Assembly (NCBI GenBank): GCA_036504055.1
Contig: DASXVU010000045.1
Span: 6,147 to 70,146, forward strand
Source of the DNA: Methanomassiliicoccales archaeon
Lineage (GTDB): Archaea; Thermoplasmatota; Thermoplasmata; Methanomassiliicoccales; UBA472
DNA: 64,000 nucleotides
Reading direction: 5' to 3'
In this document: positions 1 through 64,000 of the stretch, one piece after another
Layout of the letters: every line of letters begins with the position of its first letter
Position numbering within the stretch: the stretch's first letter is position 1
Notes under the pieces: generated by a model
What the model was told of the DNA's origin: nothing
What the model saw: only the letters and a program-made list of their open reading frames with translations
Databases searched by the model: none
Program-made: the position numbers and the translations under genes

Positions 1-2
1 AC

Positions 3-86
3 GCAAAGTTGGCGGAATTAGAGAGCAAGGCCGCATCCGGCAGTGGGGCGGCGAAGAAGAAGCTGGCCAAGATGCAAAAGAAATAA
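3..86 (+). CDS. 3' end of an unidentified CDS entering from upstream of the window (...AKLAELESKAASGSGAAKKKLAKMQKK*)
   Basis: Frame 3 is open from the window edge to TAA at 84-86. It is too short to assign a family. Confidence 0.3.
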   Translation, partial: AKLAELESKAASGSGAAKKKLAKMQKK

Positions 87-187
87 TCATGGGTCATGCA
101 AGTAATTATTTGGCACCGATGCTGGCTGGATATGTTTTCTAATGCCCAAGCGGTATGGCCAACAAGATCATCGGTGCCGATTCCTGC

Positions 188-754
188 CTACTTCTTATAT
201 CCCTTTCCGAACGAGAATGCCTTTGCCACGATCTCGCCGATGTGGCAATAGTTCTGACCGGCAAAAACGATAGGATCGATCTTCTCGATGTCCGGCATTC
301 CACCGGTCATGCATTCGGTCGCAACGTGAACGTCCATTATCTCACCAATGTGGAGATTGTGGCTTCCTAGCTCGAGCGTGTGACGGAGCTCGCACTCGAT
401 ATTGATCGGGAACTCGCTGATCAGAGGAGCGGTCTCCAGCTTTCCGTAGAACGACTCGAAGACCTTTGATTTGTCGGTCTTGCCGCCTGAAACAATACCA
501 CAATAGTCCAGCTCCAGGGCGTTCTTGGCCGACGGTATGTTAACGCTGAACGACCTGTTCTCCTGAATGCCCTTCTCGGTGTGCCTTGTCTTGTTGATCG
601 CAATCGCGATCATCGGAGGGTCCATGCATGCGACCCCGGTCCAGGCGACCACCATATAGTTCGGTTTTCCTCCGACGTTAGCACCGACCAGCACTGCAGG
701 CATTACCGACATATAGGGCCTGGGGCCCAAAGAAGTCTTCTTCATTTTCAACAC
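188..754 (-). CDS. Flavin reductase-like FMN-binding (split-barrel) protein
   Basis: The 188-aa ORF fits the flavin reductase domain pattern in length and sequence (MSVMPAVLVGANVGGKPNYMVVAWTG...MDPPMIAIAI). It ends in a TAG stop. Confidence 0.75.
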   Translation of the reverse strand: MLKMKKTSLGPRPYMSVMPAVLVGANVGGKPNYMVVAWTGVACMDPPMIAIAINKTRHTEKGIQENRSFSVNIPSAKNALELDYCGIVSGGKTDKSKVFESFYGKLETAPLISEFPINIECELRHTLELGSHNLHIGEIMDVHVATECMTGGMPDIEKIDPIVFAGQNYCHIGEIVAKAFSFGKGYKK

Positions 755-866
755 CTATTTTGTCTAAAACATTAATATTCATGGTATTTAGTTTTATTAG
801 AGAATGGAGTATTGAAGAGACCATCGGGTATCCAGCTCGGGTAAGGATTGGCGGTATGGATTCTAA

Positions 867-2585
867 TTACTCAGCATGAGGGTCCGAGTCTTGAAATCTC
901 CAATTGCCCTGGGGAACGACCATCTCGAACCTGGAACCCTTTCCTTCTTCGCCTGTCTCGGATATCGTTATGCCGGTCATTTTCAGTATTTCCCTGGACA
1001 TGTAGAGCCCCATGCCAGTGTTACTGCCGAATCCGCTTTCGAATATGCGTTCCTTGAGCTCCTTCTTGATCCCTTTGCCGTCATCCTGGAAGATGACCAC
1101 ACATTCCTTTCCGATCACTTTCGCCTCGACAACGATGGAATTGACTGTCTGGCCATGTCTCTTTGCGTTGTCCATAAGATTGTAGAACATGCGCTCGAGC
1201 ATCAGATCTGCATAGACCTCGAGCTTGCCGGTCCTTATGATGATGTTTACAGGTGAGAACGGACCAGTGTTGCGCACCTTGGTCAGCAGGATGTCTACCC
1301 GTTGCCATTCAGGTTGCTTGACCCCTACCGCCTGATATTCCCGGGCGAAAGCGAATTGATCGTCAATAAGAGCAGAGGCATCGATGATCGCCTTGGCGTA
1401 CCGTTCGATCTCCTCCGGTTTCGTTTTTCCACGGAAAAGGAGTTCCGCATATCCTCTCACCACGACCAGCTGGTTCTGGATATCGTGGCGGGTGATGTTC
1501 GAGAGTATGTTCAGCTTGGTGTTGGCACTCGTCAGGGCATCCTTCATGTTCTTCTCGGTGGTTATGTCGCGGACTATGAGGAGCCGACCGGTCGGACGGC
1601 CGGCACGATCGTTCATGGTGGAAACCTGAAGGTCGAAATACTTCGTGCTCTCGCCCTTCTTCACGGTCAGTTCGGAATGGCTCTTGGACAACGCATCAGG
1701 GTATTGGTCTGGGTATAACCATGAGATCTCGTCTTCGACATTCTTCTTGAACACCTCGGTCAACCGTTTTCCGATCATGTTCTCCGCTGATGGATTGATG
1801 TGCACGATCAATCCCTTGTTGTTGATCACGATCGCCCCTTCGTTCATCGTGCCCATCACGATGTCCAGGGCGATCGGCATGATGTCGTTCAATTCATACT
1901 TGAACAACCCGAAGAACATCATTATTCCAGCGACCAGGAAAGATAAGATAACCACCATCGTAAGGCTTATTTCAGCAAATCCGAAGTAGCCAATGGTGAG
2001 GATCAAAAGAGGTAATGTAGAGGTCAGGATTAGATACCTGACCTGTTTGCGAATCATCTGCCCCGACTTGAGGTAGACCATGAAGAGGCAGGATAAGGCA
2101 TAAAAATAAACAATTACCATATAAATCATAGAGCCAATGAATAGCGGCCCATATGAAGCATCGAAGGAACCGAAACCGTCTCCTCCTCTGATACTGGTAT
2201 AGAACAGATGATGCCAATCATTTGTATATAGGGATATTAACATGAAGATTGGAAATATAAAAAGCAGGAATGTGGCTCTCCTGTCGGTCCATCGTTCATT
2301 GCCCGTGTAACCCATTATGAAAAGGAAATAGAGAGGCGCCAAGGAAACGTTGGATATGTATTCGAGATCGTTCCAGAGCAATTTTGCCCCCAGGTCCGGA
2401 GCAAGGATCTCCATGAGGAACGTCACAGAAAGGAAGGCGACTGCCAATGCTAGAGCTAAGAACGGCTTTTTGTATGGGAGAGTGCTCTTCAAGTAGGTGA
2501 GGGAGGCTGCCACTAAGAAAATGACGGCGGTCAAGACGAGGGCGAATCCTAAAAAGAATTCCATGACCATTGTACGTCCGTACAT
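867..2585 (-). CDS. Membrane sensor histidine kinase (multi-TM N-terminal sensor, PAS, H-box, HATPase_c)
   Basis: The first ~230 aa contain about 7 hydrophobic helices. A PAS-like segment follows (MNEGAIVINNKGLIVHINPSAENMIG). The H-box is ITRHDIQNQL and the ATPase N/G boxes are NLMDNAKRHG and GFGSNTGMGLYMSREI. Confidence 0.85.
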   Translation of the reverse strand: MYGRTMVMEFFLGFALVLTAVIFLVAASLTYLKSTLPYKKPFLALALAVAFLSVTFLMEILAPDLGAKLLWNDLEYISNVSLAPLYFLFIMGYTGNERWTDRRATFLLFIFPIFMLISLYTNDWHHLFYTSIRGGDGFGSFDASYGPLFIGSMIYMVIVYFYALSCLFMVYLKSGQMIRKQVRYLILTSTLPLLILTIGYFGFAEISLTMVVILSFLVAGIMMFFGLFKYELNDIMPIALDIVMGTMNEGAIVINNKGLIVHINPSAENMIGKRLTEVFKKNVEDEISWLYPDQYPDALSKSHSELTVKKGESTKYFDLQVSTMNDRAGRPTGRLLIVRDITTEKNMKDALTSANTKLNILSNITRHDIQNQLVVVRGYAELLFRGKTKPEEIERYAKAIIDASALIDDQFAFAREYQAVGVKQPEWQRVDILLTKVRNTGPFSPVNIIIRTGKLEVYADLMLERMFYNLMDNAKRHGQTVNSIVVEAKVIGKECVVIFQDDGKGIKKELKERIFESGFGSNTGMGLYMSREILKMTGITISETGEEGKGSRFEMVVPQGNWRFQDSDPHAE

Positions 2586-2720
2586 CTTGGGAAGATAAAG
2601 AAATCCTATTCCGATTCTAGTTCCTGATAACGTCTGACGTTCATTGCCAGCATGACAATGGCAATGATCGAGCCCATCAATTGACCCAATATGTACGACC
2701 TGTTATTCCTTCTCCGATAC

Positions 2721-3281
2721 CTAACCGTGCTGTGGGCACCCCTTCATATGGTCGTTCACCAGCCCGACGGCCTGCATGAACGAATAGATGATCGTAGGGC
2801 CGACGAAATTGAACCCTCTCTTCTTCAGATCCTTGCTCAATTCCCTTGACTCAGGAGACTCGGTCGGTATCTCGTTCATGCCACTATACTCGTTCATGAT
2901 CGGCTTGCCTCCGATAAAGCCCCATAGATATTTGTCAAAACTGCCGAACTCCTCCTGTATCCTTAGAACGCCCTTGGCATTGTTGACCGCCGCCTCGATC
3001 TTGCGCCAATTCCTGATGATCCCCGGGTTGGACATCAGCTCCTTGGCCTTCTTATCGTCGTATTGGGCGACCTTCGATGGCTCGAAGTTGTCGAACGCCT
3101 TCCTATAAGCGTCACGCTTCATGAGGACCGTCCTCCAGCTCAATCCAGCTTGGGCTCCTTCCAAAATGAGGAACTCGAACAGAAGCCGGTCGTCGTGGAC
3201 GGGCCTGCCCCACTCTTGGTCATGATATTTCTTCATCTCGGGATCGCTGTTAGCCCAGGCGCAACCGCATTCGTCTACCAT
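2721..3281 (-). CDS. tag: DNA-3-methyladenine glycosylase I
   Basis: The N-terminus CAWANSDPEMKKYHDQEWGRPVHDDRLLFEFLILEGAQAGLSW is the typical Tag signature. The length is 186 aa. Confidence 0.9.
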   Translation of the reverse strand: MVDECGCAWANSDPEMKKYHDQEWGRPVHDDRLLFEFLILEGAQAGLSWRTVLMKRDAYRKAFDNFEPSKVAQYDDKKAKELMSNPGIIRNWRKIEAAVNNAKGVLRIQEEFGSFDKYLWGFIGGKPIMNEYSGMNEIPTESPESRELSKDLKKRGFNFVGPTIIYSFMQAVGLVNDHMKGCPQHG

Positions 3282-3636
3282 CAGATACTAAGTTAGGGGC
3301 TCTAGAATATAACGTTAATTATAGGGTAGACGAATGTACCTGCCATCTGCAAGAAATCGTGTGAGGAAGTAATGACTGTTCTTATTCGTCATTTGACGTT
3401 TACAACATACGTCCGATAATTCGGTCTGGATTGGTCGGAATTGTCGAGGCCTCTTGGTTTCTTCGTACGGCTATCCATCGCCGTATGGCTCCTCCTGTGG
3501 TTCCCGTAAATTATTACGAATTTCGTGGCTAACCACCCTTGACTTCGACAACTGACGTTTGTTCTTGTGTACAGATTCCGATTCATTTAAATTCCCCTTG
3601 TTCGTTCCCGAAAAAACCAATCCGACAGATGATCAA

Positions 3637-5733
3637 ATGAAGGCACTATTCGAACCAAATTCCATAGCCGTGGTCGGAGCCTCTGCGGAAGAGCGCAAGA
3701 TCGGGCACATAATGTTCAGAAATCTGATCGCATCGGAGTTCAAGGGCGAACTGTACCCGATCAATCCGAAGGCTGCCGAGATACTCGGCCATAAAGCCTA
3801 TCCCACACTTATGGCCGTACCTGATCCCATCGATCTGGCCATCATTACGGTACCGAGCACCTTCGTTCCCTCGGTGATGGAGGATGCGGGAAAGAAAGGG
3901 ATCAAGGATGTGATCATCATCACCGCCGGCTTCAAAGAGCTCGGAAAGGAAGGCGCGCATCTAGAGAAACAGATCGGTGATATCGGAAAGAAGTACGGCA
4001 TCCGGATATTGGGGCCGAACTGTATGGGCATCATCAACGCCCACCACAACATGAACGCTACCTTCACGAACATCTATCCCAAGGCGGGTCCGGTCGCCAT
4101 CAGTTCCCAATCGGGCGCGGTGTGCAGCTCCATGTTAGACTGGGCCACCAAGTCCAAGGTTGGCTTTTCCAAGTTCGTCAGCACCGGCAACAAGGTGGAT
4201 ATCGACGAGTCGGATCTTCTCACCTACTTTAGGGACGACGACCAGACCAAGGTCATCGGGATGTACATAGAAGGGGCGAACAGAGGCAAGGCATTCATGA
4301 GGAGCGCCCTTAAGACCAGCAGGCAGAAGCCCATAATCGTCCTGAAATCCGGAAGGACCAGCTGCGGTTCGAAGGCAGCCTCTTCGCACACTGGAGCATT
4401 ATCCGGCAGTGATAAGGTGTATGATGCCGCCTTCAGGCAATCGGGAATAATAAGGGTCAGCACGATCGACGAGATGTTCGACCTGCTGCAGGTCTTCGCC
4501 AACATGCCATTGCCCAAGGGAGACGGGCTGGCGATCGTGACCAATGCCGGTGGCCACGGCGTAATGGCGGCAGACGCCTGTTCTGACTATGGTCTTACGC
4601 TGGCGCAGTTTACCAAGGAGACCATCGATAAACTGAAGGCTACCCTGCCCGGCGAGGCGAACATCTACAATCCGGTCGACGTGTTGGGAGACGCCACCGC
4701 CGCCAGGTATGAGTTTGCCATCAAAACGGTCATGGAGGACCCCAACGTACATTGCGTTGCGGTGCTCTTGTCCCCGCTGGATACCGTCGATATCAGCGCG
4801 GTGGCCCATCTGGTATCCTCTTTTGCCGGCCAGGTCCCGATGCCGATCGTGGCCGCCTTCGTTGGAGGTCAGAAGACATCCAAAGGCATCGACCTGTTGA
4901 GGGAGGCAAACATCCCTAACTATGAATCTCCGGACAAGGCCATCAGGGCCCTCGGGGCCATGGTCAAATACAAGAAGATAAGGGAGGAGATCAAGGACAC
5001 CATCATCCTCACGGTGGAGGGCGATAAGGAACGGGTGCGTGAGGTACTGGACAAGGTCCATGCCGAAGGAAGGACCTCCCTATCCGAGAGCGAGGGCAAG
5101 GAAATCCTCAAGGCATACGGAGTGGGGGTGCCTATGGAAGTCACAGCCAGGACGGCAGAGGATGCCGCGAACGCGGCCGCCAAGATCGGCTTCCCGGTGG
5201 TCCTGAAGATCGACTCGCCTGATATCGCGCACAAGTCAGATGTCGGAGGGGTAGTGGTGGGGGCGGCCTCAGAGGAAGCCGTCAGGAACGACTTCGAATT
5301 GATGATGTCGAAGGTGGCAAGCCGCGTACCGGGAGCAAAACTGAACGGCGTCACGGTGTGCCAAATGGTGAAGGGCAAAGAGGTCCTGGTCGGAATGACC
5401 CGGGATGAGCAGTTCGGGCCTGTCATAACGTTCGGACTGGGCGGAGTGTTCGTTGAGATCATGAAAGATGTTTCCCAACGCATCGCTCCATTGACGCAAT
5501 ACAACGTCGAATCGATGATAAAATCTATCAAATCCTACCCCATCTTAACTGGTGCGAGGGGCGGGAAGATGGCGGATGTCCACGCTTTGAAAGAGGCGCT
5601 CGTCCGCATTTCACAGATCGCGATCGATTTCCCCGAGATCTCCGAGTTGGAGGTCAACCCGGTAATGGTGGGGGACGAAGGAAAGGGCTGCTACGCGGTT
5701 GACGCGCTGGTGACCATAAGGAGGATGAACTGA
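3637..5733 (+). CDS. acd: ADP-forming acetyl-CoA synthetase (acetate--CoA ligase, fused alpha-beta, NDP-forming acyl-CoA synthetase family)
   Basis: A CoA-binding/succinyl-CoA-synthetase-like N-terminus (SIAVVGASAEERKIGH..., ...SGRTSCGSKAASSHTGALSG) is followed by a C-terminal ATP-grasp part (GFPVVLKIDSPDIAHKSDVGGV). I moved the start from the track position 3559 to the ATG at 3637 (MKALFEPNSIAVVGAS). Confidence 0.85.
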   Translation: MKALFEPNSIAVVGASAEERKIGHIMFRNLIASEFKGELYPINPKAAEILGHKAYPTLMAVPDPIDLAIITVPSTFVPSVMEDAGKKGIKDVIIITAGFKELGKEGAHLEKQIGDIGKKYGIRILGPNCMGIINAHHNMNATFTNIYPKAGPVAISSQSGAVCSSMLDWATKSKVGFSKFVSTGNKVDIDESDLLTYFRDDDQTKVIGMYIEGANRGKAFMRSALKTSRQKPIIVLKSGRTSCGSKAASSHTGALSGSDKVYDAAFRQSGIIRVSTIDEMFDLLQVFANMPLPKGDGLAIVTNAGGHGVMAADACSDYGLTLAQFTKETIDKLKATLPGEANIYNPVDVLGDATAARYEFAIKTVMEDPNVHCVAVLLSPLDTVDISAVAHLVSSFAGQVPMPIVAAFVGGQKTSKGIDLLREANIPNYESPDKAIRALGAMVKYKKIREEIKDTIILTVEGDKERVREVLDKVHAEGRTSLSESEGKEILKAYGVGVPMEVTARTAEDAANAAAKIGFPVVLKIDSPDIAHKSDVGGVVVGAASEEAVRNDFELMMSKVASRVPGAKLNGVTVCQMVKGKEVLVGMTRDEQFGPVITFGLGGVFVEIMKDVSQRIAPLTQYNVESMIKSIKSYPILTGARGGKMADVHALKEALVRISQIAIDFPEISELEVNPVMVGDEGKGCYAVDALVTIRRMN

Positions 5734-6734
5734 TGAGACCATTATTCCTAAGCTCGGTGTTCGAAAACTCTGGAAAAAGCATGGTGGCGCTAGGTCTGGC
5801 TAAGAACTACAAAGGCAAGGTCGGCTATTTCAAGCCGTTCCGCGAGGATGTCCTGTGCATAGACAACCGGGTCGTCGACCGGGATGCCTACCTGATGAAG
5901 AAGGCCCTGGACCTGGAGGCCTCGGAGGAAATGCTGTCCCCACTGAAGTATGATATCTTCAGTCCGGTCAGCATGGATGCCATAACGACTGGCTATGATC
6001 GCGTGAAGGGAGATGCGGAATTCATGATCGTGGAGTCACCCCAGCTCTTCACCACCGGTGCGCTTCACCGGGTCGAGGGTGTAAGCATCGCCCAGGCGAT
6101 CGGAGCGGATATCATTCTGATCGCGACCGATGAGCCGGATGCGCTGGACAAGGTAGCGCACCATGCCAGGCTGATGGAGAAGTCCGGGCTCAAGCTTAAG
6201 GGGGTCATCCTGAACAAGTCGGACGACCCGGCAGTGGAAAGACTTCTGGAGGGAGCGGGCGTGAGGGTCCTCGGTTCCATACCGGTAGCCCGTGAGCTGG
6301 GATACTTGCATGTCAGCGAGATCGCCGAGGCACTGAACGCTGAGGTCCTTGCCGGCGAGGAAGGCCTGGAACGGACCATTGAGAAGAGGATGGTCGGTGG
6401 CATGACCGCCGAATCGGCGATGAAGGACATGCGCCGCCTGCCCCGTAAGGCCATGATCGCCGGTGGCGACCGGTCGGACATGCTGACCGCGGCATTGGCC
6501 ACAGACACATCCTGTCTTATCCTGACCGGAGGCCTATACCCAGCCAGGCAGATCTTGGCGAAGGCTGACGAGCTCAAGATACCGGTGCTCCTGGTCGGAC
6601 ACTCGACCGCTGTCACCGCTGAAATGGTCGACCGCCTCATCGCCAGGATCAACCCGAATGACGCGGACAAGATCGAGCACATCGCCGACCTGGTCCGCCG
6701 GCACGTCAACCTCGAAGCGATCTGGGGCGACTGA
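5733..6734 (+). CDS. Pta N-terminal-like protein (BioD-like P-loop fold plus DRTGG domain), no phosphotransacetylase catalytic domain
   Basis: The N-terminus is MRPLFLSSVFENSGKSMVALGLA. A DRTGG-type motif (IAGGDRSDMLTAAL) and LILTGG are present. The start ATG shares one base with the acd TGA (TGATG). Confidence 0.7.
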   Translation: MRPLFLSSVFENSGKSMVALGLAKNYKGKVGYFKPFREDVLCIDNRVVDRDAYLMKKALDLEASEEMLSPLKYDIFSPVSMDAITTGYDRVKGDAEFMIVESPQLFTTGALHRVEGVSIAQAIGADIILIATDEPDALDKVAHHARLMEKSGLKLKGVILNKSDDPAVERLLEGAGVRVLGSIPVARELGYLHVSEIAEALNAEVLAGEEGLERTIEKRMVGGMTAESAMKDMRRLPRKAMIAGGDRSDMLTAALATDTSCLILTGGLYPARQILAKADELKIPVLLVGHSTAVTAEMVDRLIARINPNDADKIEHIADLVRRHVNLEAIWGD

Positions 6735-6893
6735 GGTCGATTGTCCGCCTTCAGGGCAAGACCAAACTCTTTCCATACTCCATTTCTGCTGGGATGAACC
6801 ATTACCTGGGTTGATATCACTGAGTGTTATTTTCTTCCTAGCAGATATATACCCATAAATGGCTGAACGAGGGTTGTAGGTGGGTAGTTCCTC

Positions 6894-8411
6894 GTGGAGA
6901 AAAGTTCAGGGATGCTTCCAGAAGAGCTGAGAAAATTCTTCTTGGCGACCGGGGGTCATTCTTTGATCCTACGTGGGAATGCAGGCGTGGGTAAGACCAC
7001 TTTTGCATTGCAGGCGATCGAGGAGATCGACGAGATCGATAATTCCTTCTACTTCTCCACCAGGGTGTCGGACGCCCTCCTACTAACCCAATTTCCCTGG
7101 CTTGCCGACAAGGTCTATGGAGAGGATGTTGGTGAAAGCATTCGGACAGAGATGCTGCGCAAACAGGAGGAGGAACTGGTCCAGGAGGCGGCACCTGCTA
7201 CCTCCGATGAAGAATCGGAAGGACCGAAGAGACCCTGGTTCAGCAGGATGAAGCTAGTCTGGGGAACCGGGATCAACCTTAGGATGGGTCAGAATCTGCA
7301 ACAGACCAGGGTCGAGCTGGCACCGTTGGAGAAGATCTACGAGGCCCTTGAGAGTTGCGGCAGCGAACGCACCTTGGTCGTTGTTGACAGCGTGGACGCC
7401 ATGGCCGAGACCTGCGGGATCAATCAGGCATCGCTGATCACCACGATACAGAAGGACCTGGTGGAGCGACGCCGGGCTAATTTCATTTTCATACTGGAGA
7501 GCAACGACCGGTACCTGGACTATCTGGGTGACGGTGTGATAGAGATGTCCGTCACGGACCATCACCGAAGAAGGCTGAGGGAGATGAGCCTTCTCAAACT
7601 TCGAGGGACCCAGATCGGACAACCAAAGTACCTGTTCACCTTGAACGGAGCCAGGATCAGGACGTTCCCGGACAGGCCGGAATCGATGGTCATGAAAAGG
7701 AGATGGACCCCCATACCGGATGTGTCCGGGCGCGTGTCCCTGGGATTGAAGGACCTGGACCGGATGATGCAGAACGGCATCCTACCAGGATCGATCGTGC
7801 TGGTCGAGCTGGGACCGGATGTCCCTCCCGGCGCCTGCAGTCTGCTGGAGCAATCGATGGTCGCCAATTTCGCCTCTCTCGGTCGGGGGGTGCTGTGGCT
7901 ACCGACCAAGAAGGAGACATCGGGTGGGGCCAAGGAGAGGATGAACGGACTAATCGGCGATGAACGGTTCGCGCGACTGGTCCGCATACCGGAAGTGGCT
8001 TCCCAGATCGAAGGGGCAAATGACGCATACATCATGCCGGTCGAAGGGAACGACGTGGAAACCGACCTTCGTTGGAAATCGATATCGTTCTCTCTCAAGG
8101 GAACCTCCACGCCGCTGCTGTCGATCATCGGATTCGATACACTGGAATCTATCTACGGTGCGAACGTCATGGACAGTTTCACCGATCACGTGGCCTCAGT
8201 TAAGCGCAACAAGGCGGTGCTGGTCGGATTCGTCTCACACTCAGGTCGGTCGAGGGACAAATTGGTGGACCTTGCGACCCACCGGATCAGATTGGACCGG
8301 ATCGGAGGGACGACGGTCGTTTACTGCGTGGAACCGTTCACGGAATGCAACGCGATCGTGGTGGATAGGCAGGGAGACAACCCCGAGATCTCCCTTGTCC
8401 CTATCGTCTGA
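6894..8411 (+). CDS. KaiC/RecA-superfamily ATPase, GvpD-like, two tandem RecA-like domains (the second lacks a P-loop)
   Basis: Walker A is LRGNAGVGKTTFALQ and Walker B is RTLVVVDSVDAM. The C-terminal half repeats the fold (GSIVLVELGPDVPPGACS...) without GxxGxGKT. The GTG start is at 6894, with an alternative ATG at 6912. Confidence 0.65.
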   Translation: MEKSSGMLPEELRKFFLATGGHSLILRGNAGVGKTTFALQAIEEIDEIDNSFYFSTRVSDALLLTQFPWLADKVYGEDVGESIRTEMLRKQEEELVQEAAPATSDEESEGPKRPWFSRMKLVWGTGINLRMGQNLQQTRVELAPLEKIYEALESCGSERTLVVVDSVDAMAETCGINQASLITTIQKDLVERRRANFIFILESNDRYLDYLGDGVIEMSVTDHHRRRLREMSLLKLRGTQIGQPKYLFTLNGARIRTFPDRPESMVMKRRWTPIPDVSGRVSLGLKDLDRMMQNGILPGSIVLVELGPDVPPGACSLLEQSMVANFASLGRGVLWLPTKKETSGGAKERMNGLIGDERFARLVRIPEVASQIEGANDAYIMPVEGNDVETDLRWKSISFSLKGTSTPLLSIIGFDTLESIYGANVMDSFTDHVASVKRNKAVLVGFVSHSGRSRDKLVDLATHRIRLDRIGGTTVVYCVEPFTECNAIVVDRQGDNPEISLVPIV

Positions 8412-8486
8412 TCGGCCATTTTACGGCAAAAATGGGTTAACGCCCTTCAATATGTTTATTTCGTTTGATGATATCTTTGCACTGCC

Positions 8487-8681
8487 ATGTCAGCTGATAT
8501 CTCTGGAAACAAGCGATGCCTATGGCATGCAGAGGATGGCCGCTGTGCCAATTGCAAGGCCAGACGTTTCCGGCATGATGCCTTGGGAATGAAGGAAGAT
8601 TACGGGGAATGCGTCCCGCAATCGGATTATGGGACTTGCGAGTTCTACAAGGAAAAGCCAGTTCCGCCCAAGAAACCTTAA
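8487..8681 (+). CDS. Small Cys-rich hypothetical protein (64 aa; C-x8-C-x2-C-x18-C-x8-C)
   Basis: The ORF is preceded about 30 nt upstream by an AT-rich TATA-like box (aatatgtttatttcg). It ends 15 nt before the HEAT-repeat gene. I recognise no family. Confidence 0.4.
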   Translation: MSADISGNKRCLWHAEDGRCANCKARRFRHDALGMKEDYGECVPQSDYGTCEFYKEKPVPPKKP

Positions 8682-8696
8682 TTGCGAATATAGTCG

Positions 8697-9254
8697 ATGA
8701 CCAGGTCAACCACCATGTCCCCCTCCATCAACCGGCTGAACTCCGATATCCTACTAGACGATGAGGAGAAGAGGGCCGGTGCACTGAAAGACCTGGCCGA
8801 ACTGGCCCAGAACAACGCAGGCGAACTTTCTTCAATACCACCATTGCTGGTCGTTCTGGAGGAGGGATCGGACGCCTGCCGGGAAATGGCCTCGTGGACC
8901 CTGGGAAAGCTGGCGCAATCAGGGGTTGGAGACCTTTCAGAATTGGATCCGTTGATCGAAGCCCTTCATGATCCGGACGGAGAGGTCAGGGAGAACAGCG
9001 CCTGGGCCCTCGGAGAGCTGGCCGGCCAACGCATCGGGGCTAGGGAGGAGCTTGAGCCGATAACGGCCCTGCTTAAGGAGGACGCGGCAACCACTCGGGG
9101 AATGGCGGCATGGGCCCTGGGAAGGCTTGCCCAGCGCATGAGCCTAGTGGATATGAGGTCGATCGCCCCGATCGAGTCTCTGGTCTCGGACAAGAGCAAG
9201 TACGTAAGCAAAGGGGCTGAGTATGCCCTGCAACGCATGAAAGAGAAGATCTGA
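8697..9254 (+). CDS. HEAT-repeat (PBS-lyase HEAT-like) protein
   Basis: Repeated ...(A/S)WALG(K/E/R)LA... units are seen: REMASWTLGKLAQ, RENSAWALGELAG, RGMAAWALGRLAQ. Confidence 0.75.
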   Translation: MTRSTTMSPSINRLNSDILLDDEEKRAGALKDLAELAQNNAGELSSIPPLLVVLEEGSDACREMASWTLGKLAQSGVGDLSELDPLIEALHDPDGEVRENSAWALGELAGQRIGAREELEPITALLKEDAATTRGMAAWALGRLAQRMSLVDMRSIAPIESLVSDKSKYVSKGAEYALQRMKEKI

Positions 9255-9276
9255 CCGGACGGAGTTTCATGTCCCG

Positions 9277-12101
<2,825 letters not shown>

Positions 12102-12330
12102 TTACTCTTCTCAATTCCTTTTCGTTCTTCCAACCTAGTAGGGACATGTATTCACTATCGTTAATCATTGAAATACAGATTTCACTGGTAATATTTGAAT
12201 ATTATCAAAGAGAAATCGCTGTTAACATTCAATACGAATTTCGAGAGGATTTCTTACCCGGTATACAAATCTTGAATCACCAGCAACAATGAAAACGATA
12301 GGGTTTCCGTAGAATACTTTAGAATTAATA

Positions 12331-12344
12331 ATTCATTAATGAAT
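12331..12344. promoter_or_regulatory. Perfect 14-bp palindrome ATTCATTAATGAAT in the metY / padR divergent intergenic region
   Basis: Read directly from the sequence. It lies ~90 bp upstream of the PadR start and is flanked by AGAAT...ATTCT arms. It is a candidate operator. Confidence 0.4.
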
Positions 12345-12432
12345 ATTCTAGACTGGTCAAATACGAACTCCATGAATTTAAGCCTCAAGGAATGGCAAGG
12401 TTCATATTATATTATTATAATATCCTATACCT

Positions 12433-12975
12433 GTGATATCCGACATCGAGGCGGCGATTCTTGGTCTGCTTTGCGAGAGATCTCAATACGGATACGATCT
12501 GGACCGCACCATCGAAGAAAGAGGAATGCGCAACTGGACCCAAATAGGATTTTCCTCGATATATTACGTGCTAAAGCGCCTGGAAGGATCGGGACTTATC
12601 ACCAGCATTCTCGAGACGGTAGAGGGCAAACCTTCCCGGAGGATCTACACCGTAACCGATCTGGGAAGGACGGCAATGAAGGAGAAGATCGTCGATGTTC
12701 TGTCCAGATGCCCAAAGCTGGTCTCGCCGTTCGACCTGGGGCTGGCTAACATGGACATGCTCACCCGAGAAGAGGCGGTCGAATGCCTCACAAAGCATGT
12801 GGAAGCGTTGAACGAAAGGGCCCGGTTCTTGGAACGAGCTATCGCCGAGAGCATGGGACGGGGCGATCCTTATAGGGTGACCCTCCTGTTCGAGCTTCCC
12901 CTGGTCCATCTGGAAGCGGAGCGAGAATGCATTGACAGATTGATCGTTCGGTTAGAAGAGGGAGAAAGGTTGTAG
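12433..12975 (+). CDS. PadR-family transcriptional regulator
   Basis: A winged-helix PadR signature is present (ILGLLCERSQYGYDLDRTI...SSIYYVLKRLEGSGLITS...GKPSRRIYTVTDLG). The start is GTG, and an AT-rich TATA-like stretch lies immediately upstream. Confidence 0.85.
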   Translation: MISDIEAAILGLLCERSQYGYDLDRTIEERGMRNWTQIGFSSIYYVLKRLEGSGLITSILETVEGKPSRRIYTVTDLGRTAMKEKIVDVLSRCPKLVSPFDLGLANMDMLTREEAVECLTKHVEALNERARFLERAIAESMGRGDPYRVTLLFELPLVHLEAERECIDRLIVRLEEGERL

Positions 12976-12984
12976 GGCGATATC

Positions 12985-14205
12985 ATGCAAAAGGACCTGA
13001 CGATAGAAGGGTTTCAGACCCTGGGAGGGAAACACTGCTGGTCTGCATCGGCCAGATCGGTGCTGAACTACCATGGAATAGAACTGTCGGAAGAGATGGT
13101 CTTCGGACTCAGCGGCGGATTGTCGTTCATCTACTGGTATGGTAAGGGTATGCCGGCCCCTTTCGTCGGGGGACGGTACGGCAAAGGGAACGAACCGCTG
13201 GCAGACACATTCAGACGGATCGGGGGGGATGTGACCGTCAAGGAAACCTCCAGCGGTTCGAAGGCTGCAAAGGACCTTGTGGATTCGATGATGAGAGGTG
13301 AACCGGCCATCGTCTTCGTGGATATGGCCTACCTACCCTACATGATGATGCCGGAGGATGCCCATTTCGGAGGACATACTATAGTTGTGCACGGGGTGAG
13401 CACCGATGGGATCGCACACATAAGTGACAGGAGCGTCGTCCCCTTTGCCCTGAAAATGGATGATCTGCAGAAGGCCAGGGGATCGAAGTTCAATCCTTTC
13501 CAGCCCAAGAACAGGATGCTGCTGCCCCGCTATCCAGATGAAGTATCCGACCTGGCCCCGGGTATAAGGCAGAGCATAGCGAACTCCTGTGACTCGATGC
13601 TCGACCCTTCGATATCCAACCTTGGGCTGAAAGGAATGAAGAAATGGTCGATGGAGGTCCGGAAATGGCCGGTCAGCTTCAAAGGCATGGCATTATTTGG
13701 ATGCCTCCTGAACCTGTTCATCTATATCGAGATCGGAGGCACCGGAGGAGGGGCGTTCAGGCCCATGTATGCGGATTTCCTGGATGAATCAGCGCGCATG
13801 ATCGGCGCCCCGGAACTTACCTCGGTGGCCTCTGAGTTCAGAAAATGCGGTAGCATATGGTCGGAGATAGCCAGGGAGGCCATGCCGGACGAGTGGGGAT
13901 CTCTGGCCCAGGCGAGGCGCCTCATGGTGAAGAAGAACGACCTGTTCGAGCGGGAAGGCCCGCACGCTCGGGATAGGATCTGCGAGATCAACCGAGAGCT
14001 CGACGGAGAGTTGAAAGGCACCATCAAGGCGGAATTCGATTCCCTGAGCCCTTCCCGGGCATTAAGCCTCGCGGAGAACCTGAGCGGACTGATCCATAAC
14101 CTGGAGAAGGCCGAATCGGATGCATTCGATACGCTGCGCGGGGTCATCTCACGGGCCGATGATCGGCCCGGGAATGAAAACAATATAACCAAGGTACGGC
14201 CCTAA
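12985..14205 (+). CDS. BtrH_N-like (papain/C39-like) domain plus DUF4872-like protein
   Basis: The N-terminus (GKHCWSASARSVLNYHGIELSEEMVFGLSGGLSFIYW) resembles the BtrH N-terminal peptidase-like domain with its candidate catalytic Cys. The start is 9 nt after the PadR stop. Confidence 0.55.
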   Translation: MQKDLTIEGFQTLGGKHCWSASARSVLNYHGIELSEEMVFGLSGGLSFIYWYGKGMPAPFVGGRYGKGNEPLADTFRRIGGDVTVKETSSGSKAAKDLVDSMMRGEPAIVFVDMAYLPYMMMPEDAHFGGHTIVVHGVSTDGIAHISDRSVVPFALKMDDLQKARGSKFNPFQPKNRMLLPRYPDEVSDLAPGIRQSIANSCDSMLDPSISNLGLKGMKKWSMEVRKWPVSFKGMALFGCLLNLFIYIEIGGTGGGAFRPMYADFLDESARMIGAPELTSVASEFRKCGSIWSEIAREAMPDEWGSLAQARRLMVKKNDLFEREGPHARDRICEINRELDGELKGTIKAEFDSLSPSRALSLAENLSGLIHNLEKAESDAFDTLRGVISRADDRPGNENNITKVRP

Positions 14206-14222
14206 CGGGATGAGGCAATCGA

Positions 14223-15431
14223 ATGGTCCAGTTCCGTCCTTTCCAGGGATATGTCCCGAACATCGGCGCGCAAGATAAGGTCACCGACCGGGTATCCCCA
14301 CCCTACGACGTCATTTCAAAGGAGGAACTGGCGGAGCTTCAGTCCCATCCGCTGAACGTGACCAACATCACCCTGGGCGGGATCGATGGCAGGTACGAGG
14401 AAGCGGGTAGGAAACTGGCATCATGGATCGAGCAGGGCAGGCTGAGAAAGGATGAGAAGGAATCGTTCTACCTGTATCGGCAGACCTTCACTGAAAACTT
14501 TGAGAAACTGCGCCGAACTGGGATCATCGGCGTCCTTAGGTCGGAAGGCTACGACCCGGACGGGGTCATCCCCCACGAGGAGACGTTCTCCAAGGTCAAG
14601 GAGGACCGCCTGAACCTGCTGCGGGGGGTCGAGACCCATTGCGAATCGATATTCTGCCTGCACGATGGGCTGCCCGCCGACCTGGTCAGTATTATGAACA
14701 AGAGCGCGACCCCGGTCCTGGAATGGACCGAGAGGCAGGGAGTGACCCACTCGCTCCTACGCATATCTGACCCGATCGTGGTCAAGAGGATGATGACCGA
14801 GCTTGGTTCCAAGAGGCTGCTGATCGCTGACGGACATCACCGCTATGAGACATCCGTCCGATACGCCCAGGAGAATCCGACCGACGAACGCAAGCAGTTC
14901 GTCATGGCCACGCTCGTCTCCACCGACGACCCGGGTTTGATCGTAAGACCCACCCACCGGCTGCTATCCGGCATGGAGATCAGCGAGGACGACCTGATCG
15001 ACCGGTTGGAGGAGTTCTTCTACCTCCGCATCTTCGACCGCTTGCCGGAAATGATCGGCGCCCTCACCGCATCGAAAGAGACCGCCCTGGGCCTTTGGAC
15101 CAAGAACGAACGGTATATCCTCCTCGTGCCAAGGGAGACCGATCCCACGGATATGATGTGGTCGGTGGACACGTTCGTCTGTGAGAAGGTATTGCTGGAC
15201 AAGGTTGTAGTCCCGAACGCTGGCAAGGATTTCAGGATCTCCTACGACCACGACCCGATCTCCGTCGGTGACAAGATACAGAAGGGCGAGGCGGACATAG
15301 CGGTCATCCTGAACACCCCCAATCTTGAGGCGATCTGGCAAGTGGCGTTGGGAGGACGGGTCATGCCGAAGAAGTCGACATATTTCTGGCCCAAGATCTG
15401 GTCCGGATTCCTATACTACCGTATGAAGTGA
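14223..15431 (+). CDS. DUF1015-family protein
   Basis: Characteristic blocks are FRPFQGYVPN, VSPPYDVIS, HEETF and LLIADGHHRYETS. The length is 402 aa. Confidence 0.75.
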   Translation: MVQFRPFQGYVPNIGAQDKVTDRVSPPYDVISKEELAELQSHPLNVTNITLGGIDGRYEEAGRKLASWIEQGRLRKDEKESFYLYRQTFTENFEKLRRTGIIGVLRSEGYDPDGVIPHEETFSKVKEDRLNLLRGVETHCESIFCLHDGLPADLVSIMNKSATPVLEWTERQGVTHSLLRISDPIVVKRMMTELGSKRLLIADGHHRYETSVRYAQENPTDERKQFVMATLVSTDDPGLIVRPTHRLLSGMEISEDDLIDRLEEFFYLRIFDRLPEMIGALTASKETALGLWTKNERYILLVPRETDPTDMMWSVDTFVCEKVLLDKVVVPNAGKDFRISYDHDPISVGDKIQKGEADIAVILNTPNLEAIWQVALGGRVMPKKSTYFWPKIWSGFLYYRMK

Positions 15432-15435
15432 TCCG

Positions 15436-16344
15436 TTATCGGGATCCCATCCCGCAGGTGCTGTCCAGCACATTCCTTAGTTCCTTGAACCGCTCGGGAT
15501 TGAGCTTGAATGCTTCCATGCACTCCTTCGAGCAGAAGTGATAGGTCCCGTCCTGATACCGGTAGTCGAATTTGGCATCGGGAGCGCTGATCTCCTGGCC
15601 GCAGACCGGATCGATGGTGATGTGGCGTGCTCTGCCCACCATGAGCCTGGCCCCCATCTCATGACAATTGACGATGCTGTCAGCCCCTACCAGCCTCAGC
15701 TTGGCCTCATTGTTGTGATCCTCCACCTCGGATACCACCTGGATCTTCGGGTTCAGGGTCTTGGCCGTCAGGACCACGATCATGTTCTGGGAATCCTTCA
15801 TGGTGGCGATAAGACCCTTTGCGGTCGAGATGTTGGCCCTTTGCAGCACCTCTTCCGATTCGGCGTCGCCGGAGATGACCGGGACACCCTTTTCCACCAG
15901 GCCCTCCACCTTCCCACGGTCGTTCTCGATGACCAGGTACTTCTCGCCCTTCTTGACCAACTGGTCCAAGACCTCCCTTCCTACATTTCCGTATCCGCAA
16001 ATGATGTAATGATCCTTCATCCTGACCCTCCTTTCAGGCAGGCCCAGCTCTCTCCTCAGGTCACGCTTGATGGCCAGGTCGAACAGGCTCTGCAACGTGG
16101 AGACCCCGGCCGCTATTCCCATTACCATCACGACCGTCGCCGTGAACCGGCTGACGTCCGTGGTCGGTATGATGTCCCCATATCCGACGGTGAATACTGT
16201 CGTTATGGTAAAGTACAGGGACAGCAGGGGGTTTTCATGGACCGACGGTTCCACGAACGTGAAAGCGACCGTCCCCGATAGCAGGACCCCGGCGAATATC
16301 GAGATCGAATAGAGAAGCCTGCGGTTCATCCTTCGTTCGTCCAT
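15436..16344 (-). CDS. Two-TM K+ channel with an RCK/TrkA-N domain and a C-terminal YHS (TRASH-type) domain
   Basis: The selectivity filter is TTVFTVGYGD and the Rossmann motif is IICGYGNVGREV. The C-terminus DPVCGQEISAPDAKFDYRYQDGTYHFCSKECMEAFKLNPERF matches the YHS pattern. Confidence 0.85.
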   Translation of the reverse strand: MDERRMNRRLLYSISIFAGVLLSGTVAFTFVEPSVHENPLLSLYFTITTVFTVGYGDIIPTTDVSRFTATVVMVMGIAAGVSTLQSLFDLAIKRDLRRELGLPERRVRMKDHYIICGYGNVGREVLDQLVKKGEKYLVIENDRGKVEGLVEKGVPVISGDAESEEVLQRANISTAKGLIATMKDSQNMIVVLTAKTLNPKIQVVSEVEDHNNEAKLRLVGADSIVNCHEMGARLMVGRARHITIDPVCGQEISAPDAKFDYRYQDGTYHFCSKECMEAFKLNPERFKELRNVLDSTCGMGSR

Positions 16345-16420
16345 GGCCCCAAAGAACTAGAGATTCCCGACTATATTTCTATGTTGGAGGAACGGTCTTG
16401 AAACCGAGAACAGGAAAAAG

Positions 16421-16492
16421 AGCCACTGGAGGGAATTGAACCCTCGACCTATGCCTTACCAAGGCATCGCTATACCTCTAAGCCACAGTGGC
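16421..16492 (-). tRNA. tRNA-Thr (anticodon GGU)
   Basis: The reverse complement folds as a cloverleaf. The acceptor stem is GCCACUG/CAGUGGC, the anticodon arm is AUGCC-UUGGUAA-GGCAU and the T arm is GAGGG-UUCAAUU-CCCUC. CCA is not encoded, and an oligo-T run follows the 3' end. Confidence 0.9.
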
Positions 16493-16599
16493 AGTGTCAC
16501 TCCCCAACCTGATTACTATTGATAAATCTTTCTGAGTTGTTCCGCGCCATTGACGGTCCCAATGGCAAACCCTTTTGTCTATCCAGATGCTAAGGGACC

Positions 16600-18522
16600 G
16601 TGATGAAGGGAGAGATGAACGCATTCGATATCATGGCGATATCGGGCGAAATGCAGTCGCTTGTCGGCGGATTCGTTGACAAGGTGTTCAACTGGGACAA
16701 AAGGAACGTCCTATTCCGGATCAACACCCAGCAGGGAAAGATGGAACTCTACTTCAAGGGCACCAAGTGGCTCTTCGTGCCGGAATCGAAACCGGACGCC
16801 CCGGACACCCCTTCCAGCTTTGCCGTCCATGCGCGAAAGTTGCTCGGCAATGCCCGCGTGCTCTCGGTGGAACAACGAGAGTTCGACCGGATCCTGGTCC
16901 TGAAGGTGGCGAACAGGGAGGCCGCTTTCGACATCATCTTCGAGTTGTTCGGAGATGGTAACCTGCTCATAGTGGGCGATGGAAAGATCGTGAACTGCAT
17001 CGAACAGAAGAAGTGGCGTCACAGGGATGTGCTCATCGGCGCCGATTACCAGTTTCCCCTTTCCCGTTTCGATCCCAAGGTCGAGGACGAGGGCGGATTC
17101 AAGAAGGCCATCGCTGGCTCCACCGCTGATGTGGTCCGGACACTGGCCACCTCAGCCAACATCGGCGGGCAGTACGCAGAGGAAGTTTGTCTGCGATCCG
17201 GTATCGACAAGTCCCGAAAGGCCAAGACCCTCACCGACCAGGAGACCAACGGCCTGTTCCAATCCATCAGGGATGTGCTCGACTCCATCAAGGCCTCGCC
17301 CAGCCCCAGACTGATATACGACGGCGATCTGGTGGTCGACGTGACCCCGATCGAGCTGCGCATGCATTCCTCACTGCGTCCTGAAAAGAAGGCCACGATG
17401 TCGGAGGCCTTGGACATGTTCGTGAAGAGCGTCCGGGTGGAGGAGAAGAAGGAAGAGAAGGACGAAGAGCTGGAACGTCTCATCCGCCAGATGGAACAGA
17501 TGACCCAGAACGTCACCCGGCAACGCGAGGAATCGGAACGTCTGGCAGAACGGGCGAACTCATTGTACATCAACTATCAGCAGGCCACCGACCTGCTTGC
17601 CAGGCTGAAGGAGATCGCCTCCATGGGAGACTGGGAGGCTATCAAGTCTGCGATGCTGGGAATTCCCGGAGTGGTCACCGTAGACCCGAAGAACCACAAC
17701 GCCACGGTGAAGCTCGGAGAGTTCGAGGTGAAGGTGGACTACACCGCAGGACTGGAAGAGAATGCCAACCTCCTTTTCCTTGAGGCCAAGGAAGCAAAGT
17801 CCAAACTGGTGGGCGCTGAACAGGCCGCCAAGGAAACTGAACTGAAGATAGCCTCCCGAAGGAAGAAGGGAGAAGCCATGGCCCGTACCGCCGTCAAGGA
17901 GGTCAAACCTACGAAACGGTTCTGGTTCGAAGCCTATAAATGGTTCATCACCTCGGGTGGAAAGCTTGTGCTCGCCGGTCGCGACGCCCGAGGCAACGAT
18001 CAGGTGGTAAAGAAGCATCTGACTTCGAAGGACCGGTACGCCCATGCGGACGTCCATGGGGCTCCGTCAACGATACTCAAAGAGGGCGGAACGGCCACGG
18101 AGGAGGAGTTGCGTGAACTGTGCCTGTTCGCGCTGGCGCATTCCAAGGCCTGGAACGCCGGAGTGAGCGAAGGGACCGCCTATTGGGTGGAACCGGACCA
18201 GGTGACCAAGACCCCCGACGCGGGTGAGTTCGTGCCGAGGGGCGGATTCGTAATAAGAGGGAAGCGCAATTACGCTCACCACCTGCCGCTTGAACTCGCC
18301 GTAGGGGAGATATCCTACGAGGGTGCCAGAAAGATAATGTCCGGCCCGAGGTCGAGCGTGGAGAAACTGTCCACCAAATACGCAGTGATAGTTCCGGGAA
18401 AGAACACCGGAGGGAATGCGTCCGCCGTCCTGGCCAAAATATTCGGCGTCCCCGAGGAAGAGATCGCCAGGATCCTTCCGCCAGGTGAGGCGGAGATCAA
18501 AGAGAGGCATAATCTAGAATAG
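16600..18522 (+). CDS. NFACT-family protein (Rqc2/NEMF/FbpA homologue; NFACT-N, coiled coil, NFACT-R/DUF814)
   Basis: The N-terminal NFACT-N-like region is followed by a long charged coiled coil. The C-terminal DUF814 block is (FWFEAYKWFITSGGKLVLAGRDARGNDQVVKKH...DRYAHADVHGAPS). The start is GTG at 16600 or ATG at 16603. Confidence 0.8.
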   Translation: MMKGEMNAFDIMAISGEMQSLVGGFVDKVFNWDKRNVLFRINTQQGKMELYFKGTKWLFVPESKPDAPDTPSSFAVHARKLLGNARVLSVEQREFDRILVLKVANREAAFDIIFELFGDGNLLIVGDGKIVNCIEQKKWRHRDVLIGADYQFPLSRFDPKVEDEGGFKKAIAGSTADVVRTLATSANIGGQYAEEVCLRSGIDKSRKAKTLTDQETNGLFQSIRDVLDSIKASPSPRLIYDGDLVVDVTPIELRMHSSLRPEKKATMSEALDMFVKSVRVEEKKEEKDEELERLIRQMEQMTQNVTRQREESERLAERANSLYINYQQATDLLARLKEIASMGDWEAIKSAMLGIPGVVTVDPKNHNATVKLGEFEVKVDYTAGLEENANLLFLEAKEAKSKLVGAEQAAKETELKIASRRKKGEAMARTAVKEVKPTKRFWFEAYKWFITSGGKLVLAGRDARGNDQVVKKHLTSKDRYAHADVHGAPSTILKEGGTATEEELRELCLFALAHSKAWNAGVSEGTAYWVEPDQVTKTPDAGEFVPRGGFVIRGKRNYAHHLPLELAVGEISYEGARKIMSGPRSSVEKLSTKYAVIVPGKNTGGNASAVLAKIFGVPEEEIARILPPGEAEIKERHNLE

Positions 18523-18531
18523 GAGAATAAT

Positions 18532-18608
18532 TGGCGCCCGAGCCGGAATTTGAATCCGGGTCTGGAGGTTCGCAGCCTCCTAGGATATCCAAGCTACCCC
18601 ACTCGGGC
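18532..18608 (-). tRNA. tRNA-Arg (anticodon GCG), CCA encoded
   Basis: In the reverse complement the acceptor stem is GCCCGAG/CUCGGGC, the anticodon arm is GGAGG-CUGCGAA-CCUCC and the T arm is CCGGA-UUCAAAU-UCCGG, followed by G-CCA. The D stem is weak and the variable loop is 4 nt. Confidence 0.85.
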
Positions 18609-18651
18609 CTTTTTCTAAACACGGAAAACGACATCCAGTCGCCGCCGCGCA

Positions 18652-19524
18652 TCAATAGGACGTGCTCATGTCGAGCTTGCCCTTCTTTCTGGCAAGATAG
18701 TCCGCATACTTGAATATACCGGTGGAGAAGACTAGGAATATCCCCGCCGAGAGGAGCAGAAAAGAGAGTATCTGGACGTTGGAAAAATCCCCCAACCCGC
18801 TGATGGTGGATATGCCCGAACCGGGAAGCATCGCCCTCCTGGTGATCTCAAGCCAGTAGGTGATGGGTATGGCCTGACCGATCGCCCTCCCCCAATCGGG
18901 AAGGACGGTGAGCGGGAAGATCGCCCCGCAGAACAGGTAGAAGATGCCGGCCACGCCCTCATTGATGCCGTAGCCATGCTTGGCGGTCAGGAAGGTTATC
19001 CCGGCCAGGGCCACCCCGATCGAGACCATGCAGAGCAGGCCGATCAACAGCGCCAGCGCCAGCAGTGGCCAGTCAATATTCAGCATCGCCAGGGGAAGTT
19101 GCAGGACCAACATCCCGAAGGCCAGAGTGATTATCACCGCGATTCCGGCCACGGCGATCTTGGCCATGGCCCTCCCGATCAGGTAGACGAACAGACTGAT
19201 CGGGGCCATGTAGATCTGCTTCAGGGTCTGGTAGTGCTCCCGGTCCTCGTGAATGACCCAGGTCGTCCCGAAAAGCGCCTGGCCGATGAAGATGTAGAAT
19301 GCGTTCCCGAGGTACATGTAGGAGAAGAACGTCGGATCCCCGGTCACCCCTCCGAACACGATCAGGTACATGATGACGACGATGAGGGTCCCGGCTATGG
19401 GCTTGGCAATGGAATAGATGACGAACAGGTACCAATTGGTCCAATTCGCCTCCATCTGCCACCCCAGCCAGGATGCCCAGCGGAAGGTCCGCCAATGGGT
19501 CGAGAGCTGTTCCCTCACTGCCAT
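18652..19524 (-). CDS. ABC-2 type transporter permease
   Basis: A 290-aa polytopic membrane protein. Its start overlaps the stop of the upstream permease gene in an ABC operon. Confidence 0.75.
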   Translation of the reverse strand: MAVREQLSTHWRTFRWASWLGWQMEANWTNWYLFVIYSIAKPIAGTLIVVIMYLIVFGGVTGDPTFFSYMYLGNAFYIFIGQALFGTTWVIHEDREHYQTLKQIYMAPISLFVYLIGRAMAKIAVAGIAVIITLAFGMLVLQLPLAMLNIDWPLLALALLIGLLCMVSIGVALAGITFLTAKHGYGINEGVAGIFYLFCGAIFPLTVLPDWGRAIGQAIPITYWLEITRRAMLPGSGISTISGLGDFSNVQILSFLLLSAGIFLVFSTGIFKYADYLARKKGKLDMSTSY

Positions 19525-20327
19525 CTCAGGGTCAGCCTCCCTTCCCTCTTGCCCATGTTCTCCATATACTCCAGGAAATGCCTGGCCAGGAAGAAGAACG
19601 CGACCGCCAGCACTGCCAGGATGATGATCTCAAGGTCGACCGGCAGGAACCCGTTGGAGCTGACGCCGAACAGCAGCTGGCGCATGCCGTCAAGGCCCAG
19701 GGTTATGGGGAGTATGGAGGCCCCTAACGCCACCCAGTAGCCCAGGGCCTTCACCGGGAAATAGAATCCCGACACCAGATAGATCGGTTCCTGCAGCAGC
19801 GAGGTCATTTGCATTGCCGAGCGTCCCCACATCAGGAACAGGGAGGAGAACATCATTCCCATGCCATAGAGCGCGATGAGCGTCAAAGAGAAGACCAGAG
19901 CAAGCTCCAGCGGTTGTGCCAGGGTAAGCTGTACATTGAACAGGAACACGCCCAGGAGCACGGTCGAGACCGCCCTGATGGTGGTCATGAGCATACCTCC
20001 GAGAGCCATACCGGCCAGCACGCTCATGCGGGACATCGGGGCGAGCATGTACAGCTGCAGATTGCCCACCTCCTTCTCCCAGTAGAACTGCGTCGCCATG
20101 GACCACAGCACGTTCATCCAGTAGGCGGTCATGGCTCCGCCGATCACAATGAAGCCGGTATACATCTCCGGGGCGTTCATGGCCCGGTAGTAGAATATGT
20201 ACGCGGCGATCCCTAGCAGCGGCAGGAAGATGTCGAAGAGGATCCATGACGGTTCCCGCATGACCCCGAGGACACGGGGATAGGCCCGCCCGATGATCGC
20301 TCTTCCGTTCAGCCGCCAATCGGTCAT
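19515..20327 (-). CDS. ABC-2 type transporter permease
   Basis: A 270-aa polytopic membrane protein. Its start overlaps the ATPase gene by 4 nt. Confidence 0.75.
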   Translation of the reverse strand: MTDWRLNGRAIIGRAYPRVLGVMREPSWILFDIFLPLLGIAAYIFYYRAMNAPEMYTGFIVIGGAMTAYWMNVLWSMATQFYWEKEVGNLQLYMLAPMSRMSVLAGMALGGMLMTTIRAVSTVLLGVFLFNVQLTLAQPLELALVFSLTLIALYGMGMMFSSLFLMWGRSAMQMTSLLQEPIYLVSGFYFPVKALGYWVALGASILPITLGLDGMRQLLFGVSSNGFLPVDLEIIILAVLAVAFFFLARHFLEYMENMGKREGRLTLRWQ

Positions 20328-21286
20328 TCGAGCCCTCTCCCCACCATCTGTATGAACACATCCTCCAGCGTCGGCTCGTTCTTGCTGAGCGAGATTATCC
20401 TCGCGTTGCGCTGGGTGAGGTATGAGATGATGTCGGAGATGGAGGATTCATCCTCGGTCACCAGTTTCAGCACGGTGTGCTCGCCGGCGGTCTCCGCCGA
20501 GTATCCGGTGACGCCCCGGACCCTGGACAGACCGCTCGCATCGCTCAACGGTGTGGTCTCGATGCTGAACGTGGTGTTCTTCGAGATAAGCTTCTTGAGG
20601 TTACGGGGCGAATCGCAGGCCAGTATCCTTCCGTCGTTGATTATCGCCACCCGGTCGCATAGCTCGTCCGCCTCGATCATGTAATGGGTGGTAAGGAGCA
20701 GGGTCTTGCCCTTGTCTCCCTTGACCCAGGAACGAAGATGTTCGCGGATGATGAGGGAGGCGTTCACGTCCAGGCCGAGGGTCGGTTCGTCCAGATACAG
20801 CAGGTCCGGGTCGGTGACGAAACCGCGGACCACGTTCATCTTCTGCCGCTGGCCGGTGGAGATGGTTCGCACCTTGGCATCGCCTTTGTCCAGGAGGTCG
20901 AACTTGGCCAGGAGGTCGTCGATCGTCTCCTTGGCCTCCTTCCCCGGGATGCCATAGAACTGCGAGAACATCCAGAGGTTCTCCCTGACTGTGAGGAGCC
21001 CGTAGCCGGATGTCTCGCCTCCGGAGACCATGTTGATCCGGGGACGGATCTTGGCCGCTTCCTTGACCACATCGTATCCCAGCACTTTTGCTGATCCAGA
21101 TGATGGGAGCAACAAGGTGGACAGTATCTTGATGAGGGTGGTCTTGCCGGCGCCATTGGGCCCGAGAAGGCCAAAAAGCTCTCCTCCCTCGACCTCGAGG
21201 TCCAGATGGTCAAGGGCTACGCTGGGTGTCGACTTCTTTCCACCGAAAAGCCTAGTGAGGTCCCGGACCTCGATCGCCTTGACCAT
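20324..21286 (-). CDS. ABC transporter ATP-binding protein (DrrA/ABC-2 exporter type)
   Basis: Walker A is GLLGPNGAGKTT, the signature is ISTGQRQ and Walker B is LLYLDEPTLGLD. Confidence 0.9.
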   Translation of the reverse strand: MVKAIEVRDLTRLFGGKKSTPSVALDHLDLEVEGGELFGLLGPNGAGKTTLIKILSTLLLPSSGSAKVLGYDVVKEAAKIRPRINMVSGGETSGYGLLTVRENLWMFSQFYGIPGKEAKETIDDLLAKFDLLDKGDAKVRTISTGQRQKMNVVRGFVTDPDLLYLDEPTLGLDVNASLIIREHLRSWVKGDKGKTLLLTTHYMIEADELCDRVAIINDGRILACDSPRNLKKLISKNTTFSIETTPLSDASGLSRVRGVTGYSAETAGEHTVLKLVTEDESSISDIISYLTQRNARIISLSKNEPTLEDVFIQMVGRGLE

Positions 21287-21328
21287 GGCTCACACCGGAT
21301 TCTGGGGAGCCATGATATAGGTTTCGCC

Positions 21329-21520
21329 TTAGAATTCCTGGTTCTGCCAGTATCGGGATATGTACCCGGCGATGCGGTTCCTCATCACGATCGACGATAC
21401 GTCGGTGAGCTTGGATACCAGCACCTTGTTGTTCTCGAAATCGGCGGAAGTTGCCCGGGGGTACTTCTGCACGAGTTCCATAGCGACACGCTTAATGTAA
21501 GTTGGTCGGACGTTGCCCAT
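21329..21520 (-). CDS. rps17e: 30S ribosomal protein eS17
   Basis: MGNVRPTYIKRVAMELVQKYP... in a 63-aa protein is the typical archaeal S17e. Confidence 0.9.
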   Translation of the reverse strand: MGNVRPTYIKRVAMELVQKYPRATSADFENNKVLVSKLTDVSSIVMRNRIAGYISRYWQNQEF

Positions 21521-21571
21521 AATAACGACCTTGAGTGAGCGCCAAAAGAGTTCAGTCTATATAAGGCTTTT

Positions 21572-22237
21572 TCATCGCTTTTCCCTTGGACGACCGCAGG
21601 ACATCTTGCCTTCGGGACATGGCCCACGAACGCACCCCGGCCCGGCATCCCTGAAGATGGAAGGGGATACCTTGAGCACCTCATCGAGCATCAGGTCCGC
21701 CACTTCCCTTATCTCCCACTGGGCCCGGCTGCAGCATCTCATCGTGAAGAAGTGCAGCAATTCCCTGGCATTCATCGTGACCATGATGTTGGTGGTGCAG
21801 GCGTTCGGGAGAACGTAGCGGGCATCCTCGACCGGGACCAGCTCGGCCAGCCTCCGGTAGGCTTCCCAGGCCTGGTCCATTGCCTCCTCGAACCTTTTCT
21901 CCGCCTCCGGTTTGCCCTTTACGGTCGGTGGGACGACGTAATCGGGGGTGAGCAGGGATACGTATCGCTGGGACTGCTGGGAGAAGGATGCCAATCGGTG
22001 ACGCACCAGTTGATGGGTCATTGCCCTGGAAACGCCCTCCAGCGAGAAAGTGTAGTAGGCGTGCTCGATGATCGAATGATGCCCCATCCCCACCACGTTG
22101 TCGATGAACTTGCCGGCCTTGGCGGCGTCGACATTCTCCAGTATCTTTGACGGGACGTCGGAGGAATAACAGGTCCTGGCGGCGGTAGCGCAGAGCACCT
22201 CCGCCTGGTTGGTGTATGACAGCAGCTTGACCTTCAT
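21572..22237 (-). CDS. thyX: FAD-dependent thymidylate synthase
   Basis: The ThyX motif is RHRLASFSQQSQRY. I moved the start to the ATG at 22237 (MKVKLLSYT). The track start at 22312 would overlap the upstream gene. Confidence 0.9.
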   Translation of the reverse strand: MKVKLLSYTNQAEVLCATAARTCYSSDVPSKILENVDAAKAGKFIDNVVGMGHHSIIEHAYYTFSLEGVSRAMTHQLVRHRLASFSQQSQRYVSLLTPDYVVPPTVKGKPEAEKRFEEAMDQAWEAYRRLAELVPVEDARYVLPNACTTNIMVTMNARELLHFFTMRCCSRAQWEIREVADLMLDEVLKVSPSIFRDAGPGCVRGPCPEGKMSCGRPREKR

Positions 22238-22277
22238 GGACCCTAGGAGATTCGCTACCGGATGATTAATCCTTCCG

Positions 22278-22991
22278 TCACTCGCTCTGGACCGTGAACT
22301 GGATATGTGCATCGGAGGTGCCGGACCCGCTATGGACGTCCTTGACCTGGATCTCCTTGAGCGCCTTCAGACGGATCACCTCAACATCTGGACGGTTGAT
22401 CAGGGACAGTATCCCGTCGACGTGCCCATCCCCGACCACGGCGACCACACTGCCGAACTGCGTTTCGGCGGACATTATTCGGGCACCCATGAGCTGGTTC
22501 CGCTCGTCGATGAGCACACGCTTGATGGTGGGGAACTCCTGGCCCATCTGCTCCAGGTAGGTGGCCTCGTTCTCCTGGAAGCTCTCGATCTCGTTGTCGA
22601 TGCGCTTGCGGCTCATGAGAAGCCCTCCCAAGCTCGACACCATGAGCAGAACCCTCTCCCGGAACGACATCTCCTGCCAGAGCCGGTTGAACAGGTTCCC
22701 CGCCTCGGCGTCGATCAACAGAAGGGCAGCGTTGATCTCCTTGGCCTCGTCCGCGGCCGCCAGCATCTCGTTGCCAACCGCTCCCCCGTACTGATGGGCC
22801 ATGCGCCTCTGCATGAACGCCAGCAGTCTGTACGGCAACGGCACATCCCCTCGCTGCCGGGGATGACGGAGGGCCTCGTACCGTTCTTGGTCGAGCTCGA
22901 TGCACACCGCACCCGGGACCCTTTCCCGGATCACCTGTTTCACCTGTGCTGCGATGTCGAAGACGTGCCCGACCCCGACTAGCGTTATCAT
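22278..22991 (-). CDS. TraB/PrgY-family protein
   Basis: TraB family blocks are present: ITLVGVGHVF...PGAVCIELDQERYEAL, GNEMLAAADEA and VVAVVGDGHVDGI. Confidence 0.75.
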   Translation of the reverse strand: MITLVGVGHVFDIAAQVKQVIRERVPGAVCIELDQERYEALRHPRQRGDVPLPYRLLAFMQRRMAHQYGGAVGNEMLAAADEAKEINAALLLIDAEAGNLFNRLWQEMSFRERVLLMVSSLGGLLMSRKRIDNEIESFQENEATYLEQMGQEFPTIKRVLIDERNQLMGARIMSAETQFGSVVAVVGDGHVDGILSLINRPDVEVIRLKALKEIQVKDVHSGSGTSDAHIQFTVQSE

Positions 22992-23072
22992 GCTGATGCC
23001 AATGGATTCGAGGTTATTATAAGGCTACCCTCTGCGTTCAGCTGGCCACGCGGATTCGCCATAGCGCCGGTT

Positions 23073-24776
23073 TCACCTGCCGCTTTTCCCCTTCTTCCTT
23101 GCCGATCGCCTCTTGCTCCGCAGGACCAGGAAGGCTCCGAGCACTATGGCCAGGATTGCCGCCCCTCCGACCGCGAACCACGCCCAGTCATTGTTCGTGG
23201 TGGCCACCACGGTGTTGTCGGTCACTTTGTTCCCCAAGCTCGTTCCATCGACGTTGATGGCCTCGCCGTTGTTCAGGCAGGTGTTTTTTGCGATGGCGTT
23301 GTCAGCGCACCCCTGGAGGACCTGGATGCCCTTACCTTTGTTATCATTGCAGATATTGGACTCGATGGAGTTGTTGCCGCAATCCAGGTAAAGGAATATT
23401 CCAGTTGCCACGTTCTCGTCACAGGTGTTGCCCATGACGGAATTGTTGGAGCTCCCGTTGTACAGGTATATCCCATAGTAACCGTTCATCCGGCAATGGT
23501 TCTCAGATATCGTGGTGTGGTTTGACGAGTACAGGTAGACGCCGTAGTGGCCGTTGTTGTCGCAGTCGTTGGTGCTGACCAGGTTCTCGGTGCCTGAAGA
23601 ATAGAGGAAAATGCCTACCTCAGAATTCCCGTCGCACACGTTCGATCGGACCGTGTTATTGATGCTGGCACTGTACAGGTAGACGCCGTAGTGTGTGTTG
23701 TAGTTGCAGGTATTGCCGGCGATCAGGTTGGACCAGGAGCTGTACAGGTAAACCCCATAGAAGCTGTTGGATCCGCACTCATTGTCCTTCACGGTGTTAG
23801 AATGGGATCCGCCCAGGAAGATCCCGTAGTACTTGTTCCCATTGCAGACGTTGGAGGAAACGGTGTCACCGCTGGCAGTGTCCAGGAATATCCCGTAATA
23901 ACCGTTGTCGTTGCAGGTGTTCTGGGAAACGACGGTGGAATTGCTCCCTTCCAGCGTGATCCCGCTCAAGGTCGAGCCGGTGCAGGAGTTGCCGGTTACG
24001 GTGCAGTTTTCGGAAATTCCCAGGAGTATTCCGTGACCGTCGCTCTTACAGACGTTCGCGGCGACGGTGTTCGATCCGGAACGGAATAGATAGATCCCGT
24101 ATCCTTCAGCGCTGCAGACATTTCCGGTTATCGCGTTGCTTTTGCTGGACCCAGCCAGGTATATTCCGGTATTGGCGTTGCCGCTGCAGATGTTGTTACG
24201 GATCGTCCCGGAACTGGACCCGTATAGGTTGATCCCGTCGTAACCGTTGTTGTCGCAGGTATTGTTCTCCAGCATGGAAAAGTTCGAACCATACACGAAG
24301 ATGCCTTCGCTGTTCCCATCGCAGAGGTTGTTATGGACCGTCGCTACGCCTGAAACGTTCAGTACCGTGATTCCCGCACCGTAGCTGTAAGGGTAATCGT
24401 TGGCGGGGGCGCTGGCCGCGCCGGAGATCGAACAGTTGGCAATGACAAAGCACAGCGTGACATTACCGATGTAGATGCCGTTGTACGAACCGGTCGCGTT
24501 GATGTCGAGGTTCTGGATGATGTATGGGCTCCCGATCGAACCGGTACCCGACCATCCTTCGACGGTCGCCTGGGCGACAAGGTCCGCATCACCATCGATC
24601 CGGATGGGGGCGTGTGCGTTGAGGCTGGTCAACTCGGTGAGGGTGGTCCCCGCCCCGGTGCCGTTGAGGTCTGTGACCGCGGTAGAGTGACCGGACGGGA
24701 CCGCCATCAACAGCATAGCGAACAGTAACGTCGAAATAATCGCCACCTGCGATGCTTGGATTGGATCCTTTCTCAT
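23073..24776 (-). CDS. Secreted right-handed parallel beta-helix (PbH1/NosD-like) repeat protein with a C-terminal TM anchor
   Basis: A signal-like N-terminus (MRKDPIQASQVAIISTLLFAMLLMAV) is followed by ~16 consecutive 22-24-aa coils of pattern N-x-C-x2-N-x3-G-I/V-x-L. A C-terminal hydrophobic helix and a basic tail follow. The start is ATG at 24776, and the track TTG start at 24806 is also possible. Confidence 0.8.
   Translation of the reverse strand: MRKDPIQASQVAIISTLLFAMLLMAVPSGHSTAVTDLNGTGAGTTLTELTSLNAHAPIRIDGDADLVAQATVEGWSGTGSIGSPYIIQNLDINATGSYNGIYIGNVTLCFVIANCSISGAASAPANDYPYSYGAGITVLNVSGVATVHNNLCDGNSEGIFVYGSNFSMLENNTCDNNGYDGINLYGSSSGTIRNNICSGNANTGIYLAGSSKSNAITGNVCSAEGYGIYLFRSGSNTVAANVCKSDGHGILLGISENCTVTGNSCTGSTLSGITLEGSNSTVVSQNTCNDNGYYGIFLDTASGDTVSSNVCNGNKYYGIFLGGSHSNTVKDNECGSNSFYGVYLYSSWSNLIAGNTCNYNTHYGVYLYSASINNTVRSNVCDGNSEVGIFLYSSGTENLVSTNDCDNNGHYGVYLYSSNHTTISENHCRMNGYYGIYLYNGSSNNSVMGNTCDENVATGIFLYLDCGNNSIESNICNDNKGKGIQVLQGCADNAIAKNTCLNNGEAINVDGTSLGNKVTDNTVVATTNNDWAWFAVGGAAILAIVLGAFLVLRSKRRSARKKGKSGR
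23214..24332 (-). repeat. Tandem ~69-bp (23-codon) periodicity encoding the beta-helix coils
   Basis: The periodicity is seen in the translation (NNICSGNANTGIYLAGSSKSNAIT / GNVCSAEGYGIYLFRSGSNTVA / ANVCKSDGHGILLGISENCTVT ...). The copies are diverged at the DNA level. Confidence 0.7.
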
Positions 24777-24908
24777 TTCAACACGTCCTAGTGCCGATAG
24801 TAGCAACTAGTATGTTAAGGGCATTTTTTCTGTTTATTTAGATGTACCGGACTTTGCCTCCAATTGTTTTCACAATCCTTAATATCCTCCTCCTGCCTCG
24901 GTCTGGAT

Positions 24909-25589
24909 ATGACGAAAGAAAGGCATGACTTCGGATTGGTCGCCTTCGACATGGATGGCGTCCTGGTCGATTATGAGTCGTCCTGGACCTGGGTGCACGA
25001 CCATTTCGGGGTCAAGAGCGAAGAGTCGATCAAGGCCTTCGTCAAGGGAGAGATCGACGACATGGAGTTCATGCGTCGTGACATAGGCCTTTGGCTGGCG
25101 AAGAGGCCCAACCTTTGCCTGTCGGACGTCACCACCATCCTGGAACCTTTGCCGATAGTGGAAGGGATCCAAAAGACGGTGGACGAACTAAAATGGCACG
25201 GAATCAAAACGGTCATCGTCAGCGGCGGCCTGGATGTGGTGGCGAGCAAGATCGCCAAGCGTTTCGGGTTCGACGATTGGGTGGCGAACGGTTTCGCCTG
25301 CGACACCTCTGGCAAGCTGACCGGGGAAGGCGTGTTACGGGTGGAACTGTCCAATAAACGCCAGGCAGTGGAGAGGTTCTCATCGATCTACGGTGTCGAC
25401 CGGGAGCACGTCTGCAGCGTCGGCAACAGCTTTATCGACGTGTCTATGTTCGAGGCGTCCAGGCTCAAGATCGCCTTCAACCCGATAGATGACTATGTCG
25501 CTCACCAGGCGAATGTGGTGGTCCGTAGCAACGACCTCTCCGACATCCTGCCCCACATACTAGGCCAGCAGACCGGACTGAAAGGATGA
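24909..25589 (+). CDS. HAD-superfamily hydrolase, subfamily IB (phosphoserine phosphatase-like)
   Basis: The DxD motif is VAFDMDGVLV. Also present are VIVSGG and the late GNSFIDVSMF acidic motif. The start was moved to the ATG at 24909. Confidence 0.7.
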   Translation: MTKERHDFGLVAFDMDGVLVDYESSWTWVHDHFGVKSEESIKAFVKGEIDDMEFMRRDIGLWLAKRPNLCLSDVTTILEPLPIVEGIQKTVDELKWHGIKTVIVSGGLDVVASKIAKRFGFDDWVANGFACDTSGKLTGEGVLRVELSNKRQAVERFSSIYGVDREHVCSVGNSFIDVSMFEASRLKIAFNPIDDYVAHQANVVVRSNDLSDILPHILGQQTGLKG

Positions 25590-25591
25590 GC

Positions 25592-26245
25592 TCACTCCTT
25601 GAACCCGTACTCCCCGATCAGCGGGACGAAGAGAACGGACCCCATGTCCTGCATCTTCATCTCGCCACCGACCTTGGTGATCAGGTACAGCTCCTGGTAG
25701 GTGCGTCCCCCCACCGGGATCAGCATCTTGCCTCCCTCCTTCAGCTGTTCGAAGAGCGGAGGGGGGACGTCGGGCGCGCCGCAGGCGACGCTGATCCGGT
25801 CATAGGGGGCGTAGGCCGGGCACCCCTTCGATCCGTCGGCCACGATGGTGGTGACCACCTCTGCGTATCCGGCCGTCTCCAGGCTAGACCTCGCCCGGTC
25901 GGCCAGCGACTGTATCCTTTCTATGCTGTAGACATGGCCGCCTGGCTTAACCATCTCGCCGATCACGGCCGCATGGTAACCGGAACCGCCCCCGATCTCC
26001 AGCACCTTCAGGCCGGGATGGAGGTCAAGCCCGCTGACCATCATGCCGACCATGTGCGGGGCGGAGATGGTCTGGCCCTCGCCGATGGCGAGCGGAGAAT
26101 CGACATAGGCCGCGCTCTCCATCTCTTTGGGCAGGAAACGGTGCCGTTCCACCTTCTCCATGGCCGCCACCGCCTCTTTGCCATAAGCGTAACCGGACGC
26201 GACCAGCCTGGCTACCATCCTCTTCCGTTCTTGCTCGGTACTCAT
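25592..26245 (-). CDS. pcm: Protein-L-isoaspartate O-methyltransferase
   Basis: The SAM motif is VLEIGGGSGYHAAV. PIMT blocks are QTISAPHMV and PYDRISVACGAPDVP. The start was moved to the ATG at 26245, just after the upstream gene ends at 26253. Confidence 0.9.
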   Translation of the reverse strand: MSTEQERKRMVARLVASGYAYGKEAVAAMEKVERHRFLPKEMESAAYVDSPLAIGEGQTISAPHMVGMMVSGLDLHPGLKVLEIGGGSGYHAAVIGEMVKPGGHVYSIERIQSLADRARSSLETAGYAEVVTTIVADGSKGCPAYAPYDRISVACGAPDVPPPLFEQLKEGGKMLIPVGGRTYQELYLITKVGGEMKMQDMGSVLFVPLIGEYGFKE

Positions 26246-26252
26246 TGGACCT

Positions 26253-26867
26253 TCAGGAGTATGTCGTCCTGGCCTTCTTGGCGTATATGCGGACGATTTC
26301 CCTGGCCCGCACGGCGCCGCTCTTGGCCATACCACCATCGGACGTCTTGATCGAATGGATGACCACTTCCTCCCTTCCCAGGGTCATCAGGTCCCCGACG
26401 AAGAACTCCTCGTCGGGGGCTGCGGTGATGTCAACAGATAGCGTCTTGCTGCCCTTGTTGACCGCTATTCTTACCCTTACCTTATCAAACTTCTTCGCCC
26501 ATAGAGTGGAAATCTCTTCCGCCTTCGCTTTCATCACGCGGCGGCCGTCGACCTCCAGTCCGGTGATGAGGACCGGCATGTCCTCCACGAACATCTCGTC
26601 CTCATAGGATACCAGATCCCCCTGGGCCATCTCCACCTCGTAACGTTTGGAGCTAGCCATTTCTGAGACGATGATCGGCACGAGGACCGCCTTAGGTTCC
26701 CTGACCACCGTCGTATAGATCTTCCCGCATTGCTGGCATTTGACCGTTGTCTCCAGCACGTCCCCTTCCTTGCTGATCTTGCCCCTCAGCACCTCGTGCA
26801 CTGTCTTCTCTCCGCAGTCCGGACATTCGAGGTTGAGGGCGTTCGGTATGTTCATATCACTCATCAC
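26253..26867 (-). CDS. Archaeal zinc-finger protein (COG1326 / HVO_0476-like)
   Basis: The N-terminal zinc ribbon is CPDCGEKTVHEV...VKCQQCGKIY, followed by a ~150-aa conserved-looking C-terminal domain. Confidence 0.55.
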   Translation of the reverse strand: MMSDMNIPNALNLECPDCGEKTVHEVLRGKISKEGDVLETTVKCQQCGKIYTTVVREPKAVLVPIIVSEMASSKRYEVEMAQGDLVSYEDEMFVEDMPVLITGLEVDGRRVMKAKAEEISTLWAKKFDKVRVRIAVNKGSKTLSVDITAAPDEEFFVGDLMTLGREEVVIHSIKTSDGGMAKSGAVRAREIVRIYAKKARTTYS

Positions 26868-26872
26868 GGCGA

Positions 26873-27478
26873 TTAAGCTCTGTTCTGGATAAATCTATCG
26901 TTTATACGGTCCACCTCGAACGGGGCATCGTGACCCGGGACCACCACGTCGGCGAAGGAAACGATCTTCTTCATGCTCCTTAGTGCGGCCTCTCCATCGC
27001 TGATCACTCCCGGAGGCGCCCAACGCCTCACGTTCTCGAAGGTCGGTATGGCGTCCCCGACTATCGCGTATCTTCGCTCCGCCTCCACGAACACGCTCAT
27101 GGTCCCTGCGGTGTGTCCCGGAGTATGCACCAAGGTGATCCCTGGGTACAGTTCCTGGTCCTCACGGACCTGGACATACCGTCGATCGGGGCCCTCCATC
27201 CAATGGGCCATTTGTATCGCGTAACCGAACAGGTCATTGTTGGAACAGTGGTCCGAATGCAGGTGGGTGTTGACGACTATGTCCACCTGGTCCGGGTCGA
27301 TCTCGTTGGCGGACAATGCGTCGATCACACGGGGGCGGTACTCGCTGTCGCTGGAATCTACGATCATGACATGTTCGGGCCAGGTGACCACGGTGACCGA
27401 CGAATGGGCTTCCAGGATCACCTTGCCTTCCCTGACGATGCGGCCTTGGCACAGGACCTTCACCTGTATTGGCGTCAT
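26873..27478 (-). CDS. MBL-fold metallo-hydrolase
   Basis: The motif THLHSDHCSNN (HxHxDH), a downstream HTPGHT and a late PGH are present. Confidence 0.8.
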   Translation of the reverse strand: MTPIQVKVLCQGRIVREGKVILEAHSSVTVVTWPEHVMIVDSSDSEYRPRVIDALSANEIDPDQVDIVVNTHLHSDHCSNNDLFGYAIQMAHWMEGPDRRYVQVREDQELYPGITLVHTPGHTAGTMSVFVEAERRYAIVGDAIPTFENVRRWAPPGVISDGEAALRSMKKIVSFADVVVPGHDAPFEVDRINDRFIQNRA

Positions 27479-28404
27479 TTCAATGATGATTCAAATCCAC
27501 AGGAGCACTTAATATTGTTTCCCTTCCACTTGGGGCGGCCGCCGCACTTGGGGCAGACCGCGTGCTCGGCGAAATAATCCAGCCAAGCGTTCCGGATGTC
27601 CGGATTTGTCTCCCCGCGGATGTGGTCCAGTGCATCCTTGAGCTCCTTGGTCGTCGCCAGGGACTCGAGGTCGGTGACGTCCACCGCCCGAGGCGTCTTG
27701 GCCAGTGATTGCGGGTACAGATGCGCCACCAGCATGCCAGCGAGGAAACCACCGAAGTGGGCCCCGAAACCGACACCGCCCCCCACAAGGGCGCTGGGGG
27801 TCGAGAATGCCAGGAACACCTGCCAAGCGAACCATGACCCGACCGCCAGCCACACCGAGACGGCTGGCAGGAATATGATCAGCAGGAACATGGGAACCTT
27901 GTCCCGCGGATAGAGCAGCAGCATTGCGCCCATGACGCCGGCGATGGCGCCCGAAGCACCGATCAGAAGGCTGTTCGAACCGCTCAGAACGACCGACTCG
28001 ACCAGAGTGCCTGCAACGCCGGCGATGAGATAAGTGGCGATGAACTTGTTCTTGCCCACCCGCTCCTCGTAGGAATTGCCGATGAGGAACAGGAATAGCA
28101 TGTTCCCGATGACGTGGAAGAAGTTCGCGTGGATGAACAGGTTGGTGAATATCGTATAGAGATGGCTCTGGTCGTTCGTGAAATAGGACGACCTGAACCC
28201 AAGGTCGGTCTGCACCGCGGTCAGCCCGCCGGAGAATGGTGTCAATGGAGCCAGAAGTGTCAGCATGAAGACGGCGAGGTTGGCCACTACCAGGACGTTG
28301 GTGTAGCTGAACCTCCTCATGAACCCGACCGCCATTGCCACCAGCATCACGACTACCGCAAGTATCGACAGAATGTCCATGGGCTCGGACGCCACCAAGC
28401 GCAC
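27475..28404 (-). CDS. Rhomboid-family intramembrane serine protease with a C-terminal cytoplasmic Zn-ribbon
   Basis: Rhomboid motifs are HANFFHVIGNMLFL, the catalytic GASGAIAGVMG and AHFGGFLAG. The tail is CPKCGGRPKWKGNNIKCSCGFES. The ATGA overlap links it to the downstream MBL gene. Confidence 0.85.
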   Translation of the reverse strand: MRLVASEPMDILSILAVVVMLVAMAVGFMRRFSYTNVLVVANLAVFMLTLLAPLTPFSGGLTAVQTDLGFRSSYFTNDQSHLYTIFTNLFIHANFFHVIGNMLFLFLIGNSYEERVGKNKFIATYLIAGVAGTLVESVVLSGSNSLLIGASGAIAGVMGAMLLLYPRDKVPMFLLIIFLPAVSVWLAVGSWFAWQVFLAFSTPSALVGGGVGFGAHFGGFLAGMLVAHLYPQSLAKTPRAVDVTDLESLATTKELKDALDHIRGETNPDIRNAWLDYFAEHAVCPKCGGRPKWKGNNIKCSCGFESSLK

Positions 28405-28448
28405 CGCCGCTTAATATTATTTCGCAATCATCTCCAGGACAAGGGCCA

Positions 28449-29075
28449 ATGGATTTATCCGCCCACCGGGGAATGATGTCAGGAGAGACGCATATGAAAC
28501 TGGATACGTCGATAGTGGTGAACTGCCCGGAGAGCGTATACTGCCCTTCCGACGACACGTTCCTGCTCATCGACGCGCTGGAGATCGTTCCCGGGGACCG
28601 GGCCTTGGAGATAGGATGCGGCAGCGGCCTCGTCTCTTTGCATCTGGCCAAGGCGGGTGCGACCGTGACCGCGGTCGACGTGAACCAGGAGGCGGCGTTC
28701 TGCGCCAAGGCGGCCGCCGGCCTTAACGGCCTAAGGCTCGATGTGATCCGTTCGGACCTGTTCCAGAACGTCAAAGGCTGTTTCGACCTCATCGTCTTCA
28801 ATCCGCCCTATCTCCGGGGAGAGGGCACCGAAGTGAGCGACCTTGCCTGGGCTGGAGGCAGGACCGGCACGGAGACCCTGGGAAGGTTCCTGGAACAGGC
28901 CCCACCGCATCTCAACCAGAACGGAAGGATCGTGGTGATCGTCTCTTCCGACATGGAACAGACCATGCTCAAGGTTATGCTCGATCCATTCCGCATAAAG
29001 GAGCTGCGGGCCCAGCACCTCTTCTTCGAGGAGCTTCGGGTGTTGGAGCTGGTGCCCCGCGAGATCATGTGCTGA
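28449..29075 (+). CDS. HemK-related / Mtq2-type N5-glutamine methyltransferase
   Basis: The SAM motif is ALEIGCGSGLVSL and the catalytic motif is FNPPY. The track start at 28335 overlaps the divergent rhomboid gene. The ATG at 28449 follows a ttaatattatt TATA-like box. ATG at 28473 and ATG at 28494 are alternatives. Confidence 0.75.
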   Translation: MDLSAHRGMMSGETHMKLDTSIVVNCPESVYCPSDDTFLLIDALEIVPGDRALEIGCGSGLVSLHLAKAGATVTAVDVNQEAAFCAKAAAGLNGLRLDVIRSDLFQNVKGCFDLIVFNPPYLRGEGTEVSDLAWAGGRTGTETLGRFLEQAPPHLNQNGRIVVIVSSDMEQTMLKVMLDPFRIKELRAQHLFFEELRVLELVPREIMC

Positions 29076-30927
29076 GCAGCTTCTCTATCTCCTTCTTCAG
29101 GATCTCGCTGATGGTCTTGCCGTCCACCTTGCCGCGAAGCTCCGCCATGGCCGGGGCCATGAGCGGTCCGATGGCGCCCATCTTCTTCTCCCGGACGAAG
29201 TGCTCCCGCTCCCTGACCAGTTTGGATATGATCGCGCTCGCCTCACCGCTGTCCACCTGGGTGATGCCCAGCGCATCGATGGAGGCTTTGACGCCCTTCC
29301 CTTCGGCAACGTGCCTCAATAGGTCTGGTAACGCCTCCTTCGTGAACTTCCCCTTGGCCAAAGCGTCAAAAAGTTCCCGGACGGAGGTGTCGGTAATGGA
29401 GGAGACGTCCACGCCCTCCTTCTCCAGTTCCGGGTAGGTGTTCAGGAAGGTACGTGCAGCCACCCCGGCCTGGTCCCTCCCGGCCAGTTCCTCGAAGAGC
29501 TGCTCGAACCCTTCCCTGACTATCTGGGCCGCCTGCTGCTTGTGGATCCCGTATGCAGTGACGAAGCGGTTGATGGTCTGCTCGGGCAATTCCGGCAGGT
29601 TGGCGCCGATCTCGGCCATGCGTTCCGGCGAGATCGGGATCGGCCTGACATCCGTCTCCGGATACATCCTTCCCGCACCGGGCAATGGTCTGGAGAATGC
29701 GCTGCCTCCATCCGGCTGCGGGTCCCGGGTCTCCTCCGGGACACCATCCAATGCCGTCCTGGCCCGCTCCGCCACCGCCCTCAGCGCCGCGTCCGCCTTG
29801 GCCGCATCGTCGGCGCAGATGGCAAAGGCGTCCTCTTCCCCCAATCCCATCGCGTCTCGTAGCTCGCCCACCGTCTCCGGCGTTATGCCGTAACCGGGCA
29901 GCTCGTCCGAATGGAAGATGCCCATGACGCCCCGGGTACGGGCATGCTGGGCCATCTCCGCGCCAAGTCGGAGCCTGCCGTCCTGGCTCTTCATGACCCC
30001 GACGAAACCAGGCAGCTTGATGCCCAGCACCCTTCCGCTCTTGGCCAGCGCTGAGGTTATTACCTTTGACTTGGATGAGGCGAATATCGCTGTATAGTCC
30101 ATCACCTCCCCTGAGACCTGGGTCACGCCCCTCTCGCGAAGCATGTCCCGTATCTTCAGCAGCGAGCCCTGTCTCTCCACCTCCTTTTCGACATATGTCG
30201 GAAGCAGCTTGAGGTCCTGTACGCCCTTTATCTCGACGCGTGCGCCGCCTGGTATCGAGATATTGACATCCTCCCGTATCGTTCCCAATCCTCGCTTCAC
30301 CTTCTTGGTGGCCCTCAGGATCGAGCCGAGCCTCTGTGCGACGTCCCTGACCATCTCACCATCGTGCATGTCCGGGCCGGTGGCGATCTCGATCAGAGGT
30401 ATCCCTAGACGGTCCAGGCGATAGGTGACCTCGTTCGCCTTGGTCTCGACCTTGCGCGCAGCATCCTCTTCCAGACAGACCGAAAGGATGGATATCTGTT
30501 TCCCGTTGACCTCCAGCACCCCATCTGTCGATATCAGGGCGGTCCTCTGGAAACCGGAGGTGTTCGAGCCGTCGATGACGATCTTCCTCATGTAATGCAC
30601 TTCGTCGACCGGCCTGGCCCTGAGCAAGGCTGACACGATGAGCGATGCCTGGACCGCGTCCCTGTCCGCATCGTGGGGAGGTTCTTCATCCGCCTCCACC
30701 AGACAGCATCTGGACGGAGGGGCCTGGTACCTGAAGCTCATCTTCCTGGCCGCCTGTGCCAGCACAGCTCGGTCTATCTCGCCCAGCTCCGATTGCGACG
30801 GCCTGAGCCGGCGCAGCAGGGTAGCCCCTTCTTCCTCCACCAGCTCGGATTCGCATGAACAGAACAGCTTCTTCGTGCTTAGCTGCTGGTGTATCTCGAT
30901 TCCGCAGGTGAGCTGGTGTTCAGTCAT
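29065..30927 (-). CDS. gatE: Glutamyl-tRNA(Gln) amidotransferase subunit E
   Basis: The N-terminus is LTCGIEIHQQLSTKKLFCSC. The 620-aa length and the overlap with gatD support the call. Confidence 0.9.
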   Translation of the reverse strand: MTEHQLTCGIEIHQQLSTKKLFCSCESELVEEEGATLLRRLRPSQSELGEIDRAVLAQAARKMSFRYQAPPSRCCLVEADEEPPHDADRDAVQASLIVSALLRARPVDEVHYMRKIVIDGSNTSGFQRTALISTDGVLEVNGKQISILSVCLEEDAARKVETKANEVTYRLDRLGIPLIEIATGPDMHDGEMVRDVAQRLGSILRATKKVKRGLGTIREDVNISIPGGARVEIKGVQDLKLLPTYVEKEVERQGSLLKIRDMLRERGVTQVSGEVMDYTAIFASSKSKVITSALAKSGRVLGIKLPGFVGVMKSQDGRLRLGAEMAQHARTRGVMGIFHSDELPGYGITPETVGELRDAMGLGEEDAFAICADDAAKADAALRAVAERARTALDGVPEETRDPQPDGGSAFSRPLPGAGRMYPETDVRPIPISPERMAEIGANLPELPEQTINRFVTAYGIHKQQAAQIVREGFEQLFEELAGRDQAGVAARTFLNTYPELEKEGVDVSSITDTSVRELFDALAKGKFTKEALPDLLRHVAEGKGVKASIDALGITQVDSGEASAIISKLVREREHFVREKKMGAIGPLMAPAMAELRGKVDGKTISEILKKEIEKLLST

Positions 30928-32218
30928 CGATCTGCCTCCTTTCCGTGATCTCGCCGCGAAGGTCCGTCATCATCAGCCGCCTCACCTCTCCATCATCGGA
31001 GGTCTGACCCAATACCCACATCAGCTTGACGTAGGCGGTCTCCGGCAGCATGTCCTCGGCGGGGATCGCCCCGGCCGTGATCAGGTCTCGTCCGGTGTTG
31101 TAGACGTTCAGGTTGACCCGCCCGTACAGGCACTGGGACGTCATCACGACATTGGTCCCGGCCTTGACCGCCTTGTCGATGGCCGCCACCATGTCCTTGG
31201 ACACATGACCGAGCCCCGAGCCGGCGAAGACCACGCCGTGATGGGAAGAAAGGACCGACGCGAACGCTGTAGGGGACATGCCCGGGAAGAACTGCAGCAA
31301 CGCCACGTTGGGATCCATCGATCCCTTTAAGGTAACCTTGCCAGCGGACTTCTTGCGGTATCCGGATAGATATTCTATCCCTCCCTCGAACCCGATACGG
31401 GCCACCGGGCTGCAGTTCACGCTATGGAACGCATCTCGCCGGCTGGTGTGCATCTTGCGCACCTTGGTTCCCAGATGGATCGCCCCGGTGGTATCCGATG
31501 AAGTTTCGTGCATCAGGACATGCACTCCCGCGACATCCCCCTCAACTATGAAACGGGCCGCCGAAACCAGATTGGTGTGGGCATCGGTGGAGGGCCGGTC
31601 CGACGACCTTTGGGCACCGACCAGGATGACCGGTTTGTTCAGGCCCTCCAACATGAACGAGAGCGCCGCCGAGGTATAGCCCATCGTGTCCGTCCCGTGC
31701 GGGACGATGCAGCCTTCCACGCCGTCGTTCAGCTTTTCCGCCACTGCCCCGGCCAAGGTCTGCCAGTGTTCCACGGTCATGTTCTCGCTGAAGATGGAGA
31801 ATATCACCTCGGAACGGACATTGCATATGTCCCCGATCTCAGGGACGGCTGCCACCAGGTCATCGGCCGACAGGGCCGGGTGCACCGCCCCGGTGCGGTA
31901 GTCGACGTAGGATGCTATGGTCCCTCCGGTGCCCAGCACCGCCACCGTCTTCTTGTCCTTGGAGAGATGCGCGTGGTGCGGTTTCCTCTCCTTGGGCTGT
32001 ACCTTGGAAATGACCTCGATGGTCGTGCCCGGACCGGTCTTGACGCCCACATTGTAGCCGGACTTGAGCTTGACAACGACCACGTCCGGATCGCTGAACT
32101 CATGGTGGGGCATTAGGATGCCCCGGTACTCCCGTCCTGTGTCCTTCACCAGGACGGTGTCGCCTTCCTCGGCATTGAGCATACGGAGAACGTCGAGGAG
32201 TCTTTGAGAATAACCCAT
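30920..32218 (-). CDS. gatD: Glutamyl-tRNA(Gln) amidotransferase subunit D (asparaginase-like)
   Basis: The asparaginase-type block is VAVLGTGGTIAS...HGTDTMGYT. The start was moved to the ATG at 32218 (MGYSQRLLD). The track start at 32260 is also possible. Confidence 0.85.
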   Translation of the reverse strand: MGYSQRLLDVLRMLNAEEGDTVLVKDTGREYRGILMPHHEFSDPDVVVVKLKSGYNVGVKTGPGTTIEVISKVQPKERKPHHAHLSKDKKTVAVLGTGGTIASYVDYRTGAVHPALSADDLVAAVPEIGDICNVRSEVIFSIFSENMTVEHWQTLAGAVAEKLNDGVEGCIVPHGTDTMGYTSAALSFMLEGLNKPVILVGAQRSSDRPSTDAHTNLVSAARFIVEGDVAGVHVLMHETSSDTTGAIHLGTKVRKMHTSRRDAFHSVNCSPVARIGFEGGIEYLSGYRKKSAGKVTLKGSMDPNVALLQFFPGMSPTAFASVLSSHHGVVFAGSGLGHVSKDMVAAIDKAVKAGTNVVMTSQCLYGRVNLNVYNTGRDLITAGAIPAEDMLPETAYVKLMWVLGQTSDDGEVRRLMMTDLRGEITERRQIDD

Positions 32219-32323
32219 CTGATGCACCTGGCGTAGAATGCGCGTTCGCCACTTAATCATTTTGCGAACTTGGATGAGGATAAAAAGGAAAATTTGGAAA
32301 AGGGTTGGAAAAGGGGTTTGTGC

Positions 32324-35300
32324 TTAGACCTTGCGGATCCTCGTTACCACCATGATCACCACGACCACGACGATCAGGGCGATGACCAGGAGCAGTGGAA
32401 GCATGATCGTGTCGATCGTGCTCTTCTGCGCCTGGGCCGACACCGTCTGTGGTTGGCTTCCGTCTACCTTCTGCGAGATGACCTTACCGTCGACCGTGGC
32501 GTTCACCCAATACGGATCGGAGACGACCTGCCTTCCGTTCACATTCTGGGTCCATCCGGTCACGTCCGCCTGATACTGGCCATTGCTGCCGGTCACACCG
32601 CTGGAGATCAGTTTTCCGTGGGCGTCACAGATGGTGACCGGGGCTCCCGCGACCAGCTTTCCGTCGGCGTTCTTGACGATGACGGTGAACTGGTTGAGCC
32701 AGGTCATTGAGCCTATATCCTCTATCTTCAGCATCCCGTCCATGGTGGTGGAGGTGATGTTGGTCGTGCTGTTATGGATAGAGTAGACATCGAACTTCGA
32801 AGCGTTCAGCGCCGACTTGGATATGACCGCACTGGAGTCGTCCAGGAACACGGCGTCGTTCCTGCACTGTATGGCCGCTCCGTTCATGGTCAGCTTGGAG
32901 TTGATCGCGTATATGCCGTTGTACACGAACGTCGGTATGGTTATGTTCCTGCTGTCCAGGTTCTTGTTCAGCCACTGCAGGACGATAAGGTTCTCCTTGA
33001 CCGTGTCGCCGAAGGATATGGTCGAGTTCTCCGCATACACCGCGTAGCTCAGCATTCCATAGGTGTTGCCCTTGGCCGTCACGTCCGAGTTGATGGCATA
33101 CATACCCACGTGGTCGAGGAGCATCGGCATCAGGGAGGCCGGCAGGATGGATGAGGCCATCAGGTCGCTCGGGCTGTCCTTCAGGGTCAGGGAGGAGGTG
33201 TCCACATAGCTGAGCACCAAGGCCAGGAGCGTCGAGTACTTGGCCACATCGTCGACGATGCGGGCATATCCGATCTCGTTGTCCTCCACGGTCACTGCGC
33301 AGTTGAACAGGAATATCTCGTTCTTGTCCAACAGGAATATGTTGGCATGGATCTTGCCCACGACGCCCTCGGCGTAGATGCCGGCCACGGAGTTCAGGAC
33401 AAAGATGTTGTCAACCACGTTGTCCAGGTTCGAGTTCCTGGCGTAGATGCCGCGCTCGTTCTGCATTATTATGCAGCTCTTGATGTTCGGCTCCGACCCA
33501 TCGTTGACGAATATTCCATCCATACCGCTGGCCACGATCGTGGTCGAGGATATGGTTGGTTTAGCGCCATCGATGAATATGCCGTTCTTGTAGTTTCCCT
33601 GGATCGTACAGGAGGTTATCGATGCGGTCGACGTGTTGCCCAGGAATAGCTCGGACCACTCGCTCACCACTGAACTGGTCATCTGCAGGTTGCCATAGAC
33701 CAGGAACAGTCCGTTGCCGCTGTAGGAATACATATTGGAGTTCCTGACGATCTGAGATCCGCCGAGGTCAACGATCAGCTGGGTGAGGCCGTTGTCGGCC
33801 GCGCCAACGGTGAAAGAGTTCACGGAATCCACTGTAAGGATGCCGAAGGGCATGATCTCGATGGCGCCGAAGAACACCACGTCGCCGTCCTTCACGGATG
33901 CTGCGGAATCGATGATCCACTTGACCTGACTTCCGGAGGGCACGTTGATGCCGTGGGCGACGTTGTCCTGGAACACGCCGTTGTATAGCGTTACGGAGTT
34001 GCTGTCAGTGATGTACAGCCCATCGTTGGCATTGTGATCGATGGTGTTGTTGCCGATGACGATATGGGTTGAGGTGGTACAGTTGTCCAGGCTTATTCCG
34101 TTCCCCTGATTCTCGCTGAGCACGTTATTCTCAATGATCGCATTGCTGCCTTCCATGGAGATCGCCGATCCGTAGGTTCCGGTAACCCTGTTGCCGGACA
34201 CAAGGACCACTCCGGCCCCTGACCCGGTGACCTGGATACCGAACTGGCCATGGGACACGGTGTTATCGGCTATGGAAACCTGGGCGTTCACTGAGGCATG
34301 ACCGTTGAAGGACAAGGGATCGAAGGTCAGGAGTACGTTCGTGTTCACACCGACGCCGGTATTGGCATCGAGAACGATGTTGTTTCCAGCCACCCGGACC
34401 CCGGTCTTAAGGGTAACATTGCCATCCCAGTATCCGACCCCTTGGTTGTGGTTGACGAAGGTTATCCCGGTGTTGTCCATGCCCTTCATGTCCAACACAT
34501 TGTTGGACACGTTGATGTCGAAATCCACGAGCGCGCGAGCCTTAAGGTCTACGACCTTGACGTATGTCCTTTGCGCGTTATTGTTGAAGTAGACTCCAAA
34601 GTTCTCATTCCCCTTTGTCGAGATGGAGTTGCCCACGATGTTGAGGCCGCCATCGACCTTCAGCGAGGCCAGGCCCTTGGTGTGAGGGTAGGCATAGATG
34701 TCGCTGGTGAAGTAGTTGTACACATTGACGGCCCTGCTGTTGTTGCCCACCAGATCGATCGAGTTGGCCTGGAAGGTGATCGAACCCGAAAGAACAGTGG
34801 CGTTACCATCGATGCTTGCCGCATTCAGATTGTCGATGTTCATCTTGACGCCGTCGAGGAAGTTGCCTACCCCGATGATGTGGTTGTTGGCGATCGATTG
34901 GGTCCCGGCCTGCGCCCTAGCGCTGCCGCCATGGGTCGCATAGGAGGTCAGGTCCGGGTTGAACTCGATCCCACCGGCGTTGTTGCCGTTCAGTGTGACG
35001 GTGTTGCGCAGGACCTGGACATTGCCCAGGCTGGCATTTGCCCACTTGTCGCCCTGGTTTGAACCGGCGACGTCCGCGAACCCTCTGGCATAGTAGCTCA
35101 CATAGACACCGTTGTACGGTGACACAAGGAGGCTTAGGTTGGTCACCGTGACGCTGTTGTCGGCGACCAGGACGTTGCCAGTGTAGGATGCTGTGGTGGT
35201 CATCTTTGCAAGCTTAACCTCGGCATAGGCGCCGATGGCGACGGTGACCGCCGTTCGGTCATTCACCAACACGGTGTTGCCCGATACGCTGAAGTCCCCA

Positions 35301-37228
35301 TTGACCGTGCCTTTTGAGCTGTCATATGCGTTGACGTAGTTCCTGGCCAAAATGGCCACGTAATGCTCATCGACGATGTTGTTGCCAGAAAGGCTGACCG
35401 TACCGGACACGGTTCCGGTGGAGTTGCCAGTCACGGTTAGGGACCTTTCTATATCCATCGCATAGGAATTCGAGACCTGGAGCGTGTTGCCAGTGGACAG
35501 GATGTTGACGTTGGCCATTGTGGTGCCGTTGGCGGCTGCGTTGGGTGCGAACAGGATGGTTATCCCACCGTTCAAGGCATCCACCGCTTGGTTGTCGTTC
35601 ACGGTCACATCGCCGTTGGCGGTGATCGTGGACTTACCGTTGGACAGGTAGCTGATATTGATCGTCACAAGGTTCCGGCACGATGTGGCCAGGTTGTTCG
35701 TGATCAATATGCCACCATTTATGGATAGGCTTGAACCATCGACCGAGTTGAATCCTGAGCGGTCCACCTCGATCATCGTTCCCGAATCTTCATTGACTGT
35801 GTTCCTGGTCGCTGTCACGGAACCGGTGAACGAGGATGCTTTGGATCCGGCTGAGGTCATACGGTCATATACATAGAGACCCCGACCGGTGATCGTGGTC
35901 ATCACATTGTTCGTGAAGGATAGGTCTGAGTTGATCATGACCGAGGCTTTGGAGCTGGCCGCCGCGATTGCGGATGTGCTGACGTATGCTCCATTGACCG
36001 CATTGAATATCTTGTTGGAATCGAGGGTCACCGCTCCTGAGATGGCCGCGGTAGAGTCCTCGTAGGCGTTCATCTGTCTCTGGACCAATATCCCGTCGCC
36101 GGCGGAGGTGATGTTGTTCCTGGATATTGTGATCGGGACATTGATGCTGGAGGTCTTTTCTCCATAGGCAACGACCTGAGCGTATGCGGTGATTCCATAG
36201 GTCTGAACGCTCCTCATGTCGTTGTTCGAGATTTGAAGGTTGCCGGTAACGCTTGCTATGTTGTTGTGAACCATCAGCGGGCTGACCAGGTCATGGATGG
36301 TGACCAGGTCGGCGTACCCAACGGCCGGACCGCTGTTGAAGCGGTTGGTGTTGATTGTCGTGTCCCCGTTCACCTGTGAGGTAGAGTTGTCATAGGAATC
36401 CAGGGCATGGGAGAAAACCACCGCAGAACGCGCCCCTGTATTGAACTGGTTGTTGTTGATCATCACGTTGCTGTTGAGCGTTACAGCGGAATTGTCTCGA
36501 GACACCACATTCTCACTGATCATGATTCCCGAACCGGTCAATCCCGGTCCGAAATAGGAGCCGGTGATCGAGATCGGTACATTGATGGTCTTGATGTTGT
36601 TGGCGTCCGAAGAAACGGTTATTACACCATAGATGTGGTTAACGCCGCTCGAGGTTGAGGTGAAATCACAGTTCGTGACCGTCAATGTTCCATCCTTTGA
36701 AACGATCTGAAAATAAATGGAGCTGAACAGAGAGTTGGCGAACTTGGAGTTGGTGAAGACCCCGGTATTGTGGATCGTTATCTGGGTCTCATTGTTTATG
36801 TTGGCATAGTTCAGGTTGACGACGGAGTTCTCGTTGCCTGTGATCCCATTCCACATCGTTACGCTGTTGTTCTTGGTGAAGGTCACCATCTTGGACGCTT
36901 GGCCATTGGCCATCAAAGAACCGTTGACAATTATCTGTTGGCCGGGATCGACCTTGACTGCAACATTCGCGCCAATTGTGAGCGTCACTCCGGTTGGCAC
37001 TGTTACTGTCTGGTTGACGATATACGGCGAGCCGGCCTCGGTCCAGGTAGTGTCGGTAGATACGTCCTGATAGACATAGGTCGGTGCGGCATTAGCGCCA
37101 GAGGCGCTCAAAAGTAGCGCGAATGCGCAGACGATCAATAATGCCCCCGCAATGAGGAGACCTTTTCGTCTGGCAAGTTTTCCTAGTATCAACTGATCGG
37201 AGCTTTTATTATGCGAATACGTGCCCAT
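32324..37228 (-). CDS. Giant (1,634 aa) surface protein: signal/anchor N-terminus, long right-handed beta-helix (PbH1-type) region, Ig-like module, C-terminal TM anchor
   Basis: The N-terminal helix is LLIAGALLIVCAFALLLSASGANA. Hundreds of residues of N/G/T/S/V-rich coils follow (…VSGNRVTGTYGSAISMEGSNAIIENNVLSENQGNGISLDNC…). A late module reads ...VKNADGKLVAGAPVTICDAHGKLISSGVTGSNGQYQ. The C-terminus is LPLLLVIALIVVVVVIMVVTRIRKV. AGGAGGA lies directly upstream of the ATG. Confidence 0.8.
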   Translation of the reverse strand: MGTYSHNKSSDQLILGKLARRKGLLIAGALLIVCAFALLLSASGANAAPTYVYQDVSTDTTWTEAGSPYIVNQTVTVPTGVTLTIGANVAVKVDPGQQIIVNGSLMANGQASKMVTFTKNNSVTMWNGITGNENSVVNLNYANINNETQITIHNTGVFTNSKFANSLFSSIYFQIVSKDGTLTVTNCDFTSTSSGVNHIYGVITVSSDANNIKTINVPISITGSYFGPGLTGSGIMISENVVSRDNSAVTLNSNVMINNNQFNTGARSAVVFSHALDSYDNSTSQVNGDTTINTNRFNSGPAVGYADLVTIHDLVSPLMVHNNIASVTGNLQISNNDMRSVQTYGITAYAQVVAYGEKTSSINVPITISRNNITSAGDGILVQRQMNAYEDSTAAISGAVTLDSNKIFNAVNGAYVSTSAIAAASSKASVMINSDLSFTNNVMTTITGRGLYVYDRMTSAGSKASSFTGSVTATRNTVNEDSGTMIEVDRSGFNSVDGSSLSINGGILITNNLATSCRNLVTINISYLSNGKSTITANGDVTVNDNQAVDALNGGITILFAPNAAANGTTMANVNILSTGNTLQVSNSYAMDIERSLTVTGNSTGTVSGTVSLSGNNIVDEHYVAILARNYVNAYDSSKGTVNGDFSVSGNTVLVNDRTAVTVAIGAYAEVKLAKMTTTASYTGNVLVADNSVTVTNLSLLVSPYNGVYVSYYARGFADVAGSNQGDKWANASLGNVQVLRNTVTLNGNNAGGIEFNPDLTSYATHGGSARAQAGTQSIANNHIIGVGNFLDGVKMNIDNLNAASIDGNATVLSGSITFQANSIDLVGNNSRAVNVYNYFTSDIYAYPHTKGLASLKVDGGLNIVGNSISTKGNENFGVYFNNNAQRTYVKVVDLKARALVDFDINVSNNVLDMKGMDNTGITFVNHNQGVGYWDGNVTLKTGVRVAGNNIVLDANTGVGVNTNVLLTFDPLSFNGHASVNAQVSIADNTVSHGQFGIQVTGSGAGVVLVSGNRVTGTYGSAISMEGSNAIIENNVLSENQGNGISLDNCTTSTHIVIGNNTIDHNANDGLYITDSNSVTLYNGVFQDNVAHGINVPSGSQVKWIIDSAASVKDGDVVFFGAIEIMPFGILTVDSVNSFTVGAADNGLTQLIVDLGGSQIVRNSNMYSYSGNGLFLVYGNLQMTSSVVSEWSELFLGNTSTASITSCTIQGNYKNGIFIDGAKPTISSTTIVASGMDGIFVNDGSEPNIKSCIIMQNERGIYARNSNLDNVVDNIFVLNSVAGIYAEGVVGKIHANIFLLDKNEIFLFNCAVTVEDNEIGYARIVDDVAKYSTLLALVLSYVDTSSLTLKDSPSDLMASSILPASLMPMLLDHVGMYAINSDVTAKGNTYGMLSYAVYAENSTISFGDTVKENLIVLQWLNKNLDSRNITIPTFVYNGIYAINSKLTMNGAAIQCRNDAVFLDDSSAVISKSALNASKFDVYSIHNSTTNITSTTMDGMLKIEDIGSMTWLNQFTVIVKNADGKLVAGAPVTICDAHGKLISSGVTGSNGQYQADVTGWTQNVNGRQVVSDPYWVNATVDGKVISQKVDGSQPQTVSAQAQKSTIDTIMLPLLLVIALIVVVVVIMVVTRIRKV

Positions 37229-37295
37229 TCCTCCTAAATAATAAACAATTCAACAAAATGTATTCATTTAAGCTTATTCCTATAAATTCGAAGAA

Positions 37296-37325
37296 ATGAA
37301 TTAATGAATTTGAAAAGAATGAATT
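37296..37325. promoter_or_regulatory. Three direct copies of ATGAATT (plus an inverted ATTCAT at 37262-37267) in the AT-rich divergent promoter region
   Basis: Read directly from the sequence. The copies are at 37296-37302, 37304-37310 and 37319-37325. Confidence 0.3.
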
Positions 37326-37466
37326 GCTGGCCTGAGAGGTTGGGCACAACCTATGGCCGCTAAATTTTGATTATAATCGTTGATAATAATCTCGTCGACT
37401 GGGTCTCGTCCCGGTCTTTATCCCTTCTGATGACAACCGTTAAGGCAAGATTATCCATCTACGTTC

Positions 37467-38123
37467 GTGCACAAGATCAAGAGCATCGGCATGGAACACG
37501 ACGTGCTGGCGGAGAATGCCCACCTGGCGGAGCACAATCATGAGAGGCTGGTTGCCAAGGGCATCCGGTCGGTCGATGTTATGGGTTCGATCGGTTCCGG
37601 AAAGACGGCCATGATCATCAAGATGGCCACTCAGCTTAAGAAGAAGGGGATCGGGGTGGCGGTCATCGCCGGTGATGTGACCGGAGAGGATGATTACAGG
37701 CGGTTCAAAGAGGCAGGGATCGAGGCTTACAACGTCAACACCGGCAAGGAGTGCCATCTCGAGTCGAATTTGATAGAGCATACGTTGGACAAGATGGATC
37801 TGGACGGGATCGGTTTCATTTTCATCGAGAACGTCGGAAATCTGGTCTGCCCGGCCGATTTCCCGCTGGGAACGGATGTGAGGATGGTCGTCATATCGGT
37901 CACTGAGGGCGACGATATGGTGCGAAAGCATCCGATGATCTTCACCTCATCGGACGTGGCGGTGCTGAACAAGGTCGACCTGGCGGGTTATATGGAGGTC
38001 GATGTTGATGTGCTCAGATCGGACTATGCCAAGATAGTGGGGAACAAGCCGCTGTACCTCACCAGCGTCAAAACGGGTGAGGGCATTGAATCGGTCATGA
38101 AGGCCATCGGCGCCTCCAAATGA
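37467..38123 (+). CDS. hypB: Hydrogenase nickel-incorporation GTPase HypB
   Basis: The P-loop is GSIGSGKT. ENVGNLVCPA and NKVDL are also present. The start is GTG at 37467 or ATG at 37491. Confidence 0.9.
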   Translation: MHKIKSIGMEHDVLAENAHLAEHNHERLVAKGIRSVDVMGSIGSGKTAMIIKMATQLKKKGIGVAVIAGDVTGEDDYRRFKEAGIEAYNVNTGKECHLESNLIEHTLDKMDLDGIGFIFIENVGNLVCPADFPLGTDVRMVVISVTEGDDMVRKHPMIFTSSDVAVLNKVDLAGYMEVDVDVLRSDYAKIVGNKPLYLTSVKTGEGIESVMKAIGASK

Positions 38124-38216
38124 CGGATACCCTGGCCACCGGCCTACCGGTCCGGTAGGCCTCATCTCCCAACATCCTTTTTATTAGGCGATGCCCATTG
38201 TCCTGACCGATCAGAA

Positions 38217-39539
38217 ATGAGAATCCTGGTGGTAGGAGGGGGCGGCAGGGAGCACGCCATCGTCAAGGCGCTCGAGAGGGGCGGTTCTGAGATATATTCC
38301 GCGATGAGGAACCACAATCCCGGGATCGCCAGGTCCAGCAAGGAGATCGTCCTTGTCAGGGAGACGGACACGCAAAAGGTGACAGAGTTCGCCGTCCGTT
38401 CCAAGGTAGAGCTGGCGGTCATAGGGCCCGAAGCGCCCTTGGAGGTGGGTCTCGTGGACCTGCTTGAATCGGAAGGCATCCGTTGTGTGGGGCCGACCAA
38501 GGCCGCGGCCCGGATCGAGACCTCCAAGAGCTTTGCCCGGGAGGTCATGAGCAGGCACCGGGTTCCCGGGAACCTGGATTTCCATTCATTTGATGACGCG
38601 AAAGAGGCGAAGGCCTTCGTCAAGGACATGGACATGGAGGTCGCGGTGAAACCTGTGGGCCTCACTGGAGGAAAGGGCGTCAAGGTCCAAGGGGAGCACC
38701 TGAGGACCAAGACCGAGGTCTGTCAATACATAGACGAGATCTTCGAAAAGCACATCGGGGGGGCCGGGGTCGTCCTTGAGGAAAAGGCGATCGGAGAGGA
38801 GTTCACACTTCAGTCGTTCTGTGACGGGCGTGACATCGCTCCCATGCCGTTGGTGCAGGACCACAAAAGGGCTTTTGAAGGGGACGAAGGACCTAACACC
38901 GGGGGCATGGGATCCTACTCGGACGCCGACCATCTGCTACCGTTCGTCCACCGGGATGAGCATGAGAAAGCGGTGGAGATCGTCAGGAAGATGATCGGGG
39001 CGATGCGCAGTGAAGGCTGCCCGTATAAAGGGGTCCTATACTCCCAGTTCATGCTGACCAGGGACGGGCCTAAGGTCATAGAGTACAATGCCAGGTTCGG
39101 GGACCCGGAGGCAATGAACGTCCTGACCATTCTGTCATCCGATTTCCCCAGCATATGCCAAGGCATAGCCGAGGGCCACCTGAACCGGGTCAGGGTGGAT
39201 TTCCTGAAGAAGGCCACGGTCTGCAAGTATGTGGTGCCACAAGGCTATGGCATGGAATCGAAGGCGGGACTGCCGATATCTGTGGACGAGGCGGCGATCG
39301 AGAGGGAGGGTGCCCGCCTATACTATGCCATGGTGGATGATGTCAACGGCAAGGTCCTCACCACATCGTCACGGGCGGTCGGCGTCGTCGGTGTCGATGA
39401 CTCACTGGAGAAGGCCGAACAGGCCTGTGAGAGGGCGTTGAGGTTCGTCAAGGGAGAAGCGATCTACGTGAGGCACGACATCGGCAAGAGCAACATCGTC
39501 CAGAGACGGAAGGATCACATGGACTCCCTCAGAACATAA
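38217..39539 (+). CDS. purD: Phosphoribosylamine--glycine ligase
   Basis: The N-terminus MRILVVGGGGREHAIV, ATP-grasp blocks and the 440-aa length support the call. Confidence 0.9.
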   Translation: MRILVVGGGGREHAIVKALERGGSEIYSAMRNHNPGIARSSKEIVLVRETDTQKVTEFAVRSKVELAVIGPEAPLEVGLVDLLESEGIRCVGPTKAAARIETSKSFAREVMSRHRVPGNLDFHSFDDAKEAKAFVKDMDMEVAVKPVGLTGGKGVKVQGEHLRTKTEVCQYIDEIFEKHIGGAGVVLEEKAIGEEFTLQSFCDGRDIAPMPLVQDHKRAFEGDEGPNTGGMGSYSDADHLLPFVHRDEHEKAVEIVRKMIGAMRSEGCPYKGVLYSQFMLTRDGPKVIEYNARFGDPEAMNVLTILSSDFPSICQGIAEGHLNRVRVDFLKKATVCKYVVPQGYGMESKAGLPISVDEAAIEREGARLYYAMVDDVNGKVLTTSSRAVGVVGVDDSLEKAEQACERALRFVKGEAIYVRHDIGKSNIVQRRKDHMDSLRT

Positions 39540-39567
39540 ATAACGGAACAAAACATAGGGGCATTCC

Positions 39568-40185
39568 ATGAGCAACCTGGATGAGATCGTCGCCAAGATA
39601 CAGGAGAGGCTTGACGAGAAGGACACTGTCAGGGAGATTGCCATCAAGTCTTCGAGAGCGACCACCAGGCTGGCATCGGGAGTAGTCCATGGCATCCACA
39701 AGAAAGAGGACGTGGAGAACCTGATGGCCGAGACGATGGACGAATCGCAACGTTTGAAATCGCTGCTCAATGAACATCCTGACATCTGGCACTCGGGCAT
39801 CGTGCAGGATGCCCTTCAGGAGGTCGCCGAGGCGGCGATCGTCCTGACCATCACCAAAGGACAGGACCTGCCTGAGCCGGACGAACTGGACATCCCCGTC
39901 ACCGCTTACCTGATGGGCTTTGCTGACGCGATCGGTGAGTTGAGGAGGTTCGCTCTGGAAGCTCTCCGGGAAGGTCGCAATGAAGACGCGGTCCGGTATC
40001 TGGAGATGATGGAGGAGATGTTCCTCATCCTCATGAAGTTCGATTATCCTGACGCTATCGTATCCATCCGCCGTAAGCAGGACATAGCCCGGTCAGTGTT
40101 GGAAAAGACCAGGGGAGAGGTCGCGGTGGCCGTCAGCATGAGACGCCTAGAGAACAAGTTGACCAGTCTGGACAGGAAATTATAA
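39568..40185 (+). CDS. Translin-family protein
   Basis: This is a ~205-aa all-helical protein with the block AYLMGFADAIGELRRFALEAL, typical of the translin/TRAX family. Confidence 0.7.
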   Translation: MSNLDEIVAKIQERLDEKDTVREIAIKSSRATTRLASGVVHGIHKKEDVENLMAETMDESQRLKSLLNEHPDIWHSGIVQDALQEVAEAAIVLTITKGQDLPEPDELDIPVTAYLMGFADAIGELRRFALEALREGRNEDAVRYLEMMEEMFLILMKFDYPDAIVSIRRKQDIARSVLEKTRGEVAVAVSMRRLENKLTSLDRKL

Positions 40186-40218
40186 TTGCGGCCCTGGCTG
40201 GGGCTGGCCGTCCATATC

Positions 40219-40226
40219 AAAAAAAA
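40219..40226 (-). terminator. Oligo-T (T8 on the minus strand) archaeal-type terminator after the aglB two-gene unit
   Basis: An A8 run on the plus strand lies 19 nt downstream of the stop of the 258-aa gene. Confidence 0.5.
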
Positions 40227-40244
40227 TGGGATGGGGAAACGGTT

Positions 40245-41021
40245 TCACTTCTTCTTGCGCGGCATCGGCCTGCGATAGACCAGGTACACCGCGATGATCA
40301 ACACGATCAACGCGACGTAGAGCAGGGCATTGGTCGTTCCAAAGCCGGCCTGGTTATAGAAGAAAGTGGTCGTCATGACCTTGCCTCCTTCTTCGAACCC
40401 TACGAACGTCCCGTTCGGATCGATGTCCACCCTCAATTCGTGGGACCCCGCGCCCAGGCTGGTGGTGGTCCAATTGTATTTGACCACCTTCGTCGACAAC
40501 GCATTGACCGTCACGCTGGCCACGTGGATCGGGTCCTTGTTGCTCGCGTAGTCAACATAGAAGTACACCGGAAGGTCGGTGACCGTCATATTACCGGTGT
40601 TCTTGATCGTGACGCTGAACACCACCGGGGCAATGACCTTCACGTTGAACTTCGTGTCATTGTTGTACGTGGTAACGGTCCCGTCCAAGTTGGTGGATGA
40701 GGCGAACACGTTGATGGTCAGGTCGCCGAGCACCTGCGGGGTGGTCAGGTTGAACTTGAAGACCCCGCTGCTCGATGAACTGGACCCGCTGTTGATCAGC
40801 GTGGCGTTGGTCGCCGCGAAACCGGTCATGGTCACCTTGCAGGCATATGTGCCGTTCGTTTCGGAGGCTGGGCCCCCCTGAACGGTGATCGTATACTGGG
40901 TAACCCCTCCCAGATTGACCACGTTCGGACCGCTTACGGTCGCCACGATCGTTGTGTCGGTCGCGCCCTGTACCGGCAGCACAAGCGTTGCCGCCACGAT
41001 CATGCACACTACCATTGCCAA
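40245..41021 (-). CDS. Secreted CARDB/Ig-like protein with a C-terminal TM anchor (258 aa)
   Basis: A short signal-like N-terminus is followed by a CARDB-like module (SVTIKNTGNMTVTDLPVYFYVDY...GAGSHELRVDIDPNG). The C-terminus is ALLYVALIVLIIAVYLVYRRPMPRKKK. The start is TTG at 41021 or ATG at 41015, which is 5-11 nt after the aglB stop. Confidence 0.7.
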   Translation of the reverse strand: MAMVVCMIVAATLVLPVQGATDTTIVATVSGPNVVNLGGVTQYTITVQGGPASETNGTYACKVTMTGFAATNATLINSGSSSSSSGVFKFNLTTPQVLGDLTINVFASSTNLDGTVTTYNNDTKFNVKVIAPVVFSVTIKNTGNMTVTDLPVYFYVDYASNKDPIHVASVTVNALSTKVVKYNWTTTSLGAGSHELRVDIDPNGTFVGFEEGGKVMTTTFFYNQAGFGTTNALLYVALIVLIIAVYLVYRRPMPRKKK

Positions 41022-41026
41022 CGAGA

Positions 41027-44000
41027 TCAGCGCTTTCTTCGTGTGAACACCCCCTTCTTCACGGTAAGGTAGATGAGGAGCACGAACAGCACCATCACCA
41101 ATGCCAGGAGAATCGTTGTTTCCAGGGTCAGGGTCGCCTGCGTGGATGACGTCTTATCGCCAGTCACGGCCAGACCGCTGCTCGGGATGTTGACCTTTGG
41201 CAGTTCGGGCGAGAACACGTAGTTGAATGACGTGCTGTCGTTACCCGCCGACTGGATAAGGATGCTCGCGGTCGGGTTCAGGGCCGGGGCGACCGACGTG
41301 GAGTTCGGCAGCATTGAGAACTCGATGTACTTGAAGCTCTGGCTGGTGACGGTAACGTTCACCTGGTCCACGTAGTTCCCGGTGCTCTTCAGGGACACGT
41401 CCCATCCCTGCGCCCTCAACGCATCCCTGTTGACGACCGATACGAAGTACGTGTCGTCGATGTTGCCGTTGTTGTTTATCTTGATCTGATACCGATAGTT
41501 CGTTCCGTTGTTGGCATAGACCTGCGCTTGAGTGGCGTTGACCTCGAAACGGGGCACGATCGTGACGTTGGCCAGTGTCGTCGCCACCACCGATGAGTCG
41601 TTGGCGGAGGTAGCGGTGAACGTTATCGAGTTCTGGGTGACCTTGACCGTCTTCGACGGGGTTATGGTCATCTGGACGGTCGTGACCCCGGTCGCACCGA
41701 AATCGAGGGTTACGCTGTTCTTCGACAACGTTATGTTCCAACCGGCCAGAGAGGCGGCCAAACTGTAAGTGTCGGCCAGATCACCGGTGTTGGTCACAGA
41801 GATGTTGTACACCGCTGTCTGGTTGGCGCTCAGGGTGGCCTTCTGGGACGGATCCCAATAGACCTTGACGCTGCGAGTGCTGGCGCGTTCCAGGACGATG
41901 TTGAGCAACGTATCCGCCGTCAGCGTCTGGGTGACGGTCTTGGTGTATGGGATGTTGGATCCCTGCTCTACCAGCGTCGTCGTCGCCTTCACATCATAGC
42001 TGCCAGCGGGAAGGAGGACGGAGTAAGTGCCATCCGGCGCGCTGCTGGCTGTCATGTTCCCGACGGAAGAGAAGGTCAGAACGGACTGCACCGGCAAGGC
42101 CCCAACCGAGGTGGTGCCATGGATCGTAAACCCAGGCACCAGCTGGATGTTCATTGTCTGGTTCAGGTAGCTCGTTACCGTGACCTTGCCCAGGAATGTT
42201 CCGCTCGTACCGCCGTTGGCATACGCACTGTATGTGCCAGGCGCGAGCTGGACATTGATGGAACCGGATGCCGTGGTATAGTTGGCCCATATCGCGGTAG
42301 GCGAATCGGGCGCGAAGCTTATCGTTCCGGACGCGGCCGTCGCTCCCACTCCGATCATTGTACCGGTCACTGTACTGTTATCGAACGACCTGACAGTGTC
42401 CAGATTCAACGGGAAGGTGACTGTTCCTACATTGATGGTTGCTGCGCCGGTGTACCTCAGGTAGCGGCTCAACCCATTGAGGGTGCCGAGCGTGTGCACA
42501 TCGACCCTGACGGTCAGCTGGCTCGAGGGCATGTATACCCCCAGATAACCAGTGGCGTTGGTCGTTGCGTTGTACGTCGCCCCGTTCGGAGAGCTGAAGG
42601 AAAGAGAGGCACTGGCATTCAGCTGCTTCCCTCCATTTTGGACCTGCACCTGCACCAGGCTTGCGGGCGAGGCGATCACGTCGTAAGCGCCAGGCCCAGT
42701 AACGGTGGTCGTGTTGAACAGCGCGAGATGACCGGCCGTCGAGCTGACGTCCGCATAGACCCCGTATACCCCGGACATGAGATAGATGCTGTACGCAGCC
42801 CCGGCGGCAAAGCTCTGTGTCCTGACGTCCTTGCCGGTAAATGTCAGCGTGGTGGCTCCGCCGGCGGAGACGCCTGTCACCAATACCCGTTCCACCACCG
42901 GCAGGCTGAGTGCCGTGGCATTCTGTCCGATGCGGATGGTCAGCGGAACGTTGCCCGCCTGCAGCTGGTATTGGTCATTGCTGTCGGTGGTCACGTTCTC
43001 GCTGATAGTGATGTTATACTGTCCGGGACGGACGCTCAACGTCAGATCCCCAGCGGCCGATGTGACCCCTTTGACCGTGATCGCGCCTTTGCCGACCGCG
43101 GTCAGCGTTACGGTCAACGGCTTCAACGGCGCTCCGCCGTTGAACGTAGTGGTCAGGGAAACGGTGCGGTTCGTCGGGACAAGCTTGATGTTGTTGACCG
43201 TAGAGGTGTTGAAATCAGCGTAGGTGACGCTGTAGGTCACATAGTTGATCAGCGACTCGGTCATGGTGTAGGTGCCATTGATCACCAAGGGCACGATGTA
43301 TGCCCCGGTGCTGTCGGTATAGAAGGTGACCTGTTCGCCCGCCTGGTTCGTAACCGTGATGGTCGCGTTCCCGATGCCTTCCGACGAACCCATGGACCCA
43401 TCGAAATTGGAGTCGAACCACACCTTACCAGAGAGCGTGACCGCGTTCACCATCGTGATGTTCTGCACACCGGTCCCAGGCAAGGTAAGGTCAGCCCAAT
43501 AGACCGAGGTGCTGCCTGCGTAAACATAGATCGAGTAGACCCCCGACGGGAGCAGTACCTTTGCTCCACCAGTCTGGTTTGATACCGCATAGACTGCGGC
43601 TGGGCTCGACTTTGACTTTATGACGAACTGAACCCCGTTCAGGGTGGCCGAGACCACCTGCAGGTTAGTGGCGGTCGCTTCCGCGAGAACCATGTTCTGA
43701 GTCACCGAGCCGGCGAGGCCGGTCACGTTGGCCAGAGCAACCAGCTGGACCCCTTTGACGGTGGCGAAAGAGTACACCGTGTAATTGTCAAGGGGCACCG
43801 TGATCGAATAGTCCCCGTTGGCGTTCGCTTCCGTCCAGATCTGCCTCTTGCCATTCATTATCTCGATCTGTGCGAACGGGATGGCGTTGCCATTATTGGA
43901 CGCGTGCCCGCTCACCGTCATCGCGGAGTATATCGTGAGCGCCTTGTTGAGCGTCTCACCGGCGGTCAGGCTGTAGGTCTGGCTTCCCAGGCTCATCAGG

Positions 44001-47000
44001 GAGCTGGCCGAGCTCAGAGAATAGTTGCCGGAGAACAGCAGATCATAGGTGAACTGACCGGCGGAGCTGGTCGTGGTGTTGATCAACCGACCAGTGGTAA
44101 GGTCCCTCAACTGGAGCTGGACATTCTGCGCCACATCGCCCGAGGGCAGCATGATGACGCCCTTTACCTGGGCCGGCTTGATCGCCAGATCTTTAGTGAT
44201 GTTGCCGTTCTTCGGGTTCAGGTCAACGGAAACGCTGCCGATGATGTGACCCTGGTATATGGCATACATGTTGACGGTGGCCGGGGGCAGACCAAGGAAC
44301 GAGTAACCGGTCGCGGTGCTTACCTGGCTCTTGAAGTAACCGGTGGTCTTGTTCTGCAGCACGACGGTGGCTCCGGTGATCAGGATGTCGGTCCCGACAT
44401 CGAACACCGAATCGCCGTCCCTGTCCCAGTATGCTTTACCGGACAGGCTGGCGGCGGTCAGATTGATATCGCCGTTGATCACCTTCTGATTTCCCCCCGC
44501 TCCGGTCGCTCCCATGGCCTCAGCATAGCTGATCGGATACGATTTGGTGGATATGATCGTGGCCAGTTGGGTCACGTTGTCCAGCGTGCCATAGCTGTAG
44601 GCGATGGTGGTGTTGCCGAACGGCGCGATTATGCTGTAGTTCCCGTTGGCGTCGGTCTTGACCGTCTGGTGCGGTATGCCGTACGGATAGTACGTCGGAT
44701 CCCGGTTATCGTCCAGGGCGGTCACGTAGACGTTCGGCATTGGTTCCTTGGTCTGTTCCGACAGCACGGTGCCAGATATCGTCACTCCGTCATAGTACTG
44801 GAGGAAGACGACAGCGCTGAACAATCCACCGGCGGACAGGTCGACCGTTCCGTTCATCTTGCCGGCACTTATCAAAGCCCTGTACTCCTGCCCCTGGGTA
44901 TAGTTGATGGCTACCCAGGAATCGGTGTGGTTGCTATAGTCGGTGTACGGATTGAAATAGGCCGTACGGTAGACCATCCTGAAATGGGTCATGTTCCAGC
45001 CTTGCATAGGCTGGTAATAGCTAAGGCTTCCGCTTATGCCTGGGATGCCCTGGCTAGTCAGACCGATGTCGTAAGGCCCGTAGCCCATGAAGGCGCGGTA
45101 CAACATCGTCTTGTAGAACAGCGGGGTATAGTGTATGGCGTAACTGACGATCGTCATCGATGATGTCACGTCCGCCAGCGCATGCTCGGTACCGTATTGG
45201 TCCACCGCGGTTATGGTGTAGTAGTCCAACGGTGCGTTCGACAGGGGATCGATCCTCTGATCCGACAACTTCGCCGGTGCGTAGAATATGTTCTGACTGG
45301 TGGCCGAGAATGGGAACAGACGGCTGTCTACCGCGAAATACCCGATGTTGTAGCCGGTCAGGCCGCGCAGGTCGTGGTAAAGCGATACCAGCTTGTTCTC
45401 GCCGATCTTGGACAGTTCGACCCGGGCGGCCGCATAGTATGCGTTCAACACAGAGAGGTCGGTATCGTATGGCCCATAGATGGCTGGATTGTTCTTGACC
45501 ACGTTGACATAGTCTGACGGCCGGTACAGGATGTGATACATCTCGTTGTAGTTGACACCGTAGGTCAGGAGCAGGTCAATCGCCGAACGGGACATATCGG
45601 TGCTGTTGCTCAGGCCAACCTTCTCGATTATCCTGGTCACCATCAGAGCGATCGCTCCGGTCTCGTTCGAGCACATCAGGAACGACCCGGCCACCTGATA
45701 TCCATTCTGGAAATTGTCAGCAACCGTCGGGTGGCCGCCCGCCTGTACTGCTTCAAATCCGTAATCCCACCATGAGATATAGGCGGGTCTTTCCAGAGGG
45801 TTCGCGATGCCGCTATCCCTTTCATTCAACCATGACCATGCCGCTGGGTAATAGGTCGTTGGCAACGGCAGATCATATGAGAAGGCTCCCAAGTACCAGG
45901 TTCCATTATTAAGGTCGTATTTCGACGGCTTTAGGAAGTCTGGTGTGGCCAGGTAGATCTGCTTATCGTATGTTTTCTTGGTCTGGTTAGGAATCCCCGC
46001 ATCTAGAGCGGTCCACGCGTTGGGCAGGATGACGAGACCTAGCACCACCAGGAACACGAACACGTGCCGGAACTTGATCGATTTGCGCAGGTTGCGCAGC
46101 AAGCTGCCCCGCGAACCGGCCATCGATTTGTAGAACTCGCTGAACTGGGCCCGTTCGATGATCAGCATCAGGATCCAGCCCGCCATCACGGCGAAGGCCG
46201 GCGTGGCGTTGAAAACGAACCTCCCCGCGGAGGCGGCCATGTAGATGGACACACCCGTCCATACGACAAGGAACACCAGGTACGGGGTCAGGTTCTTAGG
46301 GATCCTGACCGCTGCATAGCCGACCCCGAACAGGGCTAGCCAGAACGTGACCGCACCGAATGACAGTGCCAGCGTAGAGAACGCCGGTGCCGTCGCCTCA
46401 GATATGGTCGAGTACAACTTGCTCTTCACCAGGTATCCTTGGCCAGATACGATGGCGTTAAAGAAGTTCGGAGATACTATATAGAACGCGATCAGCGCGA
46501 TGACCGATATCGCCGCTATGACCGGAAGGGTGATGGTCCACGGGTAATCCCTGGTCACCACGAATATCATTCCAGCTATGACCGCGACCAGGAACATCTC
46601 CACCGGGGTATCGAGCCATGTCTGGACATAGTTCATCTGGATGTACAGCGGCGCCATCACCAGGAAGGCGACGGCGAACATGATGCCTATCGATGCCACA
46701 ACACCGAGGGAATCGGCGTTCCGGAATCGATCGACCAACAGCTGAACGATCAGATATGCCAGTATGATGATGAGGACATAGGTATAACCGGTCCAGATCA
46801 TAGCCACCAGCGCGACGCACACGCCTGCCAGGGCCGCATAGAGCATTGAAACGCCGTTCAAAGACCCAAAGGACCTTAGACCTTTTTTCACCTCTGAGAA
46901 ACTGCTCCATTTGGAGACCCACCTATCCCCTTTTATGGTCTGCAATGCACGAAGCAGGAAATAGAACGCGAACACCACGAAGAACAAGACCATTGCATCG

Positions 47001-47569
47001 TGGTCAGCATCGGAGAATATCGAACGTTCGATGTTGCCCGCCATCAGGGCGAACAGTAGTGCCGCCAATATCGCTGGCTTCTTCCCGAAGGCCGCCTTGG
47101 TGAGCAGGTAGACCGGGATGGTCGTCAGGGCGCCCCATATGGCCGTCGAGAACACCAGTGCGAAGCCGAGCCCGTCCGTCAATGTCATTCCCGTCACCGT
47201 ATGCAAGAACATACCGGCTACCGCGACCGACCAATCGTACAGAGGAGGCCTTTCGTTCCTGATCCCCCATGGATAGTTGAGCATGTTGTCCTGGACGACG
47301 TGCTGACCGGTATTCGCCACGTTGTCGATAACACGCTCGTGGTAGTACGAGTCAGAACCGCCGGAGACAAGGAAACCGTTGTCAACCGAGGTCGAGTATC
47401 CAAAGTAAGTCCTGACGAAAAAGGCCAGGAATACTATTAGCACGATGATGAGCGCCGTTTGCCAGTTTCTTCCCAGCCAGGTATTCGAGAATCTCGAATT
47501 CAGTCTGGAAATTCCTGCGGAACGCTTCTTCTCGGCAGGGCTTTTCGACCCTTCCTCTGATGATGCCAT
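41027..47569 (-). CDS. aglB: Archaeal oligosaccharyltransferase AglB (STT3 family) fused to a ~1,250-aa Ig-like/CarboxypepD_reg-like/CARDB-like extension with a terminal TM helix
   Basis: The N-terminal domain is polytopic. WWDYG lies at aa 600-604 (nt 45758-45772). TISE (TIXE-type) lies at aa 388-391. Acidic loop motifs are GGSDSYYHE and SDADHD. Repeated beta-sandwich modules run from ~aa 930. The C-terminus is ILLALVMVLFVLLIYLTVKKGVFTRRKR. Confidence 0.85.
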   Translation of the reverse strand: MASSEEGSKSPAEKKRSAGISRLNSRFSNTWLGRNWQTALIIVLIVFLAFFVRTYFGYSTSVDNGFLVSGGSDSYYHERVIDNVANTGQHVVQDNMLNYPWGIRNERPPLYDWSVAVAGMFLHTVTGMTLTDGLGFALVFSTAIWGALTTIPVYLLTKAAFGKKPAILAALLFALMAGNIERSIFSDADHDAMVLFFVVFAFYFLLRALQTIKGDRWVSKWSSFSEVKKGLRSFGSLNGVSMLYAALAGVCVALVAMIWTGYTYVLIIILAYLIVQLLVDRFRNADSLGVVASIGIMFAVAFLVMAPLYIQMNYVQTWLDTPVEMFLVAVIAGMIFVVTRDYPWTITLPVIAAISVIALIAFYIVSPNFFNAIVSGQGYLVKSKLYSTISEATAPAFSTLALSFGAVTFWLALFGVGYAAVRIPKNLTPYLVFLVVWTGVSIYMAASAGRFVFNATPAFAVMAGWILMLIIERAQFSEFYKSMAGSRGSLLRNLRKSIKFRHVFVFLVVLGLVILPNAWTALDAGIPNQTKKTYDKQIYLATPDFLKPSKYDLNNGTWYLGAFSYDLPLPTTYYPAAWSWLNERDSGIANPLERPAYISWWDYGFEAVQAGGHPTVADNFQNGYQVAGSFLMCSNETGAIALMVTRIIEKVGLSNSTDMSRSAIDLLLTYGVNYNEMYHILYRPSDYVNVVKNNPAIYGPYDTDLSVLNAYYAAARVELSKIGENKLVSLYHDLRGLTGYNIGYFAVDSRLFPFSATSQNIFYAPAKLSDQRIDPLSNAPLDYYTITAVDQYGTEHALADVTSSMTIVSYAIHYTPLFYKTMLYRAFMGYGPYDIGLTSQGIPGISGSLSYYQPMQGWNMTHFRMVYRTAYFNPYTDYSNHTDSWVAINYTQGQEYRALISAGKMNGTVDLSAGGLFSAVVFLQYYDGVTISGTVLSEQTKEPMPNVYVTALDDNRDPTYYPYGIPHQTVKTDANGNYSIIAPFGNTTIAYSYGTLDNVTQLATIISTKSYPISYAEAMGATGAGGNQKVINGDINLTAASLSGKAYWDRDGDSVFDVGTDILITGATVVLQNKTTGYFKSQVSTATGYSFLGLPPATVNMYAIYQGHIIGSVSVDLNPKNGNITKDLAIKPAQVKGVIMLPSGDVAQNVQLQLRDLTTGRLINTTTSSAGQFTYDLLFSGNYSLSSASSLMSLGSQTYSLTAGETLNKALTIYSAMTVSGHASNNGNAIPFAQIEIMNGKRQIWTEANANGDYSITVPLDNYTVYSFATVKGVQLVALANVTGLAGSVTQNMVLAEATATNLQVVSATLNGVQFVIKSKSSPAAVYAVSNQTGGAKVLLPSGVYSIYVYAGSTSVYWADLTLPGTGVQNITMVNAVTLSGKVWFDSNFDGSMGSSEGIGNATITVTNQAGEQVTFYTDSTGAYIVPLVINGTYTMTESLINYVTYSVTYADFNTSTVNNIKLVPTNRTVSLTTTFNGGAPLKPLTVTLTAVGKGAITVKGVTSAAGDLTLSVRPGQYNITISENVTTDSNDQYQLQAGNVPLTIRIGQNATALSLPVVERVLVTGVSAGGATTLTFTGKDVRTQSFAAGAAYSIYLMSGVYGVYADVSSTAGHLALFNTTTVTGPGAYDVIASPASLVQVQVQNGGKQLNASASLSFSSPNGATYNATTNATGYLGVYMPSSQLTVRVDVHTLGTLNGLSRYLRYTGAATINVGTVTFPLNLDTVRSFDNSTVTGTMIGVGATAASGTISFAPDSPTAIWANYTTASGSINVQLAPGTYSAYANGGTSGTFLGKVTVTSYLNQTMNIQLVPGFTIHGTTSVGALPVQSVLTFSSVGNMTASSAPDGTYSVLLPAGSYDVKATTTLVEQGSNIPYTKTVTQTLTADTLLNIVLERASTRSVKVYWDPSQKATLSANQTAVYNISVTNTGDLADTYSLAASLAGWNITLSKNSVTLDFGATGVTTVQMTITPSKTVKVTQNSITFTATSANDSSVVATTLANVTIVPRFEVNATQAQVYANNGTNYRYQIKINNNGNIDDTYFVSVVNRDALRAQGWDVSLKSTGNYVDQVNVTVTSQSFKYIEFSMLPNSTSVAPALNPTASILIQSAGNDSTSFNYVFSPELPKVNIPSSGLAVTGDKTSSTQATLTLETTILLALVMVLFVLLIYLTVKKGVFTRRKR

Positions 47570-47688
47570 CTATATTCTCCTGAGGAAAACTAGCAGTTGA
47601 TGCAGAACGAGCTATTAAAACCTTAGTCCAAATATTTGGCATTTATCTCTATTGTCTGGATAGGACAATACTGACCCTTTGCGAAGAC

Positions 47689-48339
47689 CTAATTTTTCAG
47701 ATGTTTGATTTCTTCGATGTATCGGCCCGCTGCCGCTCTCGGGTCCGGGTCACCATAGATCGCCCGGCCCACGATGACGTAATCTGCACCCATCTCAAGC
47801 GCTTTTGTGGCAGAACCGCCCTGGGCCCCAACACCGGGGGACAATATCGAGAGGTTCGGTCCGATGATCTGCCTAATGGCCCTGACCCTTTCCGGACGGG
47901 TGGCCGGTGCGATGACCCCGGAAGCGCCGCAGTCCACCGCTATCCTTGCCAGCCTCTCTGCCGCCGGTGCGGTGAACTCCAATCCGCCCGGGTGGCTCAT
48001 TTCCGTGACCACATAGATATCCTTGCCATCGGCGGCCTCTACCGCTGCCTTGACCGAATCGCTTCCGGTGAACGCATGGACAATGACCCCGGAAGCACCA
48101 CGTCTTACCGCCTCGGAGACGATGAGCCTGTTGGTGTTCGGTATGTCCGCTACCTTGAAATCGCAGACCACCTCCGAAGAACGGGAAAGCCTGGTGATGA
48201 TCTCGGGTGAGGTTGAAAGGACAAGAGGCCAATTGATCTTTATGGCGTCGACCAGGTCGCCTACCGCTTCGGCCACATCCATGGCCTTACGCTCGTCTGT
48301 CTCGTCCAACGCCAGAATGAGCCTCGACCTTTTCCGCAT
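47689..48339 (-). CDS. pyrF: Orotidine 5'-phosphate decarboxylase
   Basis: Blocks LILALD, ...DFKVADIPNT... and the length of 216 aa support the call. Confidence 0.9.
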   Translation of the reverse strand: MRKRSRLILALDETDERKAMDVAEAVGDLVDAIKINWPLVLSTSPEIITRLSRSSEVVCDFKVADIPNTNRLIVSEAVRRGASGVIVHAFTGSDSVKAAVEAADGKDIYVVTEMSHPGGLEFTAPAAERLARIAVDCGASGVIAPATRPERVRAIRQIIGPNLSILSPGVGAQGGSATKALEMGADYVIVGRAIYGDPDPRAAAGRYIEEIKHLKN

Positions 48340-48431
48340 GTCTTCGCCTTGGAGGGGGAATGGTTGTTCCCTTAGTATCTTTTCCGTCTTCCGGGGAAGT
48401 TTTTATTAATCCGGTCGGCGTCCGAAGCACG

Positions 48432-49496
48432 ATGGTTCAGATCAGGCGAATGCAGGCAGGGTCCTGCTATACCGGCGACCTGCCGGAAGGCTGCCTCCAG
48501 TGCAGGAAAGGATCAAAAATGGTCCTGCTGGTGACCGGACGATGCCGTATGACCTGCTATTACTGCCCCCTTTCGGAAAGGAAGAAGGGAAAGGACCTGA
48601 TCTTCGCCAACGAACGCCAGGTGTTCTCTGACGAGGACATACTGGACGAGGCCCGGAGCATTGGGGCGCAGGGCACCGGCATAACCGGCGGCGATCCCCT
48701 GGACGTCATGGACCGGACGATGCATTACATCATGCTGCTGAAAACGGAGTTCGGACCTGAACATCATATTCATCTTTACACCTCGACGGTCGATGGCAAG
48801 AAGTTCCAAGCCCTTGTCCAAGCTGGATTGGACGAGCTCAGGATCCACCCTCAGGTGGAGACTTGGGAACACCTCGACCTGGAAAGGATAGCTGAGTCGA
48901 TCAAGGATCTAGGCATCCCGGTCGGGTTCGAGGTACCAGCCATTCCTGGTGAGGAAAGGGGACTGGAATGCCTGATCGATTTCGCTGACCGTAACGGATT
49001 TGATTTCGTCAACCTCAACGAGCTTGAGTTCTCGTCCACGAACGCCGAGGCCATGAAGGACCGCGGCTTTGAGGTGATCGATGATGTCTCCAGCGCGGTG
49101 AAGGGAAGCGCCGTGATGGCCAAGGGACTGCTCAAGAAGGAGCGTCGGGTGGCGGTCCATTTCTGCACATCCAGCTTCAAGGACGCGGTCCAGCTGAGGA
49201 ACCGGATCAAGCGCCGGGCCAGAAGAGTGGCGGAAAAGCACGATCTGGTCACTGAGGAGGGATTGCTGATCAAAGGTATCATCGAGACCACTGATCCAGA
49301 AGCGGTGGCGATTCGATTGCGCTCAGAGTTCGATGTGCCGGAAACGATGATGAAGGTAGACCCGGAGAGGAAGCGGCTCGAAGTGGCGTCCTGGATCCTT
49401 GAGGACCTGTATCCCGAGTTGGGAATGGAGTGCTATATCATCGAGGTCTACCCGACGGCAGACCGGCTCGAGGTCGAACGCAGGCCGCTACGCTGA
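48432..49496 (+). CDS. Radical SAM protein (COG2108-like, PFL-activase related)
   Basis: The CxxxCxxC motif is GRCRMTCYYCP. The start was moved to the ATG at 48432 because the track start at 48360 lies only 21 nt from the start of the divergent pyrF gene. Confidence 0.7.
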   Translation: MVQIRRMQAGSCYTGDLPEGCLQCRKGSKMVLLVTGRCRMTCYYCPLSERKKGKDLIFANERQVFSDEDILDEARSIGAQGTGITGGDPLDVMDRTMHYIMLLKTEFGPEHHIHLYTSTVDGKKFQALVQAGLDELRIHPQVETWEHLDLERIAESIKDLGIPVGFEVPAIPGEERGLECLIDFADRNGFDFVNLNELEFSSTNAEAMKDRGFEVIDDVSSAVKGSAVMAKGLLKKERRVAVHFCTSSFKDAVQLRNRIKRRARRVAEKHDLVTEEGLLIKGIIETTDPEAVAIRLRSEFDVPETMMKVDPERKRLEVASWILEDLYPELGMECYIIEVYPTADRLEVERRPLR

Positions 49497-49509
49497 ACGA
49501 AAGGAATGG

Positions 49510-49525
49510 AAAAATCGGAAAAAAA
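49510..49525 (-). terminator. Oligo-T tracts (T5 and T7 on the minus strand) after nusA, the likely end of the rpo transcription unit
   Basis: The plus strand reads aaaaatcggaaaaaaa, 12-27 nt beyond the nusA stop. Confidence 0.5.
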
Positions 49526-49536
49526 GATCTACCCGT

Positions 49537-49962
49537 TCAGGCGACGCTGATGCTCTGAACGTTATGGTGCCGGTTCACGATGTCCCTGGCGATCTTCAGG
49601 TTGCGCCCGTTCTTGCCGATGGCGCGTCCCTTGACCTTCGGGTCAACGGTGACCGTGGCATGCACGATGTTGCCGCGGTTCTCGATGACGACCCCTTGAA
49701 CATTGTAGTTGTAGAACACGTTCTTGATGAACGTCTCCGGGTCGTCCGAGTACTCGACCACCTGGATGTTCTTTCCGGTGGTGTTCTTGAGCCGTATGAC
49801 ATTCTCGCCGGCCTTGCCCACTGCCCGGTTGGCCTGGCCTGGGTCGACGACGAAGACCAGTTTGTCCTCTGTCTCCAGACAGTCCTTGACGTGGGTCCTG
49901 GTTACTGACTCGAACAGGGCGATGTACCTGAGCGTCTCTTCGGTGAAAGTGATCTCTGCCAT
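49537..49962 (-). CDS. nusA: Archaeal NusA-like KH-domain transcription termination/antitermination protein
   Basis: Two KH-type GxxG motifs are present (VGKAGENV and IGKNGRNL). The position after rpl30e in the rpo cluster supports the call. Confidence 0.85.
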   Translation of the reverse strand: MAEITFTEETLRYIALFESVTRTHVKDCLETEDKLVFVVDPGQANRAVGKAGENVIRLKNTTGKNIQVVEYSDDPETFIKNVFYNYNVQGVVIENRGNIVHATVTVDPKVKGRAIGKNGRNLKIARDIVNRHHNVQSISVA

Positions 49963-49963
49963 A

Positions 49964-50245
49964 TCATCCCAACGAAAGAATGTTAGATGCGCCCTTGTCG
50001 ATTATTGCGATTGCCGAAACCGAGAATGGTTTACCAGCCAAGGCCCCGAGGTCCATGTTCGTGCCTTCATACACGTGGACCGGGACGCCATGGGTCTTCG
50101 ACATGAGGAACTCGCTCGGGCAGTTGTTTGAAACGACCAGTAGCTTAGCCTCTCCGCTTTTGACTGCTTTCTCTGCTTGCTGTACACCGAATACCACCTT
50201 GCCAGTGGTTATTGCGGTCTTTAAAGCTCTTCCCATATCAATCAT
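49964..50245 (-). CDS. rpl30e: 50S ribosomal protein eL30
   Basis: ALKTAITTGKVVFGVQQAEKAVKSGEAKLLVVSNNCP is typical of L30e, and the context is conserved. Confidence 0.9.
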   Translation of the reverse strand: MIDMGRALKTAITTGKVVFGVQQAEKAVKSGEAKLLVVSNNCPSEFLMSKTHGVPVHVYEGTNMDLGALAGKPFSVSAIAIIDKGASNILSLG

Positions 50246-50247
50246 TT

Positions 50248-51702
50248 TTACTGCCCCCTACGATTAGGTGCATATACCAGGTTGACGGCTCCGGTGCCGA
50301 GAGTAACCGGCTGCCCCACTATAATGTTTTCTGCAACGCCGTCTAGGTGATCCACCTCTCCGGTCAACGCCGCGTGCAACAAGTGCGCCGCGGTGATTTC
50401 GAACGCTGCTCTGGCCAGGACGCTAGACTTCCGGCCGGAGATACCGTGACGGCCAATCGCCTTCACATCCCCGTCGTTGGTCATGAGGTCCGCGACCAGC
50501 ATGATGTGCCTTATGTCCACTGTCAGACCCTGTTCGTCCAGGGTCTTGGACGCTTCGTCGATGATCGAGTTGCGCGCCGCTTCGACGCCTAGCACCTCGT
50601 AGATCTCCTGGATGGAGTTCGTCGAGGTCCTCTTCTTGTCCACACGGTCCTTCTCCAAAACCTTCTGGAGATTGGAGCCCTCGGTGTAGATGACATACTC
50701 GTCCATCGCCTTCTCCTTCCGGATGATGGCGCGGTGGATGCCTTCGATCCCTTGGATCTTGGAATCCTTGACCACGTCGATGATGTTCTGCAGTTTCTTG
50801 AAGGACGGCTCCTCCGAGGACAGCACGATGGTTTCATCGACGATCTCGATCTTGCCCTTCAGACCGCGTATCTTGCTCAGCCTTTCGTGGATCAGCTCCA
50901 GGGTGAGCCCTTTCTTCTCCATCTTCCGAGCGTCGGGACGAACTACGACGCGCATGTTGTTGCTGTCCGGCTCTATGGTCGCGATATCCAAGACCTTGGT
51001 CGTCTCGATCTCGGAGGCGATGCGCCTGACCTCATCCACATCGTTCCTGTACTTCGGCTCGATGTAGATGTTCATCATCGGGGTCGAAGGGATACGCCTG
51101 GCATCCACGATCTCGATCAGCCTCGGCAGACCCAAGGTAACGTTGATTTCCGCCACTCCTGCGTAGTGGAAGGTACGCATGGTCATCTGAGTGCCTGGTT
51201 CACCGATCGATTGCGCCGCCAATATCCCGGCCGACTCGTTCGGGTCCATCATGTGGTCCCCATACCGCTCGCCAGCCCGCTTCAGGATCTTCTCGATCTT
51301 GGCCTGCGGGACGCCTATGCCGTCGATCCTGTCCGCCAGATCATGGATGACCTTCTTCGACAGCTTGATGTTGAGCTTCTTGCACGTGTCATCCAGGTGC
51401 TTCTCGAAGGTGCTCGGCTTGCGCTGCTTGTCCGGGATGCTGATGTCGAACTTCTTGGCGGTCGCTTCCGGCTCCGCTGCCTTGCGGATGGTCTTTCGTA
51501 TCGGGGTCCGCTTCGACTTCTGGGCGTTCAGCTTCTCCAGGACGTCGACAACCTCATCCTTGGCCAGACCGGCTGCGAGCAGGTCCTCCTTGGTGGCGTT
51601 CTCGACCTCTCCGATGGAGGCGAACTTGGTGGTGATCTTGTCGGCGACGTCGTCTGCGATCTTGCGGCGACGGAGCGCGTTGATCGTGTCCTTGCGTGCC
51701 AT
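50248..51702 (-). CDS. rpoA2: DNA-directed RNA polymerase subunit A'' (Rpo1C), with a ~95-aa N-terminal extension
   Basis: The conserved block is [26 protein letters not shown]. The TAATG overlap links it to rpoA1. Confidence 0.9.
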
Positions 51703-54479
51703 TACTCTTCACCTCCGCCCTCGAACTCGACTTCCTCTGACTCCTCTTCCTCTTCGGAGAGCTCCATCAGGTCCTTCTCGACGGTACCATAGGTGCCGAC
51801 CTTCTTGTCCTCGATGCGCTGCAGCAGTTCGGCTTCGTCACCGAGCACTTCCAGCAGCACGTCGTCGATGTCGATCGCTTCCCCGCCGACGCCGCGGCAC
51901 GGGTCGATGCCATCCTCGCCGTATTCGAACTGGATGATGCTGTCGGCGGTGTTCCTGACGGTATGGTCCTGCTTCAGCTTGAGGTCCTCCAGAGCGTTGA
52001 TCAACCGCCTCTGCATGTAACCTGACCGGCTGGTACGGACGGCGGTATCGACCAGTCCTTCACGACCTCCCATGGAGTGGAAGAAGAACTCGGTCGGTGT
52101 CAGCCCGGACTTGTAGGAGTTGGTGACGAATCCCTTGGCCTTCGCACCCAGGTCTCCCTGTCGGAAGTGCGGCAAGGTCCTGTTCCAATATCCCCTCGAC
52201 AGCCTCTCACCTCTGACCGCCTGCTGCCCGATGCAGCCGGCCATCTGGGAAAGGTTAAGCATGGAACCTCTTGCTCCGGATTTGGCCATTTGGACCGCGG
52301 CGTTCTCCAGACCGAGCTGGTCTCCTGCGATCCGACCGGCTTCGTCTCTTGCCCGTCCCAGCTCCTTCATGGCCTCGACCTCAAGGGTCTCCTCCATGGA
52401 TCGTCCAGGCATCTGTTCCAGCTCGCCCTTGCGGTATGCGGTGACCAGCTGGTCGACCTTGTCCGAGGCGTTCTGAAGCATGTCCTGGATCTGTAGCTGG
52501 GATTCCTTCGGGATATCCTCGTCGTCTATGCCAGTGGAGAATCCCTTCACCATGATGGCGCCGATGGCGATCTTGGTAACGCTGTCCAGGAACTCGCGCG
52601 AGTAGTTCGACCCATAGTCGCGAGCGATCTTGTCCAGGATCTTACCTTTCATCGATCCGATGGCCTTCTCGTCGATCGTTCCGGTCAGAAGCTTTCCGTC
52701 CTTGATCCTTACGTAGGCGTCGTTCTCGCACTTGTCCTTCTTGCACTGCGTGCACTTCTCGCAGATGGAGGACTTGAACACCACCCGCATGTCCTTGGGC
52801 AGGATGGAGGAGAAGATCATCTTCCCGGTCCAGAATTCCTTTCCGTCCTTGATGAGCGGTGGTGGCAGCTCGTTCCCCTTCAGCCTGGAGGTGATTATCA
52901 GGGTCTGGCTCTTGTTGAAGAGCGGGTTGTTGTGCGTGAGCATGTACGTTCCGGTGATGTGGTCGTGGATGGCACCGATGACCGGACCTCCGAACCTGGG
53001 CGACAGGATGTGCTCCTGCACCTTCATCAGTATGGTGGCTTCGGCCCGAGCCTCCTCGGACTGCAGCACGTGCATGTTCATCTCGTCCCCGTCGAAATCA
53101 GCGTTGTATGGCGGGCAGACGCACAGGTTCAGCCTGAAGGTCTTCCCTGGCATGACCCGGACGGTGTGCGCCATCATCGACATCCTGTGCAGCGACGGTT
53201 GCCGGTTGAATAGAACGATATCGCCGTCCATCAGGTGCCTCTCGATGACGAAGTTGACCTCGACCGTCTCTGAGACCGTCTCGGCGTTCTTGTCGGTGAC
53301 CCTGATCCTTCTTCCGTCTGGCCGGATGACATAGTTGACACCCGGGATGTAGTTCTCGGTGTGGGGCGTCGGTCCGCGCTTGACCATATCCTTCAGGATT
53401 GCCAGGTTCGCCGTGGTCACGTGGACCGGCAGCGTCAGCTCCCTGGCCGCTTCCGTGGGTACCCCGACCTCATTGATCGACAATGCGGGGTCAGGAGAAA
53501 TCACGGTACGGGCGGAGAAGTTGACACGCTTACCTGACAGGTTGGAACGGAACCTGCCTTCCTTACCTTTCAATCTCTGGACCAATGTCTTCAACGGACG
53601 GCCGGACCGGTGCCTTGCGGGCGGTATTCCGGACGTCTGGTTGTCGAAGTAGGTGGTGATATGGTACTGCAACAGCTCCCATAGGTCCTCGACGATCAGC
53701 TGCGGCGCGCCCGCGTCACGGTTCTCACGCAGACGCTGGTTGATCCTCAGCACATCGACGAGCTTGTGGGTAAGGTCATCTTCCGACCGGTCACCGGACT
53801 CCAGGGTGATGGAGGGACGTACCGTTACCGGCGGGACCGGCAGCGCCGTAAGGACCATCCATTCGGGACGGCAGGACGCCGGGTCTATGCCCAGTGGCAC
53901 CAGGTCTGCGTCCGGTATCCTTTCCAGACGCTCGCGGACCTCCTTCGGGGTCAGCTTGTGGCCGTCCTCGCGGAAGGTGGTCGGCTTGTCCAGGGTGATC
54001 TTCAGCTGTTCGGCGCCGCAGTGCGGGCATACTTGCCTGGAAGCGGCGTCCTTGGCGGTGTCCTTGGATACCAGGCGGACATCCATCGAGTCGCCTCCCA
54101 GCTCCTCGACCTGCTCCATCGTCTCACGGTACTCTTTGGCCTGCTCCTCGGTGAGCAACAGGCGTCCGCAGGAGCGGCAGGTTGACTGCAGCAGCTTCTT
54201 GATCTCCTTCATGAACCCGACGTGCACCACCGGCATGGCCAGGTCGATGTTGCCGAAGTGTCCGGGACATTCGTCGACCTTGTGCCCGCAGGTCTTGCAT
54301 CGAAGACCCGGTTCGATGACGCCCAAATGAGGGTCCATCAGACCCATGTCGATGGGGAAGCCGTCGTCGTCGTACGTGTCGGCGGTGATGATCTTTGTGG
54401 CCGACATCTTCCTGATCTCGTCAGGAGAGAGGCAGCTGAACTTGATCGAACCTATCCTCTTTGAAACCCCTCGCATCAT
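51702..54479 (-). CDS. rpoA1: DNA-directed RNA polymerase subunit A' (Rpo1N)
   Basis: The Zn-binding N-terminus is ([16 protein letters not shown]). The catalytic [10 protein letters not shown] motif is present. The C-terminal tail is acidic. Confidence 0.95.
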
Positions 54480-57400
54480 CGCAAGTCCTCCAGTTGAAGA
54501 CGCATGGCGACCCCAAGCGACAGCAGCTCATCGAGGAGCAGCTTGAACGCATAAGAGGTCTGGACCAAGTGGACGTTGGTGTTGTTGCCGCACACCGGAC
54601 AGCGCAGCGAACCGCGCCGGTCGAGCATGGCCATATGGCCGCAGCTCGGGTTGCCGCATACGTATTGGAACGTTCCGTCGGACTCGTCCAGCAGACGGTC
54701 CTTTATGACCATCGCGGCACCGTGACCGATGAGACAATCCCTTTCCATCTCACCGAACCTCAGACCACCTTGCCTGGAACGGCCCTCGGTAGGTTGCCTG
54801 GTCAATATCTGGACCGGCCCCCTCGACCGGACGTGCATCTTACCTGACACCATGTGGTGCAGTTTCTGGTAATAGATGACGCCGATGAAGACGTCCGCTC
54901 CGATCATCTGACCGGTGAGACCATCATACATGACCTCCCTGCCGGAGTGGTTGAACCCGTTGCGCACCAAAGCCTCTCGTATGGCATCTTCCCTCTCACC
55001 GGAGAATGGGGTACCGTCGATTAGCCTCGACTCCATGGAGCCGACCTTCCCTCCGACCATCTCCAGGATGTGGGCGACGGTCATACGGGACGGGATAGCA
55101 TGCGGGTTGATGACCAGGTCGGGGATGATGCCGTCGGTCGTGAACGGCAGGTCCTCTGGCGGTGCGATCAGGCCGATGACTCCCTTCTGCCCGTGCCTGG
55201 ACGCGAATTTGTCACCCAGCTCGGGTATCCTCTCGTCACGGACCCGGATCTTGACCAGACGGGAACCGTTCTCCGATTCCGTCAGCATGACCGAATCGAC
55301 CCATCCGGTCTCACCGGCACGGCAGGTGATGGAGGTCTCACGCCTCTTCTGAGGGGTGAGGAAGTCGGTCTCTTCTTCCAGGAACCTCGGGGGTGATGTT
55401 TTGCCGATCAGCACGTCACCGCCGGTGACGGAGGTCTCCGGGCTGATCAGTCCGTCCTCTCCCAGGTTGCTGTATGAAAGGTCCTGCCTTGCTCCCCTTA
55501 CGTCCGGTGGCGGGATCTCGAAGTGATCTTCCTGGCCTCCAGGGTAGCGGCGCTCCTCCGCACGGTAGGTCCTCATGAACGAGGAACGGCCCAGCCCGCG
55601 TTCGACACTGGCCCGGTTCAGGATAAGCGCATCTTCCATGTTGTAGCCGTGGTAGGACAGGATCGCGACCACGAAGTTCTGTCCAGCCGGTCTCTCGTTG
55701 AACGCGACGAACTCCATGGTCTTGGTCTGCACCATAGGCTTCTGCGGGTAGTGCATGACGTGACCGCGGGTATCCGGCCTCTTCCGGTAGTTGCTGGAAG
55801 CCAATCCCAGCGACTGCTTGGACATACCTGCTCCCATTGTGACACGTGGAGAGGAGTTGTGCTCAGGGTAAGGAACCAGTCCGGCGCATACCCCCAGAAT
55901 GACCATCGGGTCCACTTCCATATGAGTATGGTCCTTCTGCATCAGCAGCTTTCCGGATATGATCTGGTTACAGTGCTTGCACTTCAGATTGGCCTGCTTG
56001 TCGGTCGTTCCCGGGTTCATCCAGTCGACATCGATCGGGGACAGCGCTCGGGAGCACTTGTCGCAGCGTTCCGGCACCTCGAAGGGGTCGACGCAAATGA
56101 AGGCGTCCTCCTCTTCCTCGGCATCGATCCATTCCAGCACGCCCTCGCGTATCAGGTCGGACCACTTGCTCTTGCCCTCGCGGATGTCCTCGATGTTCTT
56201 GCGGGTCAGAGCCAGTTTTCCATCGTTGACGACCAGCAGCGGCCTTCTGAGACGACCTTCATCGCAGTTGATGATCACCTCGTCCATCTCATGGTCGAAA
56301 CGGATGTTGATCTCATGGGACAGCAGACCGCTGCGCCGGCGGTGGCGCATCTCGGCGATGAGCTCTTTGGCCTTCTCGGAGACCCCTTTCAGATCACCGT
56401 TGACGTAAACGCGGGTGCCGCTCTTCTGTCCCTTGACCTCCTTGACTCCGAGGTCCTTCAGCAGATAGGCGACATCCTCCTCGCGGAATCCTTCCGAGAC
56501 ATCGATGATCAGCGCGGCGTTCTTCACCAGTCCGCAGTTCTGACCTTCAGGCGTCTCGCTGGGGCACAATCGGCCCCATTGGGTCGGGTGCAGGTCACGG
56601 GCCTCGAAGTGAGGCTGGGACCGGGTAAGTGAAGATGTCACCCGCCTCAGATGAGAGGCGGTGGACATGTTGGACGTGCGGTCCAGCAGTTGCGATACAC
56701 CTGCCCTTCCGCCCACCCAGTTGCCGGTGGCCAGAGCATGCAGCAACCGATGGGTCAGCAGGTCCGGGCGGATCGCGCTGGCGATCCTCAGGTCCTTCTT
56801 CCTGGCGTACGAGCGTTCCAGCTGGTACTTCAGGTCCTTCATCAGGTTGGTGAAAGCGACCCGGAACAGGTCCTCCATCAGGTCGCCGGAGAGCTTCAGC
56901 CTCTTGTTGGCGTAGTGGTCCTTATCGTCCTCACCGCGCTTCTCCAGATAGAGCTCCAGGACGGACCTGGCGATCCTGCCGAGGAAGATGGCCTTCTTCA
57001 TCCGGTCGTCCTTGGTGTCGCCCAGGTGGGGCAGCAGGGACCGGTCGATGATCGACTCGACCTTCTTCAGACGGTACTCCTTTGCCTGACCGGTGGCGAA
57101 CTTGCGCTCCAGGTACAGGTTCGCGTCTTCCGGGGTGAAGATTCCGTTTGGCGGGAACAGCTTCTTGTCCTGGCATTCCTCGATGTTGGCATAAACGATG
57201 TTGTGCATCTCGGGCATGGACGCGACGGCCTCAAAAATCTCCTCGTCCGTCTTCATTCCCAATGCCTTCATGAGGGCTACCAGCGGGATCTGTCCAGATG
57301 CTGCTGGCACCGTGACCATCAGCATGCCGTCGCGCTTCTTCTCGACCAGGGTCAGCGCCCTGTGGCCTTCCCTCTGCGAGAACACCTTGGCAACCTCGAG

Positions 57401-58075
57401 CTTCGTGCCGTAGCGCTCGTTGTACTCGACCATGACACGGTTAGGCGCAAGGTCCTCAAGGGTGATCAGGACCCTCTCTGTTCCGCCGATTATGAAATAT
57501 CCACCGGGGTCCATGGGGTCCTCGCCGGCCTTCATCAGGCGCTGGCTGTACTCATGGTCGTTGATCTCCCTCTCCTGCTCCATGTTCTCTTTGTAGAGGG
57601 TGCACTTCTTTGACTTGACCATGACCGGCAGGTCACCGATGTGGACCCTTTCCGGCTCCTTCTCGATGCCGTCCTCGACGACAGTAAAATCCAGATAGAC
57701 TGGGGCCAGATAGTTCAGGTTCCTGAGCCTGGCCTCCATCGGGGTGAGGTCGTGGACGTAACCGTTCGCCTCGCGGACGACCGGCAGCCCGACATGTATG
57801 GTCGGACGAGACTGGTTGTCGATGTTCCCAGTTTTCTCATCCCGCTTCCTTCCGACGCGGATCTCCACGATCCTGCCATCGGTCTTGTCCGGGTCGAGCC
57901 TGATGAACCCTCGGTCCAGGTCCTCCGCCGACACACGCAGGTTGTCGACGATCTTCTGCATCCTGCTGTTCGGGTTGTCCAACGTCGACAGGAAGTCGTC
58001 AAAGCTGGAGATATGATGATTTACAATGCTTCTTTCTTTGAAATAGAGTTCGACTAGGTCACGCAACGAATTCAC
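54476..58075 (-). CDS. rpoB: DNA-directed RNA polymerase subunit B (unsplit Rpo2)
   Basis: A single 1,199-aa ORF carries the B'' and B' regions together (…[13 protein letters not shown]…, [14 protein letters not shown]-terminal Zn ribbon CGHMA...CPVCG). Confidence 0.95.
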
Positions 58076-58344
58076 CCTCTGACAACTAAGCGATAGGCAA
58101 CGGTGGTCTCCGCGGTCGCGCTTCGGCGCACGATCTTGACCACTCTTCCCTCGGTGATAGGGCCCTCAAGGTTCTCCAGAAGCCTGATGCAGGCGTCTCC
58201 CTTTCGGATCTTCGGCAACTGGTCCTTCTGAATCCTCAAGGAGGCCAGTACCTTCTTGGTTTCCTCGTCCGATAACAAATAATGCTCTGGCACGAGGTCG
58301 TGCTCTAAGACGTTAAACTGTACAGTGTCGACCATAGCTATCAC
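58072..58344 (-). CDS. rpoH: DNA-directed RNA polymerase subunit H (Rpo5)
   Basis: [18 protein letters not shown]...[13 protein letters not shown] is typical of RpoH. A GAGGTGA Shine-Dalgarno-like sequence precedes the ATG. Confidence 0.9.
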
Positions 58345-58390
58345 CTCGACGAAATTAAGCCCGGACCTTCTTTCATACTAAGTAGCGGCC

Positions 58391-58399
58391 TTATAAAAA
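58391..58399 (-). promoter_or_regulatory. TATA-box-like element (TTTTTATAA on the minus strand) for the rpoH-rpoB-rpoA operon
   Basis: It lies ~50 nt upstream of the rpoH ATG, between tRNA-Lys and rpoH. Confidence 0.45.
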
Positions 58400-58481
58400 T
58401 GCATCGGAATCTCTCGAAACGGATGTTCACTTTTCGATCTCCCATGTCGTTTCTTTGCCTACGCAAGCGGGCCTGAAGGGA

Positions 58482-58511
58482 TTTTCGACATGACGGAGTT
58501 ACCGTCTATGA
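58482..58511 (-). other. Predicted tRNA intron 2 (30 nt, after T-loop position 59)
   Basis: The RNA is U-CAUAGACGG-UAACU-CCGUCAUG-U-CGAA-AA. A 4-bp UUCG/CGAA helix is flanked by AAU bulges, with an inner hairpin. Splicing restores the T-loop UUCGAAU. Confidence 0.6.
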
Positions 58512-58550
58512 TTCGAACCCTTGGCCAGCTGGTTAAAAGCCAGCTGCTCT

Positions 58551-58579
58551 TTCTAGGGACGCATGTTGCCATACGTCCT
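58551..58579 (-). other. Predicted tRNA intron 1 (29 nt, after D-loop position 20)
   Basis: The RNA is A-GGACGUAUG-GCAA-CAUGCGUCC-CUAG-AA. It forms a 9-bp hairpin with a GNRA loop. A 4-bp CUAG/CUAG helix is flanked by 3-nt GUA and AAA bulges, which is bulge-helix-bulge-like. The junction may slide by 1-2 nt. Confidence 0.6.
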
Positions 58580-58801
58580 ACCTAGCTGAGCTACAGGCCC
58601 TTGGTAGGTATGCCGGCGTGCAGAGCCGAGAGAATCCGGTGCCGTTATTTAATCTTTCTCTTCAACCCAAGGAAAACCAAAAGCTAACCTAGGTTTCCGA
58701 CATGTCAAGTGTCGATATGCTATCATTATCGATAGTCTAGATGAGAACTTATTTGTTTGCGATGTCATAGAATGATTAATTGCTATCTTTGGAATCCCAC
58801 C

Positions 58802-58813
58802 TATATATTTATA
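58802..58813 (+). promoter_or_regulatory. TATA-box-like element (tatatatttata) for the Zn-ribbon / aEF-1beta pair
   Basis: It lies ~35 nt upstream of the ATG at 58845, which is consistent with a near-leaderless transcript. Confidence 0.45.
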
Positions 58814-58844
58814 CAAGAAGTCTAATCTCGCACGAGCGATTGCT

Positions 58845-59012
58845 ATGGAGAATGAGAAAGTCTGCAGCTCATGCGGCAAGAGATTGACCGGAAAGGGTAT
58901 CACCTTCTTCAAGTGCCCCCAGTGTGGTGTCACCGAGATCGGGAGATGCTCCAACTGCCGCGACCAGAGTGTAAAGTATAAGTGTGACAAGTGTGGGTTC
59001 ACCGGACCTTAA
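58845..59012 (+). CDS. Four-CxxC zinc-ribbon microprotein (55 aa; COG2888 / HVO_2753-like), absent from the supplied ORF track
   Basis: My translation is MENEKVCSSCGKRLTGKGITFFKCPQCGVTEIGRCSNCRDQSVKYKCDKCGFTGP*. It has four CxxC pairs and sits 11 nt upstream of aEF-1beta, the position conserved in many archaea. Confidence 0.75.
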   Translation: MENEKVCSSCGKRLTGKGITFFKCPQCGVTEIGRCSNCRDQSVKYKCDKCGFTGP

Positions 59013-59023
59013 GGGTGTTTCAC

Positions 59024-59290
59024 ATGGGACAGGTCGCCGCCGTTCATCACCTAATGCCAGACTCTACCGACTTCGACCTTGAAGGACTATCGAAGAAACT
59101 TCCGACCATCGTCCCAGAAGGGGTTAAGGTCGTCCGGTCCGAGGTCAAGCCGCTCGCCTTTGGGTTGAGCATGCTCGAGGTAACCACGATCATGCTAGAC
59201 TCTGGAGGCTTGATCGAGAAGCTAGAAGAAACCTACCGCTCAGTGGAAGGTATCCAGAACGTTGAGACGGTGGAGGTCGGCCTCATCTGA
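59024..59290 (+). CDS. Translation elongation factor aEF-1 beta
   Basis: This is an 88-aa protein (MGQVAAVHHLMPDSTDFDLEGL...VKPLAFGLSMLEV...VEGIQNVETVEVGLI). The start was moved to the ATG at 59024. Confidence 0.85.
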   Translation: MGQVAAVHHLMPDSTDFDLEGLSKKLPTIVPEGVKVVRSEVKPLAFGLSMLEVTTIMLDSGGLIEKLEETYRSVEGIQNVETVEVGLI

Positions 59291-59392
59291 GGCTGACCCA
59301 TAAATGACTTTGAACAATACTGTAATAAACTCAGGAGACCCGTCTGCGCATGCAGAGGGGCCCATTTCCCTGTTTTGGAGCACCTCCCGACC

Positions 59393-61009
59393 ATGACGCT
59401 TGTCGCAGTGATCGATGGATACATCGATGAACCGGGATCGCTTGGCGTGCCACCCTATATTCACCCGTTGGTAAGAGCGACCTATGGTGCGGCCAGGGAC
59501 GCGGGGGCGGAGGCAAGCTACCACACCATCGATGATCTGCGTCAGGGCTGGCATCCGGAAAAGGCCGACGTGGTGATCTTCCTTACTGGCAGTGCTGTTC
59601 CTGGTAGGTACATCAGGGCGTCCCCAGCTTCGAGAAGAGAGATCGAGAGATTCCTTCCCCTGATGGGTGGGGTCAGGGTCCTTGGCGGTCCGCTGACGAT
59701 GGAGGAAGGCATGGAAAGTGCCGGTCTGTTCGAGATCATCGCCAAACGCGACCCTGCGAGCTGCCTTTTCGATTACCTCAAGGGCGAGGGCCCATCCAAC
59801 CGATGGAGAACGGTCGAAGAATGGAACCGATGGCTGATGATCGGGGCGGACATCGTCACAAAACATCGGGACTTCCCCCAGCCACTGGTGGCGGAGATCG
59901 AAACTTATAGAGGGTGTGTGAGATACAAGAGCGGAGGATGCTCCTTCTGCGTCGAACCGCTCAAGGGCATTCCGGTCTGTCGGGAACCGAAGGATATCAT
60001 AGCCGAATGCAGAAAATTGCATGATCTGGGGGTGCGTAATTTCCGCCTGGGGGCGCAGACCTGTTTCATATCGTATCACGCCCACCTCGATGGGACGGAG
60101 ACCCCGCGGCCGGACCCGGAGGCGATAGAGGAATTGCTTTCCGGAGTGGCCTCGCTCGGTGTGGACCTGCTCCACCTGGACAACGCGAACCCGGCGGTCA
60201 TAGCCGCTCACCCGGTCGAATCGGAACAGATCCTCCGGAGCATCGTGCGTCACTGCACGAGCGGTAATGTCCTTGCGTTGGGCATGGAGAGCGCGGACCC
60301 GGCGGTGGTCACTGCCAACAACCTGAACGCCTCCGCTGGACAGGTGATGGAGGCGATCGAACTTATCAACCGCGCTGGCAGGGAGCGCGGACCCACGGGT
60401 CTTCCGGCGGTGTTGCCCGGCTTGAACTTCATTATAGGCCTGGACGGAGAGACCAAGAAGACCTTGCAGCTGAACTTCGATTTTCTGAGCATGGTACTGG
60501 AGAAGGGCCTCCTGCTTCGACGGATAAACATCAGGCAGGTGATCGGTATCAGGCGCTCGTTCGACGAAGGGGTCTCACACTCGGATTTCCTGAAGTTCAA
60601 GGAAAAGGTCCGCGAGAACATCGACAGACCGATGCTGGAAAGGATCGCGCCCCTGGGCACGGTTCTTCGCAGGGTGTACACCGAGATGCATGAGGGGAAG
60701 ACCACTTTCGGCCGCCAGATCGGAACATATCCGCTATTGGTCGGCTTTTCCTACCCCATTGAACTGGGTAAGTTCGTTGACGCGGTCGTGACCGGTCACG
60801 GTTATCGGAGCTTGACCGCCGTGGAGCATCCGCTCAAGATCAATCGGTGCTCCCTGGCGGCGATAGCGTCGCTCCCCTCCGTCGGCAAGAAGCGCGCCGC
60901 CAACATCCTTGTCCACCGCCCTTACCGGTCCAAGGAAGAATTCATCGCGGCGATGGACGACCATGCCGTAGGACAGACCCTGGCGGACATGCTGGATTTT
61001 TCGACGTGA
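59393..61009 (+). CDS. Radical SAM protein (COG1031-like, N-terminal Rossmann/B12-like domain, C-terminal helix-hairpin-helix)
   Basis: The cluster motif is CVRYKSGGCSFC (C-x7-C-x2-C). The C-terminal HhH is LAAIASLPSVGKKRAANIL. The start was moved from TTG at 59375 to ATG at 59393. Confidence 0.7.
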   Translation: MTLVAVIDGYIDEPGSLGVPPYIHPLVRATYGAARDAGAEASYHTIDDLRQGWHPEKADVVIFLTGSAVPGRYIRASPASRREIERFLPLMGGVRVLGGPLTMEEGMESAGLFEIIAKRDPASCLFDYLKGEGPSNRWRTVEEWNRWLMIGADIVTKHRDFPQPLVAEIETYRGCVRYKSGGCSFCVEPLKGIPVCREPKDIIAECRKLHDLGVRNFRLGAQTCFISYHAHLDGTETPRPDPEAIEELLSGVASLGVDLLHLDNANPAVIAAHPVESEQILRSIVRHCTSGNVLALGMESADPAVVTANNLNASAGQVMEAIELINRAGRERGPTGLPAVLPGLNFIIGLDGETKKTLQLNFDFLSMVLEKGLLLRRINIRQVIGIRRSFDEGVSHSDFLKFKEKVRENIDRPMLERIAPLGTVLRRVYTEMHEGKTTFGRQIGTYPLLVGFSYPIELGKFVDAVVTGHGYRSLTAVEHPLKINRCSLAAIASLPSVGKKRAANILVHRPYRSKEEFIAAMDDHAVGQTLADMLDFST

Positions 61010-61075
61010 TCCCGCCGGCATCCCGAAAAGCAACGGAATGCCCATAAATATCGGGTTGCCGCTCACAATAATTGA

Positions 61076-62149
61076 ATGGATGAAAAGTCCTTGGCTCGTT
61101 ACCCTTTCATAAAGGGCGCTTCCGAGATCGTCAGGAACAAGGGGGTTTCGCTAGCAGACCTGATGAGCCAGAATTCGTTCCCCGAGGCGAGGAGAAGAGG
61201 CCGGAAAAGGGTGCTGGAAGCGTTGAACGACACGAAGATCCAGACCAACTCCACCGGTACGGAGGAGGATATCCTGGCCGAGCTCCTCTCATATCCGGTT
61301 GCGAGGATGATCGTCTCCAGTGTGGGCGATGATTTTCTGATCAGGCGTTATGCCATGGGCGAGGCCAAGACCTTGGCTGACCGACTTTCCACCGAGGATG
61401 TGTACCTGCAGATGGAGGTGGCATCCGACCTGGGGGTCTCTTCGCAATTGGACGGTGAACTGCCTTCGATGCATTTCTGCGATTTCCTGAAGTACACCTC
61501 GGGCATCCGCGGCAAGGAATGGAAACTGGTGAACCAGGAGGTCAAGAAGGGCTACATCTCCCTGCCCAAGGTCAAGTTCGCCAGGGTACTGGAGCAGGCA
61601 CTGGATGAGAAGATCGAGCACGAGCTGCCGCTACCGGTCACCGAGGCGATCATTGATGCGTTCCAGGAAGAGGTAGGAGAGGTCTCGGCCCAGGTCGAGG
61701 AGATACGCAGTAAGTACAAGGGAAACGAGTTCGGGGAGGTTCGGATTGTGAACTTCCCCCCCTGCATGAAAGCGCTCGTTTCTCAGGCACAGGCGGGCAA
61801 GAACATGCCCCATGCCGGGCGTTTCGCCATGGTCACATTCTTGAACTACATCGGAATGCCGACCGACCAGATAATCAGGACGTTCTACACCTCTCCCGAC
61901 TTCGACAACAAGATGACCGAATACCAGGTCAGACACATCACCGGGGACGGGATGGGCAAGAAATACTCCTGTCCAGAGTGTTCTACAATGAGGACCAACG
62001 GCATCTGCGTAGACCAGGACGCGCTGTGCAGGTCCGGCAAGATCAGGCACCCGCTCAATTACTACCGGGTCAAGACCATTGAGATGAAACGGAGCGGAAC
62101 CCAGGCGAAACCGGCGGAAAAGTCAAAGGAAGAGAAGCCAAAGAAATGA
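61076..62149 (+). CDS. priL: DNA primase large (regulatory) subunit PriL
   Basis: Fe-S domain cysteines are present (FPPCMKAL..., ...YSCPECSTMRTNGICV...C). A conserved HAGRFAMVTFL block is also present. Confidence 0.85.
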   Translation: MDEKSLARYPFIKGASEIVRNKGVSLADLMSQNSFPEARRRGRKRVLEALNDTKIQTNSTGTEEDILAELLSYPVARMIVSSVGDDFLIRRYAMGEAKTLADRLSTEDVYLQMEVASDLGVSSQLDGELPSMHFCDFLKYTSGIRGKEWKLVNQEVKKGYISLPKVKFARVLEQALDEKIEHELPLPVTEAIIDAFQEEVGEVSAQVEEIRSKYKGNEFGEVRIVNFPPCMKALVSQAQAGKNMPHAGRFAMVTFLNYIGMPTDQIIRTFYTSPDFDNKMTEYQVRHITGDGMGKKYSCPECSTMRTNGICVDQDALCRSGKIRHPLNYYRVKTIEMKRSGTQAKPAEKSKEEKPKK

Positions 62150-62764
62150 TCATTTGCCCTTGAGCTCCTTCCACGTGCCCCATGCACGCTGGACCGCGGT
62201 CAGGTTCCCGACCACCGCGAACCATAGCATCATCATCTCGAACGCGGACAGGTGTATCGAACCGAACGTCAGCCATCCATATCCGTTCACGGACATGATC
62301 ACAAATTGCACCAAGGGTATGACGAAGGAGAGGACGATCCGATCGGCCCGGCCCAGGAGTCCGGAATACATCCTACCCGCCCCGACCGCCTGGGCCTGCG
62401 TGCCCATATAACTGGTGAGCAGGACGCCGATGATCGCTGCCATGCCAAGGTAGGGGTTGCACCAGGCGCTGACCGCCACCGCGCCGATCATCAGTACGTC
62501 GGCATAACGGTCGAGAACGTGATCAAGGAAATCACCGCGCTTCGAGGTCTTGCCGGTGAGTCGGGCGACCTTACCGTCAAGCGCATCGAGGAGACCGGAG
62601 ACCAGGACCAGAATGGAGACCAACGGCAGCAGTATCTGCCAGTTCTCGGGGCTGTAAAATGTGGCAAGTGCCGCGAATAACGCGATCACCAGCGACATCC
62701 CGGAAATGGCATTGGGGGAGAACCTGGTCAGTGATTTCGCCATCGGGGTAAGAATGAACTCCAC
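62150..62764 (-). CDS. CDP-alcohol phosphatidyltransferase family protein (archaetidyl-X synthase type)
   Basis: The motif is DALDGKVARLTGKTSKRGDFLDHVLDRYAD (D-G-x2-A-R-x8-G-x3-D-x3-D). The protein is polytopic. Confidence 0.85.
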   Translation of the reverse strand: MEFILTPMAKSLTRFSPNAISGMSLVIALFAALATFYSPENWQILLPLVSILVLVSGLLDALDGKVARLTGKTSKRGDFLDHVLDRYADVLMIGAVAVSAWCNPYLGMAAIIGVLLTSYMGTQAQAVGAGRMYSGLLGRADRIVLSFVIPLVQFVIMSVNGYGWLTFGSIHLSAFEMMMLWFAVVGNLTAVQRAWGTWKELKGK

Positions 62765-62781
62765 CTTGCCGCGCTTAGAAT

Positions 62782-63318
62782 CTAGGACCAGTCCAATGCC
62801 TCCTCGCTCCAGTCGATATTTCCGATGGCGTACTTCTCCTTTTCTCCGGCCAGTATTTTCATGATGGCATCCGCTGTCTCTTCCGGAGAAATAATGGTGG
62901 TATCGATCTCATAGACCTCTCGGCCTGTCTCCACGGACTCGACCAGGATAACGTCCAGAGCCTCCGCCTCTGCGTTCTCCGCCACCTTCCGCTCCGGATA
63001 GCCGCGGGACCTCAGCCGCTCGGCCAGCACCGATGGACGGCATCGGAGGATGATGATGAGGTCCGAAGCGATGAGATGTGACAGATGCCCGACCAGTATG
63101 GTCGTCCCGGTTGCACCTATCTCTCCAGCCGCCAGGTCAAGCTTCTTGACATCCACCTCATAGGTGCCGCCCTTTCTGTCGAACCTTTCCAACAATTTCT
63201 TTTCTTTGGCTAGGTCTCCAAGTTCAATGATCTTTAACCCTCTGGATGCCAATATCTTAGCGACTGTGGACTTGCCCGTACCTGGAGTGCCTGTGAGAGC
63301 CAATTTCACAAACGTCAT
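62782..63318 (-). CDS. Adenylate kinase isoenzyme-6 / Fap7-like NTPase
   Basis: The P-loop is LTGTPGTGKSTVAKILA and the protein is ~180 aa. The start is ATG at 63318, and the track GTG at 63330 is possible. Confidence 0.75.
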   Translation of the reverse strand: MTFVKLALTGTPGTGKSTVAKILASRGLKIIELGDLAKEKKLLERFDRKGGTYEVDVKKLDLAAGEIGATGTTILVGHLSHLIASDLIIILRCRPSVLAERLRSRGYPERKVAENAEAEALDVILVESVETGREVYEIDTTIISPEETADAIMKILAGEKEKYAIGNIDWSEEALDWS

Positions 63319-63351
63319 AACGCGGTACACATTAAAAAGCGGATATCATGC

Positions 63352-63374
63352 GGGACGGAGGTTCGCTCCGTCCC
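63352..63374. other. Perfect 9-bp stem / 5-nt loop hairpin (GGGACGGAG-GTTCG-CTCCGTCCC) with T5 runs nearby on both strands
   Basis: Read directly from the sequence. On the plus strand a T5 run lies at 63382-63386. On the minus strand a T5 run corresponds to 63334-63338. Confidence 0.5.
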
Positions 63375-63526
63375 GACGTCGTTTTTCCCGTGGTCCTTCT
63401 CCAAAGACCTACAAGCTGCTTCCTTCAGCCTAATCCACGGACCGTAGAGGGGATATTTGAAGGGATTCGGAGCATGCTACAATTAATCTTATATATTAAC
63501 AGACCCGAAACCTCGATGTTGGATGG

Positions 63527-64000
63527 TCAATCCAAGCCACATCTGGATGAAAGCGAATCGTAGAATAGGAGCTCGATCATTTTTTCCGATCTTTTCGCCC
63601 TTGCTTTCCTCTCCAATGTGGGAGGACACATCTCTACGAATTCGATGCCATAATCGATCTTCATCAGGACCAACCCTTCGGAAGGAGCCAGCCCGAACGA
63701 CATGTCACGACCTTCAAGGGCCTCTCTGACCTCCTCGATCGTCGAGCTCCCTTCCGAAACCGATGACAACGTCGCCACGATGCGCCTGACCATATTACGC
63801 AGGAACTCCCGGCCCTTGAGATCTATCACCACAATGTCTCCCAGATCGGTCAGGACGATCGAGTCTATGGTCTTCTCGGAGCTCTTGCCATCGGCCTTGC
63901 AGAACCTTTTGAAATCGTGCCTTCCTACGAACTCCTGAGCGACCTTGTCCATCGCCTCAAGGTCCATCCCTTTCCCAAGTGGCAGGAAATATCGGTACCA
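63527..64000 (-). CDS. truA: tRNA pseudouridine synthase A, C-terminal part (gene continues beyond the window end)
   Basis: The block FVGRHDFKRFCK...REFLRNMVRRIV is typical of TruA. The frame stays open upstream of the track Met to the window edge. Confidence 0.75.
   Translation of the reverse strand, partial: WYRYFLPLGKGMDLEAMDKVAQEFVGRHDFKRFCKADGKSSEKTIDSIVLTDLGDIVVIDLKGREFLRNMVRRIVATLSSVSEGSSTIEEVREALEGRDMSFGLAPSEGLVLMKIDYGIEFVEMCPPTLERKARAKRSEKMIELLFYDSLSSRCGLD

Follow-up and report, generated by a model that had tools for sequence, protein, structure and literature searches.

A giant, lineage-specific form of the archaeal oligosaccharyltransferase AglB whose stalk may serve as a fixed scaffold or spacer

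The gene described here, from a Methanomassiliicoccales archaeon, encodes an N-oligosaccharyltransferase (OST) AglB, and judging from sequence comparison and structure prediction we regard it as rather likely that it represents a lineage-specific 'giant' form in which a long stalk is a fixed scaffold or spacer, accompanied by a small predicted partner protein. It lies in a window of 64,000 nucleotides (assembly GCA_036504055.1, contig DASXVU010000045.1), and an identical protein (P0001), whose source is a Methanomassiliicoccales MAG, is present in NCBI/JGI. The features of the gene and its neighbour are as follows.

41027..47569, minus strand: whole gene of the giant AglB, ATG start, 2,180 aa plus stop codon
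45995..47569, minus strand: N-terminal polytopic membrane domain, aa 1-525, about 13 TM helices, STT3 / GT-C fold
47336..47362, minus strand: GGSDSYYHE, first acidic loop motif, aa 70-78, with catalytic D73; G70-Y75 invariant in 107/107 homologues
46997..47014, minus strand: SDADHD, second acidic motif, aa 186-191; D189, H190 and D191 invariant in 107/107
46397..46408, minus strand: TISE (TIXE motif), aa 388-391; T388, I389 and E391 invariant in 107/107
44783..45994, minus strand: extracytoplasmic catalytic globular domain, aa 526-929, from PDB sequence matches and AlphaFold2
45758..45772, minus strand: WWDYG, aa 600-604; WWDYGFE invariant in 107/107 homologues
41195..44782, minus strand: stalk of 13 predicted beta-sandwich domains, aa 930-2125, from AlphaFold2, Pfam and NCBIfam
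41060..41122, minus strand: predicted C-terminal transmembrane helix, about aa 2150-2170, Kyte-Doolittle 2.96
41030..41059, minus strand: basic, presumably cytoplasmic tail KKGVFTRRKR, aa 2171-2180; consensus ..KGVFxRRKR conserved across Methanomassiliicoccales
40245..41015, minus strand: conserved partner gene, 256-aa protein, from Pfam CARDB and synteny

A first-pass annotation of this DNA had proposed a complete STT3/AglB catalytic core, and profile matches, motifs and the predicted fold concur in identifying the protein as an AglB with every catalytic motif intact. Pfam STT3 matches aa 40-512 (E=4.5e-18), the NCBIfam archaeal STT3 model TIGR04154 matches aa 40-1016 (E=2.6e-64), and a phmmer comparison of the core with Archaeoglobus fulgidus AglB-L (AfAglB-L, 3WAJ) gave E=7e-18. 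A Pfam scan of the catalytic domain alone (aa 526-929) returned no match; the PDB sequence matches of this region are AglB C-terminal domains (3vgp, 3vu0). The AlphaFold2 model of the core, built together with the first stalk domain (D1), reached a pTM of 0.83 with pLDDT mostly 80-95 in the catalytic domain, and its helices, like the hydropathy peaks, support the N-terminal membrane domain. When this model was submitted to Foldseek, the best match was AfAglB-L (7e9s, E=5e-26, TM 0.66), followed by STT3A/B and then PglB. The four motifs are all located where the annotation had placed them, the position of WWDYG agreeing when recomputed from the ORF coordinates, and D73, D189/H190/D191, TIxE and WWDYGFE show no variation in 107/107 homologues. 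The stalk peptides that it had cited are likewise all found in the ORF translation.

That the core is covalently joined to a long beta-sandwich stalk, as had been claimed, holds in more than 100 independent assemblies carrying the same ORF. Full-length homologues number at least 107, measure 2,100-2,230 aa and show 34-100% identity; among them are the protein of the cultured Methanomassiliicoccus luminyensis and proteins from several closed chromosomes, and the contigs concerned include some that are 1.4-2.6 Mb long, several with 'chromosome' in the title. The gene forms a single frame in 76/80 species-representative loci. Some MAG homologues carry frameshifts; these few breaks are scattered along the gene and do not fall at the junction of core and stalk. 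The idea that two genes have been united by misassembly or a frameshift is refuted by these comparative data, and it finds no support apart from the few frameshifted MAG copies, so that we assign it a virtually negligible likelihood. On the other hand, the uniqueness that the annotation had implied did not survive the survey of related genomes, in which the long form is normal in Methanomassiliicoccales and other Thermoplasmata and is present also in Methanomethylophilaceae MAGs (loci L038 and L067). Since the long form is usual among relatives, the fusion is lineage-typical. Automatic database names for these proteins include 'STT3 domain-containing protein', 'carboxypeptidase regulatory-like domain-containing protein' and 'glycosyltransferase family 39 protein', and our literature searches returned no paper describing or explaining the giant AglB architecture.

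The junction also bears on whether the chain might be a precursor, cut near aa 930-1020 into an AglB of normal size and a C-terminally anchored surface protein. Nothing speaks directly for such processing, except that the stalk by itself is laid out like type-I archaeal surface proteins encoded nearby (256 aa and 1,634 aa). The junction region is, however, highly conserved and gap-free, and contains neither a linker nor a low-complexity segment; D1 and the catalytic domain come out with good confidence in one joint model, and D1 falls within the AglB model TIGR04154; and stand-alone stalk genes were not found, the shorter database matches resembling contig-end fragments. Cleavage of this kind thus appears very doubtful.

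About ten beta-sandwich modules had been proposed for the stalk; the modules were recovered, but not their count, as AlphaFold2 gives 13 confident, all-beta domains (pLDDT 88.3), with an inter-domain geometry so uncertain (pTM 0.47) that the model does not discriminate between arch, rod and compact bundle. In per-domain Pfam scans D1-D11 are prealbumin / CarboxypepD_reg-like and D12-D13 are CARDB / FixG_C / choice-of-anchor-T-like; Pfam finds five CarboxypepD_reg stretches, the first from aa 930, and NCBIfam choice_anch_T matches aa 1900-2067 (E=3.5e-12). The stalk is continuous from about aa 930 as described, but because the TIGR04154 match still covers D1 (aa 930-1016), the truly extra part is about aa 1017-2180. 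Across the 107 homologues the stalk measures 1,172-1,221 aa at an identity of only about 30%, and in the homologue alignment the gap fraction of 50-aa windows stays at or below 6% with one exception (0.15 at aa 951-1000). The invariant stalk residues are mostly Gly, Tyr, Pro and Trp, which we read as fold-maintaining positions. The constraint on stalk length is not absolute, for several middle domains are missing from one intact variant of 1,685 aa (P0104).

These features do not fit the description of the stalk as adhesin-like. Variable-repeat adhesins do not show such a pattern of fixed length at a single locus, whereas here domain number and length remain constant over 25-100% stalk identity, the gene occurs once, in a conserved setting, at every one of the 80 loci examined, a neighbouring gene is conserved, and both ends of the protein are predicted to be membrane-anchored, which would leave no free tip. 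It could still be that the stalk is a binding surface for hosts, partner cells or particles to which the OST is merely tethered, as CarboxypepD_reg, SdrD_B, SpaA-like and CARDB are domain types of bacterial and archaeal adhesin-like proteins and Foldseek matches the B. anthracis TIE protein. Yet the loci come, by record title, from a wide range of samples (soil, fen, sediment, digester and rumen/gut MAGs), and a conserved ligand-binding-like motif is absent, the invariant positions being of the kind noted above. We therefore consider an adhesin role improbable; the near-invariant length, the C-terminal anchor and the partner gene argue against a variable adhesin and favor a fixed scaffold or spacer.

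The stalk had also been called sequon-rich, and indeed its 37 sequons exceed the 20.4 +/- 3.8 found in composition-preserving shuffles (z ~4.4), the medians for the family being 21 against 12 expected, with a z of 2.7. Such enrichment, in a stalk rich in N, S and T, would suit a self-glycosylated substrate, that is, a dense enzyme-anchored coat built in cis for wall-less cells, in which geometry is of minor importance; in the cultured relative M. alvi both S-layer and cell wall are absent (PMC10673518). But z is below 2 in about 40% of the homologues and most sequon positions are not conserved, N1731 (kept in 106/107) being the exception; moreover, if the stalk were just a carrier of glycans, indels and the loss of whole domains should be tolerated, in contrast to its nearly invariant length, and a catalytic enzyme would hardly be present in the amounts that a main coat requires. 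A glycocalyx function is accordingly unlikely.

The second membrane anchor noted at the end of the ORF is borne out by a strongly hydrophobic 19-mer (aa 2152-2170) and the basic tail that follows it, a TM helix with a K/R tail and the motif KGVFxRRKR being conserved at the C-terminus in 106/107 homologues. CTERM sorting-signal models, including PGF-CTERM/archaeosortase, did not match the C-terminus, nor was a sortase-type signal seen. From the 13 + 1 TM helices and the positive-inside rule we infer that both termini are cytoplasmic. Other surface proteins within the window share C-terminal TM anchoring. One could imagine instead that the N-terminal domain sits in an inner and the C-terminal helix in an outer membrane, the stalk setting the width of a pseudo-periplasm, and the constant length would suit a molecular ruler. 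We are aware of no machinery that would insert a protein into an archaeal outer membrane, however, and the basic tail suits the cytoplasm. M. luminyensis has been described as double-membraned, with an outer electron-dense layer or membrane beyond a thick transparent layer (PMC4243693), and it has been proposed that eukaryotic NOMO, in which 12 prealbumin-like domains precede a C-terminal TM helix, determines how wide the ER lumen is (PMC11186639); but Methanomethylophilaceae MAGs also possess the long form, and the cultured member of that family M. alvi is single-membraned by cryo-EM (PMC10673518). Tethering of two membranes seems highly improbable.

The partner gene begins 12 nt past the AglB stop on the same strand, and is directly downstream in that orientation in all 64 loci (64/64) with enough sequence to test. 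Its product has a signal peptide, two beta-sandwich domains (Pfam CARDB, E=8.4e-7), a C-terminal TM helix and a YRRPMPRKKK tail, and a C-terminal TM segment with a basic tail recurs in 62/62 extracted homologues. The family is unnamed and confined to Thermoplasmata, and its profile retrieves only generic CARDB-like structures from the PDB. The nearby 256-aa and 1,634-aa proteins both have the layout of type-I archaeal surface proteins.

Taken as a fixed-length structural scaffold or spacer rather than a variable adhesin, a role to which the conservation pattern points, the stalk of about 1,200 aa would lie outside, along the cytoplasmic membrane's outer face, as an arch or hairpin bearing N-glycans that its own enzyme probably attaches. 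It may keep the enzyme positioned relative to its partner and substrates, with the downstream 256-aa protein as a subunit or assembly partner, and might build or organize a glycoprotein envelope in lineages whose studied cultured members are reported to lack an S-layer. The original suggestion, that the stalk ties the OST physically to a substrate or to a scaffold at the surface, is still speculative.

Among known enzymes, AfAglB-L (PDB 3WAJ, 5GMY, 7E9S) is both the best sequence match of the core and its best PDB fold match, and shares with it, as do other characterized archaeal AglBs, the 13-TM GT-C domain, the external globular domain, the acidic loop motifs, TIXE and WWDYG. Whereas AfAglB-L has 868 aa and ends with the soluble domain, the giant AglB continues for about 1,160 residues (domains 2-13) and also has a second TM helix, a cytoplasmic tail and a dedicated partner gene. 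Its best-scoring curated family is TIGR04154 ('oligosaccharyl transferase, archaeosortase A system-associated'), but at 218 bits the match falls well short of the 450-bit cut-off, and the PGF-CTERM/archaeosortase signal is missing; the giant AglB is a separate AglB subfamily. The non-catalytic subunits of eukaryotic OST (ribophorins, OST48/Wbp1) are type-I proteins as well, each with beta-sandwich domains in the lumen and a single TM helix. The C-terminal part of the stalk and the 256-aa partner would, by analogy, have a similar layout beside an STT3-type enzyme; a sequence relationship of either to these subunits was not detected.

The top PDB match of the giant AglB family profile is NOMO (9C7V, E=2.6e-22), a subunit of the BOS complex of the ER multipass translocon, which has about 1,200 aa with some 12 tandem prealbumin/transthyretin-like, non-cytoplasmic domains and, like the stalk, ends in one TM helix and a short tail. 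Pfam models NOMO_2nd/3rd/5th/9th match homologues of the giant AglB. However, one stalk region aligns with three different parts of NOMO, the NOMO-domain matches are non-colinear between homologues, and the models match a Gram-positive SdrD/LPXTG protein too. Orthology is not supported, and the likeness is one of repeated domain and architecture only; unlike the giant AglB, NOMO is free-standing, with its own signal peptide and without an STT3 fusion. Finally, SdrD-type B-repeat / CarboxypepD_reg surface proteins and archaeal adhesin-like proteins have domain families in common with the stalk, but they are variable in repeat number, multi-copy and anchored at one end, whereas the stalk of the giant AglB is of fixed length, belongs to the same chain as an enzyme, occurs once per examined locus and is predicted to be anchored at both ends.

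The gene on the minus strand at 41027-47569 is one unbroken ORF with an ATG start, encoding a 2,180-aa protein (here called the giant AglB) in which a core (aa 1-929) is followed by a stalk (aa 930-2125). As usually taught, archaeal N-glycosylation is carried out by a free-standing AglB of 500-1,100 aa. AglB/STT3 oligosaccharyltransferases (OSTs) are GT-C enzymes of CAZy family GT66, in which two acidic external-loop motifs (the first a D, the second a DxD) bind metal and a DK or MI motif forms the Ser/Thr pocket. All elements listed in the first-pass annotation were recovered in the translation where it had placed them, and the motifs of the core, all encoded on the minus strand, are as follows.

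GGSDSYYHE, aa 70-78: acidic motif; D73 within GGSDSYY is invariant in 107/107 homologues
SDADHD, aa 186-191: second acidic motif; D189-H190-D191 invariant in 107/107 homologues
TISE, aa 388-391: TIXE/SVSE motif of external loop 5; T388, I389 and E391 invariant across the 107 homologues
WWDYG, aa 600-604 (nt 45758-45772, computed): external globular domain; WWDYGFE invariant in 107/107 homologues

The invariance of these catalytic motifs across the alignment of 107 full-length homologues indicates that the active site is under purifying selection. Pfam places STT3 at aa 40-512 (E=4.5e-18) and the start of the CarboxypepD_reg repeats at aa 930, and Pfam, hydropathy and the helices of an AlphaFold2 model give about 13 TM helices in the polytopic N-terminal STT3 domain. 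The NCBIfam model for archaeal STT3, TIGR04154, aligns to aa 40-1016, and since it does so at 218 bits against a curated cut-off of 450, the protein falls into an AglB subfamily other than TIGR04154. Its closest solved relative by sequence is AglB-L of A. fulgidus (3WAJ, E=7e-18), the archaeal AglB-L enzymes being its closest member-level relatives. The AlphaFold2 model of the core, computed on aa 1-1000 from 36 diverse homologues, is confident (pLDDT 85, pTM 0.83), and its top Foldseek match is AfAglB-L 7E9S (E=5e-26, TM 0.66 on the target), with human STT3A/B and yeast Stt3, and then bacterial PglB, ranking behind. As regards the DK/MI pocket, no conserved DxxK was found past WWDYG, conservation is poor around the MYHI at aa 677-680, and the sequence alignment to 3WAJ ends at aa 624. 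Judged by its sequence and modelled fold, the protein is an AglB in every testable respect apart from the DK/MI motif, and its predicted activity is the transfer of a lipid-linked glycan to Asn in N-x-S/T.

The first-pass annotation had described core and stalk as one continuous fusion and proposed a check for a frameshift or mis-join, and the comparison with other genomes supports the fusion. A search covering 5.8 billion proteins retrieved an identical protein in a Methanomassiliicoccales MAG and at least 120 homologue clusters, nearly all of 2,140-2,230 aa (query coverage 98-100%, identity 34-83%); homologues include a 2,173-aa protein of the cultured M. luminyensis (P0097), and some lie on contigs of 1.8-2.5 Mb. 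When one genome per GTDB species was scanned, at least 554 relatives emerged, the best 80 of which are loci of Methanomassiliicoccaceae, Methanomethylophilaceae and other Thermoplasmata/Thermoplasmatota MAGs, five of them in records titled as chromosomes. The long form is present in all of these 80 wherever the contig permits, 76 match in a single frame, and the rest are interrupted at scattered positions and never at the core/stalk junction, which is itself conserved without gaps (Y925, Y926, G928, G933 and D953 are invariant). None of the 80 loci showed the two parts as separate genes. A frameshift, a mis-join or another artefact is therefore excluded by the homologues, the 80 loci and the scatter of the breaks. 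Cleavage of the giant AglB after translation, which would separate the two parts at the protein level, is very improbable given that the junction is both conserved and compact. The interruptions at scattered points of the ORF in loci L030, L031, L066, L069 and L010 (several of them long-read bins) and the out-of-frame terminal sequence of P0105, a homologue from a 2.45-Mb contig, look like sequencing frameshifts, not true split genes.

The architecture, which the first-pass annotation did not recognise, turns out to be lineage-typical and widely deposited already: sequences of this family are public, under automatic names such as 'STT3 domain-containing', 'carboxypeptidase regulatory-like domain-containing', 'glycosyltransferase family 39' and occasionally 'AglB', and the protein is not a singleton, nor is it a system of a new kind. 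Our full-text literature searches found no description of a ~2,200-aa AglB, of its second anchor or of the partner gene discussed below. The more divergent matches of the stalk search include forms of 2,200-2,400 aa, and ten of the named ones, looked up individually, are assigned to Thermoplasmata, Thermoplasmatota, Methanobacteriota or Euryarchaeota MAGs. Divergent long forms of 2,330-2,400 aa (P0160, P0180, P0196, P0207 and P0211) have a stalk that starts some 150-200 residues further on, near aa 1117-1173, implying an added insertion either within the catalytic globular domain or ahead of it.

An AlphaFold2 model of aa 926-2125 is all-beta, with 13 consecutive beta-sandwich domains (pLDDT 88.3, pTM 0.47); given the low pTM, the folds of the domains can be taken as confident and their mutual arrangement cannot. 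The earlier description of a beta-sandwich stalk after the core was thus right in kind and too low in its count of about ten modules, and the three stalk peptides quoted there do occur in the translation of the ORF. Per-domain Pfam scans gave the following assignments.

Stalk domains 1-4, 6 and 11: CarboxypepD_reg / prealbumin-like
Stalk domain 6, additionally: SdrD_B-like
Stalk domains 12 and 13: FixG_C / CARDB / choice-of-anchor-T-like

Domains 5, 8, 9 and 10 matched no family at E<=0.05 in these scans. The NCBIfam choice-of-anchor-T model aligns to aa 1900-2067, and a Foldseek search with the whole stalk returned only generic multi-Ig proteins at a TM of about 0.1 (alpha-2-macroglobulin, complement C5 and the B. 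anthracis TIE protein). At the C-terminus, the predicted hydrophobic segment is borne out, aa 2152-2170 being strongly hydrophobic and followed by KKGVFTRRKR. A TM helix with a K/R tail is found in 106 of the 107 homologues, the sole exception being annotated as partial, and the tail carries a conserved KGVFxRRKR motif. Archaeosortase- or exosortase-type sorting signals (PGF-CTERM and the like) were not found: the last 70 aa gave no match to a CTERM model at E<=10, and a PGF motif is absent from the sequence.

The stalk is constant in size and variable in sequence. Across the family the core retains 50-70% identity and the stalk only about 30%, and yet stalk length stays within 1,172-1,221 aa in 107/107 homologues and the gap fraction at or below 6% per 50-aa window, with the sole exception of 0.15 at aa 951-1000, within domain 1. 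Invariant stalk residues in this alignment are mostly Gly, Tyr, Pro and Trp, positions that we read as maintaining the fold. Such constancy of length and domain number alongside fast divergence in sequence points to a structural scaffold or spacer rather than a ligand-binding adhesin. The adhesin-like character proposed at first pass is disfavoured on other grounds too: the SdrD_B matches that would link the stalk to the SdrD B-repeat class fall below the cut-off (27 versus 29.7 bits), and that class would be expected to show a variable repeat number and a free ligand-binding end, whereas here the architecture is fixed, the locus single and conserved, and both ends are predicted to be anchored. 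Sequons are enriched in the stalk (37 observed against 20.4 +/- 3.8 expected from composition; family median 21 against 12). Most sequon positions drift; N1731 (106/107), N859 (103/107) and N555 (92/107) are conserved. That the stalk is purely a glycan carrier is possible as a partial truth, one that leaves the invariance of length unexplained.

When aa 981-2180 were searched exhaustively by phmmer against 1.84 billion representatives, 111 proteins matched at E<=1e-30, all long-form AglBs or apparent contig-end fragments of them, and no free-standing stalk gene was seen; unrelated multi-repeat proteins share no more of the stalk than its last two, CARDB-like, domains. One intact shorter homologue (P0104, 1,685 aa) has an acidic low-complexity linker in place of the middle stalk domains and retains the last CARDB-like pair, the TM helix and an RRRKR tail, which shows that the stalk can spare its middle more readily than its C-terminal end.

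A second gene accompanies the giant AglB. The partner gene (40245-41015, minus strand) starts 12 nt past the AglB stop; its 256-aa product begins with a signal peptide and continues through two beta-sandwich domains (CARDB, E=8e-7) to a TM helix at the C-terminus and the tail YRRPMPRKKK. In all 64 loci whose sequence extends at least 900 nt past the AglB gene, a homologue of the partner follows immediately on the same strand, and the TM helix and basic tail recur in all 62 homologues extracted. Because the two genes adjoin in every one of these 64 loci, the unit of conservation is a two-gene module. The partner family (about 250-266 aa) is annotated merely as 'hypothetical' or 'CARDB', and its matches from named organisms are all Thermoplasmata/Thermoplasmatota MAGs. 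A relationship to known OST subunits was rejected, the partner profile matching only generic CARDB-like structures in the PDB, as was paralogy with the C-terminal stalk domains (BLASTP not significant, E=0.21). A possible archaeal TATA box, the A/T-rich AAGGTTTTAATAG, precedes the AglB ATG by about 40 nt (within 47570-47700, minus strand); the giant AglB seems to be transcribed from a promoter of its own, and the partner is probably co-transcribed with it. The other neighbours are housekeeping genes (pyrF, a radical SAM gene, translin, purD, gatD/gatE and RNA polymerase subunits), and an agl glycosyltransferase cluster is absent from the neighbourhood. Elsewhere in the window, a GvpD-like P-loop protein (gas-vesicle regulator family) is encoded at 6894-8411 on the plus strand, and G+C drops to 0.48-0.52 against a background of 0.55-0.61 at 1-4000, 12001-14000, 36001-38000 and 58001-60000.

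The positive-inside rule, applied to 13 + 1 TM helices, would place both termini of the giant AglB in the cytoplasm and make the stalk an arch or hairpin on the membrane's outer face, with a contour length of roughly 50 nm at an estimated 4 nm or so per domain. We hold the identity as AglB together with this predicted topology with high confidence. The window also encodes NosD / right-handed beta-helix proteins at 32324-37228 (minus strand, 1,634 aa) and 23073-24806 (minus strand, 577 aa), the larger of which combines a signal peptide and 25 sequons with a basic-tailed TM helix at its C-terminus; the same anchoring in other surface proteins of the window suggests that C-terminal TM anchoring is the general mode for surface glycoproteins of this organism. 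Among cultured relatives, M. alvi is reported to lack an S-layer or cell wall and has a single membrane by cryo-EM (PMC10673518), and the Thermoplasmatales described in PMC12448462 likewise lack an S-layer. For M. luminyensis, an outer dense layer or second membrane has been reported (PMC4243693), which makes it intriguing to think of the stalk as a tether between two membranes, an idea weakened by the basic tail and by the occurrence of the long form in Methanomethylophilaceae MAGs. For the scaffold or spacer we favour, at rather low confidence, a reading in which the working OST's own glycosylated extension, together with the partner, would organise part of the envelope or position the enzyme.

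A large archaeal group that includes human-gut and rumen methanogens has an AglB twice the usual size, which carries an extracellular scaffold of invariant length, is anchored a second time in the membrane and comes with a partner gene of its own. Cell-envelope organisation in this group is poorly understood, and the module is a testable candidate for an envelope organiser. If the stalk were dispensable decoration, it would be a curiosity of domain architecture. As it stands, the architecture of the giant AglB is well established and lineage-wide, still awaits an explanation, and offers a structural hypothesis that can be tested. A bolder and, in our estimate, unlikely reading is that the giant AglB and its partner form a multi-component archaeal OST/envelope module for the S-layer-less Thermoplasmata envelope, with the stalk as a ruler or spacer that would set the thickness of a glycoprotein envelope or pseudo-periplasm. 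Such a ruler module would contradict the textbook view of the archaeal OST as a single-subunit enzyme, and would be a functional counterpart, and conceivably a distant domain-level evolutionary relative, of NOMO and the beta-sandwich accessory subunits of eukaryotic OST.

NOMO, a subunit of the BOS complex that associates with Nicalin and TMEM147, is the best PDB match of the family profile (human NOMO2, E=2.6e-22). Located at the ER translocon, it is built of 12 prealbumin-like domains with a TM helix at the C-terminus, and a role in setting the width of the ER lumen has been proposed for it (PMC11186639). In layout the giant AglB is strikingly NOMO-like, having tandem beta-sandwich domains (13 in the AlphaFold2 model) followed by a single C-terminal TM helix. 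Colinearity fails, however: one stalk region aligns to NOMO 144-240, 271-568 and 901-1080, and NOMO_5th matches lie at aa ~1208, ~1476, ~1633 and ~1805 in four different homologues. The NOMO Pfam models also match a Gram-positive SdrD/LPXTG protein used as a control. Orthology, attractive after the profile match, was rejected on these non-colinear matches and on the SdrD control. NOMO is moreover free-standing, whereas the stalk is fused to AglB and lacks a signal peptide of its own. The giant AglB is a natural OST tied to non-catalytic beta-sandwich modules, to be compared with eukaryotic OST and translocon complexes, and the likeness of its stalk to NOMO is one of shared domain family and analogous architecture, not orthology.

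Follow-up and report, generated by a model that had tools for sequence, protein, structure and literature searches.

A tRNA-Lys(UUU) gene with predicted non-canonical introns in the D- and T-loops of a Methanomassiliicoccales archaeon and related Thermoplasmata

The window analysed here, a stretch of 64,000 nucleotides from a Methanomassiliicoccales archaeon, carries on its minus strand a tRNA-Lys(UUU) gene that is interrupted by one insert in the D-loop and another in the T-loop (Table 1). The tRNA gene is followed by rpoH, then by an unsplit rpoB and rpoA', and nearly all related loci share this downstream rpoH/rpoB arrangement. The original prediction, made from the letters of this window, had judged the gene content to be euryarchaeal, and the host indeed belongs to the Thermoplasmata. 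The two other tRNAs in the window are intron-less. A search of the window for further hidden tRNAs, using the intron option of ARAGORN, a T-arm regular expression and a permissive Rfam scan, returned only chance matches in coding regions, and a tRNA-Lys(CUU) was not found in the window or in the fetched related loci.

Table 1. Features of the interrupted tRNA-Lys(UUU) gene and its surroundings (positions are those of the window).
Feature	Coordinates	Strand	Content	Evidence or remark
Whole tRNA-Lys(UUU) gene	58468..58600	minus	precursor body 133 nt, mature 74 nt, CCA not encoded	sequence, fold, ARAGORN on the spliced form, orthologues
Exon 1	58580..58600	minus	acceptor 5' strand, U8 A9, D-stem 5' strand, D-loop bases 14-20 (GGGCCUGUAGCUCAGCUAGGU)	
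Intron 1	58551..58579	minus	29 nt, D-loop, 20/21	absent in L019 with exact junction; covariation
Exon 2	58512..58550	minus	A21, D-stem 3' strand, anticodon arm (UUU), variable loop, T-stem 5' strand, T-loop bases 54-59	
Intron 2	58482..58511	minus	30 nt, T-loop, 59/60	absent in L012, L019 and L084 with exact junctions
Exon 3	58468..58481	minus	U60, T-stem 3' strand, acceptor 3' strand, discriminator G73	
TATA-like box	58646..58652	minus	TTAAATA; 46-52 nt upstream of the tRNA 5' end	purine-rich stretch before the box
rpoH	58072..58335	minus	RNA polymerase subunit H, 87 aa, Pfam PF01191; 132 nt downstream of the tRNA	synteny anchor

Read on the minus strand, the acceptor stem of tRNA-Lys(UUU) is GGGCCUG/CAGGCCC followed by the discriminator G, the D-stem is GCUC/GAGC and the T-stem is AAGGG/CCCUU. 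The anticodon arm (GCUGG-CUUUUAA-CCAGC) is uninterrupted, and the window gene has no 37/38 intron. When both inserts were removed in silico, ARAGORN called the resulting 74-mer as tRNA-Lys(ttt). Its cloverleaf has 7 bp in the acceptor stem, 4 bp in the D-stem and 5 bp in each of the anticodon and T stems, and UUU occupies positions 34-36 of the 7-nt anticodon loop. The spliced D-loop reads AGCUAGGUA and the spliced T-loop UUCGAAU, which are the textbook loops that symmetric cuts had been predicted to restore. The bases of the tertiary interactions (U8, A14, G18 G19, A21, U54 U55 C56, A58 and C61) are all present in the spliced sequence. Every sequence statement that the original prediction had made about the acceptor pair, the anticodon arm and the two inserts proved correct, and its assignment of the gene as a tRNA-Lys(UUU) with introns at 20/21 and 59/60 was supported. 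It had also expected finders restricted to the canonical intron position to miss the gene: ARAGORN made no call on the unspliced gene with its canonical-intron option on or off, and the Rfam tRNA model gave 17.3 bits against a threshold of 29.

The two inserts share one architecture, a 4-bp helix flanked by two 3-nt bulges on opposite strands, with a predicted splice site in each bulge. In intron 1, a CUAG of the intron pairs with the D-loop bases C16-G18 in a 4-bp central helix (CUAG/CUAG), which stands between the bulges GUA (G19 U20 | A) and AAA (A A | A21); its inner hairpin has 9 bp (GGACGUAUG/CAUGCGUCC, including one G-U) closed by a GCAA loop. In intron 2, a CGAA of the intron pairs with U54-G57 (UUCG/CGAA) between two AAU bulges (A58 A59 | U on the 5' side and A A | U60 on the 3' side), and the inner hairpin, CAU(A)GACGG-UAACU-CCGUCAUG, is followed by one extra U. 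The MFE fold of the 133-nt precursor is exactly the predicted extended cloverleaf (−64.1 kcal/mol, z = −7.1), and none of 200 shuffled sequences was as stable. Because bases repeat at the junctions, the cuts are not fixed by sequence alone; insert 1 can be placed in 3 equivalent ways and insert 2 in 5, all of which yield the same mature sequence. In a bulge-helix-bulge motif, the archaeal splicing endonuclease cuts each bulge 3' of its second base, and it is by this rule that the positions 20/21 and 59/60 were assigned. Neither window intron has the strict hBHBh' motif, the class assigned to alpha4 and alpha'2 endonucleases. As the original prediction had noted, the bulges are slightly relaxed: in intron 1, the 3' bulge faces two unpaired bases, A14 and G15, and in intron 2 the 5' bulge faces a single U, an arrangement that can also be drawn as a 5-bp helix with a 2-nt bulge. 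A self-splicing group I or group II intron was considered and ruled out; the inserts measure 29 and 30 nt against the hundreds of nucleotides of a catalytic core, and an Rfam scan of the gene region matched no intron family.

Relatives at the same locus confirmed the junctions. A Thermoplasmatales locus (L019), also upstream of rpoH, holds an intron-less gene that is identical to the predicted mature tRNA at 72 of 74 positions, the 2 differences forming one stem pair, and cutting the window gene after the second base of each bulge yields the exact sequence of such an intron-less orthologue. The covariance-model check of the mature form was made by proxy on this natural orthologue, which scored 74.2 bits with the Rfam tRNA model (threshold 29). 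Another relative (L012) has the D-loop intron only, while six loci from Methanomassiliicoccus spp. and RumEn M1 (L013-L018) have both introns with different inner hairpins. The block UAGCUCAGCUAGGU was invariant in the 19 loci found through RpoH; the pattern used for the metagenome search required most of the exon 1 block, so the conservation of UAGCUCAGCUAGGU is uninformative in the loci found that way.

The D-loop intron was found in more than 130 further loci, most of which also have the T-loop intron, and the same architecture was recovered from about 140 independent assemblies. Of 140 occurrences, 121 were parsed; the other 19 were left out for contig ends, anticodon-stem mismatches or very long T-loop introns. 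Exons and introns were delimited by anchors, given that a MAFFT alignment of full precursors misplaces the intron gaps. Among the matches listed, the 121 parsed loci comprised 63 with D- and T-loop introns, 51 with D-loop, 37/38 and T-loop introns, 4 with the D-loop intron only, 2 with D-loop and 37/38 introns and 1 with none. The metagenome pattern, which had at least 120 matches, demanded the D-loop intron core, so the ubiquity of this intron is by construction; the T-loop and 37/38 introns were free of the pattern. The anticodon was UUU in every parsed metagenome locus among the matches listed, and every nameable lineage with the gene belongs to the Thermoplasmata. The two introns are best described as old, vertically inherited and common to a large Thermoplasmata clade. 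The original prediction held for the interrupted gene itself and was too narrow in scope, in that the trait extends beyond a single gene across this clade, often with a third intron.

Conservation extends over the exons and the bulge-helix-bulge cores, and the inner hairpins differ between loci through compensatory changes. Within the clade of the window itself, changes in the exons either compensate one another in stems or lie in the variable loop, and intron changes are confined to the inner hairpins; compensatory changes at 27/43 and 49-50/64-65 were seen among relatives. In the D-arm motif, 92.6% of cells are paired vs 28-46% with slid partners, 4 pairs have changed on both sides, and the covariation score was reached by 0 of 500 shuffles. 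In the T-arm motif, 100% are paired vs 30-66%, again with 4 double-sided covarying pairs, so that both helices are kept through compensatory changes, as expected of the bulge-helix-bulge-like inserts that had been proposed. In all 83 distinct D-loop introns, 3 bp or more directly adjoin the central helix (4.8 such introns expected by chance). Among 50 distinct T-loop introns, 13 have the strict motif and 27 an extra base. The recurrence of the same architecture, with covariation, in about 140 independent assemblies places the finding far above chance. A chance resemblance or an assembly artefact, which had in its favour the fact that nothing beyond a single window had been read, is thus practically inconceivable; this reading is refuted by the orthologous loci and by identical or near-identical genes in independent ENA, JGI, Logan and NCBI assemblies, and the z-score of the fold likewise speaks against it.

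Two further readings of the inserts were weighed against these data. The gene could be a decaying copy of tRNA-Lys broken by two insertions, with a working gene elsewhere in the genome, and the rejection of the unspliced sequence by standard finders would fit such a pseudogene. We consider this very improbable: exon constraint is strong and stem changes are compensatory over about 140 loci at class-level divergence, the insert boundaries and helix cores are conserved while the inner stems covary, and the promoter box and synteny are kept. In addition, Borrel et al. (2014), using four finders, did not detect any tRNA-Lys in M. luminyensis (PMC4153887). Such a result is expected from the interrupted architecture, and it argues against an intron-less backup copy in Methanomassiliicoccus. 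The interrupted gene probably explains the missing tRNA-Lys of Methanomassiliicoccus luminyensis. Alternatively, the inserts might be retained in the mature tRNA as lineage-specific expansions that enlarge its D and T arms, as the very stable precursor fold would allow. G18 and U54-G57, however, are needed for D-loop/T-loop tertiary contacts in any elongator tRNA, and retained inserts would sequester them. Moreover, one insert or both are missing from some relatives, with the gap exactly at the bulge positions, the T-loop inserts range from 27 to ~170 nt with an inner part that is free to change, as in introns, and the geometry is that of an EndA substrate; retention is accordingly just as improbable as decay. 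Taken together, these results indicate, with a probability that we put at about 0.93, that the locus is a functional single-transcript tRNA-Lys(UUU) gene of the Methanomassiliicoccales archaeon with two EndA-spliced introns.

A plausible maturation route can be proposed for the spliced gene. The TATA-like box is kept ~45-55 nt upstream in diverse orthologous loci, and because of the usual archaeal distance from TATA box to start it is a probable promoter, implying a leader of ~20 nt. (A scan for bacterial promoters and terminators was uninformative for this archaeon.) The conserved box and purifying selection are indirect hints that the tRNA-Lys(UUU) may be expressed, processed and aminoacylated. 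Transcription from its own promoter would give a precursor with a short leader, in which C16-G18 and U54-G57 would each pair with an intron's 3' end to form a 4-bp helix between two 3-nt bulges. EndA would cut after the second base of every bulge, a ligase of the RtcB type would join the three exons and circularise the introns, and RNase P, RNase Z and the CCA-adding enzyme would finish the ends of the tRNA; the order of these steps is likewise a proposal.

The relaxed bulges bear on the type of splicing endonuclease. A tblastn search with M. jannaschii EndA (checked against PDB 1a79) and with P0227 gave no endA match, either in the window or in the related loci that were fetched. P0227 is the EndA of another Methanomassiliicoccales genome (CP070739.1), not of the window's genome, and it was reached by a profile built from three Thermoplasmatota proteins that themselves came from a mixed profile. 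A search with a fragment of A. fulgidus EndA returned no Thermoplasmata protein among 48 matches, and similar 351-aa proteins, traced through their clusters and contigs, showed no organism link to tRNA-bearing loci. The Pfam order of P0227 is PF02778-PF01974-PF02778-PF01974 (domain order N-C-N-C). Its C-unit keeps the Tyr/His/Lys triad, and in its N-unit Phe replaces the Tyr and Ser the His; the best match among solved structures is the beta-alpha fusion of M. kandleri. Judged by these features, the order's EndA is of the predicted alpha'2 type, that is, one polypeptide with two tandem units, a catalytic C-unit and a structural N-unit. The Crenarchaea-specific loop (CSL) is a lysine-bearing insert whose site lies between strands beta3 and beta4 (PMC3241643). 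No CSL insert was found in P0227 or in five related Thermoplasmata EndAs; the 10-residue insert of A. pernix (DVEKPRGADF) is missing in P0227, where the site matches that of A. fulgidus in length. P0227 also lacks the ARMAN-specific loop (ASL): its Tyr-His spacing is 7 residues vs 14 in ARMAN-2, from whose alignment the ASL position between the catalytic Tyr and His was read here. The point about relaxed bulges is therefore sharpened, because the EndA recovered for the order is an alpha'2-type enzyme without a specificity loop.

According to the literature, efficient cleavage of introns that are relaxed or lie outside the anticodon position is limited to (alpha-beta)2 and epsilon2 enzymes that carry a specific loop (PMC3241643, PMC5829648, PMC4090602), and the A. 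fulgidus enzyme, of the alpha'2 type, shows hardly any activity on D-loop introns in vitro (PMC3241643; PMC5829648). Reviews state that Euryarchaeota with alpha4 or alpha'2 enzymes have only single, canonical introns with strict motifs (PMC4090602, PMC4033280). In the present case, non-canonical introns are a fixed feature of an essential tRNA in a large clade for which the EndA recovered is alpha'2-like. We tentatively propose, at somewhat less than even odds, that a class-level Thermoplasmata clade, made up of the Methanomassiliicoccales together with relatives from soil and wetland and equipped with only a loop-less alpha'2 EndA, has long kept relaxed D- and T-loop introns, often together with a 37/38 intron, in its sole tRNA-Lys(UUU). 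It is less likely, in our estimate, that the introns are real and the order's alpha'2 EndA is insufficient alone, so that a second loop-bearing subunit or paralogue, an accessory factor or a modification that tightens the motif would be needed. The literature rule and the lack of an insert at the CSL site in all six proteins would favour such a helper. On the other side, all Thermoplasmata-named EndA matches in a lineage-directed search are two-unit proteins of ~310-360 aa, the 13 T-loop intron variants counted above have strict motifs, and M. kandleri matures a D-loop HBh' intron in vivo, although its loop-less enzyme is poor in vitro (PMC5829648).

If a loop-less enzyme does suffice, alpha'2 enzymes would process non-canonical introns efficiently in vivo by an undescribed route, and the rule that ties intron diversity to (alpha-beta)2 and epsilon2 enzymes would be incomplete. 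The fixed positions would then suggest that the introns are kept for a function, e.g. blocking the integration of mobile elements or ordering the maturation of tRNA-Lys. The clade offers a natural pair of substrate and enzyme for testing the determinants of substrate range, and the syntenic locus, where genes with zero, one, two or three introns form a series, provides a clean way to date the gain and loss of tRNA introns. Neither ARAGORN nor Rfam-based scans detect this essential tRNA in the Methanomassiliicoccales, an order of methanogens from the gut and the environment that has been widely studied, or in its relatives, and tRNA-based completeness estimates of Thermoplasmata metagenome-assembled genomes are affected as a result.

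The kind of intron described here is already known, and what is new is the lineage, the breadth and the enzyme context. We found no description of these introns in the literature on Methanomassiliicoccales or Thermoplasmata tRNA introns, and the tRNAscan-SE 2.0 paper mentions no Thermoplasmata introns (PMC8450103). A related case is pylT of Candidatus Methanohalarchaeum thermophilum HMET1 (PMC9071458), which likewise comes from a euryarchaeal methanogen and has one or two predicted BHB introns; the likeness lies in the host and the kind and number of introns, and the case differs in being a tRNA-Pyl from a single organism of a different lineage. Thaumarchaeota resemble the present case as mesophilic archaea with many non-canonical BHB introns, for which a dedicated covariance model was required (PMC8450103), but they belong to another phylum and have alpha2-beta2-type enzymes (PMC4090602). 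In Thermoproteales and other Crenarchaeota, too, short non-canonical introns with BHB or relaxed BHB motifs are spliced by protein, as in the D-loop intron of A. pernix tRNA-Thr(UGU); genes have up to three introns and are missed by finders that consider only 37/38 (PMC3241643, PMC4033280). The crenarchaeal EndA, however, is an (alpha-beta)2 enzyme with a Crenarchaea-specific loop, which the recovered Thermoplasmata EndA lacks. Crenarchaeal introns also occur in many tRNAs and at many positions with fast turnover, whereas here two non-canonical positions are fixed across a large clade in every recovered locus, all of these loci having been found via tRNA-Lys or the neighbouring rpoH.

A close parallel is M. 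kandleri, whose pre-tRNA-Glu(UUC) has a relaxed HBh' intron at 20b/21 in addition to a canonical intron (Kaneta et al., 2018; PMC5829648). Both systems have a euryarchaeal host, essentially the same D-loop position, a relaxed bulge-helix-bulge, several introns and an endonuclease without a specificity loop. In M. kandleri the mature tRNA has been seen by RNA-seq (PMC5829648), whereas here it is predicted from the sequence. The gene concerned is tRNA-Glu there and tRNA-Lys here, and the second non-canonical intron, in the T-loop, is found only here. The EndA of M. kandleri consists of separate alpha and beta subunits, while here both units are in one polypeptide. Finally, the trait in M. kandleri is that of one species, whereas here it extends over a whole class.

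On the minus strand the tRNA-Lys(UUU) gene reads GGGCCUG UA GCUC AGCUAGGU[AGGACGUAUGGCAACAUGCGUCCCUAGAA]A GAGC A GCUGG CUUUUAA CCAGC UGGCC AAGGG UUCGAA[UCAUAGACGGUAACUCCGUCAUGUCGAAAA]U CCCUU CAGGCCC G (introns in square brackets), and every helix and loop listed in the original prediction was found in it. The unspliced gene received no ARAGORN call, canonical-intron option included, and scored 17.3 bits with the Rfam tRNA model against a threshold of 29, so that finders tied to the canonical position were, as foreseen, blind to it; two other tRNAs in the window were called. When both introns were removed in silico, the remaining 74 nt were called tRNA-Lys(ttt) by ARAGORN, with the textbook D-loop (AGCUAGGUA) and T-loop (UUCGAAU) that had been expected. 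The folding check proposed for the inserts came out likewise: the 133-nt precursor formed a cloverleaf (-64.1 kcal/mol, z = -7.1) with the D and T arms lengthened by the inserts. Since the junction bases repeat, cutting exactly at 20/21 and 59/60 is a prediction of the bulge rule; the predicted mature sequence is unambiguous.

Coordinates of the tRNA-Lys gene and of the other features in the window and in relatives' loci
Feature	Locus	Position	Strand	Remarks
tRNA-Lys(UUU)	window	58468-58600	-	133 nt
Intron 1 (D-loop)	window	58551-58579	-
Intron 2 (T-loop)	window	58482-58511	-
rpoH	window	58072-58335		132 nt downstream of tRNA-Lys; then unsplit rpoB (1199 aa) and rpoA'
Purine-rich box and AUGG	window	58400-58467	-	same place in L008, L012, L013, L026, L056
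55-aa reading frame	window	58845-59012	+	four CxxC pairs; divergent from tRNA-Lys
Very long reading frame	window	41027-47569	-	2180 aa
Very long reading frame	window	32324-37228	-	1634 aa
tRNA-Arg(GCG)	window	18535-18608	-	ARAGORN call
tRNA-Lys, T-loop intron missing	L012	5777-5879
tRNA-Lys, T-loop intron missing	L084	from 3141	-
tRNA-Lys, long T-loop intron	L062	from 613	-
tRNA-Lys, long T-loop intron	L091	from 780	-
tRNA-Lys, long T-loop intron	L132	from 375	+
endA (P0227)	L020	3001-4056

Relatives' loci reached through RpoH (L012-L019) provided natural controls, and a tRNA-Lys gene lay upstream of rpoH in every one. The gene of a Thermoplasmatales archaeon (L019) has no introns, differs from the predicted mature tRNA of the window at pair 27-43 only, was called by ARAGORN and scored 74.2 bits with Rfam. 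The gene of PtaU1.Bin124 (L012) has the D-loop intron only, and those of Methanomassiliicoccus spp. and RumEn M1 (L013-L018) have both introns at the same positions with differing inner sequences. The predicted exon junctions are therefore those that nature uses where an intron is absent, and the two-intron gene as first observed is confirmed. In L012 and in L084, close kin of two-intron genes, the T-loop intron is precisely missing and the D-loop intron retained, which suggests that the intron was either lost cleanly or gained later by sister lines.

RpoH also placed the host. Proteins 98-99% identical came from peat and soil genomes labelled uncultured Methanomassiliicoccales, those 59-68% identical from Methanomassiliicoccus spp., RumEn M1 and PtaU1.Bin124, and one match at 40% from a Thermoplasmatales archaeon, in agreement with the euryarchaeal host originally guessed. 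A TATA-like box lies 45-55 nt 5' of the tRNA-Lys gene in diverse loci. Many Methanomassiliicoccales-clade loci also carry a purine-rich box (AGGUGA or AAGGAGAAGG) and then AUGG, ~21-26 nt past the tRNA-Lys 3' end; the reading frame that follows (31-41 aa) spans the rpoH TATA box and would encode a poorly conserved peptide. The gene of the 55-aa reading frame is labelled PF07754 (Ribosomal_aS21) in locus L001. Elsewhere in the window, tRNA-Arg(GCG) had no match in two whole-window Rfam scans and scored 53.5 bits in a local scan; it is therefore a real gene, dropped by the Rfam speed filters.

To gauge the breadth of intron states, metagenome contigs were scanned with GCUCAGCUAGGU-N(20-50)-CUAGAAAGAGC, a pattern that demanded a D-loop intron and left T-loop and 37/38 introns free to vary, which gave at least 120 matches. 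Among the matches listed and the loci found through RpoH, the anticodon was UUU in every parsed tRNA-Lys locus (121 occurrences); 63 of the 121 had D-loop and T-loop introns, 51 had D-loop, 37/38 and T-loop introns, four the D-loop intron only, two D-loop and 37/38 introns, and one (L019) none. The third, canonical 37/38 intron (20-66 nt) was seen in soil Thermoplasmata, at L024, L025, L028, L052 and 47 other metagenome loci among the matches listed, and makes the tRNA-Lys(UUU) of these loci a three-intron gene outside Crenarchaeota. Three further loci (L062, L091 and L132) have a T-loop intron of ~115-170 nt, compared with the usual ~30 nt, and a 3' exon far downstream that ends in the usual ...GAAAAUCCCCGCGGGCCCG. 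Again among the matches listed, rpoH and rpoB lie downstream of tRNA-Lys at nearly all loci, and the N-terminus of their RpoB shares 54-85% identity with that of the window; NCBI names among RpoH cluster members are Thermoplasmata archaeon, Candidatus Thermoplasmatota archaeon, and Euryarchaeota or Methanobacteriota archaeon. From these neighbours and names, the interrupted tRNA-Lys is a trait of a large Thermoplasmata clade, not of one organism.

In both introns the cleaved strands carry 3-nt bulges with 4 bp between them. Intron 1 has a flush inner helix, and A14 and G15, which separate the D-stem from the central helix, are unpaired; the 3' splice site is therefore in a 3x2 internal loop, and the modelled motif resembles the relaxed HBh' form. 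In intron 2 the T-stem is flush, and one base faces the 5' bulge, as it does in 27 of 50 T-loop variants among the matches listed (a strict motif occurs in 13/50). The slight relaxation of the bulges noted at the outset thus held for both introns, with A14 and G15 opposite the 3' bulge in the first and the single base opposite the 5' bulge in the second.

Among the matches listed, distinct sequences numbered 83 for the D-loop intron (27-55 nt), 50 for the T-loop intron (27-40 nt) and 42 for the canonical intron. The CUAG of the D-loop intron (partner of C16-G18) and the AA of its 3' bulge were fixed by the scan pattern; both are also invariant in the RpoH-found loci. An inner helix of at least 3 bp flush with the central helix occurred in 83/83 of these D-loop introns, against 4.8 expected after shuffling. 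The D-arm motif was 92.6% paired (28-46% with slid partners) across 19 distinct 29-nt introns, with four double-sided covarying pairs and a covariation score reached by 0/500 shuffles; across 11 distinct 30-nt T-loop introns the T-arm motif was 100% paired (30-66% slid), with four pairs altered on both sides and, in the central helix, a single change from U-A to U-G. Within the window clade, exons vary in five columns, which make up two compensating stem pairs and one variable-loop base, and introns vary in the inner hairpins. Such a pattern points to a functional gene with functional introns, and together with the junction controls it supports the original interpretation. A pseudogene reading does not fit it, given the conserved exons, the covarying motifs and the kept TATA-like box.

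No endA was found in the window or the fetched loci. Stepwise protein searches led to P0227, a 351-aa protein named tRNA-intron lyase from another Methanomassiliicoccales genome (CP070739.1), with Pfam order N-C-N-C. Its N-terminal unit, which is full-length, aligns across the whole M. jannaschii enzyme with Phe and Ser replacing the catalytic Tyr and His; the C-terminal unit retains Tyr, His and Lys. Where the Crenarchaea-specific loop would sit, as defined in PMC3241643, P0227 has the length of the A. fulgidus enzyme, without the 10-residue A. pernix insert, and with only 7 residues between Tyr and His it has no ARMAN-type insert either. Five related Thermoplasmata EndA proteins share these features. 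The best solved relative was an engineered M. kandleri beta-alpha fusion (PDB 5x89), ahead of the A. fulgidus and T. acidophilum alpha'2 enzymes. In its locus P0227 is flanked by a pterin-binding-domain gene on one side and ribosomal protein L13e on the other, and likewise in L021. Since this EndA comes from another genome than the tRNA-Lys, the enzyme type is assigned at the level of the order, and its mismatch with the non-canonical introns is an apparent one.

By sequence, the introns of the window tRNA-Lys would be of a known kind, spliced by protein and set at non-canonical positions of a tRNA. Non-canonical and multiple BHB introns are a familiar feature of Crenarchaeota (Thermoproteales foremost), Thaumarchaeota, Nanoarchaeum, Korarchaeum and ARMAN, and among Euryarchaeota they are known from M. 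kandleri and M. thermautotrophicus (PMC4033280, PMC8450103); the literature searched yielded no paper describing tRNA introns in Methanomassiliicoccales or Thermoplasmata. Borrel et al. (2014) did not detect tRNA-Lys in M. luminyensis by tRNAscan, TFAM, ARAGORN or BLASTN and blamed missing sequence (PMC4153887). Other Methanomassiliicoccus genomes (L013, L017) carry the interrupted gene, and it likely explains that non-detection, which also hints that tRNA-Lys(CUU) may be interrupted too. The case is of value for its lineage, for two fixed positions of one tRNA conserved across a class, for the apparent endonuclease-type mismatch and for its practical consequence for tRNA annotation. Reviews allow alpha4/alpha'2 Euryarchaeota just one canonical strict intron per gene (PMC4090602), and a D-loop BHB intron is scarcely cleaved by wild-type A. 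fulgidus EndA (PMC3241643). M. kandleri tRNA-Glu(UUC) comes nearest: it carries an HBh' intron at 20b/21, which the loop-less enzyme of that organism cleaves poorly in vitro (PMC5829648).
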